Part shown: positions 1 to 64,000 of the stretch, one piece after another
How the letters are laid out: each line of letters begins with the position of its first letter
Numbering within the stretch: the stretch's first letter is position 1
Assembly (NCBI GenBank): GCA_023664265.1
Contig: JAMPFV010000002.1
Span: 27,223-91,222, forward strand
Direction: 5' to 3'
Source of the DNA: Roseburia sp.
GTDB lineage: Bacteria > Bacillota > Clostridia > Lachnospirales > Lachnospiraceae
Length of the DNA: 64,000 bases
Made by a program: the position numbers and the translations under genes
Notes under the pieces: generated by a model
Seen by the model: only the letters and a program-made list of their open reading frames with translations
Told to the model about the DNA's origin: nothing
Databases searched by the model: none

Positions 1-2
1 GG

Positions 3-356
3 AAATTGGCCGAGATTTATATCCTTGCTGACGTTTTGGTAAATCCGTCGAATTAGTAGGCGTTTGGTTATACGGCCTGTGGAATGCCGGTGGTCGCTTT
101 CGAGGCAGGCGGCCGCAAGGAACAGATAACCCGTTTGAAAGATGGATATTTTGCGGAATTTCACAATGCAAAGGATATTGCGGAGGGAAATGCAAAGGAT
201 ATTGCGGAGGGAATTGTATATTGCGCGGAAACCAGGGCGCGTTTGTGGCTTCGGGCAAGGAGCAGCGCATTACGGTATTCGTATGAGAACGTTGCAAAAG
301 AATATTTGGCGCTGATGAAGGCAGCAATTTTAGCAAATGGATTAGAAATATGTTGA
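3..356 (+). pseudogene. GT4-family glycosyltransferase C-terminal remnant (5' end outside window), broken by in-frame TAG TAG
   Basis: Frame 3 reads KLAEIYILADVLVNPSN**AFGYTACGMPVVAFEAGG. This is the canonical GT4 C-terminal block (NPS..E.FG....EA.A.G.PVV), but two consecutive stops at 54-59 sit where the conserved Glu is expected and about 5 residues are missing before ACGMPVV. The listed ORF 84-356 is only the tail. Confidence 0.6.
165..212. repeat. Perfect 24-bp tandem duplication (aatgcaaaggatattgcggaggga x2) inside the GT4 remnant
   Basis: Direct reading: 165-188 and 189-212 are identical and encode NAKDIAEG twice. Confidence 0.95.
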
Positions 357-485
357 TATAAAGTGTGAAAAGGCAAATTGAACGAATTATGGAATGATGG
401 AGACTGTTTCGTGACAGTACAGCAGGATATTAGAACTTCGAAGAAATTATAATATTATTTCGGGAAAGGGAGAGACATCATAAGC

Positions 486-1424
486 ATGCAAAAGAGGCGC
501 ATAATCGGATTAGATATGTTGAGAATATTTGCGACGGTAGGAGTAATTTGCATTCATGCGGGGATTGGAAATTTCTTTACATGGGCTAATGCGGTATTTG
601 TAATGATAAGTGGAGCTTTGTGGTTGGAAAAAGAGGAGATAAATTTGAAAATTCTTTATACAAAGAATATATTGCGTATCGTAACGGCGTTTGTCTTCTG
701 GTCTGCTTTTTATGCCTTTTTTCATTCGGTTGTTTTGCCTAAGATGACAGGAGAATATCCGACAGGCAAAGAGATGCTTGTCATGCTGATACAAGGAAGA
801 TACCATCTGTGGTTCTGCTATCTTATTGTTGGGATTTACATAGGGCTTCCATTCTGGAAAAAAATTGCGGAAAATGAGATGTTGCTAAGATATTTCCTAA
901 TAGTTGCTTTTGTATTTTCCTTTTTGATTCCATGTATTCAAAATATTTCCAAATTAGAATGGACTACGGCGATAACGCAGATTATTCATTGGGACTGGGC
1001 GGAGTATGTGTTTTATTTTATGTCGGGGTATTTTCTGCAAAAACACCATGAGATGAGGAAGAACGGATATGCATTATTTATATATATATTGGGGATAGTA
1101 TCGGTGATATGCATAGTATATGCATGGGGAAATTCAACCAGAGCATTAAAGGAATTGAGCGGCGCATGTTTGGTTTTTGTTTTCTTCATTAACTTGGGAG
1201 ATTATGTAAGTGATTTTAGGGTGAGGCGATTGGTCGAAAAGGGATCAAGCCTTTGCTTTGGAGTCTATTTAATACATGATTTCTTTTTGACGATAATCCG
1301 GATGACCATAACTTTCGACGGAGTGGGAGGGGCTGTTTGTCAAGTAATCGGTACGTTCATTGCCAGTTTGGCAACGGTGTGGCTAATACGTAAAGTGCCT
1401 CATATAGGAAGACATATTACATGA
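486..1424 (+). CDS. Acyltransferase family 3 (AT3) membrane O-acyltransferase
   Basis: 312 aa and polytopic. The N-terminus GLDMLRIFATVGVICIHA is typical of AT3 sugar O-acetyltransferases. RBS-like gggaaagggaga lies upstream. GC content is visibly lower than in neighbouring genes. Confidence 0.7.
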   Translation: MQKRRIIGLDMLRIFATVGVICIHAGIGNFFTWANAVFVMISGALWLEKEEINLKILYTKNILRIVTAFVFWSAFYAFFHSVVLPKMTGEYPTGKEMLVMLIQGRYHLWFCYLIVGIYIGLPFWKKIAENEMLLRYFLIVAFVFSFLIPCIQNISKLEWTTAITQIIHWDWAEYVFYFMSGYFLQKHHEMRKNGYALFIYILGIVSVICIVYAWGNSTRALKELSGACLVFVFFINLGDYVSDFRVRRLVEKGSSLCFGVYLIHDFFLTIIRMTITFDGVGGAVCQVIGTFIASLATVWLIRKVPHIGRHIT

Positions 1425-1561
1425 AACGTATGGACGAGTGCAAGATAAGTCCTATGAAATATGATGTAATTCAAATACTGTGATAAAATACAGATAAAGT
1501 ATAGAATGATATTCCCATGGGAGTATTGCAAAAGAGTATCCGGAGCTGGTGGAAGAGGAAA

Positions 1562-1575
1562 TGCAGCATGCTGCA
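1562..1575. promoter_or_regulatory. 14-bp perfect palindrome tgcagcatgctgca just upstream of the rfbF RBS (possible operator)
   Basis: The sequence equals its own reverse complement. It lies in the 175-bp gap between the AT3 gene and rfbF, about 25 nt before the ATG at 1600. Confidence 0.25.
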
Positions 1576-1599
1576 CATTGATTGGATTGGAGAAGAGAT

Positions 1600-2379
1600 A
1601 TGAAGGTAGTAATTTTAGCAGGCGGACTGGGAACACGAATCAGTGAGGAAAGCCATTTAAAGCCCAAGCCGATGATCGAGATTGGGCAGAAGCCGATTCT
1701 CTGGCATATTATGAAGGAGTATTCGTATTACGGATTTAATGAATTTGTGATTTGCTGTGGTTATAAGCAGCAGGTAATTAAGGAGTGGTTTGCGAATTAT
1801 TATCTGCATAACAGTGACGTGACCTTCGACTTTACGAAGCAGAATGCGATGGAGGTACACACAAATGTAGCGGAGCCGTGGAAAGTTACGTTGGTAGACA
1901 CGGGATTAAACACCATGACAGGCGGCCGTATCAAAAGAATCCAATCGTATGTTGAGAATGATACGTTTATGCTCACCTATGGAGACGCGGTTGCGGACGT
2001 CAATATTAGGGAGCTGTTGGAATTTCATCGGGCGCACGGGAAGATTGCGACCATGACCGCGGTGACGATAGGACAGCGGTTTGGCGTGCTTGAGATTGAG
2101 CAGGATGGGCGAATCAGCCAGTTCCGTGAGAAGAATAATTCCGACGGCGGTGTGATTAATGCCGGGTATATGGTTATGGAGCCGGCGATTTTTGATTATA
2201 TTAAAGGGGATGAGACGGTATTTGAGAAGGAGCCTATTGAGCATGTGGCGTCGGACGGGCAGCTTATGGCATACCGGCACAAGGGCTTCTGGAAGTGTAT
2301 GGATACACAGCGTGACAAGATTAAATTGGAAGAAATGATTGCATCCGGCAATGTGCCTTGGATGCTGTGGGAGAGATAG
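1600..2379 (+). CDS. rfbF: Glucose-1-phosphate cytidylyltransferase
   Basis: MKVVILAGGLGTRISEESHLKPKPMIEIGQKPILWHIM matches the nucleotidyltransferase G-loop and the RfbF/DdhA-type N-terminus. Length is about 259 aa from the ATG at 1600. The ORF-track start at 1582 lacks an RBS. Confidence 0.85.
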   Translation: MKVVILAGGLGTRISEESHLKPKPMIEIGQKPILWHIMKEYSYYGFNEFVICCGYKQQVIKEWFANYYLHNSDVTFDFTKQNAMEVHTNVAEPWKVTLVDTGLNTMTGGRIKRIQSYVENDTFMLTYGDAVADVNIRELLEFHRAHGKIATMTAVTIGQRFGVLEIEQDGRISQFREKNNSDGGVINAGYMVMEPAIFDYIKGDETVFEKEPIEHVASDGQLMAYRHKGFWKCMDTQRDKIKLEEMIASGNVPWMLWER

Positions 2380-2391
2380 GAGAGAAGAAAT

Positions 2392-3747
2392 ATGTTTGAG
2401 AACAAGACGGAAGCGCAGGCCAAGGAAGAAATACTGGGTATGGTAAAGGAATACTGCGAGACCTTTCATAAAAAGAAGGAGTACGCGGAGGGAGACCGTA
2501 TTCCCTATGCGTCGCGAGTGTATGACAGCGCGGAAATGTGTAATCTGGTGGACAGCGCGTTGGAATTTTGGCTGACATCGGGAAGATATACGGAGGAGTT
2601 TGAGAAAAAGCTCGCAAAGTATTTGGGTGTGAAGTTCTGTTCTCTGGTCAATTCCGGTTCGTCGGCGAATCTGAATGCTTTTATGGCGCTGACGTCCCCA
2701 TTGTTGGGAGAGCGCAGGATAAAGCGCGGCGATGAGGTTATAACGGTAGCGGCGGGCTTCCCGACGACAGTGACTCCGGCCATACAGTACGGCGCGGTGC
2801 CGGTGTTTGTGGATGTGACGATTCCGCAGTATAATATTGATGTGACAAAGCTGGAGGACGCCGTGTCCGACAAGACCAAGGCGGTTATGATAGCGCACAC
2901 GCTGGGGAACCCCTTTGACTTGTCGGCGGTAAAGGCCTTCTGTGAGAGGCATCAGCTCTGGCTGGTGGAGGATAATTGTGACGCACTTGGATCAACCTAT
3001 ACGATTGACGGACAGGTGCGGCTTACCGGGACAATCGGGGATATCGGGACGTCCAGCTTTTATCCGCCGCACCACATGACAATGGGAGAGGGCGGTGCGG
3101 TCTATACGAACAATCCCATTTTGAATCGGGCGATTCGCTCTTTCAGGGATTGGGGACGGGATTGCGTGTGTCCGTCGGGGCGCGACAATCTCTGCGGACA
3201 TCGCTTTGACCGTCAGTATGGGGAGCTGCCGTTAGGCTATGACCATAAATATGTGTATTCTCATTTCGGCTATAATCTGAAGGCGACGGATTTACAGGCG
3301 GCAATCGGCTGCGCACAGCTTGACAAGTTTCCTTCGTTTGTAGAGCGCAGAAAGCACAATTTTGCAAGACTGCATGCAGCGTTGTCCGGGCTGGAGGACA
3401 AGCTGATTCTTCCGGTGGCCTGTGAGCATTCGGACCCGAGTTGGTTTGGCTTTATGATTACCTGCAGGGAGGGCGTGGATCGTGCCAAGGTGGTTCCGTA
3501 TATTGAGTCCAAGGGCGTTCAGACGCGTATGCTGTTTGCGGGAAATATTGTAAAGCATCCGTGCTTTGATGAGATGCGCGCAGCCGGAGAGGGCTTCCGG
3601 GTTGTCGGCTCGCTTGAGAATACGGACAGAATTATGCGGGATACGTTCTGGGTGGGGGTATATCCCGGAATGACGGATGAGATGATTGATTATATGGCGA
3701 AGACGATTAAAGAAGCTGTGCAGGGAAACGGGAGAGAGAACGGATGA
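2392..3747 (+). CDS. rfbH: CDP-6-deoxy-4-hexulose 3-dehydrase (E1; RfbH/DdhC type, DegT/DnrJ/EryC1 fold)
   Basis: SFYPPHHMTMGEGG has His where aminotransferases carry the Schiff-base Lys. CVCPSGRDNLC is a C-x-C-x7-C iron-sulfur motif, with a further Cys (NCDALG) upstream. 451 aa. Confidence 0.8.
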   Translation: MFENKTEAQAKEEILGMVKEYCETFHKKKEYAEGDRIPYASRVYDSAEMCNLVDSALEFWLTSGRYTEEFEKKLAKYLGVKFCSLVNSGSSANLNAFMALTSPLLGERRIKRGDEVITVAAGFPTTVTPAIQYGAVPVFVDVTIPQYNIDVTKLEDAVSDKTKAVMIAHTLGNPFDLSAVKAFCERHQLWLVEDNCDALGSTYTIDGQVRLTGTIGDIGTSSFYPPHHMTMGEGGAVYTNNPILNRAIRSFRDWGRDCVCPSGRDNLCGHRFDRQYGELPLGYDHKYVYSHFGYNLKATDLQAAIGCAQLDKFPSFVERRKHNFARLHAALSGLEDKLILPVACEHSDPSWFGFMITCREGVDRAKVVPYIESKGVQTRMLFAGNIVKHPCFDEMRAAGEGFRVVGSLENTDRIMRDTFWVGVYPGMTDEMIDYMAKTIKEAVQGNGRENG

Positions 3748-4817
3748 CGAATATGTCTTTTTATAAGGATAAAAGGGTGCTTATTACCGGTCATACCGGC
3801 TTTAAGGGGACTTGGATGTGTGAGGCGCTGCTGATGGCCGGCGCGGAGGTTACGGGCTATGCCTTGGAGCCGCCGACGCGCCCGAGCCTGTTTGCGCTGT
3901 GCAAAATGGCGGACCGGATGCGTTCCATTGCGGGAGATGTCCGCGACTTGGAGCATCTGAAACAGGTTTTCCAAGAGGTGCGGCCGGAACTTGTGATTCA
4001 TATGGCGGCGCAGCCGATCGTGCGGGAGTCGTATAAGAATCCGGTTTACACATATGAGACGAATGTTATGGGAACGGTGAATGTATTGGAGTGCATCCGC
4101 CTGACGGATTCGGTGAGGTCGTTTGTGAATGTGACCACCGATAAAGTGTATAAGAACAGAGAGTGGGCGTGGGGCTATCGAGAGAATGAGGAGCTGAACG
4201 GATACGATCCTTATTCCAACAGCAAGTCCTGTTCCGAGCTGGTGACCGACAGCTATAAGAACGCGTTCTTTGCGGACAGAGCCGTTGCGATTTCGACCTG
4301 CAGGGCCGGCAATGTGATTGGCGGCGGGGATTTTGCGGTTGACAGGATCATACCGGACTGCATTCGGGCGGTTGAGCAGGGAAGGGATATTGTCGTCCGG
4401 AATCCGTACTCGACGAGACCGTATCAGCATGTGCTGGAGCCGGTGATGGCGTATCTGATGCTGGCGCAGCGGCAATATGAGGAGGGCGCGCTTGCGGGGA
4501 GCTACAATATCGGTCCGGACGAATGTGACTGCGTGACGACGGGCAAGATTGTGACGCTGTTCTGCGAGAAGTGGCGGCAGCTGACCCGGCAGGAGCTTGG
4601 GTGGCAGAACTGCCATGACGGCGGGCCGCATGAGGCGAATTTCCTGAAGCTGGACTGCTCCAGAATCAAGTTGGTATTGGGTTGGAGACCGGTATGGCAT
4701 ATTGACACGGCGATTGAGAAGATTGTGACATGGACGGATGCGTATTTTCAAGGGCAGGATGTGGAGGCGAAAATGCGGCAGCAGATTGAGGAATACCGGG
4801 TGCAGGCGGGAGAATGA
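3744..4817 (+). CDS. rfbG: CDP-glucose 4,6-dehydratase
   Basis: Rossmann motif VLITGHTGFKGTW and YSNSKSCSE (YxxxK). 357 aa. ATGA overlap with rfbH. Confidence 0.85.
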   Translation: MTNMSFYKDKRVLITGHTGFKGTWMCEALLMAGAEVTGYALEPPTRPSLFALCKMADRMRSIAGDVRDLEHLKQVFQEVRPELVIHMAAQPIVRESYKNPVYTYETNVMGTVNVLECIRLTDSVRSFVNVTTDKVYKNREWAWGYRENEELNGYDPYSNSKSCSELVTDSYKNAFFADRAVAISTCRAGNVIGGGDFAVDRIIPDCIRAVEQGRDIVVRNPYSTRPYQHVLEPVMAYLMLAQRQYEEGALAGSYNIGPDECDCVTTGKIVTLFCEKWRQLTRQELGWQNCHDGGPHEANFLKLDCSRIKLVLGWRPVWHIDTAIEKIVTWTDAYFQGQDVEAKMRQQIEEYRVQAGE

Positions 4818-4866
4818 AGCCCATGGGACGCATAGGGAAGAGGCTTGGAAGCCGTGCGACGGATAA

Positions 4867-6315
4867 ATGGAGGATGAAATGAAGGGGTTTAAGATGGCGG
4901 ATGTCAGGGAAGCGTTGCGAAAATGCAGGGAAGCGGTAAAGGGCTGTGAGAATCCGATGGAATGGGGAGCGGTAATCATAATAACCGCTTTTGCCATGTT
5001 TACCATGTTTTATTCCGACTTTCAGGGAACGATGGACTTTGCGTTTCAGGTGACAAGGCAGATTTTTCATGGGGATTTTGGAGGTGTGCAGTATATAGCG
5101 GCGCATTCGTATGGGATGACAATGGCAGTTCTTCTGATTGTGTGGATGATTCCGTTCTATCCCTTTGCTGCAATTGCGGGAGAGGATTTCTGGTATTTTG
5201 GCAGTCTGGCGGGGGCTGTATGGAGTAAGCTGTTCTTGTCGTTGATGACCGTGTTTTTTGTAAAAGCTGTTTGCAGCATTGCGAAGCATTTTGAGGTACG
5301 CCGGGAAATCCGGAAATGGCTTCCTCTCTTTTTACTGACATCGGCATTTTATTTTTTCCCGGTGGTCGAGATTGGTCAGTGCGATATTATTGAACTGACA
5401 TTTGTGACATGGGGACTGTATTATTATTTGAAGGAGGATACCAAGAGATTTCTTCTGTTCTTTGCGATTGCGATTCCGATGAAGTGGCTGGCGTTAATGA
5501 TATTCGTCCCGTTGGTTTTGCTGCATCAAAAGAATCCGGTTAAGATTATTGCGGAGGGGGCTTTGGGGGGAAGCCTTTTTGGAGTGAATCTGATAATCCG
5601 GAAAGTGGTTTACGGCAGCTTTCTTGGCGAGTTTACGTCCACGGCCATATCGGGACTGACCTCAACCGCATCAGGTGGCAGTGAGAGTATTGCAGACGGA
5701 ATGGTGATTGAGATAAATTCGATAGAGAATTTTTTTGGCCCGGTTATAGCGGACAGCTCTGTTTTCATCGTTGTATACCTGTTAATCTGTATCTTGGCTT
5801 ATGCAATAAAAAAGGATTGGGAGTTATGGGCAATTTATATTCCCCTGTTGGTATTTTCGTGTTTTCTGGTGCTGACTCCGACCAATTTCTATTGGACGGT
5901 TTTGCTGCTTCCCTTTATGACGATAATGATGTTTTGCAATGGGTATCAATTGCGGCTCTCCATGCTTTTGGAGACGATTGCGGGATGGGCCGCGGTATTT
6001 GTCTCTGTTTTTAGCGCTTCGTGGGTTATCGGCGGTGAGAAGACCTTTGAGTATCTGTTCCTGAGAGGAATTGCGAGAGGGGCAGACGTCAAAACCTTTC
6101 TGGGGAATGAGCATGAATTTGGTGAATTACTCCCATACGCCAATTCCGCGTATGTGGCCTGCATTATCGGACTGTTAATCATTAATCTGCCGGGGCTTGT
6201 CAGGAAGCATGAAGGTGAGGAGCAGACGGCGTTTGACCGTTGGATAATTTGGGGGCGGGTGGCGCTGTTGTTTTTGTGGGTAGTGTTTTTGGTATATTTG
6301 CTGCTGATTCGATAA
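4867..6315 (+). CDS. Polytopic membrane protein, function unknown (possible polymerase, ligase or GT-C)
   Basis: 482 aa and hydrophobic throughout, with one internal loop (FTSTAISGLTSTASGGSESIADG). I recognise no family motif. Confidence 0.55.
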   Translation: MEDEMKGFKMADVREALRKCREAVKGCENPMEWGAVIIITAFAMFTMFYSDFQGTMDFAFQVTRQIFHGDFGGVQYIAAHSYGMTMAVLLIVWMIPFYPFAAIAGEDFWYFGSLAGAVWSKLFLSLMTVFFVKAVCSIAKHFEVRREIRKWLPLFLLTSAFYFFPVVEIGQCDIIELTFVTWGLYYYLKEDTKRFLLFFAIAIPMKWLALMIFVPLVLLHQKNPVKIIAEGALGGSLFGVNLIIRKVVYGSFLGEFTSTAISGLTSTASGGSESIADGMVIEINSIENFFGPVIADSSVFIVVYLLICILAYAIKKDWELWAIYIPLLVFSCFLVLTPTNFYWTVLLLPFMTIMMFCNGYQLRLSMLLETIAGWAAVFVSVFSASWVIGGEKTFEYLFLRGIARGADVKTFLGNEHEFGELLPYANSAYVACIIGLLIINLPGLVRKHEGEEQTAFDRWIIWGRVALLFLWVVFLVYLLLIR

Positions 6316-6352
6316 GAGTCCGGGGTTAGGCGGCAGAAGGAAGGACACGGCT

Positions 6353-7885
6353 ATGAATCGGATAGATACTATGGTTAAAGTATTGAGCAGGAGAATTTCA
6401 AAGGAATTTAAGGCGGCTTTTATCGCAACGCTTGTGATAGGAATGATAGCACATATATATATGTTTACAAACAAGCTTCCGAACTATGATGATTTGAGAA
6501 CTTTGGACGGATTTGGCGCAACCTTTAAGCTGGGCCGATGGTTTTTATGGTTTGTGGGAGCGATAGCATGGCATTTTGATTTCGTATTCAGCCTTCCATG
6601 GATGAACGGACTGATAACGCTGGTGTTTGTTGCGTTGTCCGCGGGGGTTATGGCAGAGCTGCTGAGGATTAAGAGCAATACAGGCAATGTATTGTTGGGA
6701 GCGGCGTTGATTGTGTTTCCGAGTTGGACGAGTTCCTTTTTCTTCATGTTTACGGCTCCGTATTATGCGGTTGCGGTATTTATGGCGGTCTTGGGCGTGT
6801 ATTTGTGCGTAAATTACAAATGGGGAGGAATCTGCTTCATTGTGCTGATGGCGTGCTCCATGGGGATTTATCAGGCATATCTTCCGTTTGCGGCCACGCT
6901 CTGTGTTGTGATTTTGCTGATGAAGCTGTTTGACGGAGAGAAAGCCGTGCAGGTTATAAAAAGCGCGGTATGGTATTTGATAAATATTATATTGAGCGTG
7001 GTTTTGTATTTGATAATAACAAAGCTGTCCCTGCTGATTACCGGTCAGGAGTTGACCCAAACAAAAGGGATTAACACCATGGGGCAGTTTGACGTGGCGC
7101 GTATTTCGGAGATTGTGCAAACGATTTTCGGGAACATAACGGGGGTGTTTCTTGGCAATACGCTGGAAATCAGCTACAATTACGCAACCAGGCTGATGTA
7201 TCTGCTGCTTTTCCTTTGCGGCGTTTACTGCATCATCAGGCTGCTAATCCGGCAATATAAAAATCGGGAATATCTCAGCTGCGCGGCGACGCTTGTCCTG
7301 CTGCTCGCGTTTGAGACAGCGATAAACGGTATCTGGATTATGTGCGCGGACGGCGTCTATTCACTGATGTATTATTCCTATGTGTTCCTGATGCTGCTTC
7401 CGCTCTGTATGCTGGAGCATTCCGCCCGATGGGAGCAGAGTAAGCCGGCCCGCGGAGTGGAATTTATGACGGCCTTCGGGTTGGTAATCGGCATTGTAAG
7501 CTATTGCCACTTTGCCAATGCGGAATATTTGAGCATGGAGCTTTCCTATGAGCAGGCCAAGAGCTACTGCACAACGCTGATAACGCAGATTAAAAGTGCG
7601 GAAGGCTATTCCGACGAGCTTCCGGTGCTGTTTGTGGGACAGGATATTGAGGATGAGGCGTTGTATAAGAATGACGTGATGGACGCGTTTCTCCTCAGCG
7701 GAAGGGACGTCACCTTAGTGGAGGCCTACAGCAGGGAATGGCTGCTTCGGTATTATTGCGGCTTTGATCCGGAATATGCTTCCAAGGAAGCAATCGATGC
7801 GGACAAAATCGCCAAGCTTCCGGTGTATCCGGATGCAGGGGCAATTCAGGTGATTGACGGAGTTGTGGTGATACGGTTGGAGTAA
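6353..7885 (+). CDS. GtrII-like (glucosyltransferase-domain) GT-C membrane protein, paralog 1
   Basis: 510 aa. Shares the N-terminal block FTNKLPNYDDLRTL...GRWFLW with the ORF at 15037 (LTHKLVNWDDINNL...GRWFLK). Many TM segments followed by a C-terminal soluble domain. Confidence 0.55.
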   Translation: MNRIDTMVKVLSRRISKEFKAAFIATLVIGMIAHIYMFTNKLPNYDDLRTLDGFGATFKLGRWFLWFVGAIAWHFDFVFSLPWMNGLITLVFVALSAGVMAELLRIKSNTGNVLLGAALIVFPSWTSSFFFMFTAPYYAVAVFMAVLGVYLCVNYKWGGICFIVLMACSMGIYQAYLPFAATLCVVILLMKLFDGEKAVQVIKSAVWYLINIILSVVLYLIITKLSLLITGQELTQTKGINTMGQFDVARISEIVQTIFGNITGVFLGNTLEISYNYATRLMYLLLFLCGVYCIIRLLIRQYKNREYLSCAATLVLLLAFETAINGIWIMCADGVYSLMYYSYVFLMLLPLCMLEHSARWEQSKPARGVEFMTAFGLVIGIVSYCHFANAEYLSMELSYEQAKSYCTTLITQIKSAEGYSDELPVLFVGQDIEDEALYKNDVMDAFLLSGRDVTLVEAYSREWLLRYYCGFDPEYASKEAIDADKIAKLPVYPDAGAIQVIDGVVVIRLE

Positions 7886-7890
7886 GTCGA

Positions 7891-8763
7891 TTGTGCGGGC
7901 AGGTGATAACCTTGATTATAGCAATAAATTATGCAGACAAAAGCTTCCAAAAAGCGCAGAAGCTGAATTTGGAGACGGCAAGGCAGTGGGGGGCGCAGCG
8001 CACCGTTGCCTATAAGCCGGAGGACATAGACGAGGCTTTTCGCGAAAAGAATAAAGAGATACTGCGCATCAAAAAGGGCAACGGGCTGTATCTCTGGAAG
8101 CCGTATTTCTTAAATAAGGCTTATCAGGAGCTTTGTGACGGGGATTATCTGATATACACGGATGCCGGCTCCGTCTATGTAAACAAGATACAATATTTGA
8201 TTGACTGTATGGAGCGGGAAGGCTTGGATATCATGGCATTCTCCCTGCAAAGGGAGATGCTTGAGAAGAAGTACACCAAGAGAGATGCGTTTGTTATCTT
8301 GGACTGCGACAGGCCAGAATACACGGATACGCCGCAGTCTGTCGGCGGTTATGTGGTTTTGAGAAAGTCGGATTTTGTGGAGCGGTTTCTCGCGGAGGAC
8401 TTGGCGTATGCGCAGGATGCGCGCGTGATTACGGAGCGGGAGAACACGCAGGGAAAGCCGAATTATCCGGAGTTTGTCGCGCACAGGCATGATCAGTCCG
8501 TTTGGTCATTGATGTCCAAAAAATATGCGTTGAAGCGGTTTCGCGACCCGTCGCAGTTTGGCATGATAAACCGATATGAGCCGGAGGTTGAGGCCCGAAG
8601 CACATTCCCGCAGATATTGGACTCACACCGGATGAATGTCGGCTCCCTTGCCGAATTGCGTTGGAGAAGAAGTAAGACGGGAAGATTTATCGGTAAAGCA
8701 AGGAATAAAATAATAAAATTATATAAGAGGATGTTGGTTCATGCAGGAAATGAAAACCCGTAA
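7891..8763 (+). CDS. Soluble protein of unknown family, possible nucleotide-sugar glycosyltransferase
   Basis: 290 aa, TTG start. Motifs KKGNGLYLWKPYFL, YLIYTDAGS (DxD-like) and HRHDQSVWS. No TM segment. The functional assignment is weak. Confidence 0.35.
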   Translation: MCGQVITLIIAINYADKSFQKAQKLNLETARQWGAQRTVAYKPEDIDEAFREKNKEILRIKKGNGLYLWKPYFLNKAYQELCDGDYLIYTDAGSVYVNKIQYLIDCMEREGLDIMAFSLQREMLEKKYTKRDAFVILDCDRPEYTDTPQSVGGYVVLRKSDFVERFLAEDLAYAQDARVITERENTQGKPNYPEFVAHRHDQSVWSLMSKKYALKRFRDPSQFGMINRYEPEVEARSTFPQILDSHRMNVGSLAELRWRRSKTGRFIGKARNKIIKLYKRMLVHAGNENP

Positions 8764-11071
8764 AATGGGAAATATATTGCAGGGTATAAAGGATGATTAT
8801 CTGTTTGCAATTGTTTTAATATCAGAGTTGTTGGTACTGGGGTCGCTTGTGTTTTCTCTATTTTCTTCGCCCAAGACGCTTGAATTAACTCCGGCAGATT
8901 TCGGCGTTGAGAATGCCGGACTTGTTTTTGAACCTGATTCGCCGGAGGCCTCCATGGTATCGCGGGAGCTGGAGCTGACCTCCGGCGCCTATGAGGTGTC
9001 GGTTTGTTATTCCCTGCAAGGGGATATACCTGAAAATGTTACGGATATAGTGGGGCGCATAGAGCTGGATTCCGCGGGAAGCGCTGCCGCTCTGAAGGCG
9101 GGAACAATAACTCTGAATGCCGGTAAGGAATGCCGGACAAGCACCATATGGATTGGTTATGGAGCCAAGCCGGAGGACTTAAAGGTATATGTTCAATATG
9201 CCGGAAAGGGGCGCCTGGAAATCCGGAGCATGGTATTTAGAGAGATACCGTTATACCGGTTTACAAGGCTGACAGGCTTTTTATTGCTGTTTTTGCTGGC
9301 AGATGGTCTTTATATTGTATTTTTCACGAGAATCACAAATATTTCCTCCGATAAGAAAGCAAAGCTGTTGTTTTTTGCGGGTATGCTGACGGCATCAAGC
9401 CTTCCGATTTTTTGCAATAACATTTATTATGGGCATGATATTGACTTTCATATGAATCGCATTGTTTCAATCGCAAAAGAACTCTCATACGGCCATTTTC
9501 CGGTTCGGATTCATTCGGATATGCTGAACGGCTATGGGTATGCAACCTCCCTGTTCTACGGAGACACGATGCTGTATATACCGGCACTGTTATATATGGC
9601 CAAGGTTCCGCTGGGACAGTGCTGGCAGCTGTATATTCTGATAAACAATGCATTGACGATTATTTTTTCATATGCCTGCTTTAAAGAGATGGTAAAAAAA
9701 GAAAAATATGCGTTGGTGGGTGTCTTTTTGTATGTACTTGCGCCATATCGGTTGATTAACATATATACAAGAGCTGCAGTAGGGGAATTTACGGCGATGA
9801 CTTTTTTCCCTCTGGTTGCCTTGGGTTTTTGGAATATTTATACCAAGGAGGCTGCGAAGCTGAGGGATTATTTGCCGGCAGCCATTGGATTGTCCGGAGT
9901 TGTGCAAAGTCATGTGATATCGACGGAAATGGCGGCAATATTTATCGGGATGGCTTGCATCGTCAATCTGCGCCGAACGATAAAGCCGGGAATTCTTTGG
10001 TGCTTGACCAAGACCGCAGTTTTGACAGCGCTGTTGAGCGCTTGGTTTTTGGTGCCGATGTTGGATTCCATGAGTATGGATATTAATGTAACAGGGAGGA
10101 TGGGAAGAATACAGGAGCAGGGATTGTATCCCGTTCAGCTTGCAAGTCTGTTCTTTTCAGGAGTCGGTAAATCGTTAAAAAACACGACACAGGAAGAAAT
10201 GGGGTTTTCATTGGGGCCGGCGCTATGTATCGGCATAGTATTGGCACTGTGCGTATATGCAGACTATAAAATGAAAAGGATACATAATGTACTTGAAAAG
10301 GGTGTGGCGATATGTTTGGGAATGGGAATAATTGCGTTACTGTTTGCAAGCAGAATTTTCCCATGGGATACGTTGGCGTGCAGAAGTAATGCAGTTGCGA
10401 AATATTTATGTATGATACAGTACCCTTGGCGGTATCTTGCAATTGCAACGCTGATGATTTCAATAGCTTCGGCGGGGGCCTTATCAATTTTACGGGAAAG
10501 CTTGGGGACAACCAAGGTGAAAGCGATAGTATGTGCAATGGTTCTGCTTTGTATGATAAGCACGGGATATTATTATTATCATTTTACATATGAGAGCAAT
10601 ATGCTTACGGTAGTATCGGAGACGGATTGTAACCAATTTTATATCGGAGATGAGGAGTATTTATTAAAAGGAACCGAGACAGAATTGTTACAAATAAGAA
10701 ATGTAAAGCATGCTGCCAATGTGGAGGTGGCGGAATTAAAGCGGACAGAGGGGAATTACACATATATTTGTCAAAATAAAAGCGAGATGGAACAAGAGAT
10801 TCTATTGCCGATTCTGAACTATGAGCATTATGTGGTGAAGGACATTGAAAAGGGGGTTATATTTGACATTGAAAACGGTGAAAATAACTGTATGGCTGTT
10901 TTGCTCCCACCTCAATATGAAGGCGAGATAACGGTGTTATATCAGGAAAGAATGATATGGAGATTATGTGAGGCGATATCCCTTATGACTGTGGCGGCTT
11001 TGGCGATTATGGGGATGCGAAAATTTAAGCGTATTCGATTGAAGGGGAGGCATTTGCATGAAAAAGCGTGA
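8741..11071 (+). CDS. Large GT-C fold membrane glycosyltransferase (YfhO / PTPS-related-like)
   Basis: 776 aa. GHDIDFHMNRIVSIAKELSYGHFPVR (a D-x2-FH-x2-R block) followed by more than 10 TM segments and a C-terminal soluble domain. GC content is lower than in flanking genes. Confidence 0.55.
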   Translation: MQEMKTRKMGNILQGIKDDYLFAIVLISELLVLGSLVFSLFSSPKTLELTPADFGVENAGLVFEPDSPEASMVSRELELTSGAYEVSVCYSLQGDIPENVTDIVGRIELDSAGSAAALKAGTITLNAGKECRTSTIWIGYGAKPEDLKVYVQYAGKGRLEIRSMVFREIPLYRFTRLTGFLLLFLLADGLYIVFFTRITNISSDKKAKLLFFAGMLTASSLPIFCNNIYYGHDIDFHMNRIVSIAKELSYGHFPVRIHSDMLNGYGYATSLFYGDTMLYIPALLYMAKVPLGQCWQLYILINNALTIIFSYACFKEMVKKEKYALVGVFLYVLAPYRLINIYTRAAVGEFTAMTFFPLVALGFWNIYTKEAAKLRDYLPAAIGLSGVVQSHVISTEMAAIFIGMACIVNLRRTIKPGILWCLTKTAVLTALLSAWFLVPMLDSMSMDINVTGRMGRIQEQGLYPVQLASLFFSGVGKSLKNTTQEEMGFSLGPALCIGIVLALCVYADYKMKRIHNVLEKGVAICLGMGIIALLFASRIFPWDTLACRSNAVAKYLCMIQYPWRYLAIATLMISIASAGALSILRESLGTTKVKAIVCAMVLLCMISTGYYYYHFTYESNMLTVVSETDCNQFYIGDEEYLLKGTETELLQIRNVKHAANVEVAELKRTEGNYTYICQNKSEMEQEILLPILNYEHYVVKDIEKGVIFDIENGENNCMAVLLPPQYEGEITVLYQERMIWRLCEAISLMTVAALAIMGMRKFKRIRLKGRHLHEKA

Positions 11072-12761
11072 AAAAGCGTGTTTAAGCATAATCCTTTTCA
11101 TAATTTTATGTGTGAATATCCGCTTTTTGGAAATGAAAAGCGGATATTATGTTGACGAGGGCATGACGCTGTTTCTGGCGAATGGGCACTATAACGGTGC
11201 AGTTACCTCAAGATCGGAATATGGAATTGACGCTTTTATCAGAACTTATATAGTGAAGGAAGGAAGCAATCCGATTCAGGCAGTGCAGAATGTTTGGGGA
11301 ATGCTGAATGAATTGCTTCATGCAGGAAACTATAGTGTGGAGGGAACCGTTAAATGGTATGACGATGCCAGACGTATGCTTCAGGGGAATACGGAATGGG
11401 TATCGGGGGATGCGCTGCTTCGGGAAATGGTGGCGGATAAGGGAGAGCGCTTTCAATATACACAGGTTTATTTGAATCAGGCCATGGATGTTCATCCCTG
11501 CTTTTACTATATTCTGGTGCATACGGTGTTTTCCGTGTTTGCGGGAATTTATTCTGACGCCTTCCTGTTTGGCATTAATATGATATTTCTGCTGATGACC
11601 TGTCTTGTCATATATTGTATGGTGAAGGAATGTATGGAGGACGAGATTGCGGCCTTTCTTGCAGTGGTTTTGTTTGGTTTCAGTCAGGGCTTTGCGTCCT
11701 GCGCCGTATATTTCCGGATGTATGCGGTATTGACATTCTTTGTCGTGATGACGCTGTATCTCCATTTAAAGCTTTGGGGGACAGAACGGGAGTCGATTGG
11801 CAGAGGACGGAAGATTGCAATGGGAGCCACGGTGTTATTGGGCTTTAACACACATTACTATTATATCTTATTCCTGTTTCCGCTTTTCCTGCTGACCTGT
11901 ATACGACTGAAGAAAAAAAGAGCCTTGTGCAGGAGCTATATTAAGTGTATGATAGCAACAGGGCTTATCAGTCTGATAATATGGCCCTTTTCGGTATATC
12001 ATATTTTCTTTGGATATCGAGGGACAGAGGCGGTGTCAAATGTTTTTGCGGATGGTCTGCTAAAGCATCTGTATGCTTATGCGGAAGAATTTGGGAAAGC
12101 GTTTTTTTCGGGGAACGCAGGGATAGGAATTATTCTGCTGTCCGCCGCTGTAATATTTTGCCTGATGGTATGGCGCAAGAGACGGTCGGACAAAGGACTT
12201 ATAATGGGAATGCTTGTACCGGGCGTTGTTTATTTTGTGTTTATCGCACAGATAGCGCCGGTGGTATCGGATCGATATATTATGTGCCTGTTTCCATATG
12301 TGGCGGTTCTTATGGCAATAACGATATCCGGCATTATCGGCAGACTGTGTAAGGCGCGCGGGCGGATAATTGTTGCGTTGGTTTTGGGAGTGGTTTATGC
12401 AGCGATTGGTTTTTCCTTGAATGTACCGAATTATTTATATTTGGAGCAGAGGGGAAAGGAGTTGGCGCTTTATGAGGACAAAAAGGCCTATAATTGTGTG
12501 ATGCTTGGATTTGACCACGGGCAGGGATTTCCCGTAGCACGTAAGCTTTCTGAATTTGGACAGGTCATAGTGGCAGGGCAACAGGAAATTGACAATATAA
12601 CGTCCCCCGGGCATACGGATGCGGGAACGGTGGTTTATGTGTATGAGGGATTGGAGCTTTCGAAGTGCTTGGAAGAATTGGAGAAGAATATAGGCTTGGG
12701 TACGGATTATGCAGAGTTGGAGAGCGATATAGAGAGCTTCAGAGCCTTTTTGTATAAATAA
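11058..12761 (+). CDS. GT-C fold membrane glycosyltransferase (ArnT/PMT, GT39/83-like)
   Basis: 567 aa. Early loop YYVDEGMTLF and DVHPCFYYILVH (compare the D.HPPLYY signature of PMT_2-type proteins). Polytopic. Confidence 0.6.
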   Translation: MKKREKACLSIILFIILCVNIRFLEMKSGYYVDEGMTLFLANGHYNGAVTSRSEYGIDAFIRTYIVKEGSNPIQAVQNVWGMLNELLHAGNYSVEGTVKWYDDARRMLQGNTEWVSGDALLREMVADKGERFQYTQVYLNQAMDVHPCFYYILVHTVFSVFAGIYSDAFLFGINMIFLLMTCLVIYCMVKECMEDEIAAFLAVVLFGFSQGFASCAVYFRMYAVLTFFVVMTLYLHLKLWGTERESIGRGRKIAMGATVLLGFNTHYYYILFLFPLFLLTCIRLKKKRALCRSYIKCMIATGLISLIIWPFSVYHIFFGYRGTEAVSNVFADGLLKHLYAYAEEFGKAFFSGNAGIGIILLSAAVIFCLMVWRKRRSDKGLIMGMLVPGVVYFVFIAQIAPVVSDRYIMCLFPYVAVLMAITISGIIGRLCKARGRIIVALVLGVVYAAIGFSLNVPNYLYLEQRGKELALYEDKKAYNCVMLGFDHGQGFPVARKLSEFGQVIVAGQQEIDNITSPGHTDAGTVVYVYEGLELSKCLEELEKNIGLGTDYAELESDIESFRAFLYK

Positions 12762-12814
12762 TACTGGTATGTCAGGCCTGAATGATAAAATAGAGAATGA
12801 GGATGAATGCTTAA

Positions 12815-13822
12815 ATGGATAAGGACTTACGGAAAAGATGGCAGACCTATGAGAAGAGATGGCGGTTTCGTGATTTCTATTTCAACAAATGCCTGCGGCG
12901 GCATGGGATATTAAAGTATTTCCACAGGGAGCCGGTAATGCTGTATTATGCCCGCAAATGGATTCTGTCGAAGCAGAAAACAAACGACTATATTTATAAT
13001 TTAATTATGTCCGGTAAGCCTTTTCTGGTGTGCCGTTTTGGCAATACGGAGCTCCAGACGGTCGTGGGGAATTTAAGGATTAAGATTATGGGCCATTCGG
13101 AGGCGGCAGATGCATATCTGGATAAGTGGTTTACGAGGTTGGGAGACGGAGCCGGATTTTTCCCCGTGGATTATGCATATCTGGATCAATTTACCGAATG
13201 CATATTGGATGCTTACAAACAGGCGGATTTGCTTGCCATGTGGCATTTGAATATGGAGGACTTCGTCATAAACGAATATCACCCGGATGTGGACTTGACC
13301 TATCTGTTTCGTCTGGAGCCGTGGCTTGCAAACGGCAGGCCGTGGTCTGCCGCATTGAAGGGGAAGAAGGTGCTGGTCATTCATCCCTTTGAGGATACGA
13401 TACAATCGCAGTATAGGAAGCGTGAAAGGCTGTTCCCGGGCACGGAGGTGCTTCCGGAATTTGAGCTGAAAACGCTGAAGGCGGTACAGACCATATGCGG
13501 CGAGCGTGATGAACGGTTTGAGAATTGGTTTGAGGCGCTTGAGTATATGTATCAGGAGGCCTTAAAAATAAACTTTGATGTTGCGATCGTAGGCTGCGGG
13601 GCTTACGGAATGCCGTTGGCCGCGAGGCTGAAGCAGGCGGGGAAGCAGGCCATACATCTTGGCGGTGCGACGCAGCTTTTGTTCGGCATCAAAGGCAGGC
13701 GGTGGGAAGAGAATTATCCGTCCAAGATAGCGACCTGCTTTAATGATGCTTGGACATATCCTTTGGACTCGGAAAGGCCCCGGAGAGCCGGCACGGTGGA
13801 GAATGGATGCTATTGGAAATAA
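12815..13822 (+). CDS. Soluble putative glycosyltransferase, GT-D/DUF1792-like
   Basis: 335 aa. FLVCRFGNTELQ (compare RFGDGE) and VAIVGCGAYGMPLAARLKQAGKQAIHLGG resemble the GT-D family. Judged from memory only. Confidence 0.4.
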   Translation: MDKDLRKRWQTYEKRWRFRDFYFNKCLRRHGILKYFHREPVMLYYARKWILSKQKTNDYIYNLIMSGKPFLVCRFGNTELQTVVGNLRIKIMGHSEAADAYLDKWFTRLGDGAGFFPVDYAYLDQFTECILDAYKQADLLAMWHLNMEDFVINEYHPDVDLTYLFRLEPWLANGRPWSAALKGKKVLVIHPFEDTIQSQYRKRERLFPGTEVLPEFELKTLKAVQTICGERDERFENWFEALEYMYQEALKINFDVAIVGCGAYGMPLAARLKQAGKQAIHLGGATQLLFGIKGRRWEENYPSKIATCFNDAWTYPLDSERPRRAGTVENGCYWK

Positions 13823-13951
13823 ATCTGTTGAGATTGCGTGCCTTAAAACCGTTCTCCGAGCCGGGATGCCGGCAAAAACCATTGGCAAAATGAACAGAAT
13901 GAAATATAATAAAAGCATTAGGGGAATTTCAGCAGTTTCTGAGGAGAGGAC

Positions 13952-15046
13952 ATGCGACTGATCATAGACTGTTTTAAATTGGTGAAGGGCGCCGGCAAAA
14001 GCATCGGCATTTACAATCTGGCCGTAAACCTTGTGCGCGAGCTTGCAGCGGACGGCGGCACACAGGAGCTTATCGTGCTGGGCAACGCGTACAACCGCGC
14101 GGATTTTGACAGGGAGGGCATCCGCTTTGTGGAGATTAAGCGGAATCCGCTGAATAAGCTCGGCTGCATTTTTTGGGAGCTCTTTGCCGTGTCCGTGACC
14201 GCAAGGAAGCTGAAGGCGGACAAGGTACTCTTTCCGCGGGGCTACGCGTCGATATTTCATTTGACGAAGGAATGTGTTATCATACACGATATGATACCGT
14301 TTTATTATCACGAGCATTTTCCCGGATACTTTAACCGGCTCGAGAATTTTTATATTATGTGGCGGCTCAAGGCCTCCGCGAGAAGAGCGGATCAGGTCAT
14401 CACGATATCGGAGGCCTCCAAAAGAGATATTTTAAAATATTCGCATACGGCCGCGGACAGAATAACAGTGATTTATAACGGTTACAATGCAATTGAAAGC
14501 CCGCAGTGCGGGGAGGCGGAGGAGCCCTATATTCTGGCAATGACCTCCGGACTGCCGCACAAGAATGCAATCGGCATCGTCAAAAGCTACGCGGCCTACT
14601 GCCGGCTGACAGAGAAGCCCGTTCCGCTCAGGATAATCGGGATAAAGGACGTTTCGCGGTTTGGCTTGGAGCAGGATGTCTTGGCGAACATTACCTGCAC
14701 CGGATATGTGGAGGAGGACGCGCAGCTGCACCGGATGATATACGCGGCGAAGGCGTTTCTGTTCCTCTCGCTTGCGGAGGGCTTCGGCTTCCCGCCGATA
14801 GAGGCCATGCAGCTTGGCACGCCCGTGATATGCTCCGACAGAAGCTCTCTGCCCGAGGTGGTGGCGGAGGCCGCGGTCTGTGTGGATCCCGAGGATTATG
14901 ACCGGGTGGCGGAGGCGATTCAGGGTGTGGTCGATAACGTTATTGACACAGACGAGCTGTGCCGCAGGGGGAAGGCCAATGCGGCGCGGTTTGATTGGGA
15001 AAAGACGGGAAGGAGATACAGAGAGGTATTGTTTGAATGGAATTAG
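13952..15046 (+). CDS. GT4-family glycosyltransferase
   Basis: 364 aa. Carries the C-terminal block LAEGFGFPPIEAMQLGTPVICSDRSSLPEVV. Confidence 0.8.
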   Translation: MRLIIDCFKLVKGAGKSIGIYNLAVNLVRELAADGGTQELIVLGNAYNRADFDREGIRFVEIKRNPLNKLGCIFWELFAVSVTARKLKADKVLFPRGYASIFHLTKECVIIHDMIPFYYHEHFPGYFNRLENFYIMWRLKASARRADQVITISEASKRDILKYSHTAADRITVIYNGYNAIESPQCGEAEEPYILAMTSGLPHKNAIGIVKSYAAYCRLTEKPVPLRIIGIKDVSRFGLEQDVLANITCTGYVEEDAQLHRMIYAAKAFLFLSLAEGFGFPPIEAMQLGTPVICSDRSSLPEVVAEAAVCVDPEDYDRVAEAIQGVVDNVIDTDELCRRGKANAARFDWEKTGRRYREVLFEWN

Positions 15047-16608
15047 ATATATTCGCCCTGTTGAACAAAAGAATAGCAAGGCATACCAAGATCTGCTTTG
15101 TAACGGGGATGCTTGTCGGCTGGCTGACGCATTTTTACATGCTGACGCATAAGCTGGTCAACTGGGACGACATCAACAATCTCAGCGCGTGGGGCAGTGG
15201 AGATTACCTTGGCAGATGGTTTTTGAAATATATCCATGGAATCGGGAGCGGACACAGTATCCCGGCGGTCAACGGCGTTCTCTTCATCGTCTGTCTGTCC
15301 CTGTCCGCCTGCATTATCCTTGAAATCGTGCAGATACGGAGCACGGTGGGGGCGGTTCTGACGCCGATGGTTCTGCTGACGTTTCCGAGCGTTGTCAGCA
15401 CGATGACGTTTATGTTTATGGCGCATACGTCGGGAATCGGCATTTTGATGGTCTGCGCGGCGGTGTATCTGCTGCGGCGGTACCGTTTCGGGTGGCTGCC
15501 GTGCGGCGTGCTGCTCATATTTGCGTTGGGAACGTATCAGAGCTACATCAGCTTTGCGATCACCCTGATGCTGATGGGCATGATTGCGGATGTTTTTCAT
15601 GGGAAAGGGTTCGCCGAGGTGTTGAGGCGCGGGATCCTGTGTGTGCTGGTGCTGGCGGTGAGCGTGCTGATCTACATCAGGCTTTCCCATATCATCTGGC
15701 CCAACATTGACAATGAGACCTATGGCGGGGTCGGGAACATGGGAAAGATTGCAGTCAGTGAGATGCCGAGGCTGATTGGAAGATGCTATAAGCGTTTTCT
15801 GGAATATTTCCTGTGGAAGCCGTTTGCGTTTGTGAGCGCGGCTGCGCGGCGCGCGAATGTGCTCACCTGTGCGCTGGCAATCGTGCTGTTTGGCATTCTG
15901 ACGGTACAGCGCAGGCTTTATAAGGACGTTCTGACGTTTCTGTTGCTGCTTGTCGTCTGCTTTTTTATGCCGCTGGCGGCCGCTTTTATCTATTTTATGG
16001 CGCCGGAGGCGGATTACTCCATGCTGATGCTCTACGCCTACGCGTTGATTTACGTCGAGGTGCTGGCGCTGTTGGAATACTGTATGCAGGACTGGGGGAG
16101 GCTGACAGCCCCCGAGCCATGGCGGAGAGCGGCTGCTTATGGGATGGTGGCGGTGACGGCTCTGACGATATTTGTGAGCTGCTACACGGATTATCTGTTG
16201 ACCAACCGCGCGTACCTGCGGACCGATTTGGCGACGGAGCGGGTGAAGGCGTATTTTACGCGCGTGATCTCGCTGGCGGAATCAACGGAGGGCTTTCAGA
16301 GCGACGACAAAATCGCCATTCTCGGGGAATTTTACTACAGGGATAACCCGAGCAGTGTGGAGCTTGACGTCTTGGATTCGGAGGATTTGCGGGAGCTGTC
16401 AGGGGTTGCGTTGGAGAACGGGCTGATCACCTCCGGGGTGCGGGATAACTTTATCAGAACCTTTGTCGGCTATGAGCCGGCTGCGCTGGACGGGGAACAA
16501 AAGAATGCGCTGATGGATACGGAGATTTATCGGGATATGCCGGTTTATCCAGCGGACGGATGTGTTGAGAAGATTAATGATATATGGGTTGTAAAAATGT
16601 GCGAATGA
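15037..16608 (+). CDS. GtrII-like GT-C membrane protein, paralog 2
   Basis: 523 aa. Same N-terminal motif set as 6353-7885, polytopic, with a C-terminal soluble domain. Confidence 0.55.
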   Translation: MELDIFALLNKRIARHTKICFVTGMLVGWLTHFYMLTHKLVNWDDINNLSAWGSGDYLGRWFLKYIHGIGSGHSIPAVNGVLFIVCLSLSACIILEIVQIRSTVGAVLTPMVLLTFPSVVSTMTFMFMAHTSGIGILMVCAAVYLLRRYRFGWLPCGVLLIFALGTYQSYISFAITLMLMGMIADVFHGKGFAEVLRRGILCVLVLAVSVLIYIRLSHIIWPNIDNETYGGVGNMGKIAVSEMPRLIGRCYKRFLEYFLWKPFAFVSAAARRANVLTCALAIVLFGILTVQRRLYKDVLTFLLLLVVCFFMPLAAAFIYFMAPEADYSMLMLYAYALIYVEVLALLEYCMQDWGRLTAPEPWRRAAAYGMVAVTALTIFVSCYTDYLLTNRAYLRTDLATERVKAYFTRVISLAESTEGFQSDDKIAILGEFYYRDNPSSVELDVLDSEDLRELSGVALENGLITSGVRDNFIRTFVGYEPAALDGEQKNALMDTEIYRDMPVYPADGCVEKINDIWVVKMCE

Positions 16609-16666
16609 GGAACGCACGGAGCCCGCGGATAGGTGATTTGCGGCGTTCAGGGAAGGACGTGATACG

Positions 16667-17647
16667 ATGGGTTGTGACAGAACGGGCGGGACGCTCTACA
16701 TCATAGTGCCGTGCTACAATGAGGAGGAGGCCTTGGAGACCTCCGCAAAGGCGTTGTCGGACAAGCTGCGGCAGCTGAAGGAGGATCGGCTTGTCTCGGA
16801 CAAAAGCCGCCTTGTCTTTGTGGACGACGGATCCCGGGATGGGACATGGGAAATTATCCGGAGACTGCATGAAGAAAATGAGACCGTCATAGGCCTGCGG
16901 TTTGCCAACAACAGGGGACATCAGAACGCGATTCTTGCGGGGATGATGTACGCGAAGGACTATTGTGACTTCACGATTACAATCGACGCGGATTTACAGC
17001 AGGATATTCACGCGATGGAGGCGTTTATCGCGGAGTACGGGAAGGGCAGTGAGATTGTCTACGGTGTTCGCAGGTCGAGAAGTACGGACGGTCTTTTCAA
17101 GAAGCTGTCCGCCACGGCGTTTTATAAGCTGATGCGCTTTATGGGTTGTAATATTTATGAAAATTCGGCAGACTACAGACTGATGGGACGGGAGGCGCTT
17201 GAGGCTCTCTCCGAGTATGGGGAGGTCAATCTGTTCCTGCGGGGCATTATTCCGGATATCGGTCTGCAATCCTCGGTGGTGTATTTTGACGTTTTCCCGC
17301 GGATGCAGGGGAAATCAAAATATCCTCTGTCCAAAATGCTCACGCTTGCGGCGGACGGCATTACGTCGTTCAGCATCAGGCCGATACGGCTGGTGCTGAC
17401 AATGGGCGTGTTGGCGCTTCTTGTCGGTCTTGGTATGATCATACACATTGTTTATGAGCACTATTTCGGCTATACCGTGAGCGGCTGGTCGTCCATACTG
17501 ATGTCCATATGGATACTGGGCGGGGCCATACTGATTTCGCTCGGCATTATTGGGGAGTATGTCGGACGCAGTTATATGGAGATAAAGCGCCGTCCCCGAT
17601 ATTACTTCAGAGAGGTGCTGTCCGGGGAGGATACGGAGCAGCCTTGA
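16667..17647 (+). CDS. GtrB/CsbB-type GT2 polyprenyl-phosphate sugar synthase
   Basis: LYIIVPCYNEEE, VDDGSRDGT and TIDADLQ (DxD), plus two C-terminal TM helices (LVLTMGVLALLVGLGMII and SILMSIWILGGAILISLGIIG). This is the classic GtrB architecture. Confidence 0.8.
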   Translation: MGCDRTGGTLYIIVPCYNEEEALETSAKALSDKLRQLKEDRLVSDKSRLVFVDDGSRDGTWEIIRRLHEENETVIGLRFANNRGHQNAILAGMMYAKDYCDFTITIDADLQQDIHAMEAFIAEYGKGSEIVYGVRRSRSTDGLFKKLSATAFYKLMRFMGCNIYENSADYRLMGREALEALSEYGEVNLFLRGIIPDIGLQSSVVYFDVFPRMQGKSKYPLSKMLTLAADGITSFSIRPIRLVLTMGVLALLVGLGMIIHIVYEHYFGYTVSGWSSILMSIWILGGAILISLGIIGEYVGRSYMEIKRRPRYYFREVLSGEDTEQP

Positions 17648-17673
17648 GACAGATTCCAAAGAGAAGGTGCGAT

Positions 17674-19479
17674 ATGAAGGACTTGTTGAAGAAGCTTCGC
17701 GACAGCGGCGGAAAGCTTTTCGGAGTGCTGTACGCGTTTGCCGTTATCTGCTGCCTGCCGGCATTTTTTAAGCGAAGCGGCACAATCGGATTTACCTACA
17801 GCGAATTTTCGGTGGTTTTGTTTGCGCTTATATTGTGGTCGGTTCTGCGCTTTTGGAAGACGTTTCGGATGAGGAGCCGGGCGGAACAGCTGTTGACAGG
17901 GGCGCTTGCGTTTGCTTTTCTGGTGTGCATGGCGTGGGGCAGCATGTTGGACGGACAGGGCTGGCTGGAGCTGCACGATGCCGGCATTTGGGCGGCGCCT
18001 GTCATCGTGGCGCCGTATGTCGCGATGCTGATCGACAAAGCGTATGGTGAGATGGAGGCGCTTATCCGCAGGAGAGGCCGGACGAGGCAGCCGGATTGTT
18101 CTCAAGCCACGCGCAGGGAGCTTGCGGGATACCTTGTCTTTCTCATGGTCTGTTGGGGAATCGTGCTGTTGGGTGTGTTCCCGGGATTTTTTGTGTATGA
18201 TGCGGGAGACGAGCTTCTGGAGGTTATCACGCGGCAGTTTACGACCCATCATCCGCTGTTTCATGTGCTTTATATGGGCGGCGTGGTCCAAGCGGGATAT
18301 AAGCTGTTCGGAAGCTACAATGCCGGCATCCTTTTGTTCTCGATGGTGCAGATGGCGCTGTTTGCGGCCGGGCTTGTCTATGCGGCGGCCAAGATGCGCG
18401 CCTTCGGCTTTGGAAAGCGCTTTTGCCGCATTGTGATCGCCTTTATGGGACTTTTCCCGGTGATTCCGATGTGCGTGCTGTGCTCCGCGAAGGATAGTAT
18501 TTTTGCCTTGGTGGTGTTTTTGTGGGTGCTGGAGACGTGGGAATGGCGCAGGCTCTCCGCAAGGCGGATTTCCGTCAAATGGATTATATGGTCCGTGCTC
18601 CTGTGTCTTTTGCGATATAATGCGATTTATGCGCTGGCGGCTGCGGGAGTCTGCATGGTCATTTGGGGGAGGAAGCAGCGAAGAGCGCTTTTGATTTCGC
18701 TGGCGGTAAGCGTTATCGCGGCGGGAGGGATTTCGGCCTGCCTGACAGGGGTATGCAATGCCGCGCCGCCGGAGCATCAGGAGCTGTTGACGGTGCCCAT
18801 CCAACAGCTTGCGAGAACCTGCAGGCTGGAGCCGGAAACGTTCTCCGAGGAGGAGCTGCGGCAGCTTTACGGCTATCTGCCGGAGGCGTATCTGGCGCGC
18901 TACAGAAATAAGCTGTCCGACGGGGTGAAAATAGGGTTTGTCAATGAAGCCTATGAGCGGGACGCGGCGGGATTTTGGCGGATATGGCTTGCGGGGCTGA
19001 AAAGGGCGCCGGTGTCCTATCTGAACGCGTGGCTTCTGACCTCCTACGGGTACTGGTATCCGGACACTGTCATAGACGTGTATGCGGGCAATGAGGTGTG
19101 CACGTTCACATACGGCGATAACGCATACTTCGGCTATGAGACGGAGCAGCCGGGGGAGAGAGCGTCGCTCATTCCGCCGATAGACGATTTCTATCGGAAG
19201 CTGTCCCTCGAGATATATAAAGAAAAGCTGCCGGCGGTTTCCATGCTCTTTTCACCGGGCTTTCTGTTTTGGGCGCTGCTGTTTTGCATGGGGTATCTGA
19301 TAAGGACAAGGGGAATCGAAGCGATTTTACCGTACATAATCTTGGTTCTGATGGTGGGGACACTGCTCTTGGGCCCTACCTTTCTGCCGAGATATGTGTT
19401 TTTTCTTTGGTTTTGCATTCCCTTTCTTTTGGGCGATATGATTTACACGGACACGATTGAGAAAAAGGAGGAGCTATGA
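17674..19479 (+). CDS. Polytopic GT-C-like membrane protein (DUF6020-like)
   Basis: About 601 aa from the ATG at 17674 (RBS agagaagg). The ORF-track start at 17509 overlaps the GT2 gene. Motifs FVYDAGDELLEV and TTHHPLFHVLY. Confidence 0.5.
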   Translation: MKDLLKKLRDSGGKLFGVLYAFAVICCLPAFFKRSGTIGFTYSEFSVVLFALILWSVLRFWKTFRMRSRAEQLLTGALAFAFLVCMAWGSMLDGQGWLELHDAGIWAAPVIVAPYVAMLIDKAYGEMEALIRRRGRTRQPDCSQATRRELAGYLVFLMVCWGIVLLGVFPGFFVYDAGDELLEVITRQFTTHHPLFHVLYMGGVVQAGYKLFGSYNAGILLFSMVQMALFAAGLVYAAAKMRAFGFGKRFCRIVIAFMGLFPVIPMCVLCSAKDSIFALVVFLWVLETWEWRRLSARRISVKWIIWSVLLCLLRYNAIYALAAAGVCMVIWGRKQRRALLISLAVSVIAAGGISACLTGVCNAAPPEHQELLTVPIQQLARTCRLEPETFSEEELRQLYGYLPEAYLARYRNKLSDGVKIGFVNEAYERDAAGFWRIWLAGLKRAPVSYLNAWLLTSYGYWYPDTVIDVYAGNEVCTFTYGDNAYFGYETEQPGERASLIPPIDDFYRKLSLEIYKEKLPAVSMLFSPGFLFWALLFCMGYLIRTRGIEAILPYIILVLMVGTLLLGPTFLPRYVFFLWFCIPFLLGDMIYTDTIEKKEEL

Positions 19480-20429
19480 TTGCATTAGTAGGTTACACGG
19501 GATTTGTGGGAAGCAACATTTACGCGCGGGCGCGAAACCGCATCGAGGGAGTGTTCGACTCTAAGAACATCGAGAAGGCATACGGATTGGAGCCGGAGGT
19601 GCTGATTTATGCGGGACTCCGGGCGGAAAAGCAGCTTGCGAACAGCGCGCCGGAGAAGGACTTGAGCATGATGCTTCAGGCCTGCGAAAATATACGATTG
19701 ATCAACCCCAGGAAGCCGATCCTGATCTCCACGATTGATGTGTACAAAAATCCCGCAGGGGTCGATGAGAACAGCGCGGCGCTCTCGGCGGGCGTTTCCG
19801 ACGGGGACTATGGCGTACAGCCGTATGGGCTGAACCGATATTACTTCGAGGCATGGCTGCAAAGGGAATACCCGGAGTCTCTGATTATCCGGCTCCCGGC
19901 GCTCTACGGGCTGCATATCCGGAAGAGCTTTATCTATGATTACATCAATGTCATCCCGTCCGTGCTGAGCAGGGAAAAGCTGGAGGAGCTTGTGGAGAAG
20001 GACGCGTCGCTGCAGGCGTATTATGAGCTGCAGGAGGACGGCTTCTATCAATGCAGGAAGCTGTCGAAGGAGGAGAAGGAGCCGCTGAAGGACAAATTCA
20101 GGGCAATCGGCTTCACGGCGCTTGATTTCACGGACAGCAGAAGCGTTTATCAGTTTTATCCGCTCAGCCGTCTGTGGGAGGATATACAGACCGCCATGGA
20201 CGCGGATATCCGCGTCCTGAATCTGGTGACTGAGCCCGTCTCCGTGGGAGAGCTTTACCGGTATCTCACGGGAAAAGGCTTTAAAAACGAGCTGAGCGGA
20301 ACGCCGGCAAGGTATGACTGCAGGACGCTTCATGCCGGCAAATTCGGCGGCGGAAACGGATATATCTGTTCAAAAGAAGAGATACTAAAGGATATCAAGG
20401 GCTTTGTCGAGACCCACGGTCAAGGCTGA
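19476..20429 (+). CDS. Atypical RmlD-like short-chain dehydrogenase/reductase-fold protein
   Basis: VGYTGFVGSNI (GxxGxxG), ISTIDVY (compare STDYVF) and PYGLNRYYFE, where the YxxxK Lys is replaced by Arg. An insertion of about 70 aa is present. ATGA overlap with the upstream gene. Confidence 0.5.
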   Translation: MIALVGYTGFVGSNIYARARNRIEGVFDSKNIEKAYGLEPEVLIYAGLRAEKQLANSAPEKDLSMMLQACENIRLINPRKPILISTIDVYKNPAGVDENSAALSAGVSDGDYGVQPYGLNRYYFEAWLQREYPESLIIRLPALYGLHIRKSFIYDYINVIPSVLSREKLEELVEKDASLQAYYELQEDGFYQCRKLSKEEKEPLKDKFRAIGFTALDFTDSRSVYQFYPLSRLWEDIQTAMDADIRVLNLVTEPVSVGELYRYLTGKGFKNELSGTPARYDCRTLHAGKFGGGNGYICSKEEILKDIKGFVETHGQG

Positions 20430-20456
20430 GCGCGGACGGAAAGGAACAGCCGGTTC

Positions 20457-21881
20457 ATGGAGAATGTCAGAAGAAAGAATAAGATGATAGAGACCTACAG
20501 CGTTCTGCTGATAGACCTTGTCAGCGTGATGGTGTCCTATGCGTTGTCATTGTATATTCGATTTCGCATCATACACTATGAGGATTATCCCAGACAGTTT
20601 CATTTGATGGTGGGAGCTTACCTTGTCGTGCTCTGTCTGCTCTACAGTCTGTTTTTGGACGCGAACCGCAATTTCTTTTACCGGGGATGGTATCAGGAAT
20701 TTTATTATACGGTGCGCTATACCTTTATTCTGACGGTCGGGCTGGTGCTGGTGCTTTATCTGACACAGCAGTCCTATGCGTTTTCGCGCTTGATTTACGG
20801 GATATTCGGCATCTTGAATGTCCTGTTTACCTATGCGGTTCACATGCTGTTTAAGAAGGTTATGTGGCGGTACTACCGGACGAGCAGCAACAGTGAGAAG
20901 CTGTTGGTGATCACACGGGCGGAGTCCGCGCAGGAGGTTGTCCGGAACCTGATAAAGGGGAAGGAATGGTATTATGACATAACCGCCGTGGCAATCTATG
21001 ACGCGGACCGGACGGGGCTTGAGGTGCAGGGGGTGCCTGTCGTGGCTTCCCGGGAGAACCTGTATGAGGTGGTCGTGCAGATGACGGTGGACGAGGTGTT
21101 TATCTGTCTGCCCGAAACGCCTGTCGCGGAAATACGGGTCATGGTGGAGAAGTTTGAGGAAATGGGACTCGTGTGCCATTACAATGCGGATTTGTTCAGC
21201 AGAGTAAACCCCAATACATATGTGCAGAAGATGGCGGGATACAGCGTGATTTCTTTTGCGCTGCGGACGATGGATTCGAGGCGGCTTCTGGTCAAGCGCA
21301 TGATTGACATTCTGGGAGCGCTGGTCGGGCTTCTGCTCACGGCCGTCATCACGCCGTTTGTGGCGCTTGCGATTAAGCTGGATTCTCCGGGACCAGTTTT
21401 CTTTTCACAGGTGCGAATCGGGAAAAACGGGCGGCGCTTTAAGATATGGAAATTCCGCTCCATGTATACGGACGCGGAGGCGCGCAAGAAGGAGCTGGAG
21501 GCGCGCAATGAGATTAAGGGACTGATGTTCAAGATGGAGGAGGATCCGCGCATCACGAGGGTAGGGCGGTTTCTGCGCAAGACAAGCATTGACGAGACGC
21601 CGCAGTTCTTTAATATCCTTATGGGCGACATGAGTCTGGTGGGCACGCGTCCGCCGACGGAGGATGAGTTTGAGCAGTACAACGGATATTACAGGCGCCG
21701 GATGAGCATTACGCCCGGACTTACGGGCATGTGGCAGGTCAGCGGCCGGAGCGATATTCAGGATTTTGAGGAGATTGTGAAGCTGGACTTGGCCTATATC
21801 GACAACTGGTCGCTGGGACTCGATTTCAAAATCCTTTTTATGACGGTTTTCGCGGTGCTTGGCAGGAAGGGCTCGAGATAG
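20457..21881 (+). CDS. Polyprenyl-phosphate hexose-1-phosphate transferase (large WbaP/CpsE-type PGT), copy 1
   Basis: 474 aa. N-terminal TM bundle, then PGPVFFSQVRIGKNGRRFKIWKFRSM and DETPQFFNILMGDMSLVGTRPP. Confidence 0.85.
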   Translation: MENVRRKNKMIETYSVLLIDLVSVMVSYALSLYIRFRIIHYEDYPRQFHLMVGAYLVVLCLLYSLFLDANRNFFYRGWYQEFYYTVRYTFILTVGLVLVLYLTQQSYAFSRLIYGIFGILNVLFTYAVHMLFKKVMWRYYRTSSNSEKLLVITRAESAQEVVRNLIKGKEWYYDITAVAIYDADRTGLEVQGVPVVASRENLYEVVVQMTVDEVFICLPETPVAEIRVMVEKFEEMGLVCHYNADLFSRVNPNTYVQKMAGYSVISFALRTMDSRRLLVKRMIDILGALVGLLLTAVITPFVALAIKLDSPGPVFFSQVRIGKNGRRFKIWKFRSMYTDAEARKKELEARNEIKGLMFKMEEDPRITRVGRFLRKTSIDETPQFFNILMGDMSLVGTRPPTEDEFEQYNGYYRRRMSITPGLTGMWQVSGRSDIQDFEEIVKLDLAYIDNWSLGLDFKILFMTVFAVLGRKGSR

Positions 21882-21946
21882 CGGTATTCGGAATATTGAC
21901 GGTTTCGGCGCGGCGGTGTATAATCGTAACAGTTCAGGAGGACGGG

Positions 21947-22723
21947 ATGGCAGAGCTGCAATATTGTGAAATATTAAAGACAAGAATCAATGTCACCGAC
22001 ATGGAGGATACGCTGGCGTATCTTCATGCGCATATCGATGAGCTGCGGGGCAGATATATCTGCGTCTCCAATGTCCACACGACGATTATGTCCTACGAGA
22101 ACGAGCAATACCGCGCGATACAAAACGGCGCGGCGATGGCGCTGCCCGACGGGGCGCCGCTGTCGTGGTACAGCAGGAGGCGGGGATTTCCCGAGGCCCG
22201 GCGGGTCACGGGACCGGATTTGATGCTGGAGCTGTTCCGGCAGGCTCCGCAGAACGGATACCGCCATTTCTTCTACGGCTCCACGCAGGAGACGCTGGAG
22301 GGGATGCGCGCGGCTTTGGAGCGGGAGTATCCCGCAGTGGAGCTTGCGGGGATGTATTCGCCGCCCTTTCGGCCGCTCACGGCGGCGGAGGAGGACGCGG
22401 CGGTAAAAAGGATAAACGCTTCCCGGCCGGATTTTGTCTGGGTCGGACTTGGCGCACCCAAGCAGGAGGAATGGATGTACGCGCATCAGAACCGGGTGAA
22501 CGCGGTGATGATCGGCGTGGGCGCGGGCTTTGACTATCTTGCGGGCAATATCAGGCGGGCGCCGCAGTGGATGCAGCGTCTGTATCTGGAGTGGCTTTAC
22601 CGGCTGCTGCAGGACCCGCGGCGTTTGTGGAAGAGATATGTGACGACGAATTTTAAATTTTTGAGATATATTTATAAGGAAGAGCGTCTTTTGAGAGCGG
22701 AAAATAAAAGCGATGGAAAATAA
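21947..22723 (+). CDS. tagA: WecG/TagA/CpsF-family (GT26) glycosyltransferase
   Basis: ATG at 21947 follows the RBS aggagga. Motifs PDGAPLSWYSRRRG and DFVWVGLGAPKQEEWM. Confidence 0.8.
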   Translation: MAELQYCEILKTRINVTDMEDTLAYLHAHIDELRGRYICVSNVHTTIMSYENEQYRAIQNGAAMALPDGAPLSWYSRRRGFPEARRVTGPDLMLELFRQAPQNGYRHFFYGSTQETLEGMRAALEREYPAVELAGMYSPPFRPLTAAEEDAAVKRINASRPDFVWVGLGAPKQEEWMYAHQNRVNAVMIGVGAGFDYLAGNIRRAPQWMQRLYLEWLYRLLQDPRRLWKRYVTTNFKFLRYIYKEERLLRAENKSDGK

Positions 22724-23630
22724 AGTGTGGTATCATGCGGACGACTATGGTGTCACCGTGGAGCAGTCGAAGAGAATATTGGAGTGTTACAGGGAGGGCG
22801 CGTTAAACAGCATCAGTGTGCTTCCCAATTCCGATGCGCTCGGGGAGGCGTTGACGCTGCTGGACGAGGCGGATCCGGACGCGCGGATACGACGGGTGCT
22901 GCACCTGAACTTTGTGGAGGGGAAGCCCTTGGCCGGGGCGGAGCAAGTGCCGCTTCTGGCGGATAAGGACGGATATTTTGACAAGTCGTTCCCATGGTTT
23001 TTCGTCCGGAACGCCCTGAAGCACGGCACGGCGCGCAGGCGGCTGATGGAACAGATCAAGTCGGAAATCGCGGCGCAGCTTCGGGCGGTCACGCGGGAGT
23101 GCGATTACCGCATCACGGCGATTGACTCCCATCAGCACTATCACATGCTCCCGATTGTCATGGACAGCCTGATGGAGGTATTGGCGGAAGCGGAGTTTGG
23201 CGATCTGGACATTCGCGCGATTCGGGTTCCGGTGGATCCGACGGCGCCGCTGCTGCACAATGCCGCCTGGCGCAGACGGGTGCCCTTGATGAATTGGGTG
23301 AAGTGGCTGATTCTGAGGATATATACGCGGCGGGGCAGAAAGCGGATACAGGCCTGCGGGATGGCGGCTCCCGTGTTTTTCGGTATTTTCTTTACCTGCG
23401 AGATGCGTTGGGAGGTTGTGAAGGCGCTGCTTCCCGCATATCGGGACTATGCCGATAAAAGGGGCGCACAGCTGGAGCTGATGTTCCATCCGGGGAATCT
23501 GACTGCGGCGTATGAGCTCTTGGACGCGCGAAATAAGGAATTGGAGAATTTTTATATGTCCGACAACCGCTATCTGGAGGCGCAGTGCCTCAAGCAGCTT
23601 GGGCGCGGGGCCGGTGAGAGCGCCGTGTGA
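22713..23630 (+). CDS. YdjC/ChbG-family carbohydrate deacetylase
   Basis: N-terminal WYHADDYGVT and IDSHQHYHMLP are metal-site motifs typical of YdjC. 305 aa. Confidence 0.7.
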   Translation: MENKVWYHADDYGVTVEQSKRILECYREGALNSISVLPNSDALGEALTLLDEADPDARIRRVLHLNFVEGKPLAGAEQVPLLADKDGYFDKSFPWFFVRNALKHGTARRRLMEQIKSEIAAQLRAVTRECDYRITAIDSHQHYHMLPIVMDSLMEVLAEAEFGDLDIRAIRVPVDPTAPLLHNAAWRRRVPLMNWVKWLILRIYTRRGRKRIQACGMAAPVFFGIFFTCEMRWEVVKALLPAYRDYADKRGAQLELMFHPGNLTAAYELLDARNKELENFYMSDNRYLEAQCLKQLGRGAGESAV

Positions 23631-23640
23631 AGACGCAGAA

Positions 23641-24771
23641 ATGGAGAATATGAATAATATGAGAAGAAAGAAAATGCTGCTGATGATGGCGGCGCTGCTC
23701 GCGGCGGCCTGTACGGCCTGTGGGGGGAAAGCGGAGCCGGATTCCGTGATTATATGGGAGACGGAAACGGAGGAGCCGGACAGCGATTCTTCGATGTTTC
23801 CGGAGACTGCGCCGACAGCGGAGATCGAGTCGGAGACTTCGCAGCCGGAGAGTACGGAAACCGAGCCGGAGACGGAAGCGCAGACCACGCAGCCGGAGAC
23901 CGAGACGGCACAGACGCAGGAAACGGAGGCGGCGGAGACGCTTGACCAACTGACGGAGGGAGAGAAGGCGGCCAGAAGAGAGCAGCAGAGGAATTTTGAC
24001 GAGGCCAGGCAGCTGCTCTATCAGTTGGACGATTCCAAGGATAAGACAATGCGGATCAATCAGATGGACAGGCAGATACTGACGAACAACACCTATGATT
24101 TTTCCGGGAAGAGGGTCGTGTTTATCGGGGACAGTATTACGGAGGGCATTACGTCTGCCGTGGATCAGAACGGCAACTTTGTCAGCTATGTTACATATGT
24201 CAACTCGTATCTGCATTTCCAACATCTGCTGAATCACGGAGTCGGCGGGCGGATGTTTTCTTATTATGGCGGGGATGAGCTCTCCCTTGCCGCGAACTTT
24301 TATAATGTCGTGAACATGGATTCGGACATTATCGTGGTGTTTGCGGGGGTAAACGACTATCTGACCAGACCGGAGGGGAAGCGGTTCGGCAATGTGGACG
24401 ACAAGATGAGCACCTCGGGATACTGCGGGGCGCTGCGCAGCTTTATGAACAAGCTCAAGGATAACTGCGGAGACAGGGAAATTTTTTTCGTGACAATGTA
24501 CAATGTATCAAAAACGGCGGAATGCACATACTCAGATTATAACGGTCAGCCGACCTTGGGCGATTATATGGAGGCAGAGCGTCAGCTCGTCAAGGAGTAT
24601 GGATTTCATTTGATAGAGCTTTATGACACGGGATTTATGGACTGTTCCACCCGGGAGGCGTCGGATTATTTCCTGAGTGACGGGCTCCACCCGAAGGACA
24701 ACGGAAACATTGTGCTGGGGGAGCATATCGCGGCGGAGCTGTCCCTGTACTTTAGTCAAAGAGAGCAATAA
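23641..24771 (+). CDS. SGNH/GDSL hydrolase lipoprotein with an acidic E/T/P/Q-rich linker
   Basis: ATG at 23641. Signal and lipobox-like KKMLLMMAALLAAACTACGG. Linker ETEPETEAQTTQPETETAQTQETEAAET. GDSL block VVFIGDSITEG. Confidence 0.75.
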   Translation: MENMNNMRRKKMLLMMAALLAAACTACGGKAEPDSVIIWETETEEPDSDSSMFPETAPTAEIESETSQPESTETEPETEAQTTQPETETAQTQETEAAETLDQLTEGEKAARREQQRNFDEARQLLYQLDDSKDKTMRINQMDRQILTNNTYDFSGKRVVFIGDSITEGITSAVDQNGNFVSYVTYVNSYLHFQHLLNHGVGGRMFSYYGGDELSLAANFYNVVNMDSDIIVVFAGVNDYLTRPEGKRFGNVDDKMSTSGYCGALRSFMNKLKDNCGDREIFFVTMYNVSKTAECTYSDYNGQPTLGDYMEAERQLVKEYGFHLIELYDTGFMDCSTREASDYFLSDGLHPKDNGNIVLGEHIAAELSLYFSQREQ

Positions 24772-24821
24772 TACACAGCAAGTCCGGCCGGCTGGCGGAT
24801 AAACGAGGAGAAATACATCGC

Positions 24822-25886
24822 GTGGAAATTTTAAACGGGGGCATACTGGCGATTCTGGTGCTGCCCATGCCTTTCCTTTTGGGACTGATACCGGTCAAAT
24901 ACATGAACAGCTTGCAAAGAACACCCGCAATGGCCTATGTCTGTGGGTGGTTTGTGAGCTTTTCCGTGTTTGAGGCGGCGGCGGTCCCGTTTATTTTGCT
25001 TGAGAAGCGATTCTCGGCGCTTGTTGCGGTGTATACGGCGCTGATTGTGCTCCTGACGCTGTATTCCGCTTGGAGCGGGAGGGGCGTTCTGCGGGAATTT
25101 GCGGGGCGTGTGAAGAACATCCGCCGGATGCCGCTTTATGTCACGGCGGGATGGCTTTTGGTCTTTCTGCTGATCGGCGGACAGCTGCTGTACGCGGCGC
25201 TGTATGAATACTATGACGGGGATGACGCTTATTATATTGCGACGGCCGTGCTGACGGACACCTTTGACACCATGTACCTGCGGGACGCCTATACCGGATA
25301 TATCTATGATTTGGACGTGCGCCATGCGTTTTCTCCGACGCCGATTTATCAGGCGTGGCTTTCGCGGCTGAGCGGAATCGCGCCGGCGGCGGTGGCGCAT
25401 ACGGCTCTGGCGGCGGTGTGGCTGCTGTTGATGTACTGTGTGTACGGACAGATCGGCAACCGGCTCTTTCCGTCCTCAAGGGATCCGCAGCGGGACAAAA
25501 GCCGCTACAGACCCGTGTTTATGCTGTTGATTGTCCTGTGGTTTGCGTTTGGCAATATTTCGCTTTATACCGCCGAGACCTTCGCGATGACGAGAACCTG
25601 GCAGGGAAAGGGACTGATGGCGGGAACGGTGCTCCCCGCGCTGTTTCTGTGTCTGATATATCTGGCGGGAGACCGGGTCAGTAAAGGCCTGTGGATGCTG
25701 TTTGTCTGTGTGATTATCTCCGCGGTGTTCGCCACGAGCATCGCCTTTATGCTGATACCGACGATTGTCGGTGTGGCGGCGGCGCTGACGGCCGTCCGGC
25801 AGAGGAGCCTGAAAAGAGGCGTCCTCATGTGTCTGTGCTGCATTCCTTGTCTGCTGCTCGGCGGCTGCTATCTGCTGATGCGCTAA
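24822..25886 (+). CDS. Polytopic membrane protein, possible GT-C membrane module
   Basis: 354 aa, GTG start after the RBS acgaggag. Loop motif YEYYDGDDAYYIATAV. No soluble domain. Confidence 0.45.
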   Translation: MEILNGGILAILVLPMPFLLGLIPVKYMNSLQRTPAMAYVCGWFVSFSVFEAAAVPFILLEKRFSALVAVYTALIVLLTLYSAWSGRGVLREFAGRVKNIRRMPLYVTAGWLLVFLLIGGQLLYAALYEYYDGDDAYYIATAVLTDTFDTMYLRDAYTGYIYDLDVRHAFSPTPIYQAWLSRLSGIAPAAVAHTALAAVWLLLMYCVYGQIGNRLFPSSRDPQRDKSRYRPVFMLLIVLWFAFGNISLYTAETFAMTRTWQGKGLMAGTVLPALFLCLIYLAGDRVSKGLWMLFVCVIISAVFATSIAFMLIPTIVGVAAALTAVRQRSLKRGVLMCLCCIPCLLLGGCYLLMR

Positions 25887-25904
25887 CGCAAAGGGGTCTG
25901 TTCC

Positions 25905-26726
25905 ATGAGAGAAATGATCGAAACGGTTTTTGAGGATATAACTGCATATAACAACAGGAGCTTTCTGATACCGCTTTTCCTCGCGGCGGTGTTGTTTCTG
26001 TGGAGAACGGAGAAGGACAGGCGCATCCGGACGGCGCTGGTCTATGTGGTCGTGGTCATCTTTGCGGTATTTATCTGTCCGCTCTATGTTTGGGTCGGGA
26101 TGAAGATTGACGCGGACATCTATTACCGGGTGCTGTGGTCCTTCCCGATAGGCGTGCTGGTGTGCGGCAGTACGGTGAAGCTGATGATGCGTTTTCGCTC
26201 CGCGGCCGCAAAGGGGCTGGTACTGCTGCTGGCGGTTCTGGCCGTCTGCATCAACGGCGACCTGGTCTATACAAAGACGCTTCATTTCAGGGCGACGAAC
26301 GCATACCACATACCGCAGAACGTGATTGATGTCGTGGAGGCGCTCCGGCTTGACAATTACAGGCCGATAGCGGCTCTTCCTGCGGAGCTTCTTCCGTTCT
26401 TCAGACAGTATTCGGCGGATATTTTTACGCCGTATGGAAGAAATATTCTGGAGACGCAGTGGGGCTTTTCCAATGCGCTGTATGACGCGATGGAGGGGGA
26501 CGACAACGCTTATGACGCCGCGGAGGTGGCGCGCCGCGCGCGGGAGGAGCACTGTACCTATGTCGTGCTTTCCTGCGCCAAGCGGATTGAGGGAAGCATG
26601 GAGGAACAGAACTATTTTCTTTTGAATTTTGTGCAGGGGTATTATATCTATATGGATTACGGCTATTATGAGGTTCTGAAGGAGCAAGGCCTGTTGGATG
26701 CGGATGTGATTGCGGTCGGCGGGTGA
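25905..26726 (+). CDS. Membrane protein (about 4 TM) with a C-terminal soluble domain, possible second half of a split GT-C
   Basis: 273 aa. TM region followed by a domain of about 150 aa (HIPQNVIDVVEALRLDNYRP...). Lies 18 nt after the previous membrane ORF. Confidence 0.4.
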   Translation: MREMIETVFEDITAYNNRSFLIPLFLAAVLFLWRTEKDRRIRTALVYVVVVIFAVFICPLYVWVGMKIDADIYYRVLWSFPIGVLVCGSTVKLMMRFRSAAAKGLVLLLAVLAVCINGDLVYTKTLHFRATNAYHIPQNVIDVVEALRLDNYRPIAALPAELLPFFRQYSADIFTPYGRNILETQWGFSNALYDAMEGDDNAYDAAEVARRAREEHCTYVVLSCAKRIEGSMEEQNYFLLNFVQGYYIYMDYGYYEVLKEQGLLDADVIAVGG

Positions 26727-26746
26727 CGGAAGGAGATGAAGCGGGA

Positions 26747-27130
26747 ATGCGTCACAGATTGGGATCGGGGATATGGGGAAGGCTGAAAAATATCCTGATG
26801 CTGCAGGGGGTTGTGGTGATCTATACCATTTCGGGAATCCTGTCGAAGAGCGCCTCCGCGAGCGAGGGCAAGCCGGTGCGGTTTCTTTTCTTTTTCGGCA
26901 TGGAATTTGTGATTCTGGGGATTTATGCGCTGCTGTGGCAGCAGATCATAAAACGGTTTGAGCTTTCCGTCGCGTACGCGAACCGCTCCATGTCCGTTTT
27001 ATGGTCGATGCTCTGGGCGGTTGTCTTTTTCCATGACACGATAACGCCGCGCAATATCACAGGCGTTTTGCTGGTGGTGGCGGGAACGGTCATCATCAAT
27101 ACCGACACAAAGGAGGCCCCCGATGCTTAA
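26747..27130 (+). CDS. Small 4-TM DMT/SMR-like transporter subunit (ArnF/EamA-half-like)
   Basis: About 127 aa from the ATG at 26747 (RBS ggaaggaga). Ends VLLVVAGTVIIN. Confidence 0.6.
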   Translation: MRHRLGSGIWGRLKNILMLQGVVVIYTISGILSKSASASEGKPVRFLFFFGMEFVILGIYALLWQQIIKRFELSVAYANRSMSVLWSMLWAVVFFHDTITPRNITGVLLVVAGTVIINTDTKEAPDA

Positions 27131-27461
27131 CCGCTTTATGCTGTGTATGCTGCTCTCGGTGACGATAGCTGCCGTCTCGCAGATCTTATTAAAAAAAAGC
27201 GCGCTGCGCCGGTATTCCTCCGCCCTGCGTGAATATCTGAATCCTTATGTGATTGGCGGTTACGGGCTTCTTTTTCTCTCCATGCTTCTGACGGTATATG
27301 CTTATAGCGGGATGGATTACAAGAACGGGCCGGTGATAGAGTCGCTGGGAAATGTGCTGGTGCTTCTTCTGAGCTTTGTCTTTTTCCGGGAGCGGATAAG
27401 CGCGAGAAAGCTGCTCGGAATCGCGTTCATTATGGCGGGAACGCTGGTATTTTATGCATAG
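27123..27461 (+). CDS. Small 4-TM DMT/SMR-like transporter subunit (ArnE-like)
   Basis: 112 aa. Overlaps the previous gene by 8 nt. Ends LLGIAFIMAGTLVFY. Paired small subunits are typical of ArnE/ArnF-type lipid-linked sugar flippases. Confidence 0.6.
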   Translation: MLNRFMLCMLLSVTIAAVSQILLKKSALRRYSSALREYLNPYVIGGYGLLFLSMLLTVYAYSGMDYKNGPVIESLGNVLVLLLSFVFFRERISARKLLGIAFIMAGTLVFYA

Positions 27462-27689
27462 CGTTCCATATATTGTATGCAATCTGAGGGTTGAGATAAT
27501 GCATAAAGTCCGGTATGATTGATACTGTCGAACCGAGCGGCTGTCCCGGGGCGTCAATGGCACTGATATATAGATTGAAAAATAAGCCTGACAGCTCATT
27601 TTTTAATCTGATGGCAGCCTCTTTGCGACAAGTTGCTCAGAAATGGAGATTAATATGGAAGAGGAGGAAGTCGGAAGGACAGAAATCAT

Positions 27690-30600
27690 ATGAAAAAAAG
27701 AAAAGCATTTGGATTGTACGGCACGAATAAGAGAAAAACAGCCAAGAGAGCTGATAAGTATACAGAGGAATTTTACGAGACCTATGAGGAAGCCGATTAC
27801 GCGGAGGAAGAGTTTGCCGAGGAGTATGCGGACGGGGAATACGGCTGCGAGGAAACCGTCTATACAGAATCGGGCTATGCGGAGGAGTTTACGGATGAGT
27901 ACGCGGACGGGGAATACGAGGGCGTAACGTTTGCGGATGACGACTGTGAGGAGGAATATGAAGGCGCCGTCGATACGGACTCTGATTATTATACGGAATC
28001 GGGCTATGCGGAGGAGTTTGCCGATGAGTACGCGGACGGAGAGTACGAGGGCGTAACGTTTGCGGACGACGACTGTGAGGAGGAATATGAAGGCGCCGTC
28101 GATACAGAACCGTATACGGACGCATTATATGAAAATGCTGATGATACAGGCTCTGATTATTATACGGAAACCGGCGGCGCGGAGGAGTATGCCGAAGGGT
28201 ATACGGACGGAGCATATGAGGACACGGGAGATACCCAAGAACTCTCGGGGGAATACGCATCCGAGGAATGCATACCCGAGGAATACGCATCTGAGGAATA
28301 CATACCCGAGGAATACGCATCTGAGGAATACATACCCGAGGAATATGCATCTGAGGAATACATACCCGAGGAATATGCATCTGAGGAATACATACCCGAG
28401 GAATATGCATCTGAAGAATACGTATCTGAGGAATATGAATCCGGAGAGTACACACAGAATGCTTATGCGGAGGAGGTTTCCGGGACCGGTGGAGCGTATA
28501 CGGACGACTATGAGGACGGATATGACGGTATGGACGATGAGACCGGTTATGAAAATGAGACCGGTTATGGAAATGAGACCGGCTATGAGAATGCGTATGA
28601 GGACGCTGAGAATTCCTTTGAGACGGCTTACGGGGATTCGGACGCGCCGGATATGTATGACATGTACGAGGAGGATGAGGTGGCGTTCGGCCCGGAGCTG
28701 CGTGGCGGCTTTGGCGAGCGGCTGAGGGAGTGGTTTTCCAATATGACCGCGTTTGACGTTATCCTTGCGTCCACGGGGGTTCTGCTTCTTGTGGCGGTTG
28801 CGGTGGCCGGCAGCATGTATTTGGAGACAAAGCGGGTGAATGAACGGATTGAGGCGCTTGTGCCGATGGGAGAGGAGCTTGCGGAAATCGGCATCGTCGG
28901 GGAGGATGGTCTGGTGGCCATGACGAACTCGGCGTTGTCCGGACAGTTCGCGGCGGAGCTTGAGAGCGAGACGGTTTCCTCCATCGTTGACGCGGGGGAA
29001 GAGAGCAATGCGCCTGAGGCCGTAAGCGATAAGGTGAATGTGAATTTTACCTCCGTGGAGAAAGATTTGAAAATCCGTTTCACGGATGCGAACACCGGCG
29101 AGCTGATTACGGGCACAGCGTTCGAGGTGGTGCTGACCAACGCAAAGGGAAAGAAGCTGGTGCTTACGGATGATGATATGGACGGCATCATCTATGCGCA
29201 GAATGTGAACCCGGGGAAGTTTGACGTGGTAATCACATCCACCGACAAATATAAGTTCCCCACGCTTGCGCAGCAGGTTACCGTAAAGGATAAGGTCGAG
29301 TACGTCGTTATCCGCGACGTGCAGGATGAGGTTAAGAAGGAATCTCAGGTGAATGTGGCGGCTGAGGATACGCAGAAGCAGGATGCGCAGAAGGAGGAGG
29401 AGCAGATTACGGATACCGTGGAGTGGGTGGAGTCCACTCAGACGCTGCTCAGCGGCACGGAGTCGTATCTGGCCGTCGATAAGAACACCATAGAGGATCC
29501 CTCCAAGACGGCGCGGGCGGCGGCGCGTATGCTGTTTGACACCCTGAACGTGACGCTTGACAAGACGGAGCTGTCCCTCACGGTCGGAAGCAGCGCGGAT
29601 TTGGCCGGGACGAAATTTACCGATTCGACAGAGGGCGATATCACGTATAAATATAAGACGGAGTGGAAATCCTCTAATGAGAGCGTTGCGACGGTAAGCG
29701 ATGGGAAGGTTACCGCGAAATCGGCGGGAACCGCGGAGATCACATACACCGTGACGAGAACGACAATCACGACCGTGACGGAGGAGGGGACACCCAAAAC
29801 AAGCACGGAAACGGAAGAGAAGACCATGTCCGAGGCCGAATTTGAGACATACAAAAAGGAGATAGAGGGTAAATCGGACGCGGAGTATCAGGTTACGGTG
29901 GAGAGCAAGGAGGCCGTGTCCGGTGAAGGAAGCGGGGAAACCGCTGACAGCGGCGCTGAAACAGCTTCCGGAGAGACAAGGTACAAATACAGGATAACCA
30001 TCACGAAGACGGAAAAGGGCGAGAGCACGACCTCCACGAAGGAAACCACCGATACCGGAAGCGCAAAATGCAAGGTTACGGTGGAGGCGGCGAAGATCAC
30101 CTCCGCCGCTCTGGAGCTTTCCAAGAGCGCGGAAAGCTGCAGTGTGGGCGGCACCCTTACGGTAAAGCCGTCAAAGCTTGTATATACCAAGGAGAATGGC
30201 ACCAAGGAGGAGGCCGCAAGTTTCCCGACCGTGACATGGAGCAGCTCGGATAAGGCGGTTGCGACCGTGGACGCGAACGGTGTGGTTACGGGCGTGAAGG
30301 AAGGAAAGGTGACGATTACCGCGACGATTTCCGGCGTCAAGGGCGCGGGGGGCAAGGAAATCCCCATCAGCGCCACGACCACGGTGACCGTCAGCGCGGC
30401 GCCCGCCCTTACCCTCAAGCTTGACCGGACGGAGGACGTTTCTCTCAACGTGGGCGGACAGACAACTCTGGTCGCTACGGTGACCAATTATAAGAGCGAT
30501 GCCGGAGTCGTCTGGGAGACCTCGGACAAGAAGATTGCAACCGTGAGCGAGGCGGGCGTTGTGACGGGCGTTGCCCCGGGAAAGGCGACGATTACCGCCA

Positions 30601-31547
30601 CCACCAAGGAGAAGGGCGCGGACGGGAATCCGTTAAAGGCAACCTGTGTCGTCACGGTAAATTCCAACGCGGCTTCGGACACGACGACAAAGCTCAAGGA
30701 TAAGAACGGCAACCAGATTTATGTCAGGGACGGCGGCAACGGCTATAAGGAGGCTGTCTATGCGGACTACTTTACCGCGTCGGAGTTCTTTATCCGGACG
30801 GAGGGGCAGTACGCCTACACAGGATGGCAGACAATCGGCGGAAAGCGGTATTATTATGACAAGAACGGCAACGCCGTGACCGGTACGCAGGTTATTCAGG
30901 GTGTCACCTACAACTTTGATTCCACAGGCGCGATTGCGACCTCGGTAAACGGAACGACGTTCGGCATTGACATTTCAAGGCATAACGGAAATATCGACTG
31001 GAACGCGGTAAAGGCCTCCGGCGTGGACTATGTGATTATCCGCTGCGGCTACCGCGGCTCTGCGACCGGCGTGCTGATTGAGGACGAGAGCTTCAAGAAG
31101 AATATCAAGGGCGCTACCGCGGCAGGCTTAAAGGTGGGAATCTATGTATTCTCGCAGGCGGTGGACGAGGTGGAGGCCGTGAAGGAGGCTTCCCTTGCGG
31201 TGAGCCTTGCCAAGGGCTATAACCTCACCTATCCGATTTTCATTGACACTGAGTCCAGCGGCGGAAGAGCTGACAAGATTGACACCGCGACCAGAACGGC
31301 AGTTGTCAACGCTTTCTGTCAGACGGTTGCGAGCGCCGGATATCAGCCGGGAATCTATGCGTCGAAGACATGGTTTGAGACGAAGCTCAACATGGGCGCA
31401 ATCGGCAATTACCGGATATGGCTGGCACAGTACGCCGCCGCGCCGAGCTACAAGGGCAGATACGATATGTGGCAGTATTCCAGCAAGGGAACCATCAGCG
31501 GGATCAGCGGAAAGGTGGACTTAAATTTGAGCTATCTCGGATATTAA
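27690..31547 (+). CDS. Membrane-anchored multidomain GH25 muramidase with a long acidic repetitive N-terminal tail
   Basis: 1285 aa. Residues 1 to about 350 are E/Y/D-rich repeats. A single TM (FDVILASTGVLLLVAVAVAGSMYL) follows. Three Big_2-like modules (VTAKSAGTAEITYTV, VTGVKEGKVTITATI, VTGVAPGKATITATT). Cell-wall-binding repeats (GWQTIGGKRYYYDKNGNAVTG). GH25 block FGIDISRHNGNIDW ... IFIDTES. Confidence 0.85.
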   Translation: MKKRKAFGLYGTNKRKTAKRADKYTEEFYETYEEADYAEEEFAEEYADGEYGCEETVYTESGYAEEFTDEYADGEYEGVTFADDDCEEEYEGAVDTDSDYYTESGYAEEFADEYADGEYEGVTFADDDCEEEYEGAVDTEPYTDALYENADDTGSDYYTETGGAEEYAEGYTDGAYEDTGDTQELSGEYASEECIPEEYASEEYIPEEYASEEYIPEEYASEEYIPEEYASEEYIPEEYASEEYVSEEYESGEYTQNAYAEEVSGTGGAYTDDYEDGYDGMDDETGYENETGYGNETGYENAYEDAENSFETAYGDSDAPDMYDMYEEDEVAFGPELRGGFGERLREWFSNMTAFDVILASTGVLLLVAVAVAGSMYLETKRVNERIEALVPMGEELAEIGIVGEDGLVAMTNSALSGQFAAELESETVSSIVDAGEESNAPEAVSDKVNVNFTSVEKDLKIRFTDANTGELITGTAFEVVLTNAKGKKLVLTDDDMDGIIYAQNVNPGKFDVVITSTDKYKFPTLAQQVTVKDKVEYVVIRDVQDEVKKESQVNVAAEDTQKQDAQKEEEQITDTVEWVESTQTLLSGTESYLAVDKNTIEDPSKTARAAARMLFDTLNVTLDKTELSLTVGSSADLAGTKFTDSTEGDITYKYKTEWKSSNESVATVSDGKVTAKSAGTAEITYTVTRTTITTVTEEGTPKTSTETEEKTMSEAEFETYKKEIEGKSDAEYQVTVESKEAVSGEGSGETADSGAETASGETRYKYRITITKTEKGESTTSTKETTDTGSAKCKVTVEAAKITSAALELSKSAESCSVGGTLTVKPSKLVYTKENGTKEEAASFPTVTWSSSDKAVATVDANGVVTGVKEGKVTITATISGVKGAGGKEIPISATTTVTVSAAPALTLKLDRTEDVSLNVGGQTTLVATVTNYKSDAGVVWETSDKKIATVSEAGVVTGVAPGKATITATTKEKGADGNPLKATCVVTVNSNAASDTTTKLKDKNGNQIYVRDGGNGYKEAVYADYFTASEFFIRTEGQYAYTGWQTIGGKRYYYDKNGNAVTGTQVIQGVTYNFDSTGAIATSVNGTTFGIDISRHNGNIDWNAVKASGVDYVIIRCGYRGSATGVLIEDESFKKNIKGATAAGLKVGIYVFSQAVDEVEAVKEASLAVSLAKGYNLTYPIFIDTESSGGRADKIDTATRTAVVNAFCQTVASAGYQPGIYASKTWFETKLNMGAIGNYRIWLAQYAAAPSYKGRYDMWQYSSKGTISGISGKVDLNLSYLGY
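27861..28106. repeat. 129-bp (43-codon) tandem repeat, two near-identical copies, with a degenerate third start near 28160
   Basis: 27861-27989 and 27990 onward both encode YTESGYAEEF.DEYADGEYEGVTFADDDCEEEYEGAVDT. Confidence 0.9.
28251..28430. repeat. 30-bp tandem repeat x6 encoding EYASEEYIPE
   Basis: Six consecutive 30-nt units (gaatacgcatctgaggaatacatacccgag and variants), read directly. A partial seventh unit follows. Confidence 0.95.
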
Positions 31548-31582
31548 CTTGCAATATTTCCCATTTCGGGATAGAATAAATA

Positions 31583-31609
31583 GGGGAAACGCTGATGGAG
31601 CGTTTCCCC
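31583..31609 (+). other. GC-rich stem-loop (10-bp stem, 7-nt loop) without a U-tract, between the GH25 gene and rmlB
   Basis: ggggaaacgc-tgatgga-gcgtttcccc, followed by ggacaattgc. Confidence 0.6.
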
Positions 31610-31641
31610 GGACAATTGCACACTGACGGAGGTAAATTTCG

Positions 31642-32718
31642 ATGAGGACCTATTTGGTAACGGGAGGCGCCGGCTTCATTGGCTCGAACTATATTCACTA
31701 TATGTTTCGGAAATATGGCGATGCGATCAAAATCATCAACGTGGACGCTCTGACCTATGCCGGAAATCTTGAGAACCTCAAGGACATTGAGGATAGAGAC
31801 AACTATGTGTTCGTGAAGGCGGACATTACGGATAAGGCGGCGATTGCGGCGGTTTTCGCTGAGAATGACATCGACAGGGTGGTTCATTTCGCGGCGGAGA
31901 GCCATGTGGACAGGAGCATTAAGAATCCGGAGGTCTTCGTGCAGACCAATGTGCTCGGAACGGCGGTGATGCTCAACTGCGCCAAGGCGGCGTGGGAGCT
32001 TCCCGACGGCAGCTTTCAGGAGGGGAAGAAGTTCCTCCATGTATCGACGGATGAGGTGTACGGTTCCCTCGAGAACGAGGGGGAGTATTTCTATGAGACG
32101 ACGCCCTACGACCCGCACAGCCCCTATTCGGCGAGCAAGGCCTCCTCGGATATGTTGGTGAAGGCGTATATGGACACCTATAAGTTCCCTGCGAATATCA
32201 CGAACTGTTCAAACAATTACGGGCCGTATCAGTTCCCGGAGAAGCTGATACCGCTGATTATCAACAACGCCCTGCAGGGCAGGAGCCTTCCGGTCTACGG
32301 GGACGGGAAGAATGTCCGCGACTGGCTGTATGTGGAGGATCACGCCAAGGCGATTGACATGGTGCAGGAGCAGGGGCGGCTGTTTGAGACCTATAACATC
32401 GGCGGGCACAACGAGAAGCAGAACATTGAAATCATCGAGATTATCATTGAGACGCTGCAGGAGCAGCTCTCAGAGGAGGACCCGAGAAAGGCGCTGGTAT
32501 CAAAGGATTTGATCACTTATGTCGCTGACAGGAAGGGACATGACAGGCGCTACGCCATCGCGCCGGACAAGATTAAGGCGGAGATTGGCTGGGAGCCGGA
32601 GACCATGTTCAAGGAGGGCATCAGGAAAACCATCCAATGGTACTTTGAGCATGAGGATTGGATGAAGAACGTCACAAGCGGCGACTATCAGAACTACTAT
32701 GCGGAGATGTACCAATAG
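31642..32718 (+). CDS. rfbB: dTDP-glucose 4,6-dehydratase
   Basis: YLVTGGAGFIGSNY, STDEVYG and PYSASKASSD. 358 aa. Confidence 0.95.
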   Translation: MRTYLVTGGAGFIGSNYIHYMFRKYGDAIKIINVDALTYAGNLENLKDIEDRDNYVFVKADITDKAAIAAVFAENDIDRVVHFAAESHVDRSIKNPEVFVQTNVLGTAVMLNCAKAAWELPDGSFQEGKKFLHVSTDEVYGSLENEGEYFYETTPYDPHSPYSASKASSDMLVKAYMDTYKFPANITNCSNNYGPYQFPEKLIPLIINNALQGRSLPVYGDGKNVRDWLYVEDHAKAIDMVQEQGRLFETYNIGGHNEKQNIEIIEIIIETLQEQLSEEDPRKALVSKDLITYVADRKGHDRRYAIAPDKIKAEIGWEPETMFKEGIRKTIQWYFEHEDWMKNVTSGDYQNYYAEMYQ

Positions 32719-32736
32719 CCATAGGACAGACTTACA

Positions 32737-32760
32737 GGGAACGTCAGACATGACGTTCCC
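32737..32760 (+). terminator. Stem-loop after rmlB (10-bp stem, 4-nt loop), weak or partial terminator
   Basis: gggaacgtca-gaca-tgacgttccc followed by gatttgg. The T7 run starts only about 20 nt further on. Confidence 0.4.
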
Positions 32761-32844
32761 GATTTGGCATTCTTCCTGAATGTTTTTTTGGGAAGATTGC
32801 GATAATCGTAGTGGCGGTTAGAAAGTAAAGAAGGAGTTTATGAC

Positions 32845-33714
32845 ATGAAAGGTATTATTTTAGCGGGAGGGTCGGGCACCCGTCTCTATCCGCTGACAAA
32901 GGCGATTTCCAAACAGATTATGCCGGTCTATGACAAGCCGATGATATATTATCCGCTCTCGACGCTGATGCTTGCGGGAATCCGGGATATTCTGATCATC
33001 TCGACCCCGAGGGACCTCCCGATATTCAGGGAGCTTTTCGGGACGGGGGAGCAGTTGGGGCTTCATATGGAGTACGCGGTTCAGGAGCAGCCCAGAGGGC
33101 TTGCGGACGCGTTTATCATCGGCGCGGAGTTTATCGGCGGCGATTCGGCGGCGCTGGTGCTCGGGGACAATATCTTCTACGGGCAGAGCTTTTCCAAGCT
33201 GCTGCAGCGGGTGGCGCAGAAGGAGAGCGGCGCGACGATTTTCGGATACTATGTCAGAGACCCCAGAGAGTACGGCGTGGTGGAGTTTGATGAGAACGGG
33301 AAGGCCATTTCCATCGAGGAGAAGCCGGAGCATCCCAAGAGCAACTACGCGGTGCCGGGACTTTATTTCTACGACAATGATGTGGTGGAGATTGCGAGGA
33401 ATGTGAAGCCGTCCGCGCGGGGCGAGATTGAGATTACGAGCATCAACAACGAGTATCTCTGTCGGGGGACGCTCACCGTCGAGACGATGGGGCGCGGCTT
33501 TGCGTGGCTGGATACGGGGAATCACGATTCCCTTTTGGACGCGGCGGATTTCGTGTGCGCGTTCCAGAAGCGGCAGGGGCTGTACATCTCCTGCATTGAG
33601 GAGATTGCGTATAAGAGAGGCTTTATCACAAGGGAGCAGCTTCTGAAGCTGGCGGAGCCCTTGATGAAGACGGAGTACGGAAAATATTTGGTAGAGGTTG
33701 CGAATGGACTCTAA
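32845..33714 (+). CDS. rfbA: Glucose-1-phosphate thymidylyltransferase
   Basis: [24 protein letters not shown] and LGDNIFYG. 289 aa. Confidence 0.95.
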
Positions 33715-35017
33715 GGGAAAGAGAATAGGCATTCTGCTTGTATTGCTGGCGGTGATGCTCGTGATGGCGGCATTGGTGGTTGTGAATTTCAGCCGGCTGA
33801 AGGGTCGTCCGCGGCAGCCTGTTCAGGAACAGAATACACAGGATTATACAGGGCGCACGATCGAGGCTGACGGCAGAGTCAGGGGCGCGGATTTGTCGGC
33901 GTTTCTGCGGGATGAGGAGTTCTTCGACGAGGTCACCGACGGCGGCGACGGTCTGCTTCAGGCTGCATATGATGAGGTGGATGAGAATGGGGAGCTTGTC
34001 CGGACGCTGACCTTGCTGGTAAGCTCCGTGGAGCGGGATATCCGCGTGAAGATTGTGGACGATAAGGGTGAGGTGGTGTCCGGTCAGGCGTTCGCGGTTC
34101 AGGTTGCGGACACGGGGGCTTACATCGACGAGGACAGGGACGGAATCATTCATATCTCCGGTATCAAGCCGGGGCAGTATCAGGTATCCCTCTCCGCGAT
34201 TGAGGGCTTTGCGGTTCCCGAGGAGCCGGCCAATGTCCGGGTGAAGTCCATTGTATCCTACACGGTGATTGACGATATCGAATACTTTGTCCATTCCGAA
34301 TCCGAGGTGGATATCCTGAAGGAGGATGCGGAGCGCGGTCACGGCGAGCTGGACGAGGAGGACGAGGACGACACGCAGTACACGGCGCTTCTGGATATGG
34401 AGGGGCGGGATAACGCGGTTGCGCTCGGCATTGACGTCTCCAAGTGGAACGGGGAGATTGACTGGGACATCGTGAAAGCTGAGGGCGTTGACTTTGCGAT
34501 TATCCGCTGCGGCTACCGCGGTTCTTCCTCCGGATGGCTGGTGGAGGATCCGTATTTCTACAAAAACATTGAGGGCGCAAGGTCGGCCGGCATCAAGGTC
34601 GGCATCTACTTCTTTACGCAGGCGGTCAGCCAAGTGGAGGCGGTGGAGGAGGCCAGTATGGTCATCTCGCTGTTGGGGGATGTCGAGCCGGATTATCCGA
34701 TTTTTATTGACACGGAGGGCGCGGGCGGCAGCGGGCGCGCTGATACGCTGGATGTCGCGACAAGGACGGCGGTTGTCAACGCTTTCTGTCAGACCATTCA
34801 GAACGCGGGACTGGAGGCCGGCGTCTATGCGAGCAGGAATTGGTATTACAATAATCTGGCGCTGGATGAGACCTACAGCCATAAGATCTGGCTTGCGGAA
34901 TATCGTCAGACGCCCGAGTATACGGGAAGATATGACATGTGGCAGTACACCTCCGGAGGCTCGGTGGCCGGCATTGAGGGGCGCGTTGATCTGAATGTCA
35001 GCTATTTGGGCTATTAG
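33704..35017 (+). CDS. Membrane-anchored GH25 muramidase, short paralog of 27690-31547
   Basis: N-terminal [22 protein letters not shown]. Prealbumin-like module ([22 protein letters not shown]...[12 protein letters not shown]). GH25 block [14 protein letters not shown] ... IFIDTEG. Ends [12 protein letters not shown] versus GKVDLNLSYLGY in the large paralog. Starts at ATG 33704 or TTG 33698 and overlaps the rfbA stop. Confidence 0.85.
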
Positions 35018-35065
35018 GGGAACGGCGCACGGAATCACGATAAAACAGGAAAGGATTTAGCGGAA

Positions 35066-35617
35066 ATGGGAAAGATTACGGTAGAGACATGTGGGATAGA
35101 AGGACTGAAGATTATCACGCCGACGGTCTTCGGAGATAACAGAGGTTATTTTATGGAGACCTACAGCTACAGAGACTTTAAGGAGGCAGGGATTGACCAT
35201 GTGTTTGTGCAGGACAATCAATCCGCGTCCAAGAAAGGCGTTCTGAGAGGATTGCATTTTCAGAAGGAGTTCCCGCAGGACAAGCTGGTGCGCGTGATCA
35301 AGGGAGAGGTGTACGACGTGGCGGTGGATCTCAGAGAGGGCTCCAAGACCTTTGGCCGGTGGTACGGGGTACTGCTCTCGGAGGAGAACAAGAAGCAGTT
35401 CTTTGTCCCGAAGAATTTTGCGCACGGCTTTCTCGTGCTTTCCGATTACGCGGAGTTCTGCTATAAATGTACGGAATTTTATCATCCGAATGACGAGGGC
35501 GGACTGCGCTGGAACGACCCGGATATCGGCGTCAAATGGCCGCTCCCCGACGGAATGGAGCCGATTCTGGCGGAGCGCGACCAAAAGTGGGGCGGTATAA
35601 AGGACTTCAAGAGGTAG
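35066..35617 (+). CDS. rfbC: dTDP-4-dehydrorhamnose 3,5-epimerase
   Basis: GDNRGYFMETY, LRGLHFQ and KLVRVIKGEVYDVAVDLR. 183 aa. Confidence 0.95.
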   Translation: MGKITVETCGIEGLKIITPTVFGDNRGYFMETYSYRDFKEAGIDHVFVQDNQSASKKGVLRGLHFQKEFPQDKLVRVIKGEVYDVAVDLREGSKTFGRWYGVLLSEENKKQFFVPKNFAHGFLVLSDYAEFCYKCTEFYHPNDEGGLRWNDPDIGVKWPLPDGMEPILAERDQKWGGIKDFKR

Positions 35618-35623
35618 CATCGA

Positions 35624-36625
35624 ATGAGAAAGGGTTTATCCAAGACGACAATCAAGCTGTTGGTGACGGTTGCGGCGGTGATTCTGGCGGCAGTCATCGT
35701 GATCCATCACAATCCGCTCGCGGATCAGCATGAGGAAACCATAAAAAAGATCATCGCATGCCTGATGATTGTGGGGGCGATGGGGATTTTTTACCGTTTT
35801 TACGATAAGCTGGTGACGCTGCCCGTGGAGCTGTGGCAGTCGCGGCATCTGCTCTGGAAGCTTGCGAAGAACGATTTCAAGAACCGTTACGCGGGTTCCT
35901 ATCTCGGGCGCGTCTGGGCGTTTACGCAGCCGGTTGTCACGGTGCTTCTGTACTGGTTTGTCTTCGGCCATGTGATGGGGCAGGACAAGCTGGAGACGCT
36001 GGCCATCGGCGTGGAGGCCCCCTATGTGCTGTGGCTGACGGCGGGACTGGTGCCGTGGTTTTATTTCAGCGAGGCCATCAACAACGGGACGACGTCGCTT
36101 CTGGAATACAGCTATCTGGTGAAGAAGGTCGTCTTTAAAATCAGCATCATTCCGATTGTGAAGCTGATTGCGGCCTCGTTTATACACATTTTCTTCGTGT
36201 GCTTTATGCTGGTCGTATATTTTGCCTACGGGTATCGCCCGGATATTTATCTGCTGCAGTTGATTTACTATAGCTTTTGCATGTTTATGTTTGTTTTGGC
36301 GCTGAGCTACTCCACCTGCGCGATTGTCATATTCTTTCGGGATTTGACGCAGATTATCGCGATTTTCCTGCAGGTGGGGATGTGGGCGACGCCGATTCTC
36401 TGGAATATCTCCATGTTGGACGGGAATCCGGTTTTGCAGAAGATATTGAAGATTAATCCGGTATTCTACATCGTGAACGGATACAGGGACGCGATGTTTA
36501 CAAAGACCTGGTTCTGGCAGGACTTCTATTCGACCTCCTACTTTTGGATTGTCACGGTCGTGTTCTTCGGAATCGGTGCGCTGATATTCCGGCGCCTCAA
36601 GACGCATTTTGCGGACATGCTATGA
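35624..36625 (+). CDS. ABC-2 type polysaccharide/teichoic-acid export permease (Wzm/TagG-like)
   Basis: LWKLAKNDFKNRYAGSYLGRVWAFTQPVVTVLLYWFVFG followed by 6 TM segments. The N-terminal extension of about 60 aa may mean a later start. Confidence 0.85.
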   Translation: MRKGLSKTTIKLLVTVAAVILAAVIVIHHNPLADQHEETIKKIIACLMIVGAMGIFYRFYDKLVTLPVELWQSRHLLWKLAKNDFKNRYAGSYLGRVWAFTQPVVTVLLYWFVFGHVMGQDKLETLAIGVEAPYVLWLTAGLVPWFYFSEAINNGTTSLLEYSYLVKKVVFKISIIPIVKLIAASFIHIFFVCFMLVVYFAYGYRPDIYLLQLIYYSFCMFMFVLALSYSTCAIVIFFRDLTQIIAIFLQVGMWATPILWNISMLDGNPVLQKILKINPVFYIVNGYRDAMFTKTWFWQDFYSTSYFWIVTVVFFGIGALIFRRLKTHFADML

Positions 36626-36669
36626 TAAGAGTGCGGGGCAGAGATTTATTAACAGGGAGAAAGGCTTGA

Positions 36670-37992
36670 TTGGCGGAGATGGAACGGGAAGAAATCGCGA
36701 TTGCGGTAGAAAATGTATGCAAGGTATATAAGCTGTATGACAGACCGATGGACAGGATGAAGGAGGCCTTGGGGCTGACGAGAAAGAAGAAATACCGCGA
36801 GCACTTCGCGCTCTCCGACGTGAGCTTTGACATCCGGCAGGGGGAATGCGTGGGCATTATCGGTACGAACGGCTCAGGCAAGTCCACGATTCTCAAGATA
36901 ATAACGGGCGTTCTCAATCAGACCTCCGGGACGGTGCGCGTCAACGGCAGGATTTCCGCACTGCTCGAGCTTGGCGCGGGCTTTAACATGGAATATTCCG
37001 GCATGGAGAATATCTATCTGAACGGCACGATGAACGGTTTCTCGGAAAATGAGATTAACGGGCGGCTGCAGGACATTCTCGATTTTGCGGATATCGGGGA
37101 CTATGTGCACCAGCCGGTGAAGACCTACTCGAGTGGTATGTTCGTGCGTCTGGCGTTCTCGGTGGCGATTAACATCGACCCTGAGATTTTGATCGTGGAT
37201 GAGGCGCTGTCGGTGGGCGACGTGTTTTTCCAGGCAAAGTGCTATCACAAGTTTGAGGAATTTAAGAAGATGGGCAAGACGATCATTATCGTGAGCCATG
37301 ACTTGAGCAGTATCGCGAAATACTGCGACAGGGTCATCCTGCTGAATCAGGGCGTGAAGCTCGGCGAGGGGCTTCCCAAGGATATGATCGACGATTTCAA
37401 GCGCGTGCTGGTCGGGCAGTATGAGCTGCCGGAGGAGAAGTCGAAGCAGAGTCTCCTAAATGATGAGGCGGTTCAGGAGGCAGTGCTGGCCAAGAGTGCG
37501 GCACAGCAGAAGAAAAAGAACGCGGGGCAGGCGGACACAAGGACATTGGAATACGGCACGAGGGATGCCGTGATCGAGGAATTTTATGTGACGGACGACA
37601 GAGGTGTGCGCACCAACGCTGTTATGAAGGGCGCGGAGTTTGCGATACACATGCGCGTGCGGTTTGAGAATGCGCTGCCCGCGCCGATATTCGCCTTTTC
37701 CTTTAAGACGGCGAAGGGGACGGAGATTACCGGCACGAACACCATGTTTGAGAAGGCGTTTCTGGATTCTGTCGAGGCCGGTGCGGTGAAGGAGGTCAGC
37801 TTCACGCAGAAGATGTCCCTTCAGGGCGGGGAATATCTGCTCTCATTTGGCGTCACGGGGTATGACGGGAATGATTTTCAGGTGTACCACAGGCTGTATG
37901 ACGCGCTGGACGTGACGGTGATTTCCGACAAGAACACCGTCGGATATTATGATATGGACTCCGCGGTTGTGGTGCGGGACGTACAGCCCTGA
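36670..37992 (+). CDS. ABC exporter ATPase (Wzt/TagH-like) with a C-terminal beta-sandwich (Wzt_C-like) domain
   Basis: Walker A GTNGSGKST, signature YSSGM and Walker B ILIVDEAL. After the linker SAAQQKKKNAGQAD comes a module of about 150 aa (EEFYVTDDRG...GGEYLLSFGV...YHRLYDALDVTV). Start is TTG 36670 or ATG 36679. Confidence 0.85.
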   Translation: MAEMEREEIAIAVENVCKVYKLYDRPMDRMKEALGLTRKKKYREHFALSDVSFDIRQGECVGIIGTNGSGKSTILKIITGVLNQTSGTVRVNGRISALLELGAGFNMEYSGMENIYLNGTMNGFSENEINGRLQDILDFADIGDYVHQPVKTYSSGMFVRLAFSVAINIDPEILIVDEALSVGDVFFQAKCYHKFEEFKKMGKTIIIVSHDLSSIAKYCDRVILLNQGVKLGEGLPKDMIDDFKRVLVGQYELPEEKSKQSLLNDEAVQEAVLAKSAAQQKKKNAGQADTRTLEYGTRDAVIEEFYVTDDRGVRTNAVMKGAEFAIHMRVRFENALPAPIFAFSFKTAKGTEITGTNTMFEKAFLDSVEAGAVKEVSFTQKMSLQGGEYLLSFGVTGYDGNDFQVYHRLYDALDVTVISDKNTVGYYDMDSAVVVRDVQP

Positions 37993-38033
37993 GGCTTTGC
38001 GGCGTGGAGGCGGTGGGAATCAGGAGGAGAGGA

Positions 38034-40112
38034 ATGGCAGACAAGCAGGAAAAAATAGGGAAGGTGGTACTGGATCTGACCTGTTATCCGGGGGAGGATA
38101 TCTATACGGACGGGGCGATTGAGGATGAGATGTTGGAAATCGTAAAGAACAATGCGCCGGAGGCCTTTCCGGAGATTATTGAGCAGAAAAAGAGCTGGCC
38201 GATATTCTATCATCTGTCCGAATTTCGTCCGAATATCATCAACTGGCTGCCCTTTAAGAGGACGGACAGGGTTCTGGAAATCGGCGCGGGCTGCGGCGCA
38301 ATAACGGGCGCTTTGGCAGAGCGCGCGGGCCGTGTGACCTGCATTGATCTGTCCAAGAAGAGAAGCCTTATCAATGCCTACAGGAATCGGGAGCGGGAAA
38401 ACATCACGATCATGGTGGGCAATTTCAAGGATATTGAGCCGCTGCTTCCGGAGGATTTCGACTATGTGCTCCTGATCGGCGTGTTTGAGTACGGGCAGGC
38501 TTATATCGGCGGGGATACACCGTACGAGGACTTTATGCGCATCTGCAACCGTCACCGGAGCGATTCGGGGCGCATGGTCATCGCGATCGAGAACAAATTC
38601 GGCCTCAAGTATTGGGCGGGCTGCAGAGAGGATCATCTGGGCACCTACTTTTCGGGGCTTGAGGGGTATCGGGAGGGCGGAAGCGCCCGCACCTTTACGC
38701 GGCATGGCTTGGAAAACATTCTGCGCCGGGCGGGGATTGCGGAATACGCCTTCTATTATCCGTATCCGGATTATAAGTTTATGACGACGATTTACTCTGA
38801 CCGGTATCTGCCCCGCAAGGGCGAGCTTTGCAATAATCTCAGGAATTTCGATAGAGAACGAGTGTTATTATTTGACGAGAAGCAGGTGTTTGACCAGATT
38901 ATAGAGGAGGAGGAGTTCCCGCTGTTCTCCAATTCCTATCTGCTGTTGGTTGGCGGTGCGCCCGAGGTGGTGTACGCGAAGTTTTCCAATGACCGGAGCC
39001 GTGATAAGGCGATCCGGACCGCCATCGTGCAGGAGCCGGGGGGCGGACTGCATGTGGAGAAGCTGCCGGACACGACCGCGGCGCGCGGGCATATCGAGGA
39101 TACCTATCGGGCTTATGAGCTGCTCTCGAAACGGTATGAGGGCACGAAGGTCACCATCAACCGCTGTCGCCGGATGGGCGGGGATGCCGACGCGGGGCTG
39201 GCTTTTGCGTTCTGTAACGGCACGACGCTGGAGGGGATGCTCGACGCATGTCTGACCAAGGGGGACATGGAGGGCTTTGAGCGGCTGATCGCGGAGTACA
39301 TGGAATGGCTGCGCTATAACGAGGAGACGGCCGGCGTCAGCAATGTGGATTTTATTTTCCCGAATATCCTGATAGAGGGCGACCGCTGGCATGTGATCGA
39401 CTATGAGTGGACCTTTGAGAAGCATATCCCCGCGGAGGCTATCGCGTTCCGGGCGTTTTATACCTACATGCTGGGGAGCGAGAGCCGGAGAGCCTGTGGG
39501 GAGCTGCTGATGGGCCGGACGCTTGGCTTTACGCAGGAGCGGATACAGGCGGGAATTGCGGCGGAGCAGGAGTTCCAGCGCTATGTGGGCGGCGCGGGCG
39601 CGTCGGTCAGCGCGATGCGGGAGCTGATAGGGAATCGGGCCTATGAGCTTGCGGGAATGCTGGAATACTGCGTTTACGCGGACAGTAAATTTTCGGCGAA
39701 AATATATATTGATTACGGGGAGGGCGGCTTCAGTGAGGAGCGTTCCGTCACCTTTAAGGACTGCTATGTGGAGGAGCGCAGGCTGAGCCTCGCGTTCGAT
39801 ATTCCGGAGGGGGCGGTTCGGCTTCGCATTGACCCGTGCTCCTATGTGTGCGCGGTGGAGCTTGTCCGAATCGCGGTGGATGAGACGCCGTATACATGGG
39901 ACATGATAGAGACGAACGGCGTCCTGCAGGCCTGCGGCTGGCTCGTGTTTGACAACGCGGATCCGAATCTGACTGTTTCCGTTGCGGGCGGCGGGCATCT
40001 GACCGTGGAGCTGGAGGTCTTAGAGCTGCCCGAGGCGCTGGCGAAGCAGCTGACGGCTTCCGCGGCGCGGGAGAACGTCTTTTCCAAGGCAAAGCGGTTT
40101 TTGAATTTATAG
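38034..40112 (+). CDS. SAM-dependent methyltransferase fused to a kinase-fold domain and a beta-rich C-terminal module (WbdD-like domain order)
   Basis: ATG at 38034 after the RBS aggaggaga. Motif I is VLEIGAGCGAITG. Downstream lie VVYAKFS, VDFIFPNILIEG (D-x4-N) and HVIDYEWTF, spaced as in APH/choline-kinase folds. The last 160 aa or so are beta-rich. Confidence 0.6.
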   Translation: MADKQEKIGKVVLDLTCYPGEDIYTDGAIEDEMLEIVKNNAPEAFPEIIEQKKSWPIFYHLSEFRPNIINWLPFKRTDRVLEIGAGCGAITGALAERAGRVTCIDLSKKRSLINAYRNRERENITIMVGNFKDIEPLLPEDFDYVLLIGVFEYGQAYIGGDTPYEDFMRICNRHRSDSGRMVIAIENKFGLKYWAGCREDHLGTYFSGLEGYREGGSARTFTRHGLENILRRAGIAEYAFYYPYPDYKFMTTIYSDRYLPRKGELCNNLRNFDRERVLLFDEKQVFDQIIEEEEFPLFSNSYLLLVGGAPEVVYAKFSNDRSRDKAIRTAIVQEPGGGLHVEKLPDTTAARGHIEDTYRAYELLSKRYEGTKVTINRCRRMGGDADAGLAFAFCNGTTLEGMLDACLTKGDMEGFERLIAEYMEWLRYNEETAGVSNVDFIFPNILIEGDRWHVIDYEWTFEKHIPAEAIAFRAFYTYMLGSESRRACGELLMGRTLGFTQERIQAGIAAEQEFQRYVGGAGASVSAMRELIGNRAYELAGMLEYCVYADSKFSAKIYIDYGEGGFSEERSVTFKDCYVEERRLSLAFDIPEGAVRLRIDPCSYVCAVELVRIAVDETPYTWDMIETNGVLQACGWLVFDNADPNLTVSVAGGGHLTVELEVLELPEALAKQLTASAARENVFSKAKRFLNL

Positions 40113-40122
40113 GATTTGGGGC

Positions 40123-42210
40123 TTGGTGCGAATTATGATAAGTAGGATAAAAACAGCGATTCAGGACAAGTTATATGAGAACTGCATTACGGAGTACCAG
40201 AGGGAGCTGCGCTGCCAGACGGATCCTTATTTGGTGTGGATCAAGGAGAATGAGCGGACGGACGACGGGAGCACGGAGGAGTCCTATCCGTCGCTGGGCG
40301 TTGTGTATATGGAGCAGTGCACGGCGGACTTCTCGCTGGAGTCCATCGGGAAGGAATATATTGTCTTTGTGTCGGGGAACGGGAAGATTTCGGTCAATGC
40401 CTTTCGGGAGATTATGAAGTATTTTGACAGCCATGAGGCGGTTGACGTGCTTTATGCCGACGAGGATGTGTGGATGCTGCCCGAGGAGGGCACCGACGAT
40501 ATGGAGGGGCGCGTGCTGTCCAAGGAGGCGGACGACGAGCTGGTGCACCGCACCTATCCGTGGACAAAGCCGATGTGGTCGCCGGACACGCTGTTTTCGT
40601 TCTTTTATTTTGGCAATATTTTTGCGGTCAGGAGAAAGGCTCTCGCGTCCATCCAATGGCTGGGAAATGAGGACTACCGCAAGAATATCTATGATTTTGC
40701 CCTGAAGGCGACAGAGTCCGGAAAGCGCGTGGGGCATATTGAGAAAATTTTGTTCCATGCGTTTGAGCAGGGGAGGAACCGGGAGGAAATCGAGGAGCGC
40801 CTGATGCACAAGACGGACTATATCGGTGTGGGGCCGTCCTATGACTTTATCCGCAAGGCCGCCATGGACCGGCGCGGACAGCAGGGACGGATGTTTCTCG
40901 ACAGCATGACGGGAATCACCTATCCCGTCTATGACGCGCCCGAAAATCCCTGCGTCAGCATCATCATTCCGTCGAAGGACAACTCCGCCGTGCTGAAGCA
41001 GTGCATCGCATCGATTTACGCGCACACGGCGTACAAGAATTTTGAGGTGATCGTGGTAGATAACGGCAGTACGGCACAGACGCGCATTCGGACGGAGAAT
41101 TTTCGGGAGAGCTATGCCTTTACTTATATTTACAAGCCGATGGAGTTCAATTTCTCCGTGATGTGCAACCTCGGCGTTGAGCGCGCCAAGGGTGAATTTA
41201 TCCTGCTCTTGAATGACGATATGGAGGTCGTTGAGGACTCCTGGCTGACGAGGATGCTCGGACAGGCGGCGCTTCCGCATGTGGGAGCGGTCGGCGCGAA
41301 GCTGCTGTACCCGCAGTCGGCGCTGATACAGCATGTGGGCGTGACGAACACCGTTTCCGGTCCGGGGCATAAGCTGAAAAAGATGGATGACACGGTTTCC
41401 TACTATTACGGCAGGAACCGGTTTGTGTATGACATGATCGGCGTGACGGGGGCCTGTCTTCTGATGCGCAAGAGCTATTATGTCGCGATGGGCGGCCTCT
41501 ATAAGGATCTCCGTGTGGCGTATAACGACGTGGATCTGTGCTTCCGGCTCTGCATGAAGGGGCTGTATAACGTACAGCGCAATGACGTGGTGCTGTATCA
41601 CCATGAGTCCCTGAGCCGCGGTGACGACATGCAGGACAAGGAGAAGCTGAAGCGTCTGGGCAATGAGAAGGATATACTCTACCGCCGGCACAGGAGGTTC
41701 TATCAACAGGATCCCTTTATCGGGACGCTGATGAACAGCGGGGATCCGGAATATCGCTGTCGCTGGCTGGAGGGCTATGAGTTCGCCGGCATGAGAGGCT
41801 ATGACGAGGGGCTGCAGGAGGGCAGGCCGCTTCCGAATGAGCGGAAGATGAACCAGGCGATTATGGTTGTGGTGGAGGATTGCCGCAAGGAGAAATACAC
41901 CCAGAAATCCTACTATCTGATAAAGGGCTGGGCCTATGTGCCGGGAGCCGATAACGCCCGTTATAAATTCAAGGTGCTGTTTCAGAATATGTTGGGGGAC
42001 GTCTGGGAGATGCCGGTGCAGAGGCGTTACCGCAAGGATGTTGCGGCCATTCTGCCGGGGGAGACAAATGTGGAGATGACGGGCTTTTGCAGTTGGATTT
42101 TTGACGGCGTTCTGCCGCCGGGAACCTATGAGCTTTGGATGACGGCCAAGGATAGCTGTTCGAGACAGCGCCTCTATCGGAAGATGAACAAGCGGTTGGT
42201 GATAGATTAA
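40123..42210 (+). CDS. Multidomain GT2 glycosyltransferase (N-terminal YADED domain + GT2 + C-terminal beta module)
   Basis: VLYADEDVW, VSIIIPSKDN...VIVVDNGS, LLLNDDMEV, HVGAVGAKLLYP and YHHESLSRG. Alternative ATG at 40135. Confidence 0.8.
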   Translation: MVRIMISRIKTAIQDKLYENCITEYQRELRCQTDPYLVWIKENERTDDGSTEESYPSLGVVYMEQCTADFSLESIGKEYIVFVSGNGKISVNAFREIMKYFDSHEAVDVLYADEDVWMLPEEGTDDMEGRVLSKEADDELVHRTYPWTKPMWSPDTLFSFFYFGNIFAVRRKALASIQWLGNEDYRKNIYDFALKATESGKRVGHIEKILFHAFEQGRNREEIEERLMHKTDYIGVGPSYDFIRKAAMDRRGQQGRMFLDSMTGITYPVYDAPENPCVSIIIPSKDNSAVLKQCIASIYAHTAYKNFEVIVVDNGSTAQTRIRTENFRESYAFTYIYKPMEFNFSVMCNLGVERAKGEFILLLNDDMEVVEDSWLTRMLGQAALPHVGAVGAKLLYPQSALIQHVGVTNTVSGPGHKLKKMDDTVSYYYGRNRFVYDMIGVTGACLLMRKSYYVAMGGLYKDLRVAYNDVDLCFRLCMKGLYNVQRNDVVLYHHESLSRGDDMQDKEKLKRLGNEKDILYRRHRRFYQQDPFIGTLMNSGDPEYRCRWLEGYEFAGMRGYDEGLQEGRPLPNERKMNQAIMVVVEDCRKEKYTQKSYYLIKGWAYVPGADNARYKFKVLFQNMLGDVWEMPVQRRYRKDVAAILPGETNVEMTGFCSWIFDGVLPPGTYELWMTAKDSCSRQRLYRKMNKRLVID

Positions 42211-42212
42211 AG

Positions 42213-44234
42213 ATGAGGGGGCTGGCGATGAATTATCAGGAAGCGCTGTTTGCGCAATATACGCCTTATCTGCAATGGCTCTCGGAGCAGAGACAACAGG
42301 AGGACGGTACGGAGACGGGGGAGCGTGTCCGCATACTTCCCTTTTCCTCGTGCATGGAGCCGGCCGGGACGCTTGCGGACGGCAGCCGGGCGGAGGCGGA
42401 TGATATATATATATTCATAAACAGGGACGGCAGAATGGAGGCGCACGCGCCGGCGGAAATCGCGCGGGCCTTTGCGCGTCATCCGGAGGCGGCGCTGGTC
42501 TACGCGGACGAGGATTATTTCGGTACGCTGCGGGAGCTGTATGGAATTGAGGAGGAGCGGTTTGACGCGTCGATTTTGGAACGCTATCAGGACGCCGGGA
42601 CGGGACTTTACAGGGGAGCGCCATGGTTTAAGCCGGACTTTTCACCGGATACGCTGCGCTCCTTTTTCTATATCGGGGGGATATTCGCAATCAGAGGAGC
42701 TGTCCTGCGGCGCGTATGGCAGCCGGAAAAGAGCCTGTATGAGCTGGTGACGGCGATAGCGGAGCTTGCGGGATTTGGCCGCCGAATGGAAATCATACAT
42801 CTGCCGCAGGTGCTTTACACCAATCTGCGGCTGTCGGACAGCGGGACACTGGCAGGCGCCGGCGCACTGTCCGAGAAAACGGAGCTGTCCGCGGCAAAGG
42901 ATACGGTATCCGTCATCATACCGAGCAGGAATCACAGCGGCGTTCTGGAGCGGTGTCTGCGGACGCTCACGGCCGGCACGGAGGCGGTTTCCTATGAGCT
43001 GATCATTGTGGATAACGGCAGTGACGCTCCGGAGAGGGCGCGGCTGGAGCGGCTTTTTGATGAGCTCAGGGAGAGCCGTGCGGGACTGTGCCTGACATAT
43101 CTGTATGAGGAAAGTCCCTTTAATTTTTCGAGGATGTGCAATCAGGGCGCCCGCAGGGCGGCCGGGGATTATCTGCTGTTTTTGAATGACGATATCGAGG
43201 TCATCCGGCCCGACTGGCTGACAAACATGCTGCAATCGGCGCGGCAGAGGCATGTCGGGGCAGTGGGCGCAAAGCTTCTGTATCCGGACAGGGAGGGCGG
43301 AGCGGCCCGATACCACACGATACAGCATGTGGGGATTACCAATATGGCCATCGGTCCGGCGCACAAGCTGGGAGGGATGGAGGACAAGGGGTGTCTGTAT
43401 CACGGACATAATCTTGTCACTTATGACATGCTCGCGGTGACGGCGGCCTGTCTGCTGATTGCGCGGGACAAATTCGAGCTTGCGGGCGGCTTTGACGAGG
43501 AGCTTGCAATTGCGTACAATGACGTGTCCCTCTGCTTCCGGCTGTACGAGAACGGCCTCTTTAACGTTCTTCGGAATGACGCGGCGCTGTACCACCATGA
43601 ATCCCTGAGCCGCGGGCAGGATACTTCTCCGGAAAAGCAGGAGCGCCTGAAACGGGAGTTGGAACGCCTGTATAAAAAACATCCGCAATTAAAAGGAAAG
43701 GATCCCTTCTACAGCCCGCATCTGGTACAGTGGAAAAAGGATGTGCGGTATTGCACCGGCTATCTGTATGACTGTGACAGGCCGGTCACGCCGAAAAGGC
43801 TGAGCGGAAGAGCCGTGAGGGCGCTGCCGAGGGAGCACACGCAGCCCTATGTGAGGAAGCTCACGGGAGAGAGTCTTGTGATGCTCTCGATTGACGATAT
43901 TGTGTCGGATACGCAGGTCGTGATAACCGGCTGGTATGCGCTGAGAAGGCACGACAATGCCCTTGTCGATGGGAGGCTCCTGCTGCGCGATATAAATAAC
44001 AATAGTAATGTTTATGTACTGCCGATTCATCCGCAGCTGCGGGAGGATGTTCCGGAGCTGTTCCGGCAGGAGACAGGGCGAAGACGGACGATTCATATGG
44101 AGCTTTCCGGAATACAGGTGATATTTAACCGGACGGATTTGCCGGAGGGATGTTATGAGGTCGGTATTCTGATAAAGAAAAGCAGATGTTATATAAAGTG
44201 GAGCGGGCAGCCTGTGGAATGCCGGCGGCAATAG
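42213..44234 (+). CDS. Multidomain GT2 glycosyltransferase, paralog of 40123-42210
   Basis: Same motif order: VYADEDYF, VSVIIPSRNH...LIIVDNGS, LFLNDDIEV, HVGAVGAKLLYP and YHHESLSRG. Confidence 0.8.
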   Translation: MRGLAMNYQEALFAQYTPYLQWLSEQRQQEDGTETGERVRILPFSSCMEPAGTLADGSRAEADDIYIFINRDGRMEAHAPAEIARAFARHPEAALVYADEDYFGTLRELYGIEEERFDASILERYQDAGTGLYRGAPWFKPDFSPDTLRSFFYIGGIFAIRGAVLRRVWQPEKSLYELVTAIAELAGFGRRMEIIHLPQVLYTNLRLSDSGTLAGAGALSEKTELSAAKDTVSVIIPSRNHSGVLERCLRTLTAGTEAVSYELIIVDNGSDAPERARLERLFDELRESRAGLCLTYLYEESPFNFSRMCNQGARRAAGDYLLFLNDDIEVIRPDWLTNMLQSARQRHVGAVGAKLLYPDREGGAARYHTIQHVGITNMAIGPAHKLGGMEDKGCLYHGHNLVTYDMLAVTAACLLIARDKFELAGGFDEELAIAYNDVSLCFRLYENGLFNVLRNDAALYHHESLSRGQDTSPEKQERLKRELERLYKKHPQLKGKDPFYSPHLVQWKKDVRYCTGYLYDCDRPVTPKRLSGRAVRALPREHTQPYVRKLTGESLVMLSIDDIVSDTQVVITGWYALRRHDNALVDGRLLLRDINNNSNVYVLPIHPQLREDVPELFRQETGRRRTIHMELSGIQVIFNRTDLPEGCYEVGILIKKSRCYIKWSGQPVECRRQ

Positions 44235-44249
44235 GAGAGGAATACGGTT

Positions 44250-46244
44250 ATGGAGAACGAAAAGCAAAATCAGAATCAGAACTTGTCTGAGGCGGAATTT
44301 TACAGGCAGGCCTACGAGCAGGAGAAGGCGCGCGCCGCATCTCTGGCGGGAAGGCTTGCCGATGCCAGAAATGAGGCGGACAATCTGCAGTCTCAGCTGG
44401 ACCGCATCAAGAAGAATCCCATCTGGAAGGCGAGTAAGCCGCTCCGCGCAGGAATGCACTGGGGGATTCGCAATTACAGGAGAGTTCGCAATCTGGGCGG
44501 CCCCAAGGGAATCGCAAGGAAGCTGCGCCAGAAGAAAATCGAGGCACAGGCGAAGAAGCTCCACGGCACGGCGAGCTTCCCGACGCCGGAGGAGGCGCAG
44601 CGTCAGCGCACGGCGGTGTTTGAGCGGATGGTGAAGATCAGCATTCTGGTCCCGCTGTGGAACACACCGCTCCCGTTTCTGGAGGAGATGATCGGCTCTG
44701 TGCAGGCGCAGACGTACCGGAACTGGGAGCTGTGTCTGGCCGATGGATCCGACAGCGCGCACAATGAGGTGGAGGAGCGCTGCCGCGCCTATGCGGAGAA
44801 GGACGCGCGGATTGTCTACAAAAGATTGGAGAAGAATGAGGGGATTTCAGGGAACACAAACAGGTGTTATGAGATGGCGACGGGCGAGTATATCGGTCTG
44901 TTCGACCATGACGACGTGCTGCATCCGGCGGCGCTGTATGAGTATGTGAAGGTGATCAACGAGCAGGGCGCGGATTACATCTATTGTGATGAGACGACTT
45001 TCAAGGGGGACAGCATCAACAACATGATCACGCTGCATTTTAAGCCGGACTATGCGATTGACAATCTGCGCGCCAACAATTATATCTGCCATTTCAGCGT
45101 GTTCGCGCGGACGCTGTTGGAGGGGACGGAGCTGTTTCGGAGCGGCTTCGACGGCAGTCAGGACCACGATATGATTCTGCGCCTCACAAGCAATGCGAAG
45201 AAGGTGGTGCATGTGCCCAAGCTTTTGTATTATTGGCGTTCCCACAAGGGCAGCACGGCGAGCGATATCAGCGCGAAGCCCTACGCCATAGCGGCGGCGA
45301 AAGGCGCGGTGGCGGATCACCTGACGAAGAGCGGTTTCAAGAACTTCGAGCTCAAGAGCACGCGCGCGTTTGACACCATATTTGAGATTAAATATGAAAT
45401 TCTCAGGGAGGATAAGATCTCGATTCTGATACCGAACAAGGATCATATCGACGATTTGCGGCGCTGCATCGATTCCATTAAGAGCCGGTCAACGTATGAG
45501 AACTATGAGATTATCATTATCGAGAACAACAGTGAGGAGAAGGCGACCTTCGATTACTATCAGACGTTGGAGGACGACGATAAAATAACGGTAATTACTT
45601 ATAAGGGGCCGTTCAATTATTCCCGAATCAACAACTTCGGCGCGCGCGCCGCCACGGGAGAATATCTACTGTTATTAAATAATGACACGCAGGTCATCAC
45701 GATGAACTGGCTGGAGAACCTGCTGATGTACGCGCAGCGGCCGGACGTCGGCGCGGTGGGGGCAAAGCTCTATTATGGGAACCGCACGATACAGCACGCG
45801 GGGGTGGTGATCGGCCTTGGCGCGCACCGGACGGCGGGGCACACGCATTATAAGATTAACTATGACAATCTCGGCTATATGGGGCGGCTCTGCTATGCGC
45901 AGGACGTGTCGGCAGTGACGGGGGCGTGCCTGATGGTGAAGAAACGCCTCTTTGACGCGCTCGGCGGTCTGGACGAGACCTTTGAGATTGCGCTGAATGA
46001 TGTGGACTTCTGTCTGCGTCTGCGGGAGCAGGGGTATCTGAATGTGTTTACGCCGTTTGCGGAGCTGTATCACTTTGAGTCCGCCTCCCGCGGGAGTGAC
46101 GTGGTGGACGAGGAGAAGGCGAAGCGCTATGAGGAGGAGTCGGAGCGGTTTCGGACGAAGTGGCGCCGGGCGCTTGAGAAGGGCGACCCGTACTATAATC
46201 CGAACTTCTCGCTGGATTACAGCGATTATTCGCTGCGGGTGTGA
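44250..46244 (+). CDS. Tandem double-GT2 glycosyltransferase with an N-terminal coiled-coil segment
   Basis: N-terminus AEFYRQAYEQEKARAASLAGRLADARNEADNLQSQLDRIKKNP. GT2 domain 1: ISILVPLWNT...LCLADGSD...LFDHDD...YCDET. GT2 domain 2: ISILIPNKDH...IIIIENNS...LLLNNDT...YHFESASRG. Confidence 0.8.
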   Translation: MENEKQNQNQNLSEAEFYRQAYEQEKARAASLAGRLADARNEADNLQSQLDRIKKNPIWKASKPLRAGMHWGIRNYRRVRNLGGPKGIARKLRQKKIEAQAKKLHGTASFPTPEEAQRQRTAVFERMVKISILVPLWNTPLPFLEEMIGSVQAQTYRNWELCLADGSDSAHNEVEERCRAYAEKDARIVYKRLEKNEGISGNTNRCYEMATGEYIGLFDHDDVLHPAALYEYVKVINEQGADYIYCDETTFKGDSINNMITLHFKPDYAIDNLRANNYICHFSVFARTLLEGTELFRSGFDGSQDHDMILRLTSNAKKVVHVPKLLYYWRSHKGSTASDISAKPYAIAAAKGAVADHLTKSGFKNFELKSTRAFDTIFEIKYEILREDKISILIPNKDHIDDLRRCIDSIKSRSTYENYEIIIIENNSEEKATFDYYQTLEDDDKITVITYKGPFNYSRINNFGARAATGEYLLLLNNDTQVITMNWLENLLMYAQRPDVGAVGAKLYYGNRTIQHAGVVIGLGAHRTAGHTHYKINYDNLGYMGRLCYAQDVSAVTGACLMVKKRLFDALGGLDETFEIALNDVDFCLRLREQGYLNVFTPFAELYHFESASRGSDVVDEEKAKRYEEESERFRTKWRRALEKGDPYYNPNFSLDYSDYSLRV

Positions 46245-46951
46245 GCGTGGACGGTAAATGGATGATCGGCTTTCTGAAGCTGGGGACGGCGTTGAAAATA
46301 TCGGATAAGAGAGTACTGGCGCATTATGACGCGAATATAGCGCTGTTGACAGAGGCTGCTGCCGCCGGCGGCTTTTACAAATCCGGTCAGCCCGTTGAGA
46401 ACCAGGAGGATTGGGGAGGTATTGCGTTCGGAGCCGTTTCCATGAAGCAGGCAGGGTGCGGGATGATCGCCACATACAATGCGAGGGTGTCCCTCGGGGA
46501 AAACCTGACAGAAAAGGATATGGCGGCGCTGATTAGCATGTATGAAAGGAAGTGGGCGGTCTGTGGCGGAAAATTTGGTGTTGTGCCGACAGCGCCATAT
46601 GCTTATTTTAAAGGGCTGGGGTATGATACCGATATGATCACAGGCGCGGAGCCGGAGGACATTAATGCGATGGGACGAAGCCATGATACGATTATTATGT
46701 GTTATTTTAACAATCAGGACAGCGTTACGGCCGGAATGCACATCGTAAATATATCAAAGGATACGGACGGGTACAGATGCCATAACGGATATTATAAGAA
46801 CCGAAAGACAAATTCATGGAGCGTGGGGGAAGCAAAAGCCGGTCTGTGGGAAACGGTGCGGTCGCTGGCGGGTGGAAAAGCAAAGCCTGTATGCACAATC
46901 GGGATTAACCGGAAGGACATCCGTTGGCCAGTGAAGAACTGTTACATATAA
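46241..46951 (+). CDS. Hypothetical cytoplasmic protein with a papain-like Cys/His signature
   Basis: 236 aa. GTG start overlaps the upstream stop (GTGA). Motifs MKQAGCGMIATYNA (Q-x2-C-G) and TAGMHIVNISKDTDG. No signal peptide or TM segment. Confidence 0.45.
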   Translation: MSVDGKWMIGFLKLGTALKISDKRVLAHYDANIALLTEAAAAGGFYKSGQPVENQEDWGGIAFGAVSMKQAGCGMIATYNARVSLGENLTEKDMAALISMYERKWAVCGGKFGVVPTAPYAYFKGLGYDTDMITGAEPEDINAMGRSHDTIIMCYFNNQDSVTAGMHIVNISKDTDGYRCHNGYYKNRKTNSWSVGEAKAGLWETVRSLAGGKAKPVCTIGINRKDIRWPVKNCYI

Positions 46952-46974
46952 TTTGATTAAATTTATACATATTC

Positions 46975-47003
46975 TTGAAAAATATCCATATTTTTGCTTT
47001 AAT
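46975..47003 (+). promoter_or_regulatory. Sigma-70/SigA-type promoter candidate for the phosphoglucomutase gene
   Basis: TTGAAA (46975-46980), 17-nt spacer, TTTAAT (46998-47003), in a 98-bp AT-rich gap. Confidence 0.4.
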
Positions 47004-47049
47004 AAGATTATGGTAATCTATCATAATTATATAATATGGAGGTAGCAGT

Positions 47050-48774
47050 ATGAGTTTTATGGACGAATTTAATTTCTGGCTCAAGGATGACTATTTTGAC
47101 CAGGCAACAAAAGACGAGCTCTTGAAGATCAAGGACAACGAGAGCGAAATTGAGGAGCGGTTTTATAAAGAGCTGGAGTTCGGTACAGGCGGCCTGAGAG
47201 GCGTTATCGGCGCAGGTACGAACCGGATGAACATCTATACTGTCAGAAAGGCTTCGCAGGGACTGGCCAACTATATCATCAAGGCCGGCGGGCAGAAGAA
47301 GGGCATCGCGATTGCGTATGACTCCCGCTTTATGTCGCCGGAGTTTGCGGACGAGGCGGCTCTGTGTATGGCGGCAAACGGCATCAAGGCGTATGTATTT
47401 GAGTCCCTGAGACCGACTCCCGAGCTTTCCTTTGCGCTCAGGACGCTCGGCTGCGTTTCCGGTATTGTTATCACCGCAAGCCACAACCCGCCCGAGTACA
47501 ACGGCTACAAGGTATATTGGGAGGATGGCGCGCAGGTTGCTGCCCCCAGAGATAAAGAGATTATCGGTGAGGTCAACGCCGTTACCGATTACCATACGGT
47601 AAAGACCATGGACAAGCAGGAGGCCATCAACGCCGGCCTGTATGAGGTGATCGGCAAGGAGATTGACGACGCTTACATGGCGGAGCTCAAGAAGCAGATT
47701 ATCCATCCCGACGTTATCAGGGAGGTTGCGGATGATATCAAGATTGTCTACACCCCGCTGTGCGGCACGGGCAACAAGCCGGTGAGAAGAATCCTCTCCG
47801 AGCTTGGCTTCAAGAATGTGTATGTGGTGCCCGAGCAGGAGAATCCCGACCCCAAGTTTACGACGCTGGAGTATCCGAACCCCGAGGACCCGAAGGCATT
47901 TACATATGCCTTGAAGCTTGCCGCACAGAAGAAGGCGGACATCGTCCTCGCGACCGATCCGGACGCAGACAGACTCGGTATTTACGCATATGACACCAAG
48001 AGCGGCGAGTACAAGTCCTTCACAGGCAATATGTCCGGAATGCTCATCGCGGAGTACATCCTGAGAGAGCGCACCGCTACCGGAACCATGCCGGAGAATC
48101 CGGCGCTTGTCACCACCATCGTCACGACCAACATGACCGCGCCCATCACCAAGGCTTACAATGTAAAGCTGATCGAGGTGCTGACCGGATTCAAGTTTAT
48201 CGGCGAGCAGATTAAGCTCTTCGAGCAGAGCGGCTCCAACAACTATGTATTCGGTCTTGAGGAGAGCTACGGCTGCCTTGCGGGAACTCACGCGAGGGAC
48301 AAGGATGCTGTCGTGGCTGTCATGTGCCTGTGCGAGGTTGCGGCATGGTGCAAGAAGCAGGGCAAGACCCTGTACGACATGATGCTGGAAATTTACGAGA
48401 AGTACGGCTATTATAAGGAGACGCAGTATGCGATCACCCTCAAGGGAATCGACGGCTCCAAGCAGATTGCGGCGCTGATGGATAAGCTCAGGAGCAATCC
48501 GCCCAAGAAGTTTGGCGAGCTTGAGGTCGTGCGCCTGAGAGATTATGAGAACGATAAGATTACGGAGCTTGCATCCGGCAAGGAGTACCCGACGGGCTTA
48601 CCCAAGTCCAACGTGCTGTACTTTGATCTGACCAACGATTCGTGGTGCTGTGCAAGACCCTCCGGAACCGAGCCCAAGATTAAGTTCTACATGGGTGTGA
48701 AGGGCACCAGCCTTGAGGACGCGCAGAAGAAGGTGGAGGACCTGACCAACGAGGTGAAGGCGGTAATCGAATAA
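47050..48774 (+). CDS. pgcA: Phosphoglucomutase / phosphohexomutase (PgcA-type)
   Basis: 574 aa. Active-site loop TASHNPPEYNGYKVY and ATDPDADRLG. Confidence 0.9.
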   Translation: MSFMDEFNFWLKDDYFDQATKDELLKIKDNESEIEERFYKELEFGTGGLRGVIGAGTNRMNIYTVRKASQGLANYIIKAGGQKKGIAIAYDSRFMSPEFADEAALCMAANGIKAYVFESLRPTPELSFALRTLGCVSGIVITASHNPPEYNGYKVYWEDGAQVAAPRDKEIIGEVNAVTDYHTVKTMDKQEAINAGLYEVIGKEIDDAYMAELKKQIIHPDVIREVADDIKIVYTPLCGTGNKPVRRILSELGFKNVYVVPEQENPDPKFTTLEYPNPEDPKAFTYALKLAAQKKADIVLATDPDADRLGIYAYDTKSGEYKSFTGNMSGMLIAEYILRERTATGTMPENPALVTTIVTTNMTAPITKAYNVKLIEVLTGFKFIGEQIKLFEQSGSNNYVFGLEESYGCLAGTHARDKDAVVAVMCLCEVAAWCKKQGKTLYDMMLEIYEKYGYYKETQYAITLKGIDGSKQIAALMDKLRSNPPKKFGELEVVRLRDYENDKITELASGKEYPTGLPKSNVLYFDLTNDSWCCARPSGTEPKIKFYMGVKGTSLEDAQKKVEDLTNEVKAVIE

Positions 48775-48793
48775 CGCAAGCAAAAGATACCGG

Positions 48794-48830
48794 CAGATGG
48801 CTGAAACTATTTTCAGCCATCTGTTATTGC
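48794..48830 (+). terminator. Rho-independent terminator after pgcA
   Basis: Perfect 13-bp stem cagatggctgaaa / tttcagccatctg with a 4-nt loop, followed by ttattgc. Confidence 0.75.
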
Positions 48831-48865
48831 AAAATGACAAGAAGAGTGAGGAACGGTCGGCAGCT

Positions 48866-49309
48866 ATGAAAAAATTAATGGAACAGCTTATTAAATTCGG
48901 ATTTGTGGGCGTACTGTGCTTTTTGATAGATTTTGTGATCGGCTACGCGCTGGTCGCGCTGCTGGAGGATGCGATATCCAAGAGCCTGGCGGCGGCAATC
49001 GGAGGATTTTTCGGATTTACGGTCTCGGTGATCGTCAACTATATACTCAGCATGAAGTTTGTCTTTAAGCGGAAGGACGACATGGACAGAAAAAAGGAAT
49101 TTGTCATCTTCATAGTGCTGAGCGTAATCGGTCTGGGAATCAATGAGATTATTCTGCTGGCCTGCACGAAGGTGTATGAGACAAACCTGTTCTTGGAGGA
49201 GGCCTTGCGGTTCACGACATGGTACACGATAGCCAAAGTGATTGCGACCGCAGTCGTAATGGTTTATAATTTTATCACCAGAAAGATTTTTTTGGAGACG
49301 AAGGGATAA
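48866..49309 (+). CDS. GtrA-family membrane protein (putative lipid-linked sugar flippase)
   Basis: MKKLMEQLIKFGFVGVLCFLIDFVIGYAL is the typical GtrA N-terminus. About 147 aa with 4 TM segments. The ORF-track start at 48797 lies inside the terminator hairpin. Confidence 0.75.
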   Translation: MKKLMEQLIKFGFVGVLCFLIDFVIGYALVALLEDAISKSLAAAIGGFFGFTVSVIVNYILSMKFVFKRKDDMDRKKEFVIFIVLSVIGLGINEIILLACTKVYETNLFLEEALRFTTWYTIAKVIATAVVMVYNFITRKIFLETKG

Positions 49310-49328
49310 CGAAAACAGAGGGAAAACA

Positions 49329-50717
49329 ATGTCGATAGCACAGAACATCAAAAAAACCATCAATTACAGCAGGAAAAACGGTTACGGAGAGGCCTTGTGC
49401 GCCGCGTGGGAACGCGTGACGGCGAAGTATTATGCCGACTACAATTATATCCCCCCCTCGCAGGAGACACTGGCCGCACAGGCCGCGGACAGGAGCCGTT
49501 CCGATATTAAATTTTCGATTCTGGTACCGGCGTTTGAGACGCAGGAGGTGTATCTGCGGGCACTGATTGACAGCTGCATTGCGCAGAGCTACGCGAACTG
49601 GGAGCTGATCATCGCGGACGGGAGCGCCACGGACGTCGTGGAGCGGACGGTCGGCGGGTATGACGACGGGCGGATAAAGTATATCCGGCTGGGAGACAAC
49701 GGCGGCATCGCCGACAATACCAACCGCGCGATAGATCACGCGACAGGAGATTACTGCGGACTTCTCGACCATGACGACATGCTGACCGCGGACGCGCTGT
49801 ATGAGATGGCGCGGGTCATCAGGGACAGGAGACCTACTCTCGTCTACTCGGACGAGGACAAATGCGATTCGGAGGGACAGCGGTTCTACGAGCCGCATTT
49901 TAAGCAGGACTTTAATCTGGATCTGATACTCACCAACAATTATATCTGTCACTTTTTGGTGGTGGACACGGAGACGCTGAGGAAGCTGCGCATCAGGAAG
50001 GAATACGACGGCTCGCAGGATTTTGACCTGATACTGCGCGTGGTGAGCGGACTTCTGCTCAAGGAGCGCGAGGGGCAGCAGGCAGACGGCGGACGGATGG
50101 AGGACGCGATTCTTCATGTGCCCAAGGTGCTGTATCATTGGCGGTGTCATCAAAATTCCACGGCGGACAACCCACAGAGCAAGATGTACGCCTACGAGGC
50201 AGGCAAGAAGGCGCTGATTGATTTCACCAGCCGCATGGGCTGGAAAGCGGATGTGCGCCACAACAAGCACTTGGGCTTTTACCGGATTGTGTACCGCAAC
50301 GATGTGCTCACACACCGGCCGGATCTGGCGGCGGTGGGCGGTTATATTGTGAGGCATGGGAAAATCGCAAGCGGAATCTATCGCGGACAGCCGATTGTCT
50401 ACGCGGGCTATATGAACCGCATGGATCTGTATCAGAATGTGACAATGCTGGACATCCGCAATATGGCGTTGGGGAAGGCCTTTCGGGAGCTCTATGAGAG
50501 GGTGACGGAGCACCCCTATGAGAGCACGCTGGCGCCCTCCGATTACAATCGCTCCGGCGCCCCCTCCGGGCGGGAGCTTCCGCAGTGGATAAAGGAGCTG
50601 GAGAAGACCGCTGAGGGCAGAAAACGGCTGGAGAAACTGAGCGTGCAGCTGAGCCGACAGCTTCTGGCGGCGGGCGGCAGACTTCTGCTGGATCCCGAAT
50701 GCATCAGAAAATTATAA
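49329..50717 (+). CDS. GT2 glycosyltransferase with a C-terminal extension
   Basis: FSILVPAFET...LIIADGS...LLDHDD...YSDEDK. Paralogous to the first GT2 domain of 44250-46244. Confidence 0.8.
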   Translation: MSIAQNIKKTINYSRKNGYGEALCAAWERVTAKYYADYNYIPPSQETLAAQAADRSRSDIKFSILVPAFETQEVYLRALIDSCIAQSYANWELIIADGSATDVVERTVGGYDDGRIKYIRLGDNGGIADNTNRAIDHATGDYCGLLDHDDMLTADALYEMARVIRDRRPTLVYSDEDKCDSEGQRFYEPHFKQDFNLDLILTNNYICHFLVVDTETLRKLRIRKEYDGSQDFDLILRVVSGLLLKEREGQQADGGRMEDAILHVPKVLYHWRCHQNSTADNPQSKMYAYEAGKKALIDFTSRMGWKADVRHNKHLGFYRIVYRNDVLTHRPDLAAVGGYIVRHGKIASGIYRGQPIVYAGYMNRMDLYQNVTMLDIRNMALGKAFRELYERVTEHPYESTLAPSDYNRSGAPSGRELPQWIKELEKTAEGRKRLEKLSVQLSRQLLAAGGRLLLDPECIRKL

Positions 50718-50729
50718 GGGCAGGAGATT

Positions 50730-51707
50730 ATGGCGGATTGCAAATCGACGGTGGTAATACCGAATTATAATGGAATAAATTATATAGAAGCCTGTCTGGA
50801 AAGCCTTTACGCGGGGACGTCCAAGCGCTTTGAGGTGATTGTGGCGGACAACGCGTCAACGGACGGCAGCAGAGAGCTTGTCGGGCGGAGGTTTCCGCAG
50901 GTCAAGGTGATAGAGAACGCGGAGAATACCGGTTTTGCCAAGGCCGTCAATCAGGGAATCGCGGCGAGCACAACGCCGTATGTGATTCTGCTCAACAACG
51001 ACACGCGGGCGGGGCTTGGTTTCATCCATGAGCTGGAAAAAGCGATGGACGGGGATAAGGGATTGTTTTCGGCCTCCGCCAAGATGATATCGATGTATGA
51101 CAGGGATAAAACGGACGACGCGGGGGACTTCTACTGTGCATTGGGCTGGGCGTTTGCGAGGGGGAAGGGCAAGAACCCCGATTTATATGACAGGGACTGT
51201 GATATTTTTGCGGCCTGCGGCGGCGCGGCCATCTATCGCAGGGAGCTTCTGATGGCGGAAGCCGTAGGGCCTTTTGACGAAAATCATTTCGCTTATCTTG
51301 AAGATATTGACATTGGCTACCGGGCAAAATTACATGGATATAGAAACCGTTTTGTGGCAAACTCTATAGTATACCATGCCGGCAGTGCGACAAGCGGTTC
51401 GCGCCACAATGCGTTCAAGGTACGGCTTGCGTCCCAAAACAGCGTTTATCTTGTATATAAGAACATGCCGCTCCTGCAGATTTTGTTGAATCTGCCGTTT
51501 TTGACCGCCGGCTTTCTGATAAAAGCGCTGTTCTTTCTCAGGAAAGGGCTCGGAAAAGCGTATGTCGAGGGACTGCTGAACGGAGTGCGGCTGTGTGTGA
51601 GCGGCGAGGGACGGGCGCACAAGCTGCGTTTTGAGGTGAAAAGAATGCGATATTACATCGCGGTACAGCTTTCTCTGTGGCGGAATCTGCTGCGTTTGGC
51701 GCGATAG
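50730..51707 (+). CDS. GT2 glycosyltransferase (rhamnosyltransferase-like)
   Basis: VVIPNYNGINYIEACLESL...VIVADNASTDGS and ILLNNDT. C-terminal amphipathic or TM segment. Confidence 0.8.
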   Translation: MADCKSTVVIPNYNGINYIEACLESLYAGTSKRFEVIVADNASTDGSRELVGRRFPQVKVIENAENTGFAKAVNQGIAASTTPYVILLNNDTRAGLGFIHELEKAMDGDKGLFSASAKMISMYDRDKTDDAGDFYCALGWAFARGKGKNPDLYDRDCDIFAACGGAAIYRRELLMAEAVGPFDENHFAYLEDIDIGYRAKLHGYRNRFVANSIVYHAGSATSGSRHNAFKVRLASQNSVYLVYKNMPLLQILLNLPFLTAGFLIKALFFLRKGLGKAYVEGLLNGVRLCVSGEGRAHKLRFEVKRMRYYIAVQLSLWRNLLRLAR

Positions 51708-51808
51708 TCAGAACCCCGCCGCAAGCAGCGGGGCATTTGACCCTGCGCGGTCCACATGCCGCAAAGCAGCAAAATTCCTTATGCGGACCTGTGCATCATA
51801 AAAATTTG

Positions 51809-51837
51809 TTGTACTTTTAGCGCAAATATTGTAGAAT
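51809..51837 (+). promoter_or_regulatory. Sigma-70/SigA-type promoter candidate ahead of the second PGT operon
   Basis: TTGTAC (51809-51814), 17-nt spacer, TAGAAT (51832-51837), within a 212-bp gap. A weak hairpin ccccgc...gcgggg lies at 51713-51732 upstream. Confidence 0.45.
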
Positions 51838-51919
51838 GGTAGAAGTTAGATGGAAAATTTTGTAAAATAAATTTATAATTGCGTGAAAAGACGGATATCC
51901 GTTTGTTGGGTGATATAGA

Positions 51920-53329
51920 TTGATAAGGGATAATCAGAAATATTTTAACAGGCTGCTGGTACTGCTGGATGCGCTTGTCACGGGCGGTTCCTACTCGCTT
52001 GCATGGTTCTTGTGGCTGAGCGGTTCTGTTAAGGAGACGCAGCCCGGGATTGGCATTTTATCTGCGGAGTTTTATTTTTCGGCGCTGATTGTCATCCTTC
52101 CGGCCTACTTGATTTTGTACAATGCGTGCGACTTGTATTCGTCGAAGCGCACCGCCAAGACGACGTATGAGGTTTTCAACATCATAAAAGCGAATACCAT
52201 GGGCCTTCTGGCGATTATGGTTGTCCTGTTCGCAGTGAATATACCGGACTTTTCCCGCGGTATGGTGGGCGTATTTTATATCATTAATATTATCGCTGAG
52301 ACCGCGATGCGCAAATCCGTCCGGCGGGGGCTGCGCTATTTCAGAAAGAAGGGCTACAACATCAAGCATATCCTTCTTGTCGGCTATTCGCGCGCGGCTG
52401 AGGAGTATATCGGCAAGATTATCGCGAACCCCGAATGGGGCTATGTGGTGTGCGGCGTTTTGGACGACAGAGTCCCGATAGGAGCAGTATATAAGGGCGT
52501 TGAGGTCGTCGGGGAGATTGACAGCCTGCAGGCGGTTCTGGCGGACAATGAGCTGGACGAGATTGGGATCACGCTTGCGCTGGAGGATTACGACCGCCTG
52601 GAGGCGATTGTAAATACCTGTGAGAAATCCGGCGTCCACACCAAATTTATACCAGATTATAACAGCGTCATTCCGAGCCGTCCGTATCTGGAGGACTGGG
52701 GAGGCTTGGCGGTTGTCAATATCAGGCGTGTGCCGCTGTCCAACACGACGAATATGCTGATGAAGCGGATTGTTGACATCTTTGGCGCGGTGGTGGCGAT
52801 TGTCCTGTTTTCGCCGGTGATGCTGATAGCGGCTGCCGGCGTGAAGCTGACGAGCAAAGGCCCGCTGATTTTCAAGCAGGAGCGGGTGGGACTGCATAAC
52901 AAGCCTTTCCAAATGTACAAATTCCGCAGTATGGAGGTACAGGAGGAGGCGGACGAGAAAAAGGGATGGACAAAGAAAAACGACCCCCGTGTTACCAAAA
53001 TCGGGAGGATATTGAGAAAGACAAGCATTGACGAGCTTCCGCAGTTCTTCAATGTCTTGAAGGGCGACATGAGTCTGATAGGGCCGCGTCCGGAAAGGCC
53101 TCTCTTTGTTGAGAAATTCAAAGAAGAAATACCAAGATATATGATAAAGCATCAGGTGCGCCCGGGCATTACGGGGTGGGCGCAGGTCAGCGGATACAGA
53201 GGAGACACCTCCATCCGGAAACGAATAGAGTATGATTTATACTACATTGAAAACTGGTCGATGGCCTTTGATTTCAAAATTCTGTTTCTGACCTTTTTTA
53301 AGGGCTTTATCAACAGGAATGCCTATTGA
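51920..53329 (+). CDS. Polyprenyl-phosphate hexose-1-phosphate transferase (large PGT), copy 2
   Basis: 469 aa, TTG start. Motifs KGPLIFKQERVGLHNKPFQMYKFRSM and DELPQFFNVLKGDMSLIGPRPERP. Confidence 0.85.
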   Translation: MIRDNQKYFNRLLVLLDALVTGGSYSLAWFLWLSGSVKETQPGIGILSAEFYFSALIVILPAYLILYNACDLYSSKRTAKTTYEVFNIIKANTMGLLAIMVVLFAVNIPDFSRGMVGVFYIINIIAETAMRKSVRRGLRYFRKKGYNIKHILLVGYSRAAEEYIGKIIANPEWGYVVCGVLDDRVPIGAVYKGVEVVGEIDSLQAVLADNELDEIGITLALEDYDRLEAIVNTCEKSGVHTKFIPDYNSVIPSRPYLEDWGGLAVVNIRRVPLSNTTNMLMKRIVDIFGAVVAIVLFSPVMLIAAAGVKLTSKGPLIFKQERVGLHNKPFQMYKFRSMEVQEEADEKKGWTKKNDPRVTKIGRILRKTSIDELPQFFNVLKGDMSLIGPRPERPLFVEKFKEEIPRYMIKHQVRPGITGWAQVSGYRGDTSIRKRIEYDLYYIENWSMAFDFKILFLTFFKGFINRNAY

Positions 53330-53347
53330 TGATGGGAGAATAAGGAA

Positions 53348-54829
53348 ATGAAGGATAATAATCAGGAAAACTCAAATGTCAGAAGAAATTCTGCGAATCG
53401 GGAGCCTGTGAGACGCGATGGGAGAAGAACAGCGGGAAACGCAAGTGGGCAGACCCCACGGCCAAGGCAGGGGACACAACAGGCACGACAGTCGAGACAG
53501 TCGCAGCCGTCGCGCCAGGGAGCAGCGGCGCAGGGCAGACCACGCACGGCCGCGGGCGCACAGGCGTATCAGACCCGTCCGGAGGGGCTGGCAAGACAGC
53601 CGCGTCAGGCGGGAGAACCGCAACGCAGGAGACCGCAGACGGCAGGCAGCGGGACGGGGAAGAGAACCGCTCCGCCCAAGAGAGGAAAAAATAAAAGCAA
53701 GAATACAAGAAATCTTACACCGAAGCAGGCCGCGCGAAAGAAGCGGAACAAGATTTTACTGTTTATCTCGGAAATATTCCTGCTTCTGATACTGGTGGTC
53801 GTCTTCTGGGGCTTTCAGAAAGCGAGCAAGATTAAGGTCATTACCATTGATGATGCGGATGTACAGATCAGTGAGGAGGTAAAAGTGCAGGAGGAGACCG
53901 GAGCCATGAAGGGCTACCGCAATATTGCCCTCTTTGGCGTCGATTCTCGGGATAAGCAGCTCGACAAGGCGACCCGGACGGATGTCATTATGATTGCCTC
54001 CATCAATCTTGATACCAAGGAGGTCCGGCTGGTGTCCGTCTATCGTGACACATGGCTGAATCTGGGCACTGACACCTATAACAAGGCCAATGCAGCCTAC
54101 TCCAAGGGCGGACCGCAGCAGGCGCTCAGTATGCTGAACATGAATCTGGATATGAATATCACGGATTTTGTGACCGTGGGCTTTGAGGGACTGGTAGACG
54201 TCATCAACGCGGTCGGCGGGATTGAGATTGACGTGAAAGAGAACGAGATAGCCCATCTCAACAGCTATCAGGTCAGCATGTGCGGGAAACCGGACGGAAC
54301 TCTGAACTCGAATGGCGAGCCGAATTATGTGCCGGACCCGAACAATTCTTTATATAAGCATTACAAGCCGGTGGAGCATGCGGGTCTTCAGACGCTCAAC
54401 GGCCTTCAGGCGACAGCGTACTGCCGCATCCGCTATGTCGGGGATGACTTCCAGCGTACCGTGCGGCAGAGAACGGTATTGGAGAAGACGGCCAGAAAGG
54501 CGATGACGCTCAATCCCGCAACCCTGAATGAGATTGCGAACGCGGTCTTCCCGGAGATTGCGACCTCCCTTGACTTTGCGGAGATTGTATCGCTGCTCGC
54601 AGATATCGGCAGCTATGATATCGGCCCTACTGCAGGCTTCCCGTTTGAGGACAGTGTACAGACAGGACGTGTCGGCAAGGCCAGCGTTGTCATACCGGTT
54701 GATTTGGAGAAGAATGTCATCGCGCTGCACAAATTCCTCTTTGACGAGGATTGGACGCCGTCGGAGACCGTCAAAAAGTGCAGCCGGAAGATTGTATCGG
54801 ATACCGGTGTCAGCGCAGCAAGTCAATAA
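53348..54829 (+). CDS. LytR-CpsA-Psr (LCP) family glycopolymer ligase with a long basic N-terminal tail
   Basis: About 130 aa of R/Q/P/G-rich sequence, then a TM (ILLFISEIFLLLILVVVFWGF), then NIALFGVDSRD...RTDVIMIASIN...LVSVYRDTW. Confidence 0.85.
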   Translation: MKDNNQENSNVRRNSANREPVRRDGRRTAGNASGQTPRPRQGTQQARQSRQSQPSRQGAAAQGRPRTAAGAQAYQTRPEGLARQPRQAGEPQRRRPQTAGSGTGKRTAPPKRGKNKSKNTRNLTPKQAARKKRNKILLFISEIFLLLILVVVFWGFQKASKIKVITIDDADVQISEEVKVQEETGAMKGYRNIALFGVDSRDKQLDKATRTDVIMIASINLDTKEVRLVSVYRDTWLNLGTDTYNKANAAYSKGGPQQALSMLNMNLDMNITDFVTVGFEGLVDVINAVGGIEIDVKENEIAHLNSYQVSMCGKPDGTLNSNGEPNYVPDPNNSLYKHYKPVEHAGLQTLNGLQATAYCRIRYVGDDFQRTVRQRTVLEKTARKAMTLNPATLNEIANAVFPEIATSLDFAEIVSLLADIGSYDIGPTAGFPFEDSVQTGRVGKASVVIPVDLEKNVIALHKFLFDEDWTPSETVKKCSRKIVSDTGVSAASQ

Positions 54830-54904
54830 CGCAGTACACAAGGAACCAACAGGGTCGTGTCATAACGGCCCTTTTTGCCTAATTTACGATACCGGAGGGT
54901 TGGC

Positions 54905-55843
54905 ATGGAGCAGAGCGTAGACGTTATCCTATTTACCTACAAGCCTCAGAAGCAGGTGTTCCGGCTGATTGAGCTGCTTGAGAAGCAGACCTGTTCCGTG
55001 AACAGGCTGATTATTATGAATACGGAGGAGAAATATTTCAACGCGCTTTTTTACGGCACGGGCTTTCTGGAGCGATACAGGAATATTGAGGTGCATCATG
55101 TCTCGGAGCGGGAGTTTGACCATGCCGGAACGCGGAGAAAGGCAGTCGGCTACTCCAAGGCGGACGTCTTTGTCTGCATGACGCAGGATGCTCTGCCGGT
55201 CGATGAGACGCTGCTTGAACGGCTTCTCGAGGCGCTCGGACAGGAGGAGCGGGTGGCGGCCGCCTATGCAAGGCAGCTCCCGTATCCGGACTGCAGGGAG
55301 ATAGAGCGGTTTACGAGGAGCTTCAACTATCCGGCCGAGCCGTGCCTGAAATCGTCGGCGGACATGGAGCGGCTGGGCATTAAGACCTATATGTGCTCGA
55401 ACGTGTGCGCCGCCTATGACAGGGAGATATTTGACGCGCTGGGCGGCTTTGTAAAGCGGGCGATTTTCAACGAAGATATGCTCTATGCCGCAAAGGCGAT
55501 AAAGGCGGAGTACAAAATTGCCTACGCGGCCCGGGCCGAGGTATTTCATTCGCACAATTACACCTGTATGCAGCAGTTTCGGCGCAATTTTGACTTAGGC
55601 GTGTCGCAGGCGGAGCATCCGGAGGTCTTTGCGGGTATCTCCTCAGAGAACGAGGGGGTGCGCCTGGTCAGGGATACCGCGCGGCATCTGCGCGAGACGG
55701 GAAATACGAAGCTGATACCCTATCTGATTGTCTCGAGCGGCTGTAAATATATGGGATATTTGCTTGGAACGCACTATAAACGGCTTCCGTATGGTATAAT
55801 AAAATGGTGCAGCTCAGGGAAACGATATTGGACACAAAATTAA
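54905..55843 (+). CDS. GT2-like glycosyltransferase (rhamnosyltransferase-like)
   Basis: ATG at 54905. Motifs VDVILFTYKPQ, FVCMTQDALP and IFNEDMLYA. Confidence 0.55.
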   Translation: MEQSVDVILFTYKPQKQVFRLIELLEKQTCSVNRLIIMNTEEKYFNALFYGTGFLERYRNIEVHHVSEREFDHAGTRRKAVGYSKADVFVCMTQDALPVDETLLERLLEALGQEERVAAAYARQLPYPDCREIERFTRSFNYPAEPCLKSSADMERLGIKTYMCSNVCAAYDREIFDALGGFVKRAIFNEDMLYAAKAIKAEYKIAYAARAEVFHSHNYTCMQQFRRNFDLGVSQAEHPEVFAGISSENEGVRLVRDTARHLRETGNTKLIPYLIVSSGCKYMGYLLGTHYKRLPYGIIKWCSSGKRYWTQN

Positions 55844-55867
55844 GGTGAGAAAGGAGCCGGTTTAACG

Positions 55868-57694
55868 ATGTGTGGAATAGTGGGCTACATTGGAACGCAT
55901 GCCGCAGCCCCCGTGATTTTGGAGGGACTTGCGAAGTTGGAATACAGAGGATATGATTCGGCGGGGATGGCGGTTTTCGACGGAGAGAAGATACAGATTG
56001 CCAAGTCGGTCGGCAGGCTGAAGGTGTTGGAGGAGCTGACGCACGACGGGGCGACCATGCCCGGGGTGGCCGGGATCGGACATACGCGGTGGGCGACGCA
56101 CGGCGCGCCGAGCAATGAGAATGCGCACCCACATTACAACACGGACGAGACGATTGCCGTTGTCCACAACGGGATTATCGAGAATTATCTGCCGCTCAAG
56201 GAGAAGCTGATTTCAAGAGGGTATGATTTTGTGTCCGATACAGACACGGAGGTGCTGGCGCATCTGATAGACTACTATTACAAGGGGAATCCGTTGGAGG
56301 CCATCACCAAGGTCATGCACCGCGTTCAGGGCTCCTATGCGCTGGGGATCATCTTCGCGGAGCATCCGGATGAAATCTTTGCGGTGCGCAAGGACAGCCC
56401 GCTGATTGTCGGACAGAATGAGAGCGGCTGCTTTATCGCCTCGGATGTTCCGGCGATACTCAAGTACACGAGAAAGGTCTATTTTATAGAGAATCAGGAG
56501 GTTGTGCGCCTGCGCGCGGATCACATGCATTTCTATACGGTGGATGAGGAGGAGCTGACCAAGGAGCCTGTGACCATCGAGTGGGATTCGGACGCGGCGG
56601 AGAAGGGCGGATACGAACATTTCATGCTCAAGGAGATGTATGAGCAGCCCAAGACCGTGACCGACACGCTGATGCCGCGCCTGAAGGACGGCGACATTGT
56701 CATCGAGGAGCTTGGCATGAGCGACGAGGAGATTCGGAGCATCCGCAAGATCTATATCGTGGCCTGCGGTTCCGCGTACCACACTGGCGTGACCGCAAAG
56801 TATGTGATTGAGGGCATTGCGAGAATCCCCGTGGAGGTGGACGTTGCGAGCGAGTTCCGCTACCGTGACCCGATACTGGAGGAGGGGACGATGGTTATCG
56901 TCATCAGCCAGTCCGGTGAGACGGCCGACACACTAGCGGCGCTCAGGGAATCGCAGAAGCGCGGACATAAGGTGCTTGGCATTGTGAATGTGGTGGGCAG
57001 CTCTATCGCGCGGGAGGCGGACAATGTCATGTATACGTGGGCGGGGCCGGAGATTGCCGTGGCGACGACGAAGGCCTACAGTGCGCAGTTGATCGCGCTC
57101 TATCTGCTGGCGATGAAGTTCGGCAGGGTGCGCGGGAAGCTGGAAGACGAGGCGTTCCGCCATATGCTGGAGGATTTGAAGCGGCTTCCGGAGCAGATCG
57201 AGATGTTGCTGTCCAATAAGAAGAAGATACAGAAGTTTGCGAACCGCTACGTCGCGGCGAAGGATGTGTTCTTTATCGGAAGGGGCATCGACTACGCGAT
57301 ATCCATGGAGGGTTCCTTGAAGCTCAAGGAGATTTCCTACATCCACTCGGAGGCTTACGCGGCGGGCGAGCTCAAGCACGGCACGATTTCCCTGATTGAG
57401 AAGGGGACGCTGGTTGCCGCCGTGGCCACACAGGATAAGCTCTTCCAGAAGACGCTCAGCAATATGGTGGAGGTCAAGGCGAGGGGCGCGTTCGTGCTCG
57501 CGGTGACGAACGAGGGCAATACGGATATCGAGAAGGCCGCGGATTATGTGATCTACATTCCGGGCACGAACCCGTATTTCGCAAATTCACTGGCGATCAT
57601 CCCGCTGCAGTTGTTTGGGTACTATGTGGCGGTCGGAAAGGGCTGCGACGTGGATAAGCCGAGAAACCTCGCGAAGTCCGTTACGGTGGAATAG
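55868..57694 (+). CDS. glmS: Glutamine--fructose-6-phosphate aminotransferase
   Basis: MCGIVGY N-terminal nucleophile, two SIS domains, ends KSVTVE. 608 aa. Confidence 0.95.
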   Translation: MCGIVGYIGTHAAAPVILEGLAKLEYRGYDSAGMAVFDGEKIQIAKSVGRLKVLEELTHDGATMPGVAGIGHTRWATHGAPSNENAHPHYNTDETIAVVHNGIIENYLPLKEKLISRGYDFVSDTDTEVLAHLIDYYYKGNPLEAITKVMHRVQGSYALGIIFAEHPDEIFAVRKDSPLIVGQNESGCFIASDVPAILKYTRKVYFIENQEVVRLRADHMHFYTVDEEELTKEPVTIEWDSDAAEKGGYEHFMLKEMYEQPKTVTDTLMPRLKDGDIVIEELGMSDEEIRSIRKIYIVACGSAYHTGVTAKYVIEGIARIPVEVDVASEFRYRDPILEEGTMVIVISQSGETADTLAALRESQKRGHKVLGIVNVVGSSIAREADNVMYTWAGPEIAVATTKAYSAQLIALYLLAMKFGRVRGKLEDEAFRHMLEDLKRLPEQIEMLLSNKKKIQKFANRYVAAKDVFFIGRGIDYAISMEGSLKLKEISYIHSEAYAAGELKHGTISLIEKGTLVAAVATQDKLFQKTLSNMVEVKARGAFVLAVTNEGNTDIEKAADYVIYIPGTNPYFANSLAIIPLQLFGYYVAVGKGCDVDKPRNLAKSVTVE

Positions 57695-57733
57695 CGCGGT
57701 GCGCTTGGGTTGGAGAAGTAAGGAGAAAAACGG

Positions 57734-59083
57734 ATGAATAACGATATAAAAAAGACGGTGGCGGCAATTGCGGGCTGTGTCCTTCTGTCGTCCGGATACG
57801 CGGCTGTGGGCGCGTTTGCTTATCAATATGTTCAGGAGAATAAGGCGGAGTTCACGGAGGCTTTTGCCTTCCTGCCCGACGCTTCATGGGAGGCCGCGGA
57901 CGAGACATACAGGGAGTCGGCGCAGTCGCGCGCGGCAAGGCGTCAGGAGGAGAGCGAAAGAGAGGCGAGAGAGAACGCGGAGCCGGAGGCGGCTGAGGAA
58001 GCGCCGGAGACCGTGCCGCAGCAGGTACAGAGACCTGCGCCCGATGTGGGAAACGTGCAGATTGTACCGCAGACGGATATGGTGACGGCGGTGGTCTGCG
58101 ACGTGACGGAGGTCGTCAAGGCGGCCATGCCCTGCGTGGTTGCCATCACTAACGAATACAGCGCCTATGATTACTGGTATGACAGGATGGTGGAGGAGGA
58201 GGCGAACGGCTCCGGCATTATCGTCGGACAGAACGAGGAGGAGCTTTGGATTGTCACGAACTATCATGTCGTGGAGGACTGCAACAATTTGTATGTCCGG
58301 TTTATCGACGACAGCGAGGTGGAGGCCTTTGTGAAGGGCACCGCGCCGGATAACGATTTGGCGATTGTCAGCGTCTTTCTGGAGGATATGGACAGCGATA
58401 CGCTGAATGCCGTCGCGATAGCCGTCCTAGGGGATTCGGACGCGCTTCAGGTGGGCGAGCCGGCGATAGCCATCGGCAATTCTCTTGGCTATGGGCAGTC
58501 GGTGACGACGGGCGTTATCAGTGCGCTGAACCGGGACGTTTTCGCGGATGATCCGGATATCAATCAGGGCTATCTGATACAGACGGACGCGGCCATCAAC
58601 CCGGGCAATTCCGGCGGCGCGCTGCTGAATATCCGCGGCGAGGTCATCGGAATCAATTCCAGCAAGATTGCGGACTATGTGATTGAGGGAATGGGGTACG
58701 CGATACCGGTCGCCACCGCGAAGCCGATTATCGAGGAGCTGATCGAGCAGGAGACCCGAAGGAAGGTCTCCGCCGACAAACGCGCGTTTCTGGGAATCTC
58801 CGGCAGTGATGTCTCGGGCGATGCCATCGACAGCTATAATATGCCGGAGGGCGTATATGTCGTGCGGGTGGTTAAGGGCAGCGCGGCGGAGAAGGCAGGC
58901 ATTTTGAAGGGAGACATCATTATCGAAATCGACGGGGAGGAGATTACCTCGATGACGCAGCTGCAGGGCGTTCTGGAATATTATACCGCGGGGACGCAGG
59001 CGGAGGTCGTTGTTATGCGGCAGGAGCAGGGAGAGTACATAGAGCGGACGATGAACGTGGTATTGCAGCACAATGACAATTGA
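57734..59083 (+). CDS. htrA: HtrA/DegP-family membrane-anchored serine protease with a PDZ domain
   Basis: N-terminal TM, then TNYHVV (His), DLAIV (Asp) and NPGNSGGALLN (Ser). C-terminal PDZ (GVYVVRVVKGSAAEKAGILKGDIIIEIDG). Confidence 0.9.
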   Translation: MNNDIKKTVAAIAGCVLLSSGYAAVGAFAYQYVQENKAEFTEAFAFLPDASWEAADETYRESAQSRAARRQEESEREARENAEPEAAEEAPETVPQQVQRPAPDVGNVQIVPQTDMVTAVVCDVTEVVKAAMPCVVAITNEYSAYDYWYDRMVEEEANGSGIIVGQNEEELWIVTNYHVVEDCNNLYVRFIDDSEVEAFVKGTAPDNDLAIVSVFLEDMDSDTLNAVAIAVLGDSDALQVGEPAIAIGNSLGYGQSVTTGVISALNRDVFADDPDINQGYLIQTDAAINPGNSGGALLNIRGEVIGINSSKIADYVIEGMGYAIPVATAKPIIEELIEQETRRKVSADKRAFLGISGSDVSGDAIDSYNMPEGVYVVRVVKGSAAEKAGILKGDIIIEIDGEEITSMTQLQGVLEYYTAGTQAEVVVMRQEQGEYIERTMNVVLQHNDN

Positions 59084-59107
59084 CCGCATCGGCGTGGTTA
59101 GAAAGGC

Positions 59108-60718
59108 ATGGTTGGGAATATGATGGACAACAATGAAGATTTTGAAATGATAGACATTGCTGACGAGGAGGACAACGACGGGGAGAGCGCGTCGGAGACA
59201 AAGCAGCCGGGAGCGCCGTCCGCGGATGAGGAGACGGACAAGGAGAAGGAGAGCGATTACGAGGATGTGTGCTTTATCTGCCGGCGGCCCGAGAGCAAGG
59301 CGGGGAAAATGTTCAAGCTGCCCAATCACATCTCCGTCTGCTCGGACTGTATGCACAAGACGATGGATACCGTCAGCCAGTTTGATTATCAGGGAATGCT
59401 GAACCATACCATCAATCCGGACGACGAGACCGGAAAGGATGGGAAGCGGCGATTCCCCAATATCAGCTTTGTGAATATTGCGGATCTGCAGGGGGACGGC
59501 GGCATTCCGAACCGCCAGAAGCTCAAGCGCAAGAAGCCCAAGGAGAAGAGCCGGGAGGCGGTATTTAACATCAACAATCTGCCCGCGCCGCACAGGATTA
59601 AGGGACAGTTGGACGATTTTGTGGTGGGGCAGGAGCACGCGAAGAAGGTCATCTCGGTGGCGGTGTACAACCACTATAAGCGGGTGACGACCGGAACGAT
59701 GGACGATATCGAGATCGAGAAGTCGAATATTTTATTGCTGGGGCCGACGGGCTGCGGCAAGACCTACATGGTAAAGACACTGGCAAGGCTGCTGGATGTG
59801 CCGCTTGCCATCGCGGACGCGACCTCGCTGACGGAGGCGGGCTATATCGGGGACGATATCGAATCCGTCATCTCCAAGCTGCTGGCCGCGGCGGACAACG
59901 ACGTGGAGAAGGCGGAGCGCGGGATCGTCTTTATCGATGAGATTGACAAGATTGCGAAGAAGAAGAACACGACCTCGCGGGACGTCAGCGGGGAATCCGT
60001 GCAGCAGGGAATGCTCAAGCTCCTTGAGGGCGCGGATGTGGAGGTTCCTGTGGGGGCCAACAGCAAGAACGCGATGGTGCCGCTGACCACGGTGAACACG
60101 CGGAACATATTGTTCATCTGCGGCGGCGCGTTTCCGGATCTGGACGAGATTATCAAGCAGCGGCTGACGAAGCAGTCCTCCATCGGCTTTAACGCGGAGC
60201 TCAAGGACAGATTTGACAAGGAGCCGAATATCCTGAGCAGGGTGACGGTCGAGGATATCAAGAAGTTTGGCATGATACCGGAGTTTATCGGGCGGCTTCC
60301 GATCATATGCCCGATGGACGGCCTGACCAAGGAGAGCTATGTCAAGATACTGCGGGAGCCCAAGAACGCGATTTTGAAGCAGTACCAGAAGCTTCTGGAG
60401 CTGGACGAGGTAAAGCTCATATTTGACGACAGCGCGCTGGAAGCGATTGCGGAAAAGGCGTTGGAGCGCGAGACGGGCGCCCGCGCGCTGCGCGCCATTA
60501 TCGAGGAGTTTATGCTGGATATCATGTATGAGATCCCCAAGGATGACAATATCGGAGAGGTGACGATCACCGGCGATTACATCAACGGAACCGGAGGCCC
60601 CGTGATTGAGATACGCACAGAGAAGGTACATGCCAAGGCGCCTGCGGCTATCGAGGAGAAGCGGGAGCCTGTGGCTGAGAGACCGAAGGTGGAGGAGCAT
60701 AATTTTTATGAATTTTAG
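59108..60718 (+). CDS. clpX: ClpX-type AAA+ unfoldase with N-terminal, linker and C-terminal extensions
   Basis: Zinc ribbon CFIC...CSDC, Walker A GPTGCGKT, Walker B IVFIDEIDK and IGF loop SSIGFNA. At 536 aa it looks longer than ClpX proteins I recall. Confidence 0.85.
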   Translation: MVGNMMDNNEDFEMIDIADEEDNDGESASETKQPGAPSADEETDKEKESDYEDVCFICRRPESKAGKMFKLPNHISVCSDCMHKTMDTVSQFDYQGMLNHTINPDDETGKDGKRRFPNISFVNIADLQGDGGIPNRQKLKRKKPKEKSREAVFNINNLPAPHRIKGQLDDFVVGQEHAKKVISVAVYNHYKRVTTGTMDDIEIEKSNILLLGPTGCGKTYMVKTLARLLDVPLAIADATSLTEAGYIGDDIESVISKLLAAADNDVEKAERGIVFIDEIDKIAKKKNTTSRDVSGESVQQGMLKLLEGADVEVPVGANSKNAMVPLTTVNTRNILFICGGAFPDLDEIIKQRLTKQSSIGFNAELKDRFDKEPNILSRVTVEDIKKFGMIPEFIGRLPIICPMDGLTKESYVKILREPKNAILKQYQKLLELDEVKLIFDDSALEAIAEKALERETGARALRAIIEEFMLDIMYEIPKDDNIGEVTITGDYINGTGGPVIEIRTEKVHAKAPAAIEEKREPVAERPKVEEHNFYEF

Positions 60719-61358
60719 AGAAAAGAAATTGACGTGGTTCGCCCGTCCGCCGAAATTCCAAAAGCGCATGGTGATGATGATCTGCGGCGTGATCGCGCAG
60801 GGCCTGGGGCTTTCCCTGCTGCGGGCGATCAACCTCGGCACGGATCCCTGCTCCTGCCTGACGCAGGGGGTGACGAACTATGTACATCTGAGCTTTGGGA
60901 CCTGCCAGTTTTTGTGCCATCTGGTGACGTTTGTGTTTGTGGTGCGCTTTGACTTGAGCAAGATTGGCTTTGGCACTATCGGGAATATGTGCTTTTTGGG
61001 ATACATATCGGATTTTTTCCGGTGGATTTGGACGCTGATTCTTCCGGCGGACTTTTTCTCACTGACGGCGAGCCGTTACCTGCTGCTGATTCCCTCCCTC
61101 GCGGTGTTTCTGGTGGGAGCGGCGGCCTATATGTGCGCGGGGCTTGGTTCCTCCCCCTATGACGCGCTGCCGTTTATCCTGTCAAAGCATGTAAAGCGCT
61201 TCTCGTTCAAGGTGGTGCGCATGATGTGGGATATCGCGTTTATGGCCGGCGGCTTCCTGCTTGGCGGGGACGTCGGCATCGTGACGGTTCTGGTGGCGTT
61301 TTTCTTAGGGCCCGTGATCACGCTGGTGCAGAGGAAGATGGAAGCGCTGTTGAAGTAA
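60708..61358 (+). CDS. Polytopic membrane protein (YczE/DUF6198-like)
   Basis: About 216 aa from the ATG at 60708, overlapping the clpX stop. Motif MVMMICGVIAQGLGLSLLRAINLGTDP. Confidence 0.5.
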   Translation: MNFREKKLTWFARPPKFQKRMVMMICGVIAQGLGLSLLRAINLGTDPCSCLTQGVTNYVHLSFGTCQFLCHLVTFVFVVRFDLSKIGFGTIGNMCFLGYISDFFRWIWTLILPADFFSLTASRYLLLIPSLAVFLVGAAAYMCAGLGSSPYDALPFILSKHVKRFSFKVVRMMWDIAFMAGGFLLGGDVGIVTVLVAFFLGPVITLVQRKMEALLK

Positions 61359-61370
61359 GGAAAGATTCGG

Positions 61371-62165
61371 ATGACGGAGCTGGAGGCGTATTACAATAAA
61401 TTTAACGAGGAGAAGCGGCTGGATTCGCGCCACGGGCAGGTGGAGTACCGCGTCTCGATGGCGTACATCCACCGGTATCTGGCACAGTGTGAGGCCGCCG
61501 GCGCCGCAAGGCAGGAGATACGGGTGCTGGATATCGGCGCGGGGACAGGGCGCTACAGCGTGGCGCTCTCCGAGGAGGGCTATGACGTGACGGCGGTGGA
61601 GCTGGTGCGCTATAATCTGGGCATCCTGAGAAAAAAGGCGAGCGCGGTGCGGGCGATGCAGGGAAACGCGCTGAATTTGAGGAAGCTTGCGCAGGAGCAG
61701 TTTGACGTGACGCTGCTGTTCGGGCCGATGTACCATCTGCTGACCTTCGAGGAGAAGCGGCAGGCGCTTGCGGAGGCGAAGCGGGTCACGAGGACGGGCG
61801 GCGTGATATTTGCGGCTTACTGCATGAATGAGTACGCAGTGATCAGCTATGCGTTTAAGGAGCGCAATGTGCTTGCGTGCATGGAGGAGCGGCGGCTGAC
61901 GGCGGATTTCCACACGGTTTCCGACAGGGAGGCGCTCTATGACTATGTGCGCGTGGAGGATATCGACGCTTTGAACGCGGCGGCGGGCCTTGAGCGGTTG
62001 ATGCTGATATCGCCTGACGGGCCGGCAAACTACATGCGGCCGTTTCTGAATCGGCTGACGGATGAGGAATTTGAGCTTTTTGTGCAGTATCAGCTTGCAA
62101 TCTGTGAGCGGCAGGATTTGATAGGCGCCGGCGCGCATACCGTGGACATTCTGCGGAAAATCTGA
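61371..62165 (+). CDS. Class I SAM-dependent methyltransferase (small-molecule type)
   Basis: Motif I VLDIGAGTGRYSVAL and the acidic loop DVTAVE. 264 aa. Confidence 0.75.
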   Translation: MTELEAYYNKFNEEKRLDSRHGQVEYRVSMAYIHRYLAQCEAAGAARQEIRVLDIGAGTGRYSVALSEEGYDVTAVELVRYNLGILRKKASAVRAMQGNALNLRKLAQEQFDVTLLFGPMYHLLTFEEKRQALAEAKRVTRTGGVIFAAYCMNEYAVISYAFKERNVLACMEERRLTADFHTVSDREALYDYVRVEDIDALNAAAGLERLMLISPDGPANYMRPFLNRLTDEEFELFVQYQLAICERQDLIGAGAHTVDILRKI

Positions 62166-62182
62166 TAGTGGGAGGAAGAGCA

Positions 62183-64000
62183 ATGGAGATAAATCAGATA
62201 TTGGATGAGCTGGATGCTCTTTTTGCGGAGGAGAAAACCGATGAGATAGAAGACTTTTTGTCACGCCATATCGCGCAGGCGCAGCTCGAGGGGAATCGGG
62301 AGGCGGAGCTGGTGCTTTACAGTGAGCAGATTGGGTTTTACCGGGAGACCGGACAGTATGAGGCGTCTGTCAATTGCTGCAACAAGGCGATTGCGCTGAT
62401 GGAGGAGATGGACATCGCGGGGACGATCCCGTATGCGACGGTGCTGCTGAATATCGCGAACGCGCACCGCGCCGCGGGACTGCTTCAGGAGTCATTGGCG
62501 TATTATAACCGTGTGCTGCCGGTCTATGACGAGCTGCTGGCGCCGGACGATATGTACTATGCGTCGCTCTACAACAATCTCAGCCTGCTGTATCAGGAGA
62601 TGGGCGATTTCCGGTCTGCGAAGGAGCAGTTGGAGAAGGCGCTTGCCATTGTGCAGAGCAAGCCGGACCAACAGTTCGAGATTGCGGTGACGTATGCGAA
62701 CCTTGCCAATACCTGCATTGAGCTTGGCGAGGACGACGCGGCGAAGGCGGACGCGGAGGAGGCCATTCGGATTTTTGAGGCGCTCGGCGTTGACGACGCG
62801 CACTACAGCGCGGCGCTTTCCGCGCTGGGAAGCCTTTATTATATGGAGAAGAACTACGAGGAGGCCTGCGCTGTCATGGAGAAAAGCCGCGACTGCGTGG
62901 CAAAGTATCTCGGAACGGACAATGTGCAGTATGAGCGGTTGAGCGAGAATATTGCGATTATCCGTCTCAAGCTGGAGAAGAATGTAAAGGCCGCTTCGCC
63001 GGAGGGCTTTGAGACGGATTTCCCGTCGGAGGAGGCGGAGAGCCTTGAGACGGATTTCCCGTCGGAGGAGCCGGAGAGTCTTGAGACGGACTTCCCGTCG
63101 GAGGAGGCGGAGAGCCTTGAGACGGACTTTTCGGCGGTCTCCTATGTGGAGCCGGTGATGCTGCCCTGTATGCGGGAAGCCGCAGCGGAAGAGCCGGAGG
63201 ACTTTACGCCGGAGCTTACCGGGCTGGAGCTTTGCCGTGCCTACTACGAGGAATACGGCAGGCCGATGATTGCGGAGAGATTCCCTGAATATGAGAGCGT
63301 TATCGCGGTCGGTCTGGTCGGGAAGGGCTCGGACTGCTTTGGGTTTGATGACACGCTGTCCGCAGACCATGATTTCGGGCCGCGCTTTGTGATGTGGGTG
63401 ACAAAGGAGGTTTATGGCAGAATCGGGGAGGCGCTTCAGGCGGCTTATGAGGATCTGCCGGACTGTTATCGCGGAGTAAAGCGCAACGAGACCTTTCACG
63501 GCAGGGACAGAGCGGGCGTGATGATCATCGAGGAGTTCTACAAGGGTCTGCTGGGGTATGATCTGCTTGGAGAAATCAACGCGTGCGGGGGGCAGGAGAG
63601 CCTCGGCACGATAAAATATTGGCTGGCAGTTCAGGATTACGCGCTTGCGGCGGCTGTCAACGGCGCGGTATTTCGGGATGATGCGGGGATATTTACGCGG
63701 TATCGTGAGCGCCTTGCGGCCTATTATCCCAAGGCGGCGTGGTATCGGAAAATTGCACAGGCGTGTGCCCTGTTCTCACAGAGCGGGCAGTACAACCTGC
63801 CGCGGATGCGCAGGCGCGGGCAGCTTGCGGCGGCGGAGCTGGCGAAGGCGGAGTGTATGAAGCAGGCGATGAAGCTCAATTATCTCTTAAACCGGCAGTA
63901 TGCGCCACATGACAAATGGCTGTTTAAGGGAATGCCGCGCAATCCGGAGATGGTGACGGAGGGCGAGGATGGCGCGCTGTGGGATGTCGCGGGGCTGGTG
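62183..64000 (+). CDS. TPR-repeat protein fused to a DUF4037-like domain (3' end outside window)
   Basis: This frame is not in the ORF track because it has no stop in the window. ATG at 62183 follows the RBS gggaggaag. TPR-like helices (AYYNRVLPVYDEL..., LYQEMGDFRSAKEQLEKALAI), a repeat linker, then LVGKGSDCFGFDDTLSADHDFGP. Confidence 0.7.
   Translation, partial: MEINQILDELDALFAEEKTDEIEDFLSRHIAQAQLEGNREAELVLYSEQIGFYRETGQYEASVNCCNKAIALMEEMDIAGTIPYATVLLNIANAHRAAGLLQESLAYYNRVLPVYDELLAPDDMYYASLYNNLSLLYQEMGDFRSAKEQLEKALAIVQSKPDQQFEIAVTYANLANTCIELGEDDAAKADAEEAIRIFEALGVDDAHYSAALSALGSLYYMEKNYEEACAVMEKSRDCVAKYLGTDNVQYERLSENIAIIRLKLEKNVKAASPEGFETDFPSEEAESLETDFPSEEPESLETDFPSEEAESLETDFSAVSYVEPVMLPCMREAAAEEPEDFTPELTGLELCRAYYEEYGRPMIAERFPEYESVIAVGLVGKGSDCFGFDDTLSADHDFGPRFVMWVTKEVYGRIGEALQAAYEDLPDCYRGVKRNETFHGRDRAGVMIIEEFYKGLLGYDLLGEINACGGQESLGTIKYWLAVQDYALAAAVNGAVFRDDAGIFTRYRERLAAYYPKAAWYRKIAQACALFSQSGQYNLPRMRRRGQLAAAELAKAECMKQAMKLNYLLNRQYAPHDKWLFKGMPRNPEMVTEGEDGALWDVAGLV
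63011..63135. repeat. 36-bp tandem repeat x3 plus a partial unit, encoding ETDFPSEEAESL
   Basis: Units at 63011-63046, 63047-63082 and 63083-63118, read directly. Confidence 0.95.

Follow-up and report, generated by a model that had tools for sequence, protein, structure and literature searches.

How Gram-positive bacteria restrain and position the enzymes that cut their own cell walls is a long-standing question. The controls known so far work from outside, by way of wall polymers and glycosylated disordered regions, or rely on short docking peptides in the cytoplasm. A 64,000-nucleotide stretch of Roseburia sp. DNA (the window, to which all coordinates refer) contains a muramidase gene whose family would represent another kind of control, in which an extracellular muramidase bears on its cytoplasmic side a long polyanionic tail that evolves by repeats. 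Two questions are whether the tail is real and what it could do on the inner side of the membrane.

A predicted membrane-anchored muramidase and its locus

The open reading frame (27690–31547, + strand) encodes 1285 residues arranged as a tail, a transmembrane (TM) helix, an Ig-like stalk, wall-binding repeats and a GH25 domain. The GH25, Big_2 and cell-wall-binding domains named in the original prediction were all recovered by Pfam. The GH25 catalytic domain (residues 1093–1272; 30966–31505, +) matches PF01183 over its full length (profile positions 1–180 of 180) with a score of 116.8 bits against a cut-off of 27, and its best PDB match is 2ww5, a 1,4-beta-N-acetylmuramidase (E 1.8e-23). The GH25 motifs FGIDISRHNG (residues 1091–1100) and IFIDTES (residues 1183–1189) can be read in the sequence; the Asp of the former and the D-x-E of the latter are presumably the catalytic acidic residues. 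GH25 muramidases cleave the MurNAc-beta-1,4-GlcNAc linkage in peptidoglycan, which is the predicted reaction of this protein. The wall-binding repeats are of the choline-binding type (Choline_bind_3, residues 1044–1084; 30819–30941, +; PF19127, E 7.7e-11) and match the Clostridium difficile toxin A repeats in the PDB. Three Big_2 stretches were detected by Pfam, the best of which is an Ig-like domain at 30435–30623 (+; PF02368, E 3.4e-23). An Ig/prealbumin-like stalk domain (residues 449–561; 29034–29372, +) is conserved family-wide in alignments, with the landmarks SVEKDLKIRF...DDDMDGIIY...VTVKDKVEY. A small paralogue gave a weak SpaA match.

The sequence agrees with the earlier claims that the protein lacks a signal peptide and has its only hydrophobic segment near residue 355. 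The N-terminus, MKKRKAFGLYGTNKRKTAKRADK, is polybasic (10 K/R, 1 D/E) and not hydrophobic, and is therefore no signal peptide; the 19-residue windows that mark the hydrophobic segment by hydropathy start at residues 349–363. The single TM helix is placed at residues 354–378 (28749–28823, +) by hydropathy and by AlphaFold (pLDDT about 80), whose modelled helix spans residues 354–399. It is preceded by a short AlphaFold-predicted helix, ERLREWFSNM (residues 341–350; 28710–28739, +; consensus FWQRIKDRLRHM), which supplies membrane-proximal basic residues. The TM helix opens with the highly conserved MTAFD(A/V)ILASTGV, whose columns are more than 90% conserved and in which D63, T69 and G70 (alignment numbering) are invariant. 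Where a small-x-small signal-peptidase site would be expected, past the hydrophobic core, the family consensus in the alignments reads ..VILSMFLQSK, and AVAVAGS is found only in the subclade of the window protein. The predicted extracellular juxtamembrane segment that follows, IEALVPMGEELAEIGIVGEDGLVAMTNSALSG (28848–28943, +), is conserved in alignments. Because the tail precedes the sole TM helix and the extracellular-type domains are all C-terminal to it, the cytoplasmic placement of the tail stands by domain logic, as GH25, Big_2 and the wall-binding repeats have to reach the outside. The distribution of charge agrees weakly with this topology at the level of the family, where Lys plus Arg average 2.5 before the TM helix and 1.67 after it; the count before the helix exceeds that after it in 59% of members and falls below it in 14%; the window protein has three K/R on either side. 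The protein is thus, by predicted topology, a single-pass type II (N-in/C-out) membrane-anchored GH25 muramidase.

RmlB and RmlA genes lie directly downstream of the muramidase gene, and the window also contains Wzm/Wzt, glycosyltransferases, WecG/TagA, two Bac_transf genes and one LCP gene. Gene order around the muramidase is identical in distant relatives, and a partner gene encoding a small GH25 protein without a tail is retained beside it across 80 loci. Judged by gene content and order, the muramidase gene occupies a fixed position within a rhamnose cell-wall-polysaccharide locus that is conserved in Lachnospiraceae. Tail-bearing muramidases occur among abundant gut members of this family, in a locus that builds a rhamnose wall polysaccharide.

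Translation, composition and disorder of the tail

The first start codon following the upstream stop is ATG 27690, and an RBS-like GGAAGGA (27673–27679; 27673–27692 including the ATG, +) can be read ahead of it. A scan also found a promoter-like TTGAGA-17-TATGAT 5′ of the gene (27491–27519, +), which is a consensus match only; this block is kept in a close relative (L001). More than 100 homologues share the start MKKxKTFGLYGTNKRK followed by an open, acidic, Tyr-rich pre-TM tail of 170–470 residues, and their conserved MKKxK N-terminus begins at the Met that matches ATG 27690. Among 302 DNA repeat arrays in the tails of 71 relatives, 301 have a period divisible by three. The two 129-bp repeat copies in the window gene differ mainly at synonymous codons (five, against one non-synonymous, across the first 39 codons). 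Because the N-terminal motif and the open frame are kept in homologues, repeat periods are divisible by three and repeat copies differ mainly at synonymous positions, we conclude on comparative grounds that the upstream start is real and that the tail is translated.

It is accordingly extremely improbable that the tail is an annotation artefact, with the true start near the TM helix and 27690–28680 made up of non-coding repeats. Such a reading could draw on an SD-like GAGGAGG ahead of a GTG at codon 331, on the repeats being open in other reading frames as well, and on a frameshift that separates the tail from the remainder of the gene in 5 of 83 related loci. SD-like strings, however, are an inevitable consequence of GAG GAG codons, and the start at codon 331 is ruled out by the N-termini of the homologues and the in-frame repeat periods; a conserved promoter-like block and an RBS-like site precede 27690 instead. 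The same very low probability applies to the variant in which the tail is exported, since no export route is known for a tail of 350 residues that lacks a signal sequence, and with the N-terminus outside the GH25 domain would be left in the cytoplasm. Rfam gave no match within 27300–28900. A search for multi-copy elements 5′ of the gene found a single copy within the window and no copies in the fetched related loci, and an exact 27-mer from the upstream element was absent from the metagenome collection.

The core of the tail (residues 24–340; 27759–28709, +) is acidic, rich in Tyr and modelled as disordered. Residues 25–340 comprise 26% Glu, 15% Tyr, 11% Asp, 10% Ala, 10% Gly and 8% Thr, with 5% Ser; the 118 D/E among these 316 residues (37%) give a net charge of −117. 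An earlier description of the tail as almost purely E/D/Y/A/G/T was right about the bias and slightly overstated its extent, as these six residues sum to 80%. Lys, Arg and His are absent within the 300-residue tail core, and its aromatic residues are 47 Tyr against 8 Phe and no Trp. The Tyr residues are regularly spaced: 21 of 47 Tyr–Tyr gaps in the tail core are exactly five residues, and five-residue spacings account for 23–28% of gaps where about 8% would be expected. Gaps of two to three residues are strongly depleted, and the position two residues before Tyr is mostly Glu or Asp. An AlphaFold2 model built from a 24-sequence alignment has pLDDT values of 33–49 and no helix or strand over residues 1–330, and the tail has no Pfam, NCBIfam or PDB match. 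According to this model the tail is intrinsically disordered, with no predicted structure before residue 340 or so. A pentapeptide-repeat beta-helix, considered on account of the five-residue period, was rejected: there is no Pentapeptide Pfam match, no strands are modelled and the residue at −2 from Tyr is not small. A scan of 2,879 ORFs in 83 related loci found 80-residue windows that are acidic, Tyr-rich and poor in K/R in 63 ORFs, all of this family, and otherwise only in five frameshift-split pieces of the muramidase gene.

Repeat turnover, conserved islands and distribution

Tandem Repeats Finder (TRF) recovers the predicted arrays, all in frame: a 129-bp (43-residue) unit present 1.9 times (27861–28105, +; 94% matches), a 30-bp unit encoding EEYASEEYIP (10 residues) present 6.4 times (28250–28441, +; 95% matches), and an 18-bp (6-residue, NETGYE) unit present 3.2 times (28537–28593, +) that encodes (D/N)ETGY(E/G). 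In the 30-bp array, units 2 and 3 are identical, as are units 4 and 5, and the two pairs are separated by one synonymous T/C difference. Recent expansion, as had been proposed, fits these data, for the nearest relative (P0002), whose ectodomain is 86% identical, lacks the EYASEEYIPE array. Its tail core is 47% identical. Repeat periods vary between lineages, and the arrays are lineage-specific. In the sole public sequencing run that contains the region, short-read contigs end inside the 129-bp and 30-bp arrays; no RNA run turned up.

Against this turnover several islands persist. The polybasic aromatic N-terminal motif (27690–27758, +) is conserved in the close family and, among the 2,879 ORFs of related loci, is restricted to the muramidase gene. 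It is followed by an acidic-aromatic island, YTEEFYETYEE (27759–27791, +), with the family consensus (T/A)D(E/K)Y(T/I)E(E/D)FYEE, and toward the C-terminal end of the tail by ENSFETAYGD (28608–28637, +), with the consensus (E/D)DSF(D/E)TAYGD. At the latter the consensus residue is found in roughly 60–90% of 120 homologues per column, in low-complexity alignments, from which all of these islands were read and in which apparent conservation can be inflated. With conserved islands and regular Tyr spacing the tail is not featureless. Comparison of the homologues shows that the tail core evolves fast, by gain and loss of in-frame, lineage-specific repeats. The same alignments show what selection retains: a composition of Glu/Asp with Tyr at about every fifth residue and no Lys/Arg, and a set of islands comprising the polybasic-aromatic N-terminus, YTEEFYE, (E/D)DSFxTAYGD and the basic pre-TM helix fused to the TM start. 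Composition is kept while sequence and length drift, in the manner of a disordered region.

Hundreds of relatives keep a tail of this kind. It is present in more than 100 close homologues, in the majority of the 178 clusters formed at 50% identity and in most of 80 genome loci, the best of 493 confirmed matches from a genome collection scanned with the stalk-domain alignment. A homology search with residues 1–380 alone returned just two fragments, probably due to biased composition, and distribution was instead tested with an anchor-region profile and a composition scan of related loci. Since every full-length match of the anchor profile carries GH25, tail and anchor appear specific to this muramidase family. 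The assertion that such a tail is not standard in autolysins thus holds for characterised autolysins, among which it is unusual, but within this family it is the rule. Tyr content is 8–19% in the close family, 0–5% in many distant members and 0–2% in several lineages, and 7 of the 80 genome loci, like several representative clusters, encode a homologous tail with a net positive charge and hardly any Tyr. The existence of these tails indicates that neither negative charge nor Tyr is essential across the whole family.

Possible roles of the tail and its known counterparts

With moderate confidence, we propose that the tail is a cytoplasmic polyanionic disordered tether that carries docking motifs. 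As a long flexible chain it would present short motifs to cytoplasmic or membrane-proximal partners, for which the polysaccharide synthesis and export machinery, the tails of other wall enzymes and the division or elongation apparatus are candidates. Its evenly spaced Tyr could make weak multivalent contacts, and its charge would keep the chain extended and held off the anionic membrane. The cell might in this way control from within where a wall-cutting enzyme sits on its outside, or how active that enzyme is. The range of tail lengths in the family (170–470 residues) argues against a precise ruler. If the tail docks partners, it would give an experimental handle on the coupling of wall hydrolysis, polysaccharide attachment and cytoplasmic state, in organisms whose wall biology is almost unknown.

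A generic spacer or entropic bristle, without a specific partner, is possible though unlikely. The tail would then limit crowding or be a tolerated repeat expansion; as a bulky charged chain it could separate enzyme molecules, or keep them from the nucleoid and ribosomes. No fold is predicted for the tail, and across the family sequence, length and even the sign of the charge vary while disorder and repetitiveness persist; the basic, almost Tyr-free homologous tails would also fit such a role. Conserved islands at both ends of the tail and within it, a core strictly without K/R, regular Tyr spacing and a highly conserved TM start nevertheless suggest more than bulk. Were the tail only a spacer, it would still clearly exemplify how selection in nature can act on composition and the spacing of aromatic residues instead of the sequence itself. 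A specific partner was suggested by the original prediction, which pointed to the basic tail of the LCP protein at 53348. That tail exists: the LCP ligase (53348–54829) has a pre-TM tail of 132 residues with a net charge of +27 and 18% Arg, and among 119 orthologues the median tail is 121 residues and +22, with 98% above +10. Binding of this Arg/Gln/Pro-rich cytoplasmic tail to the acidic Tyr-rich tail, which would co-localise attachment of polysaccharide to MurNAc with glycan cleavage, possibly as a membrane-tethered Tyr–Arg cluster or coacervate, is nonetheless rather doubtful. In its favour, the two genes share a conserved wall-polysaccharide region, in which two enzymes that work on the wall from outside thus have long cytoplasmic disordered tails of opposite chemistry, both conserved across Lachnospiraceae, and Tyr at even intervals together with Arg is the classic combination of stickers in disordered regions that phase-separate. 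The charges, however, do not balance (about −108 and +27), some 22 kb separate the LCP gene from the muramidase gene, and in 83 loci the two were never less than 10 kb apart; long basic LCP tails are common in Gram-positives that lack this muramidase, and some lineages carry basic GH25 tails; the 120 LCP orthologues retrieved all came from outside these lineages. It is unlikelier still that the complementary tails associate by charge and Tyr–Arg contacts into a membrane-tethered cluster that couples, from inside the cell, the sites where polysaccharide is ligated to peptidoglycan and glycan strands are cut. Such a cluster, if real, would mean that wall enzymes of Gram-positive bacteria are organised from the inside out by complementary disordered tails.

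Two further roles are improbable. As a multi-Tyr phospho-acceptor, the tail would be modified by a bacterial tyrosine kinase at EEY-type sites, switching the muramidase on or off. The core Tyr are mainly flanked by Glu/Asp and strongly favoured over Phe and Trp, and acidic Glu/Tyr polymers are generic tyrosine-kinase substrates. This earlier suggestion nevertheless finds no support in the locus, as a scan of 44 ORFs of the 64-kb window detected no domain of a kinase, Wzz or phosphatase; moreover, Tyr falls to 0–2% and the charge is positive in some lineages of the family, and phosphate on a chain at about −110 would alter its charge only modestly. It is very improbable that the tail is a cation or polyamine sink, a carboxylate- and phenol-rich chain binding Mg2+, Ca2+, Fe3+ or polyamines near the membrane. 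The density of carboxylates is extreme, but ribosomes and nucleic acids would dwarf the capacity of a single membrane protein, basic-tail lineages exist, and the conserved motifs and regular Tyr spacing would be left unexplained.

In the literature searched, no peptidoglycan hydrolase was described as having an acidic disordered tail in the cytoplasm. The closest characterised analogue is EpaU, a GH25 autolysin in the EPA rhamnopolysaccharide locus of Enterococcus faecalis, whose wall-binding domain was shown to bind the polymer and whose long disordered N-terminal region is Ser/Thr-rich, extracellular, probably O-glycosylated and of unknown regulatory role (PMC13343894). Like the window protein, EpaU combines a GH25 domain encoded within a rhamnose wall-polysaccharide cluster with a wall-binding domain and a long disordered N-terminal region. 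Its order is disordered region, GH25 and wall-binding domain, and the word 'transmembrane' appears nowhere in the text of the report (PMC13343894). In the window protein, by contrast, the disordered region is Glu/Asp/Tyr-rich, pre-TM and predicted to be cytoplasmic, and the GH25 domain is C-terminal, after an Ig-like stalk of about 700 residues; no EpaU-like Ser/Thr-rich extracellular region was found beside the catalytic domain, and the tail lies about 740 residues from GH25. Two further reports concern disordered regions that belong to single-pass cell-envelope proteins and are tied to wall homeostasis, namely the extracytoplasmic ones of Bacillus subtilis RsgI and PBP1 (PMC9732909) and the glycosylated Ser/Thr-rich ones of streptococcal membrane proteins (PMC12041528). 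These regions are located on the outer side of the membrane, where they act as wall sensors or span the wall, whereas the muramidase tail is predicted to be inside, polyanionic and Tyr-periodic.

Positioning from the inside is the feature that the proposed tether would share with docking to GpsB- or MreB-type organisers, in which a cytoplasmic N-terminal motif positions an extracellular enzyme. GpsB, MreB or DivIVA-type organisers dock the cytoplasmic mini-domains of wall enzymes, as in PBP1/PBPA1–GpsB and LCP–MreB. The tails docked by GpsB or MreB are short (10–40 residues) and basic, whereas the muramidase tail has about 350 residues and is basic only at its extreme N-terminus. In Escherichia coli FtsY, a polybasic aromatic N-terminal membrane-targeting peptide is followed by the acidic A domain at the inner face of the membrane, and the muramidase tail likewise has a polybasic aromatic N-terminus followed by a long Glu/Asp-rich disordered region. 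FtsY is, however, a soluble/peripheral GTPase with no TM helix or ectodomain, its acidic domain is not Tyr-periodic, and there is no sequence relationship. Streptococcus pneumoniae LytC, phage Cpl-1 and Clostridium Lyc resemble the window protein in combining GH25 with choline-binding-type repeats; to our knowledge these enzymes are secreted or phage-released and have neither a TM anchor nor a cytoplasmic tail. Prion-like sticker-and-spacer disordered regions have evenly spaced aromatic residues in a polar, uncharged (G/S/Q/N) background. The muramidase tail resembles them in its regular Tyr spacing but is about 37% acidic and membrane-tethered, and its net charge of about −110 makes homotypic condensation unlikely.

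The muramidase carries a translated, disordered N-terminal tail

The tailed GH25 gene occupies an ORF at 27690..31547 (+) that encodes 1285 residues. No other start codon lies between the upstream stop and its ATG; an RBS-like GGAAGGA string was read from the sequence 10 nt upstream of ATG 27690 (+), and a promoter-like TTGAGA-17-TATGAT at 27491-27519 (+) lies in a block common to a close relative. By Pfam match the product is a GH25 muramidase (residues 1093-1272; 116.8 bits versus a cut-off of 27), with three Big_2 stretches and choline-binding-type repeats at residues 1044-1084. The sole hydrophobic segment is located at residues ~354-378, and the tail is the region that precedes it. The N-terminal 23 residues include ten Lys/Arg and one Asp/Glu. 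Residues 25-340 are 26% Glu, 15% Tyr, 11% Asp, 10% Ala, 10% Gly and 8% Thr, with a net charge of -117, and the 300-residue tail core contains no Lys, Arg or His. TRF detected tandem arrays of 129 bp x1.9, 30 bp x6.4 and 18 bp x3.2, where the original prediction had placed them; ORF, composition and TRF results thus confirm the acidic, Tyr-rich repeat tail described there. No matches inside the tail were returned by Pfam, NCBIfam or PDB searches. An AlphaFold2 model built on a 24-sequence alignment gave residues 1-330 a pLDDT of 33-49 and no secondary structure; helices were predicted at residues 341-350, 354-399 and 405-421.

The full-length search matched at least 120 proteins from Lachnospiraceae, 1070-1370 aa long; in each full-length one, a tail of 170-470 aa precedes the TM helix. 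The tails have net charges between -50 and -171 and are 8-19% Tyr, with MKK(R/K)KTFGLYGTNKRK as their common start. Relative to the nearest relative, the tail core is 47% identical whereas the ectodomain is 86% identical. Repeat periods vary by lineage (5, 7, 10, 12, 14, 15, 17, 22, 24... residues). TRF detected 302 arrays in tail DNA from genome loci (71 distinct sequences), and the period was divisible by 3 in 301 of them, the commonest being 15 bp. Comparison of the two 129-bp copies over 39 codons shows five synonymous codon changes and one non-synonymous. The shared N-terminus and tails of the homologues, the in-frame periods and the mostly synonymous changes in the 129-bp unit make a downstream start, such as the GTG at codon 331 behind GAGGAGG, not credible; strings of the GAGGAGG type are a consequence of GAG GAG codons.

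Tyr residues within the tail are periodic. In 51 acidic tails from genome loci, 23.3% of Tyr gaps were exactly 5 as compared with 7.7% in shuffles, and gaps of 2-3 made up 5.8% as compared with 23%; a gap of exactly 5 accounts for 21 of the 47 in the window protein. Alignments also revealed islands that are kept while the surrounding repeats drift. These are the polybasic, aromatic N-terminus, (T/A)D(E/K)Y(T/I)E(E/D)FYEE, (E/D)DSF(D/E)TAYGD (ENSFETAYGD at residues 307-316 of the window protein), the basic pre-TM helix and the very conserved MTAFD(A/V)ILASTGV at the start of the TM helix, together with DEDEYIVxYSSE and (E/D)DYAEDTESYYE in many relatives. The tail is translated, disordered, polyanionic and Tyr-periodic, with conserved islands.

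In five of the 83 related genome loci (L008, L014, L024, L043 and L058) a frameshift within the repeats places the tail in one ORF and the TM helix and ectodomain in another. These could be MAG assembly errors or real disruptions.

Family distribution and genomic setting

A profile of the anchor region recovered 178 clusters at 50% identity. GH25 and a stalk domain were present in every full-length match, which marks anchor and tail as particular to this muramidase family. Confirmed stretches number at least 493 in species-representative genomes; the named genomes among the matches listed are almost all Lachnospiraceae, including Roseburia, Agathobacter, Acetatifactor, Anaerostipes, Waltera, Suilimivivens and strains A4, COE1 and IMSAGC_011. 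In the 178 clusters the tail usually has a negative charge (-20 to -122); in a smaller group it is K/P/A-rich, has almost no Tyr and is net positive (+5 to +30). Seven of the best 80 loci, namely L051, L059, L060, L062, L063, L069 and L071, likewise encode a large GH25 protein with a basic tail. Both the acidic Tyr signature and the polybasic N-terminal motif are confined to the tailed-GH25 gene among 2,879 ORFs from the related loci.

The muramidase is membrane-anchored and dedicated to a rhamnose wall-polysaccharide locus of fixed gene order: Bac_transf, WecG/TagA, YdjC, GDSL, DUF6077, an unknown gene and two EamA genes upstream, and RmlB, RmlA, a small GH25, RmlC, Wzm, Wzt, a methyltransferase and GT2 genes downstream. 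In the best 80 loci a small tail-less GH25 (~436 aa) nearly always follows ~2 kb downstream of the tailed gene. The window copy (33698-35017, +; 439 aa) has a short N-terminal anchor and a weak SpaA-like stalk, and lacks a tail. All gene-like window ORFs analysed are on the + strand, and most of the 44 scanned contain cell-envelope glycan domains, including two Bac_transf initiating transferases, two GtrII-like proteins, DUF6020, DUF6077, several GT2/GT4, RmlA/B, Wzm/Wzt, an acyltransferase, an aminotransferase, GlmS and PGM. GC content is 0.41-0.42 at 1-2000 and 10001-12000 versus ~0.54 elsewhere.

Two ~40-nt stretches just upstream of the RBS (27569-27608 and 27617-27662, +) are strongly multi-copy in the sole public run containing the region, a metagenome, with summed word depths of ~2400 and ~1100 versus 13 for the tailed-GH25 gene. 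Dozens of short contigs stop at these stretches and continue into unrelated sequence, and some copies have extra sequence between the halves. There was no Rfam match, no further copy in the window or the fetched loci, and no exact 27-mer match in the metagenome collection. A close relative, L001, lacks 27 nt of the region.

Orientation and possible roles of the tail

Because the protein has one TM helix, an extracellular position for the GH25, Big_2 and wall-binding domains requires an N-terminus that remains in the cytoplasm. The charge flanking the helix is neutral in the window protein, and the family leans positive-inside: mean K+R is 2.5 before the helix versus 1.67 after, and is higher before in 59% of members and lower in 14%. 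No conserved signal-peptidase-like site was seen after the helix in the family alignments. The tail is probably cytoplasmic.

The closest characterised system is EpaU of E. faecalis, a GH25 autolysin of the EPA rhamnopolysaccharide cluster whose wall-binding domain binds the polymer and whose N-terminal region is disordered (PMC13343894). Like EpaU, the tailed GH25 would by function be the autolysin of its locus. The two differ in the nature and placement of the disordered region, that of EpaU being Ser/Thr-rich, extracellular and probably glycosylated (PMC13343894). Disordered regions of RsgI and PBP1 are extracytoplasmic (PMC9732909) and those of streptococcal membrane proteins lie outside the membrane (PMC12041528), as EpaU's does. 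The literature searched did not describe any peptidoglycan hydrolase with an acidic tail in the cytoplasm. The original view of the tail as non-standard for an autolysin holds against characterised autolysins; the tail it interpreted is real and probably cytoplasmic, but it is typical, not exceptional, within its own large family.

We infer that the tail acts as a flexible cytoplasmic tether that would present short motifs to partners inside the cell, where its Tyr residues could make many weak contacts; such contacts might control the site or timing of the extracellular enzyme's action. A generic spacer role is the main rival, and is favoured by the variable length of the tail and by its reversed charge in some lineages. 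The proposal that the tail pairs with that of the LCP ligase (LytR_cpsA_psr) gains some weight, since the pre-TM tail of the ligase encoded at 53348-54829 (+) is 132 aa long, rich in Arg/Gln/Pro and net +27, and 98% of 119 LCP orthologues have tails above +10 (median 121 aa, +22), with frequent QQPRQ-type repeats. The locus thus encodes two extracellular wall enzymes with long, oppositely charged and probably cytoplasmic tails. The earlier suggestion of a multi-Tyr phospho-acceptor finds no support in the window, as none of the 44 scanned ORFs contains a kinase or phosphatase domain, and Tyr is not retained across the whole family.

Similar N-terminal motifs on other proteins

A second single-pass family of 363-417 aa combines a short basic N-terminus, IPD(I/L)(E/D)II DLD and an acidic segment that precedes the TM helix (L053:1552-2712(-), L058:3720-4934(-), L061:11503-12594(-), L068:11516-12769(-), L075:11451-12614(-) and L076:11431-12558(-)). 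Resemblance of its ectodomain to GDSL/SGNH proteins is weak (E 0.003, below cut-off). Distant tailed-GH25 members have the same D-hydrophobic-(D/E)-hydrophobic-hydrophobic-(D/N)-L-D motif at residues 11-29. All 12 regex matches among the 2,879 ORFs fall within the first 60 residues. The pattern suggests a cytoplasmic N-terminal motif common to different wall enzymes.

A ClpX-like AAA+ ATPase (59108-60718, +; 536 aa; weak ClpX zinc finger at residues 54-89) begins with an acidic extension of 53 aa, in which EDFEMIDIADEED conforms to the motif. In 66 distinct metagenome relatives the extension is a variable acidic stretch, often with a looser DF(x)(I/F)(I/R)(E/V/D); the strict pattern occurs in one of the 66, and thus the resemblance may be due to chance.

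Follow-up and report, generated by a model that had tools for sequence, protein, structure and literature searches.

A predicted methyltransferase-kinase chain terminator beside Wzm/Wzt in a rhamnose-polymer locus of Roseburia

The N-terminal terminator of Klebsiella pneumoniae O7 ORF6 is a methyltransferase-kinase whose capping of the terminal rhamnose with methyl-phosphate, at O-3, has been proven (Kelly et al., J Biol Chem 2024; PMC11231755). Mutation of D441 of ORF6-O7 to Ala abolished kinase activity and export, the product formed in vitro was methylated only in part, and an Ig-like/CBM-like beta domain was reported to follow the kinase (PMC11231755). The published ORF6 orthologues come from Proteobacteria and Cyanobacteria only, and all of them carry a coiled coil (PMC11231755). 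WbdD, of Escherichia coli O9a and K. pneumoniae O3, adds a methyl-phosphate cap, which the carbohydrate-binding domain of Wzt then reads, and the same logic is predicted for the locus described here. The S-layer glycan of C. difficile SLCT-11 (Ox247) contains rhamnose, is made by an ABC-transporter pathway and ends in a 2,3-cyclophosphoryl-rhamnose cap. For the rhamnose-rich wall polymers of Gram-positive bacteria, a 2022 review only suggested a cap.

We analysed a 64,000-nucleotide stretch of a Roseburia sp. contig (the window), in which a gene at 38034..40112 encodes a protein with a methyltransferase and a kinase-like domain. All features given below lie on the forward strand. A first-pass annotation of the window had called such a terminator uncharacterised in Gram-positive bacteria. 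This holds for Gram-positive bacteria, in that our literature search found no paper on a methyltransferase-kinase terminator in them, but not for the enzyme type itself, which was characterised in 2024 (PMC11231755).

Domain anatomy and relation to K. pneumoniae O7 ORF6

The ATG at 38034 lies ~8 nt downstream of an AGGAGG sequence, and homologues have the same start point when their sequences are compared. At least 120 full-length homologues, with 57-88% identity, were among the matches listed. The 692-aa protein can be divided into four: it opens with a class I SAM methyltransferase, followed by a highly divergent domain of protein-kinase-like type, a beta-sandwich and, last, a short helix of basic character.

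The methyltransferase half (aa 1-300; 38034..38933) was delimited by Pfam, by BLASTP against the N-terminal part of ORF6 (ORF6-N) and by invariant columns. Pfam Methyltransf_11/25/12 matched at aa 80-154 with E about 1e-8, bearing out its initial assignment to this enzyme class. An N-terminal extension (YxDG, SWPxFYHLS) precedes the core E82-x-G-x-G-x-G88, which lies in VLEIGAGCGAITG (aa 80-92), and two further stretches, IAIENKFGLKYWAGCREDH and YPYPDYKF, are specific to the family. By the BLASTP and hhalign matches given below, this half belongs with the ORF6-O7-type methyltransferases, whose own motifs are YSDGD, W..YHLS..R.N, LIGV.EY, IAIEN..GLKY.AG..EDH and PDYK.

The O7 ORF6-N query was rebuilt by OCR from SI Fig. 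9 of the published study (PMC11231755), the text of which stops at the catalytic loop. BLASTP gave 36% identity to this sequence over 241 aa (E=5e-31), and the methyltransferase half shared 33-40% identity with the ORF6 orthologues of E. coli, Pseudomonas, Agrobacterium and Cyanobacterium. A search with the rebuilt sequence yielded relatives of at most 53% identity. When profiles were compared with hhalign, the family aligned with the ORF6-O7-type family over 486 columns (probability 100%, E=2e-51), covering aa 1-525 and thus both methyltransferase and kinase; the kinase-only profile also found the ORF6-O7-type family (probability 98.3%, E=2.4e-14). With full-length family members of the ORF6 type, the kinase HMM gave E values between 1e-9 and 4e-5; it was not significant against the OCR-rebuilt sequences, which end at the catalytic loop. 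On these comparisons, the closest characterised relative is the O7 ORF6 N-terminal terminator, not WbdD.

The kinase-like domain (aa 301-552; 38934..39689) was defined by Foldseek, by invariant residues and by the kinase-only profile. Pfam searches with the kinase region alone and the beta region alone gave no match at E up to 10, and Pfam and NCBIfam searches of the whole protein found only methyltransferase families. Sequence searches of the PDB, whether with the single sequence, the full-length family profile or a diverse kinase-only profile, returned methyltransferases only, or nothing. Foldseek searches with a model of aa 301-692 (pLDDT 87) gave 62 matches at E<=1e-3, and the top 50 PDB matches were all kinase-like folds, the matches including MphH (E=3e-6), RIO1/2, COQ8A and Bud32 (TM 0.58). 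The kinase-like fold originally proposed for this middle region was therefore invisible to Pfam, NCBIfam and PDB sequence searches, but in the model it is clearly visible, by structure only.

The alignment of relatives revealed four invariant kinase residues: K343 (39060-39062), D439 (39348-39350), N444 (39363-39365) and D456 (39399-39401). D439, N444, D456, Y457 and E458 are invariant both in 36 close relatives and in 57 relatives of 25-47% identity, and K343 (in HVEK) is likewise invariant in the latter 57. In the AF2 model K343 lies on a strand just ahead of a long helix (351-367). The protein thus has the features of the protein-kinase-like fold, namely a Lys on the strand before helix C, a D-x4-N catalytic loop and a metal-binding Asp, and the order of its secondary structure fits. 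The first-pass annotation had placed the kinase key positions in this order. Its catalytic loop (VDFIFPNIL, D439-x4-N444) and metal-binding Asp (HVIDYEWTF, D456) stood. Its beta-3 Lys, K316 in VVYAKFS, did not: about 90% of close relatives keep it, whereas across the wider set its conservation breaks down and the invariant Lys is K343. The residue before D439, remarked on earlier for the replacement of the usual His, is variable and hydrophobic and is never His among the relatives.

D439-x4-N444…I-D456-Y-E-W aligned with D447-x4-N452…I-D465-x-E-W of the ORF6-type family (FxDAxPxN, then IDxEW). From this alignment D439 is equated with the catalytic-loop Asp of the family (FxDAxPxN), which we take to be the mutated D441. 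The ORF6-type family has an invariant Lys of its own (K345 in CKET), with which K343 is not aligned, and the geometry of the ATP site may therefore differ from that of the ORF6 type. Because the domain has no Pfam or PDB sequence match, the prediction of kinase activity rests on the conserved residues and one characterised homologue.

The beta-sandwich module (aa 553-666; 39690..40031) was recognized from AF2 strands (554-664, pLDDT about 90) and from conservation. It comprises about 110 aa and has conserved DYGEGFSEE, R598-I-D600-P601, G629 and D643-P644. It is followed by a basic tail of 24-26 aa (40032..40109), a helix of about 25 aa in the AF2 model (667-691) with a basic end (…FSKAKRFLNL), also delimited by the tails of relatives. 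This agrees with the initial description of the last ~160 aa as beta-rich and lacking a coiled coil. The model contains no coiled-coil ruler after the catalytic domains, only the 25-aa helix, which stands where relatives carry a coiled coil of 20-185 aa; a WbdD-type long C-terminal coiled coil, membrane-binding helix and polymerase-recruiting region are likewise absent from the tail.

A P. syringae protein of the ORF6 type appears to have a similar beta module behind its kinase. The collinear match is weak (P0283, aa 568-664; 29% identity, pairwise E=2e-6; also P0330), as is the match of the beta-module family HMM (E=1.6e-4 against about 80 tails); the P. syringae gene is readable to aa 679 and masked with N beyond. 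No relation to the Wzt_C domain was found by hhalign. The module probably corresponds to the Ig-like 'CBM' that has been described in ORF6-O7, and its most likely role is to hold glycan for the kinase, as a CBM-like accessory. It had been put forward as a different kind of length-sensing module. This suggestion was abandoned, because relatives carry the beta module together with a variable coiled coil, and a coiled coil is present here on GTc, the polymerase of the locus; the module is therefore not a coiled-coil substitute.

The locus and the proposed route to a capped polymer

The gene lies directly after Wzm and Wzt and before three large GT2 genes, as Pfam analysis confirmed. Upstream, Pfam identified rmlB (31642-32718), rmlA (32845-33714), a GH25 muramidase gene (33698-35017) and rmlC (35066-35617). 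The three rml genes supply dTDP-rhamnose; rmlD was not found in the annotated parts of the window. Wzm, the permease of a glycan ABC exporter (35624..36625; Pfam ABC2_membrane), is followed by the ATPase Wzt (36670..37992), which has a C-terminal carbohydrate-binding domain at aa about 293-429 (nt about 37546-37956; Wzt_C, E=7.5e-40). Over 436 aa, Wzt is 35% identical to its E. coli O9 counterpart, and the only PDB sequence match of its C-terminal domain is the O9a Wzt domain (2r5o). This domain is predicted to be the reader of the cap.

Downstream, Pfam and BLASTP identified two large GT2 proteins, GTa (40123-42210) and GTb (42213-44234). Their C-terminal modules resemble module 2 of ORF6-O7 (47% and 44% identity to 1141-1414 by BLASTP), and both proteins are variable, being only 30-68% conserved between loci. 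The third, GTc (44250..46244), consists of an N-terminal coiled coil and two GT2 modules and is the counterpart of the C-terminal half of ORF6-O7. BLASTP matches to ORF6-O7 were collinear, with 34% identity to 766-1140 (E=5e-46) and 42% to 1141-1414 (E=2e-69). The GTc coiled coil (aa 13-55; nt 44286-44414) was located by a heptad test, in which the score of this segment of about 43-45 aa was reached by 0/2000 shuffles. It is kept in related loci, as is the motif that follows it (W59KASKPLR66, nt 44424-44447; WKxSxPxR). Since GTc is collinear with the ORF6 coiled coil and dual-GT2 polymerase, the locus is a split ORF6. Further downstream lie genes for an initiating phosphoglycosyl transferase (51920-53329; Pfam Bac_transf, E=9e-75) and an LCP-family ligase (53348-54829; Pfam LytR_cpsA_psr, E=1e-29), which together point to a peptidoglycan-linked wall polymer.

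A survey of species-representative genomes gave at least 593 matches to the cassette, of which the best 80 loci were examined. The cassette was present in all 80, nearly all of them labelled Lachnospiraceae (Roseburia, Agathobacter, Acetatifactor, Blautia). The order wzt-terminator-GT was invariant across these loci, Wzm was conserved upstream in 75/80, and rmlC-wzm-wzt-terminator-GT(s)-GTc was the recurring arrangement. The order rmlC-wzm-wzt-terminator was also found in P. syringae. The kinase-plus-beta unit extends to 1430 representative clusters and has no Pfam model; its named members are labelled 'class I SAM-dependent methyltransferase' or 'GT2 family glycosyltransferase'.

With this domain anatomy, this homology, these conserved catalytic residues and this conserved gene neighbourhood, the product of the gene is probably a bifunctional chain terminator, cytoplasmic and of the same type as the N-terminal part of K. 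pneumoniae O7 ORF6. A rhamnose-rich polymer would grow on undecaprenyl phosphate through the polymerase GTc, probably together with GTa and GTb. The kinase-like domain, with D439 as the catalytic residue, N444 and D456 as Mg/ATP ligands, and K343, would phosphorylate a hydroxyl of the non-reducing terminal sugar, probably L-rhamnose, after which the N-terminal SAM methyltransferase would methylate the terminal phosphate. The methyl-phosphate cap would halt elongation and would be recognized by the C-terminal domain of Wzt, such that only capped chains would leave via Wzm/Wzt. The LCP enzyme would then join the exported polymer to peptidoglycan. We infer the cap chemistry, the acceptor sugar and the cap dependence of export; the cap, the acceptor sugar and the position on it are carried over by extrapolation from a relative that is about 28-36% identical. 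The cap-and-export logic, suggested in the first-pass annotation, gains support because a methyltransferase joined to an apparently active kinase, an O9a-type Wzt C-terminal domain and an invariant wzt-terminator-GT order (80 loci) coincide.

It is also possible, although we are doubtful, that a break between beta module and coiled coil divided the terminator-ruler-polymerase, leaving an orphan ruler of ~45 aa on GTc and a free terminator. If so, chain length could depend on the terminator docking non-covalently, via its beta module or basic tail, on the tip of the GTc coiled coil, or purely on kinetic competition. Such a split ruler would break the rule that the terminator is always on a coiled-coil protein, and abundant gut Firmicutes would be predicted to display methyl-phosphate-capped wall rhamnans.

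Other readings of the cap and the enzyme

The protein could have the same role as a terminator but make a different cap, in which the phosphate is unmethylated or cyclised, or the methyl group is carried by a sugar hydroxyl. H132 and H133 of WbdD, which are needed for phosphate methylation, align with the invariant E152 and Y153 of the 692-aa protein. A clostridial phospho-rhamnose cap exists in C. difficile SLCT-11, where an AdoMet methyltransferase neighbours a Wzt_C-type Wzt, and the partial methylation of the ORF6-O7 product in vitro is also compatible with another cap. However, the argument that E152 and Y153 preclude action on phosphate was dropped, because ORF6-O7 has LEY at this position and still makes methyl-phosphate. 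In addition, conservation between the protein and ORF6-O7 is strongest in the methyltransferase half, and methyltransferase and kinase always occur together, either fused or, in some relatives' loci, with the methyltransferase as a separate adjacent gene. We therefore regard a different cap as unlikely.

More improbable still is a decorating enzyme, adding phosphate or methyl groups to internal polymer residues or to a lipid-linked intermediate and having no part in termination. Phosphate-containing decorations do occur on rhamnose-rich Gram-positive wall polymers, and there is no Lachnospiraceae polymer with a demonstrated cap. A decorating role is difficult to reconcile with homology to a proven terminator and with a gene that strictly adjoins a Wzt with a predicted cap-reading domain. 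Furthermore, the kinase-beta unit of some relatives is fused to RgpF or GT2 polymerases in proteins of 1000-1600 aa, and the order within these fusions (kinase-beta-coiled coil-GTs) is the geometry of a terminator-polymerase.

The protein was initially described as WbdD-like. The description is apt for domain order, fold and place after wzm-wzt. In Foldseek searches with the full-length AF2 model, the best four PDB matches were WbdD structures (4azt, 4ax8, 4azs and 4azw; E 1e-8 to 1e-7, ~500 aligned columns), consistent with the presence of the methyltransferase-then-kinase two-domain fold. The low TM-scores of these matches (0.19-0.31) are attributed to a different orientation of the domains in the model. 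The likeness in sequence, on the other hand, is that of a generic methyltransferase only, and ORF6-O7 is closer. BLASTP against WbdD gave 23% identity over 130 aa (28 bits), in the methyltransferase only; with hhalign, the family profile aligned with the single WbdD sequence only in the methyltransferase (probability 26%), and the kinase profile scored a probability of 0.2% against the WbdD kinase. Pfam APH and Pkinase were found in the WbdD kinase and nothing in the kinase region here, WbdD was absent from the top 50 Foldseek matches of the kinase-plus-beta model (aa 301-692), and the long coiled coil is lacking. True membership of the WbdD family is thus very improbable.

Hardly credible is a pseudokinase or a small-molecule phosphotransferase (Mph/APH-like) unrelated to the polymer: the closest structures found are those of macrolide phosphotransferases and RIO kinases, and no known kinase was matched by sequence, but all 57 diverse relatives keep the catalytic D, N, D and a Lys unchanged, a homologue is a proven glycan kinase, and every relative examined lies in a glycan-assembly locus or is fused to glycosyltransferases.

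Comparison with known systems

As a predicted chain terminator of the ORF6 N-terminal type, the protein is the first Gram-positive instance found of a methyltransferase-kinase terminator, an enzyme type already known. It would extend the Klebsiella O7 terminator type of 2024 from Proteobacteria and Cyanobacteria to Firmicutes. Through this locus, termination and length control of Gram-positive rhamnose-rich wall polysaccharides become testable, since it predicts a methyl-phosphate cap, a named enzyme and a Wzt domain as reader, in a cassette found at 593 or more sites. The split arrangement also offers a natural experiment on the working of the coiled-coil ruler.

The gene for WbdD, like the one described here, comes immediately after wzm-wzt, and its product likewise begins with a methyltransferase and continues with a kinase. 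WbdD differs in its long trimeric coiled-coil ruler, membrane helix and WbdA-binding region, in the lack of a beta module, in its mannose acceptor and in its recognisable APH/Pkinase kinase. C. difficile SLCT-11 is likewise a Firmicute, and its glycan is capped at the non-reducing end by a phosphate derivative of rhamnose, as is predicted here. The AdoMet methyltransferase gene orf10 adjoins a gene for a Wzt with a Wzt_C-like domain in that locus. There, however, the cap is a 2,3-cyclic phosphate without methyl, and the glycan is attached to the S-layer protein. The R. gnavus glucorhamnan cluster was considered as the same locus and rejected; it is described as flip-then-polymerise (Wzx/Wzy-style), and the paper on it makes no mention of an ABC transporter or a methyltransferase.

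In WbbB of K. pneumoniae O12 and other coiled-coil terminator-polymerases, a coiled-coil spacer joins terminator and polymerase and a Wzt domain gates export. The fused relatives of the 692-aa protein share this layout, whereas here terminator and coiled coil are on separate proteins; the WbbB terminator, moreover, is a Kdo transferase.

ORF6-O7 shares with the present protein the order of a methyltransferase and then a kinase without a recognisable sequence family, and probably also the Ig-like/beta module behind them. The two loci have in common rml genes, wzm, a wzt with a carbohydrate-binding domain, and a polymerase homologous at both GT2 modules (GTc here). Their identity is only about 28-36%. 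In ORF6-O7, terminator, coiled coil and two GT2 modules form one polypeptide, whereas here the chain is broken directly behind the beta module, the coiled coil belongs to the polymerase, and between the two come one or two additional GT genes. The terminator here has no coiled coil, whereas every terminator described so far carries one, a difference that counts against the proposed role. Finally, the present locus belongs to a Gram-positive host, in which the LCP enzyme probably attaches the polymer to peptidoglycan rather than to lipid A-core.

The terminator gene and its surroundings

The ORF at 38034-40112 (+) encodes a protein of 692 aa. An AGGAGG lies ~8 nt 5' of its ATG, and homologues share the same start residue. 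The only Pfam/NCBIfam match was to a class I SAM methyltransferase (~aa 63-190), and PDB sequence searches with the single sequence or the family profile returned methyltransferases only. Domain annotation confirmed the neighbours named in the first-pass annotation, Wzm and Wzt before the gene and three large GT2 genes (GTa, GTb and GTc) after it. The upstream order is rmlB, rmlA, a GH25 gene, rmlC, wzm and wzt, with Wzt carrying a Wzt_C domain (E=7.5e-40); beyond the GT2 genes lie a phosphoglucomutase gene, GtrA and GT2 genes, an initiating phosphoglycosyl transferase and an LCP ligase. We conclude that the locus makes a peptidoglycan-linked, rhamnose-containing wall polymer via the ABC-transporter route.

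The GH25 muramidase-like gene (33698-35017, 439 aa, weak SpaA-like domain match) separates rmlA from rmlC within the rml operon; a GH25 gene is likewise inserted in the rml operon of the distantly related locus of P0140, a relative of the terminator. Just upstream of the rml genes, the product of 27690-31547 (1285 aa) combines three Big_2 domains and a choline-binding repeat with a GH25 domain at its C-terminus, and may be an autolysin anchored to the wall polymer. Genes of a second glycopolymer set lie at 16667-26726 (GT2, DUF6020, a second Bac_transf initiating transferase, a WecG/TagA-type transferase, YdjC, a GDSL esterase and DUF6077). On the 3' side of the polymerase gene, 48797-51707 encodes a GtrA-like protein and two GT2s, which fits a lipid-carrier route adding side-chain sugars outside the membrane; related locus L086 has GT2-GtrA-PMT at the matching position. 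The 236-aa ORF at 46241-46951, which overlaps the stop of GTc, had no Pfam match and no counterpart in 80 related loci (tblastn, E<1e-10).

Domain folds and conserved residues

AlphaFold2, run on the full-length protein with 36 homologues (pLDDT 80), placed the methyltransferase up to ~aa 245, followed by extremely conserved but badly modelled segments up to aa 300, a confidently modelled alpha/beta domain (aa 301-552), an eight-strand beta-sandwich (aa 554-664) and a last helix (aa 667-691). The C-terminal part is thus beta-rich rather than coiled-coil, as had been read from the sequence. The strictest conservation in the methyltransferase half falls at aa 186-201, 241-249 and 267-300 (nt 38589-38636, 38754-38780 and 38832-38933), in the stretches IENKFGLKYWAGCREDH, YYPYPDYKF and NNLRNFDRER…FSNSY. 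These are common to ORF6-O7-type proteins, have pLDDT <50, and could act as a substrate lid or a domain interface.

When the middle domain was probed alone, in a separate model of aa 301-692 (pLDDT 87), all 50 of the top 50 PDB hits in Foldseek were protein-kinase-like folds. They included macrolide 2'-phosphotransferases (E=3e-6), RIO1/RIO2 and COQ8A, with further matches to Bud32/PRPK (TM up to 0.58), YopO and JAK. Because of this uniformity we take the modelled kinase fold to be real, as first proposed, although it was invisible to sequence: neither Pfam on the region alone nor a diverse profile against PDB sequences gave a match.

Among 57 relatives of 25-47% identity, gathered by exhaustive search, R321, T329, K343, G396, D439, N444, D456, Y457, E458 and R473 were invariant. 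The proposed catalytic loop (D439-x4-N444) and metal-binding D456 are among them. The proposed beta-3 lysine, K316, is not conserved; the invariant lysine is K343, on a strand directly ahead of a long helix (351-367). In the beta module R598, D600, P601, G629, D643 and P644 are near-invariant.

Relationship to WbdD and to ORF6 of Klebsiella pneumoniae O7

The protein had been likened to WbdD, and in Foldseek with the whole model four WbdD entries did rank first (E 1e-8 to 1e-7, ~500 aligned columns), followed by hits to the methyltransferase only. Against WbdD of E. coli HS, identity was 23% over 130 methyltransferase residues only (28 bits), and profile comparisons did not match the kinase, which in WbdD is recognised by Pfam as APH/Pkinase. 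WbdD is thus not the nearest known relative. An initial idea, that E152/Y153 in place of the phosphate-binding His pair of WbdD speaks against phosphate methylation, was rejected because ORF6-O7 carries the same residues. WbdD of E. coli HS (L001, 17966-20092) also follows wzm-wzt; its RefSeq name, 'class I SAM-dependent methyltransferase', is the same uninformative one given to the Lachnospiraceae proteins.

ORF6 of K. pneumoniae O7 consists, in order, of a methyltransferase, a 223-aa kinase domain, a predicted Ig-like 'CBM', a coiled coil and two GT2 rhamnosyltransferase modules (PMC11231755). The kinase domain had no annotation; the D441A change abolished its activity in vitro and stopped export in vivo (Kelly et al. 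2024, PMC11231755). The product is methyl-phosphate on O-3 of a terminal alpha-1,3-rhamnose, and the authors describe the enzyme pair as unlike WbdD in sequence and predicted structure (PMC11231755). The N-terminal terminator part (ORF6-N) and four orthologues were rebuilt from machine-read SI Fig. 9 of that paper. BLASTP against these rebuilt sequences gave 33-40% identity over 237-312 aa (E 1e-28 to 4e-38; 36%, E=5e-31 for K. pneumoniae ORF6-N), and all family-specific motifs fell within the match. With a profile from 26 aligned full-length ORF6-type proteins, the two families matched at 100% probability (E=2e-51, 486 columns) across methyltransferase and kinase to aa 525; the kinase-only profile still gave 98.3% (E=2.4e-14), and a plain HMM of the kinase domain matched ORF6-type proteins at E 1e-9 to 4e-5. 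In the alignment, D439 falls on the Asp in the ORF6-type FxDAxPxN loop, which we equate with the mutated D441. By sequence, the closest known relative is the ORF6-O7 N-terminal type. The beta module was absent from most ORF6-type proteins retrieved; that of a P. syringae protein is collinear with ours (29% identity, 102 aa, pairwise E=2e-6).

The two GT2 modules of ORF6-O7 were matched by GTc (44250-46244), the third glycosyltransferase and putative polymerase, in the same order: GTc 119-384 with ORF6 766-1140 (34% identity, E=5e-46) and GTc 390-662 with ORF6 1141-1414 (42%, E=2e-69). At its N-terminus a segment of 43 aa keeps perfect heptad register (11/12 a/d positions hydrophobic; score reached by 0/2000 shuffles) and is followed by a WKASKPLR motif; most related loci inspected keep both. 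In relatives, a coiled coil of 20-185 aa directly follows the beta module and ends in SWK[IL]TxP[LI]R, and in those of 1000-1600 aa GT2, GT4 or RgpF polymerase domains come next. There are therefore three arrangements: methyltransferase-kinase-beta (~690 aa), kinase-beta-coiled coil (400-560 aa) and kinase-beta-coiled coil-polymerase. In the one locus of the second form with a readable upstream flank, the gene directly before it encodes a separate methyltransferase of 300 aa, and such a gene likewise precedes a fused form of the third. Judged from these alignments, the window locus is a split ORF6, broken between beta module and coiled coil, the latter being now part of GTc; the terminator, which has no ruler of its own, keeps only a 24-aa basic tail.

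A coiled coil followed by W-K-x-[ST]-x-P-[LIV]-R, present at aa 13-66 of GTc (nt 44286-44447) and also in L082, L088 and relatives, is thus a conserved element. In fused relatives it sits where terminator and polymerase join; stand-alone kinase-beta proteins carry it at the C-terminus, and GTc at the N-terminus. It may serve as a membrane anchor or in oligomerisation or docking.

Distribution, proposed mechanism and known systems

The kinase-plus-beta unit was found in 1430 representative clusters (E<=1e-3), and a scan of species-representative genomes gave 593 or more sites. The best 80 of these at least 593 sites almost all bear the label Lachnospiraceae or one of its genera (a few bins are otherwise labelled), and they show essentially one gene order, rmlC-wzm-wzt(+Wzt_C)-terminator-GT(s)-GTc. 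P. syringae pv. tomato (L090, 5282-10038) has rmlC-wzm-wzt(+Wzt_C)-methyltransferase-kinase in the same order, the remainder of its terminator gene being masked with N. This order, common to a gamma-proteobacterium and Lachnospiraceae, suggests that the cassette is old or has moved horizontally. Along its whole length the window Wzt shares 35% identity with O9 Wzt, and the sole PDB sequence match of its C-terminal domain was 2r5o, which we take to be the O9a cap-binding module.

The analysis itself shows how the domains fold, to which family the protein belongs, and that catalytic residues and cassette are conserved; by analogy with ORF6-O7, we predict the same chemistry and export logic. As in that characterised homologue, the kinase would phosphorylate the last sugar of the chain (probably rhamnose), the methyltransferase would methylate that phosphate, and the methyl-phosphate cap would stop elongation and be read by the Wzt domain. 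The beta module, by position and modelled fold, appears CBM-like.

The first-pass annotation had held such a terminator to be uncharacterised in Gram-positives. Our literature search found no paper on one in a Gram-positive organism, so that part stands; the enzyme type itself has been known since 2024, with published orthologues that are all proteobacterial or cyanobacterial and all have the coiled coil (PMC11231755). The nearest Gram-positive precedent for the cap is the cyclophospho-rhamnose that caps the S-layer glycan in C. difficile SLCT-11. The SLCT-11 orf10, an AdoMet methyltransferase adjoining a Wzt_C-type Wzt, may be a member of the terminator family. Compared with ORF6-O7, the Roseburia system is new in its phylum, its wall-polymer context and its split module organisation.
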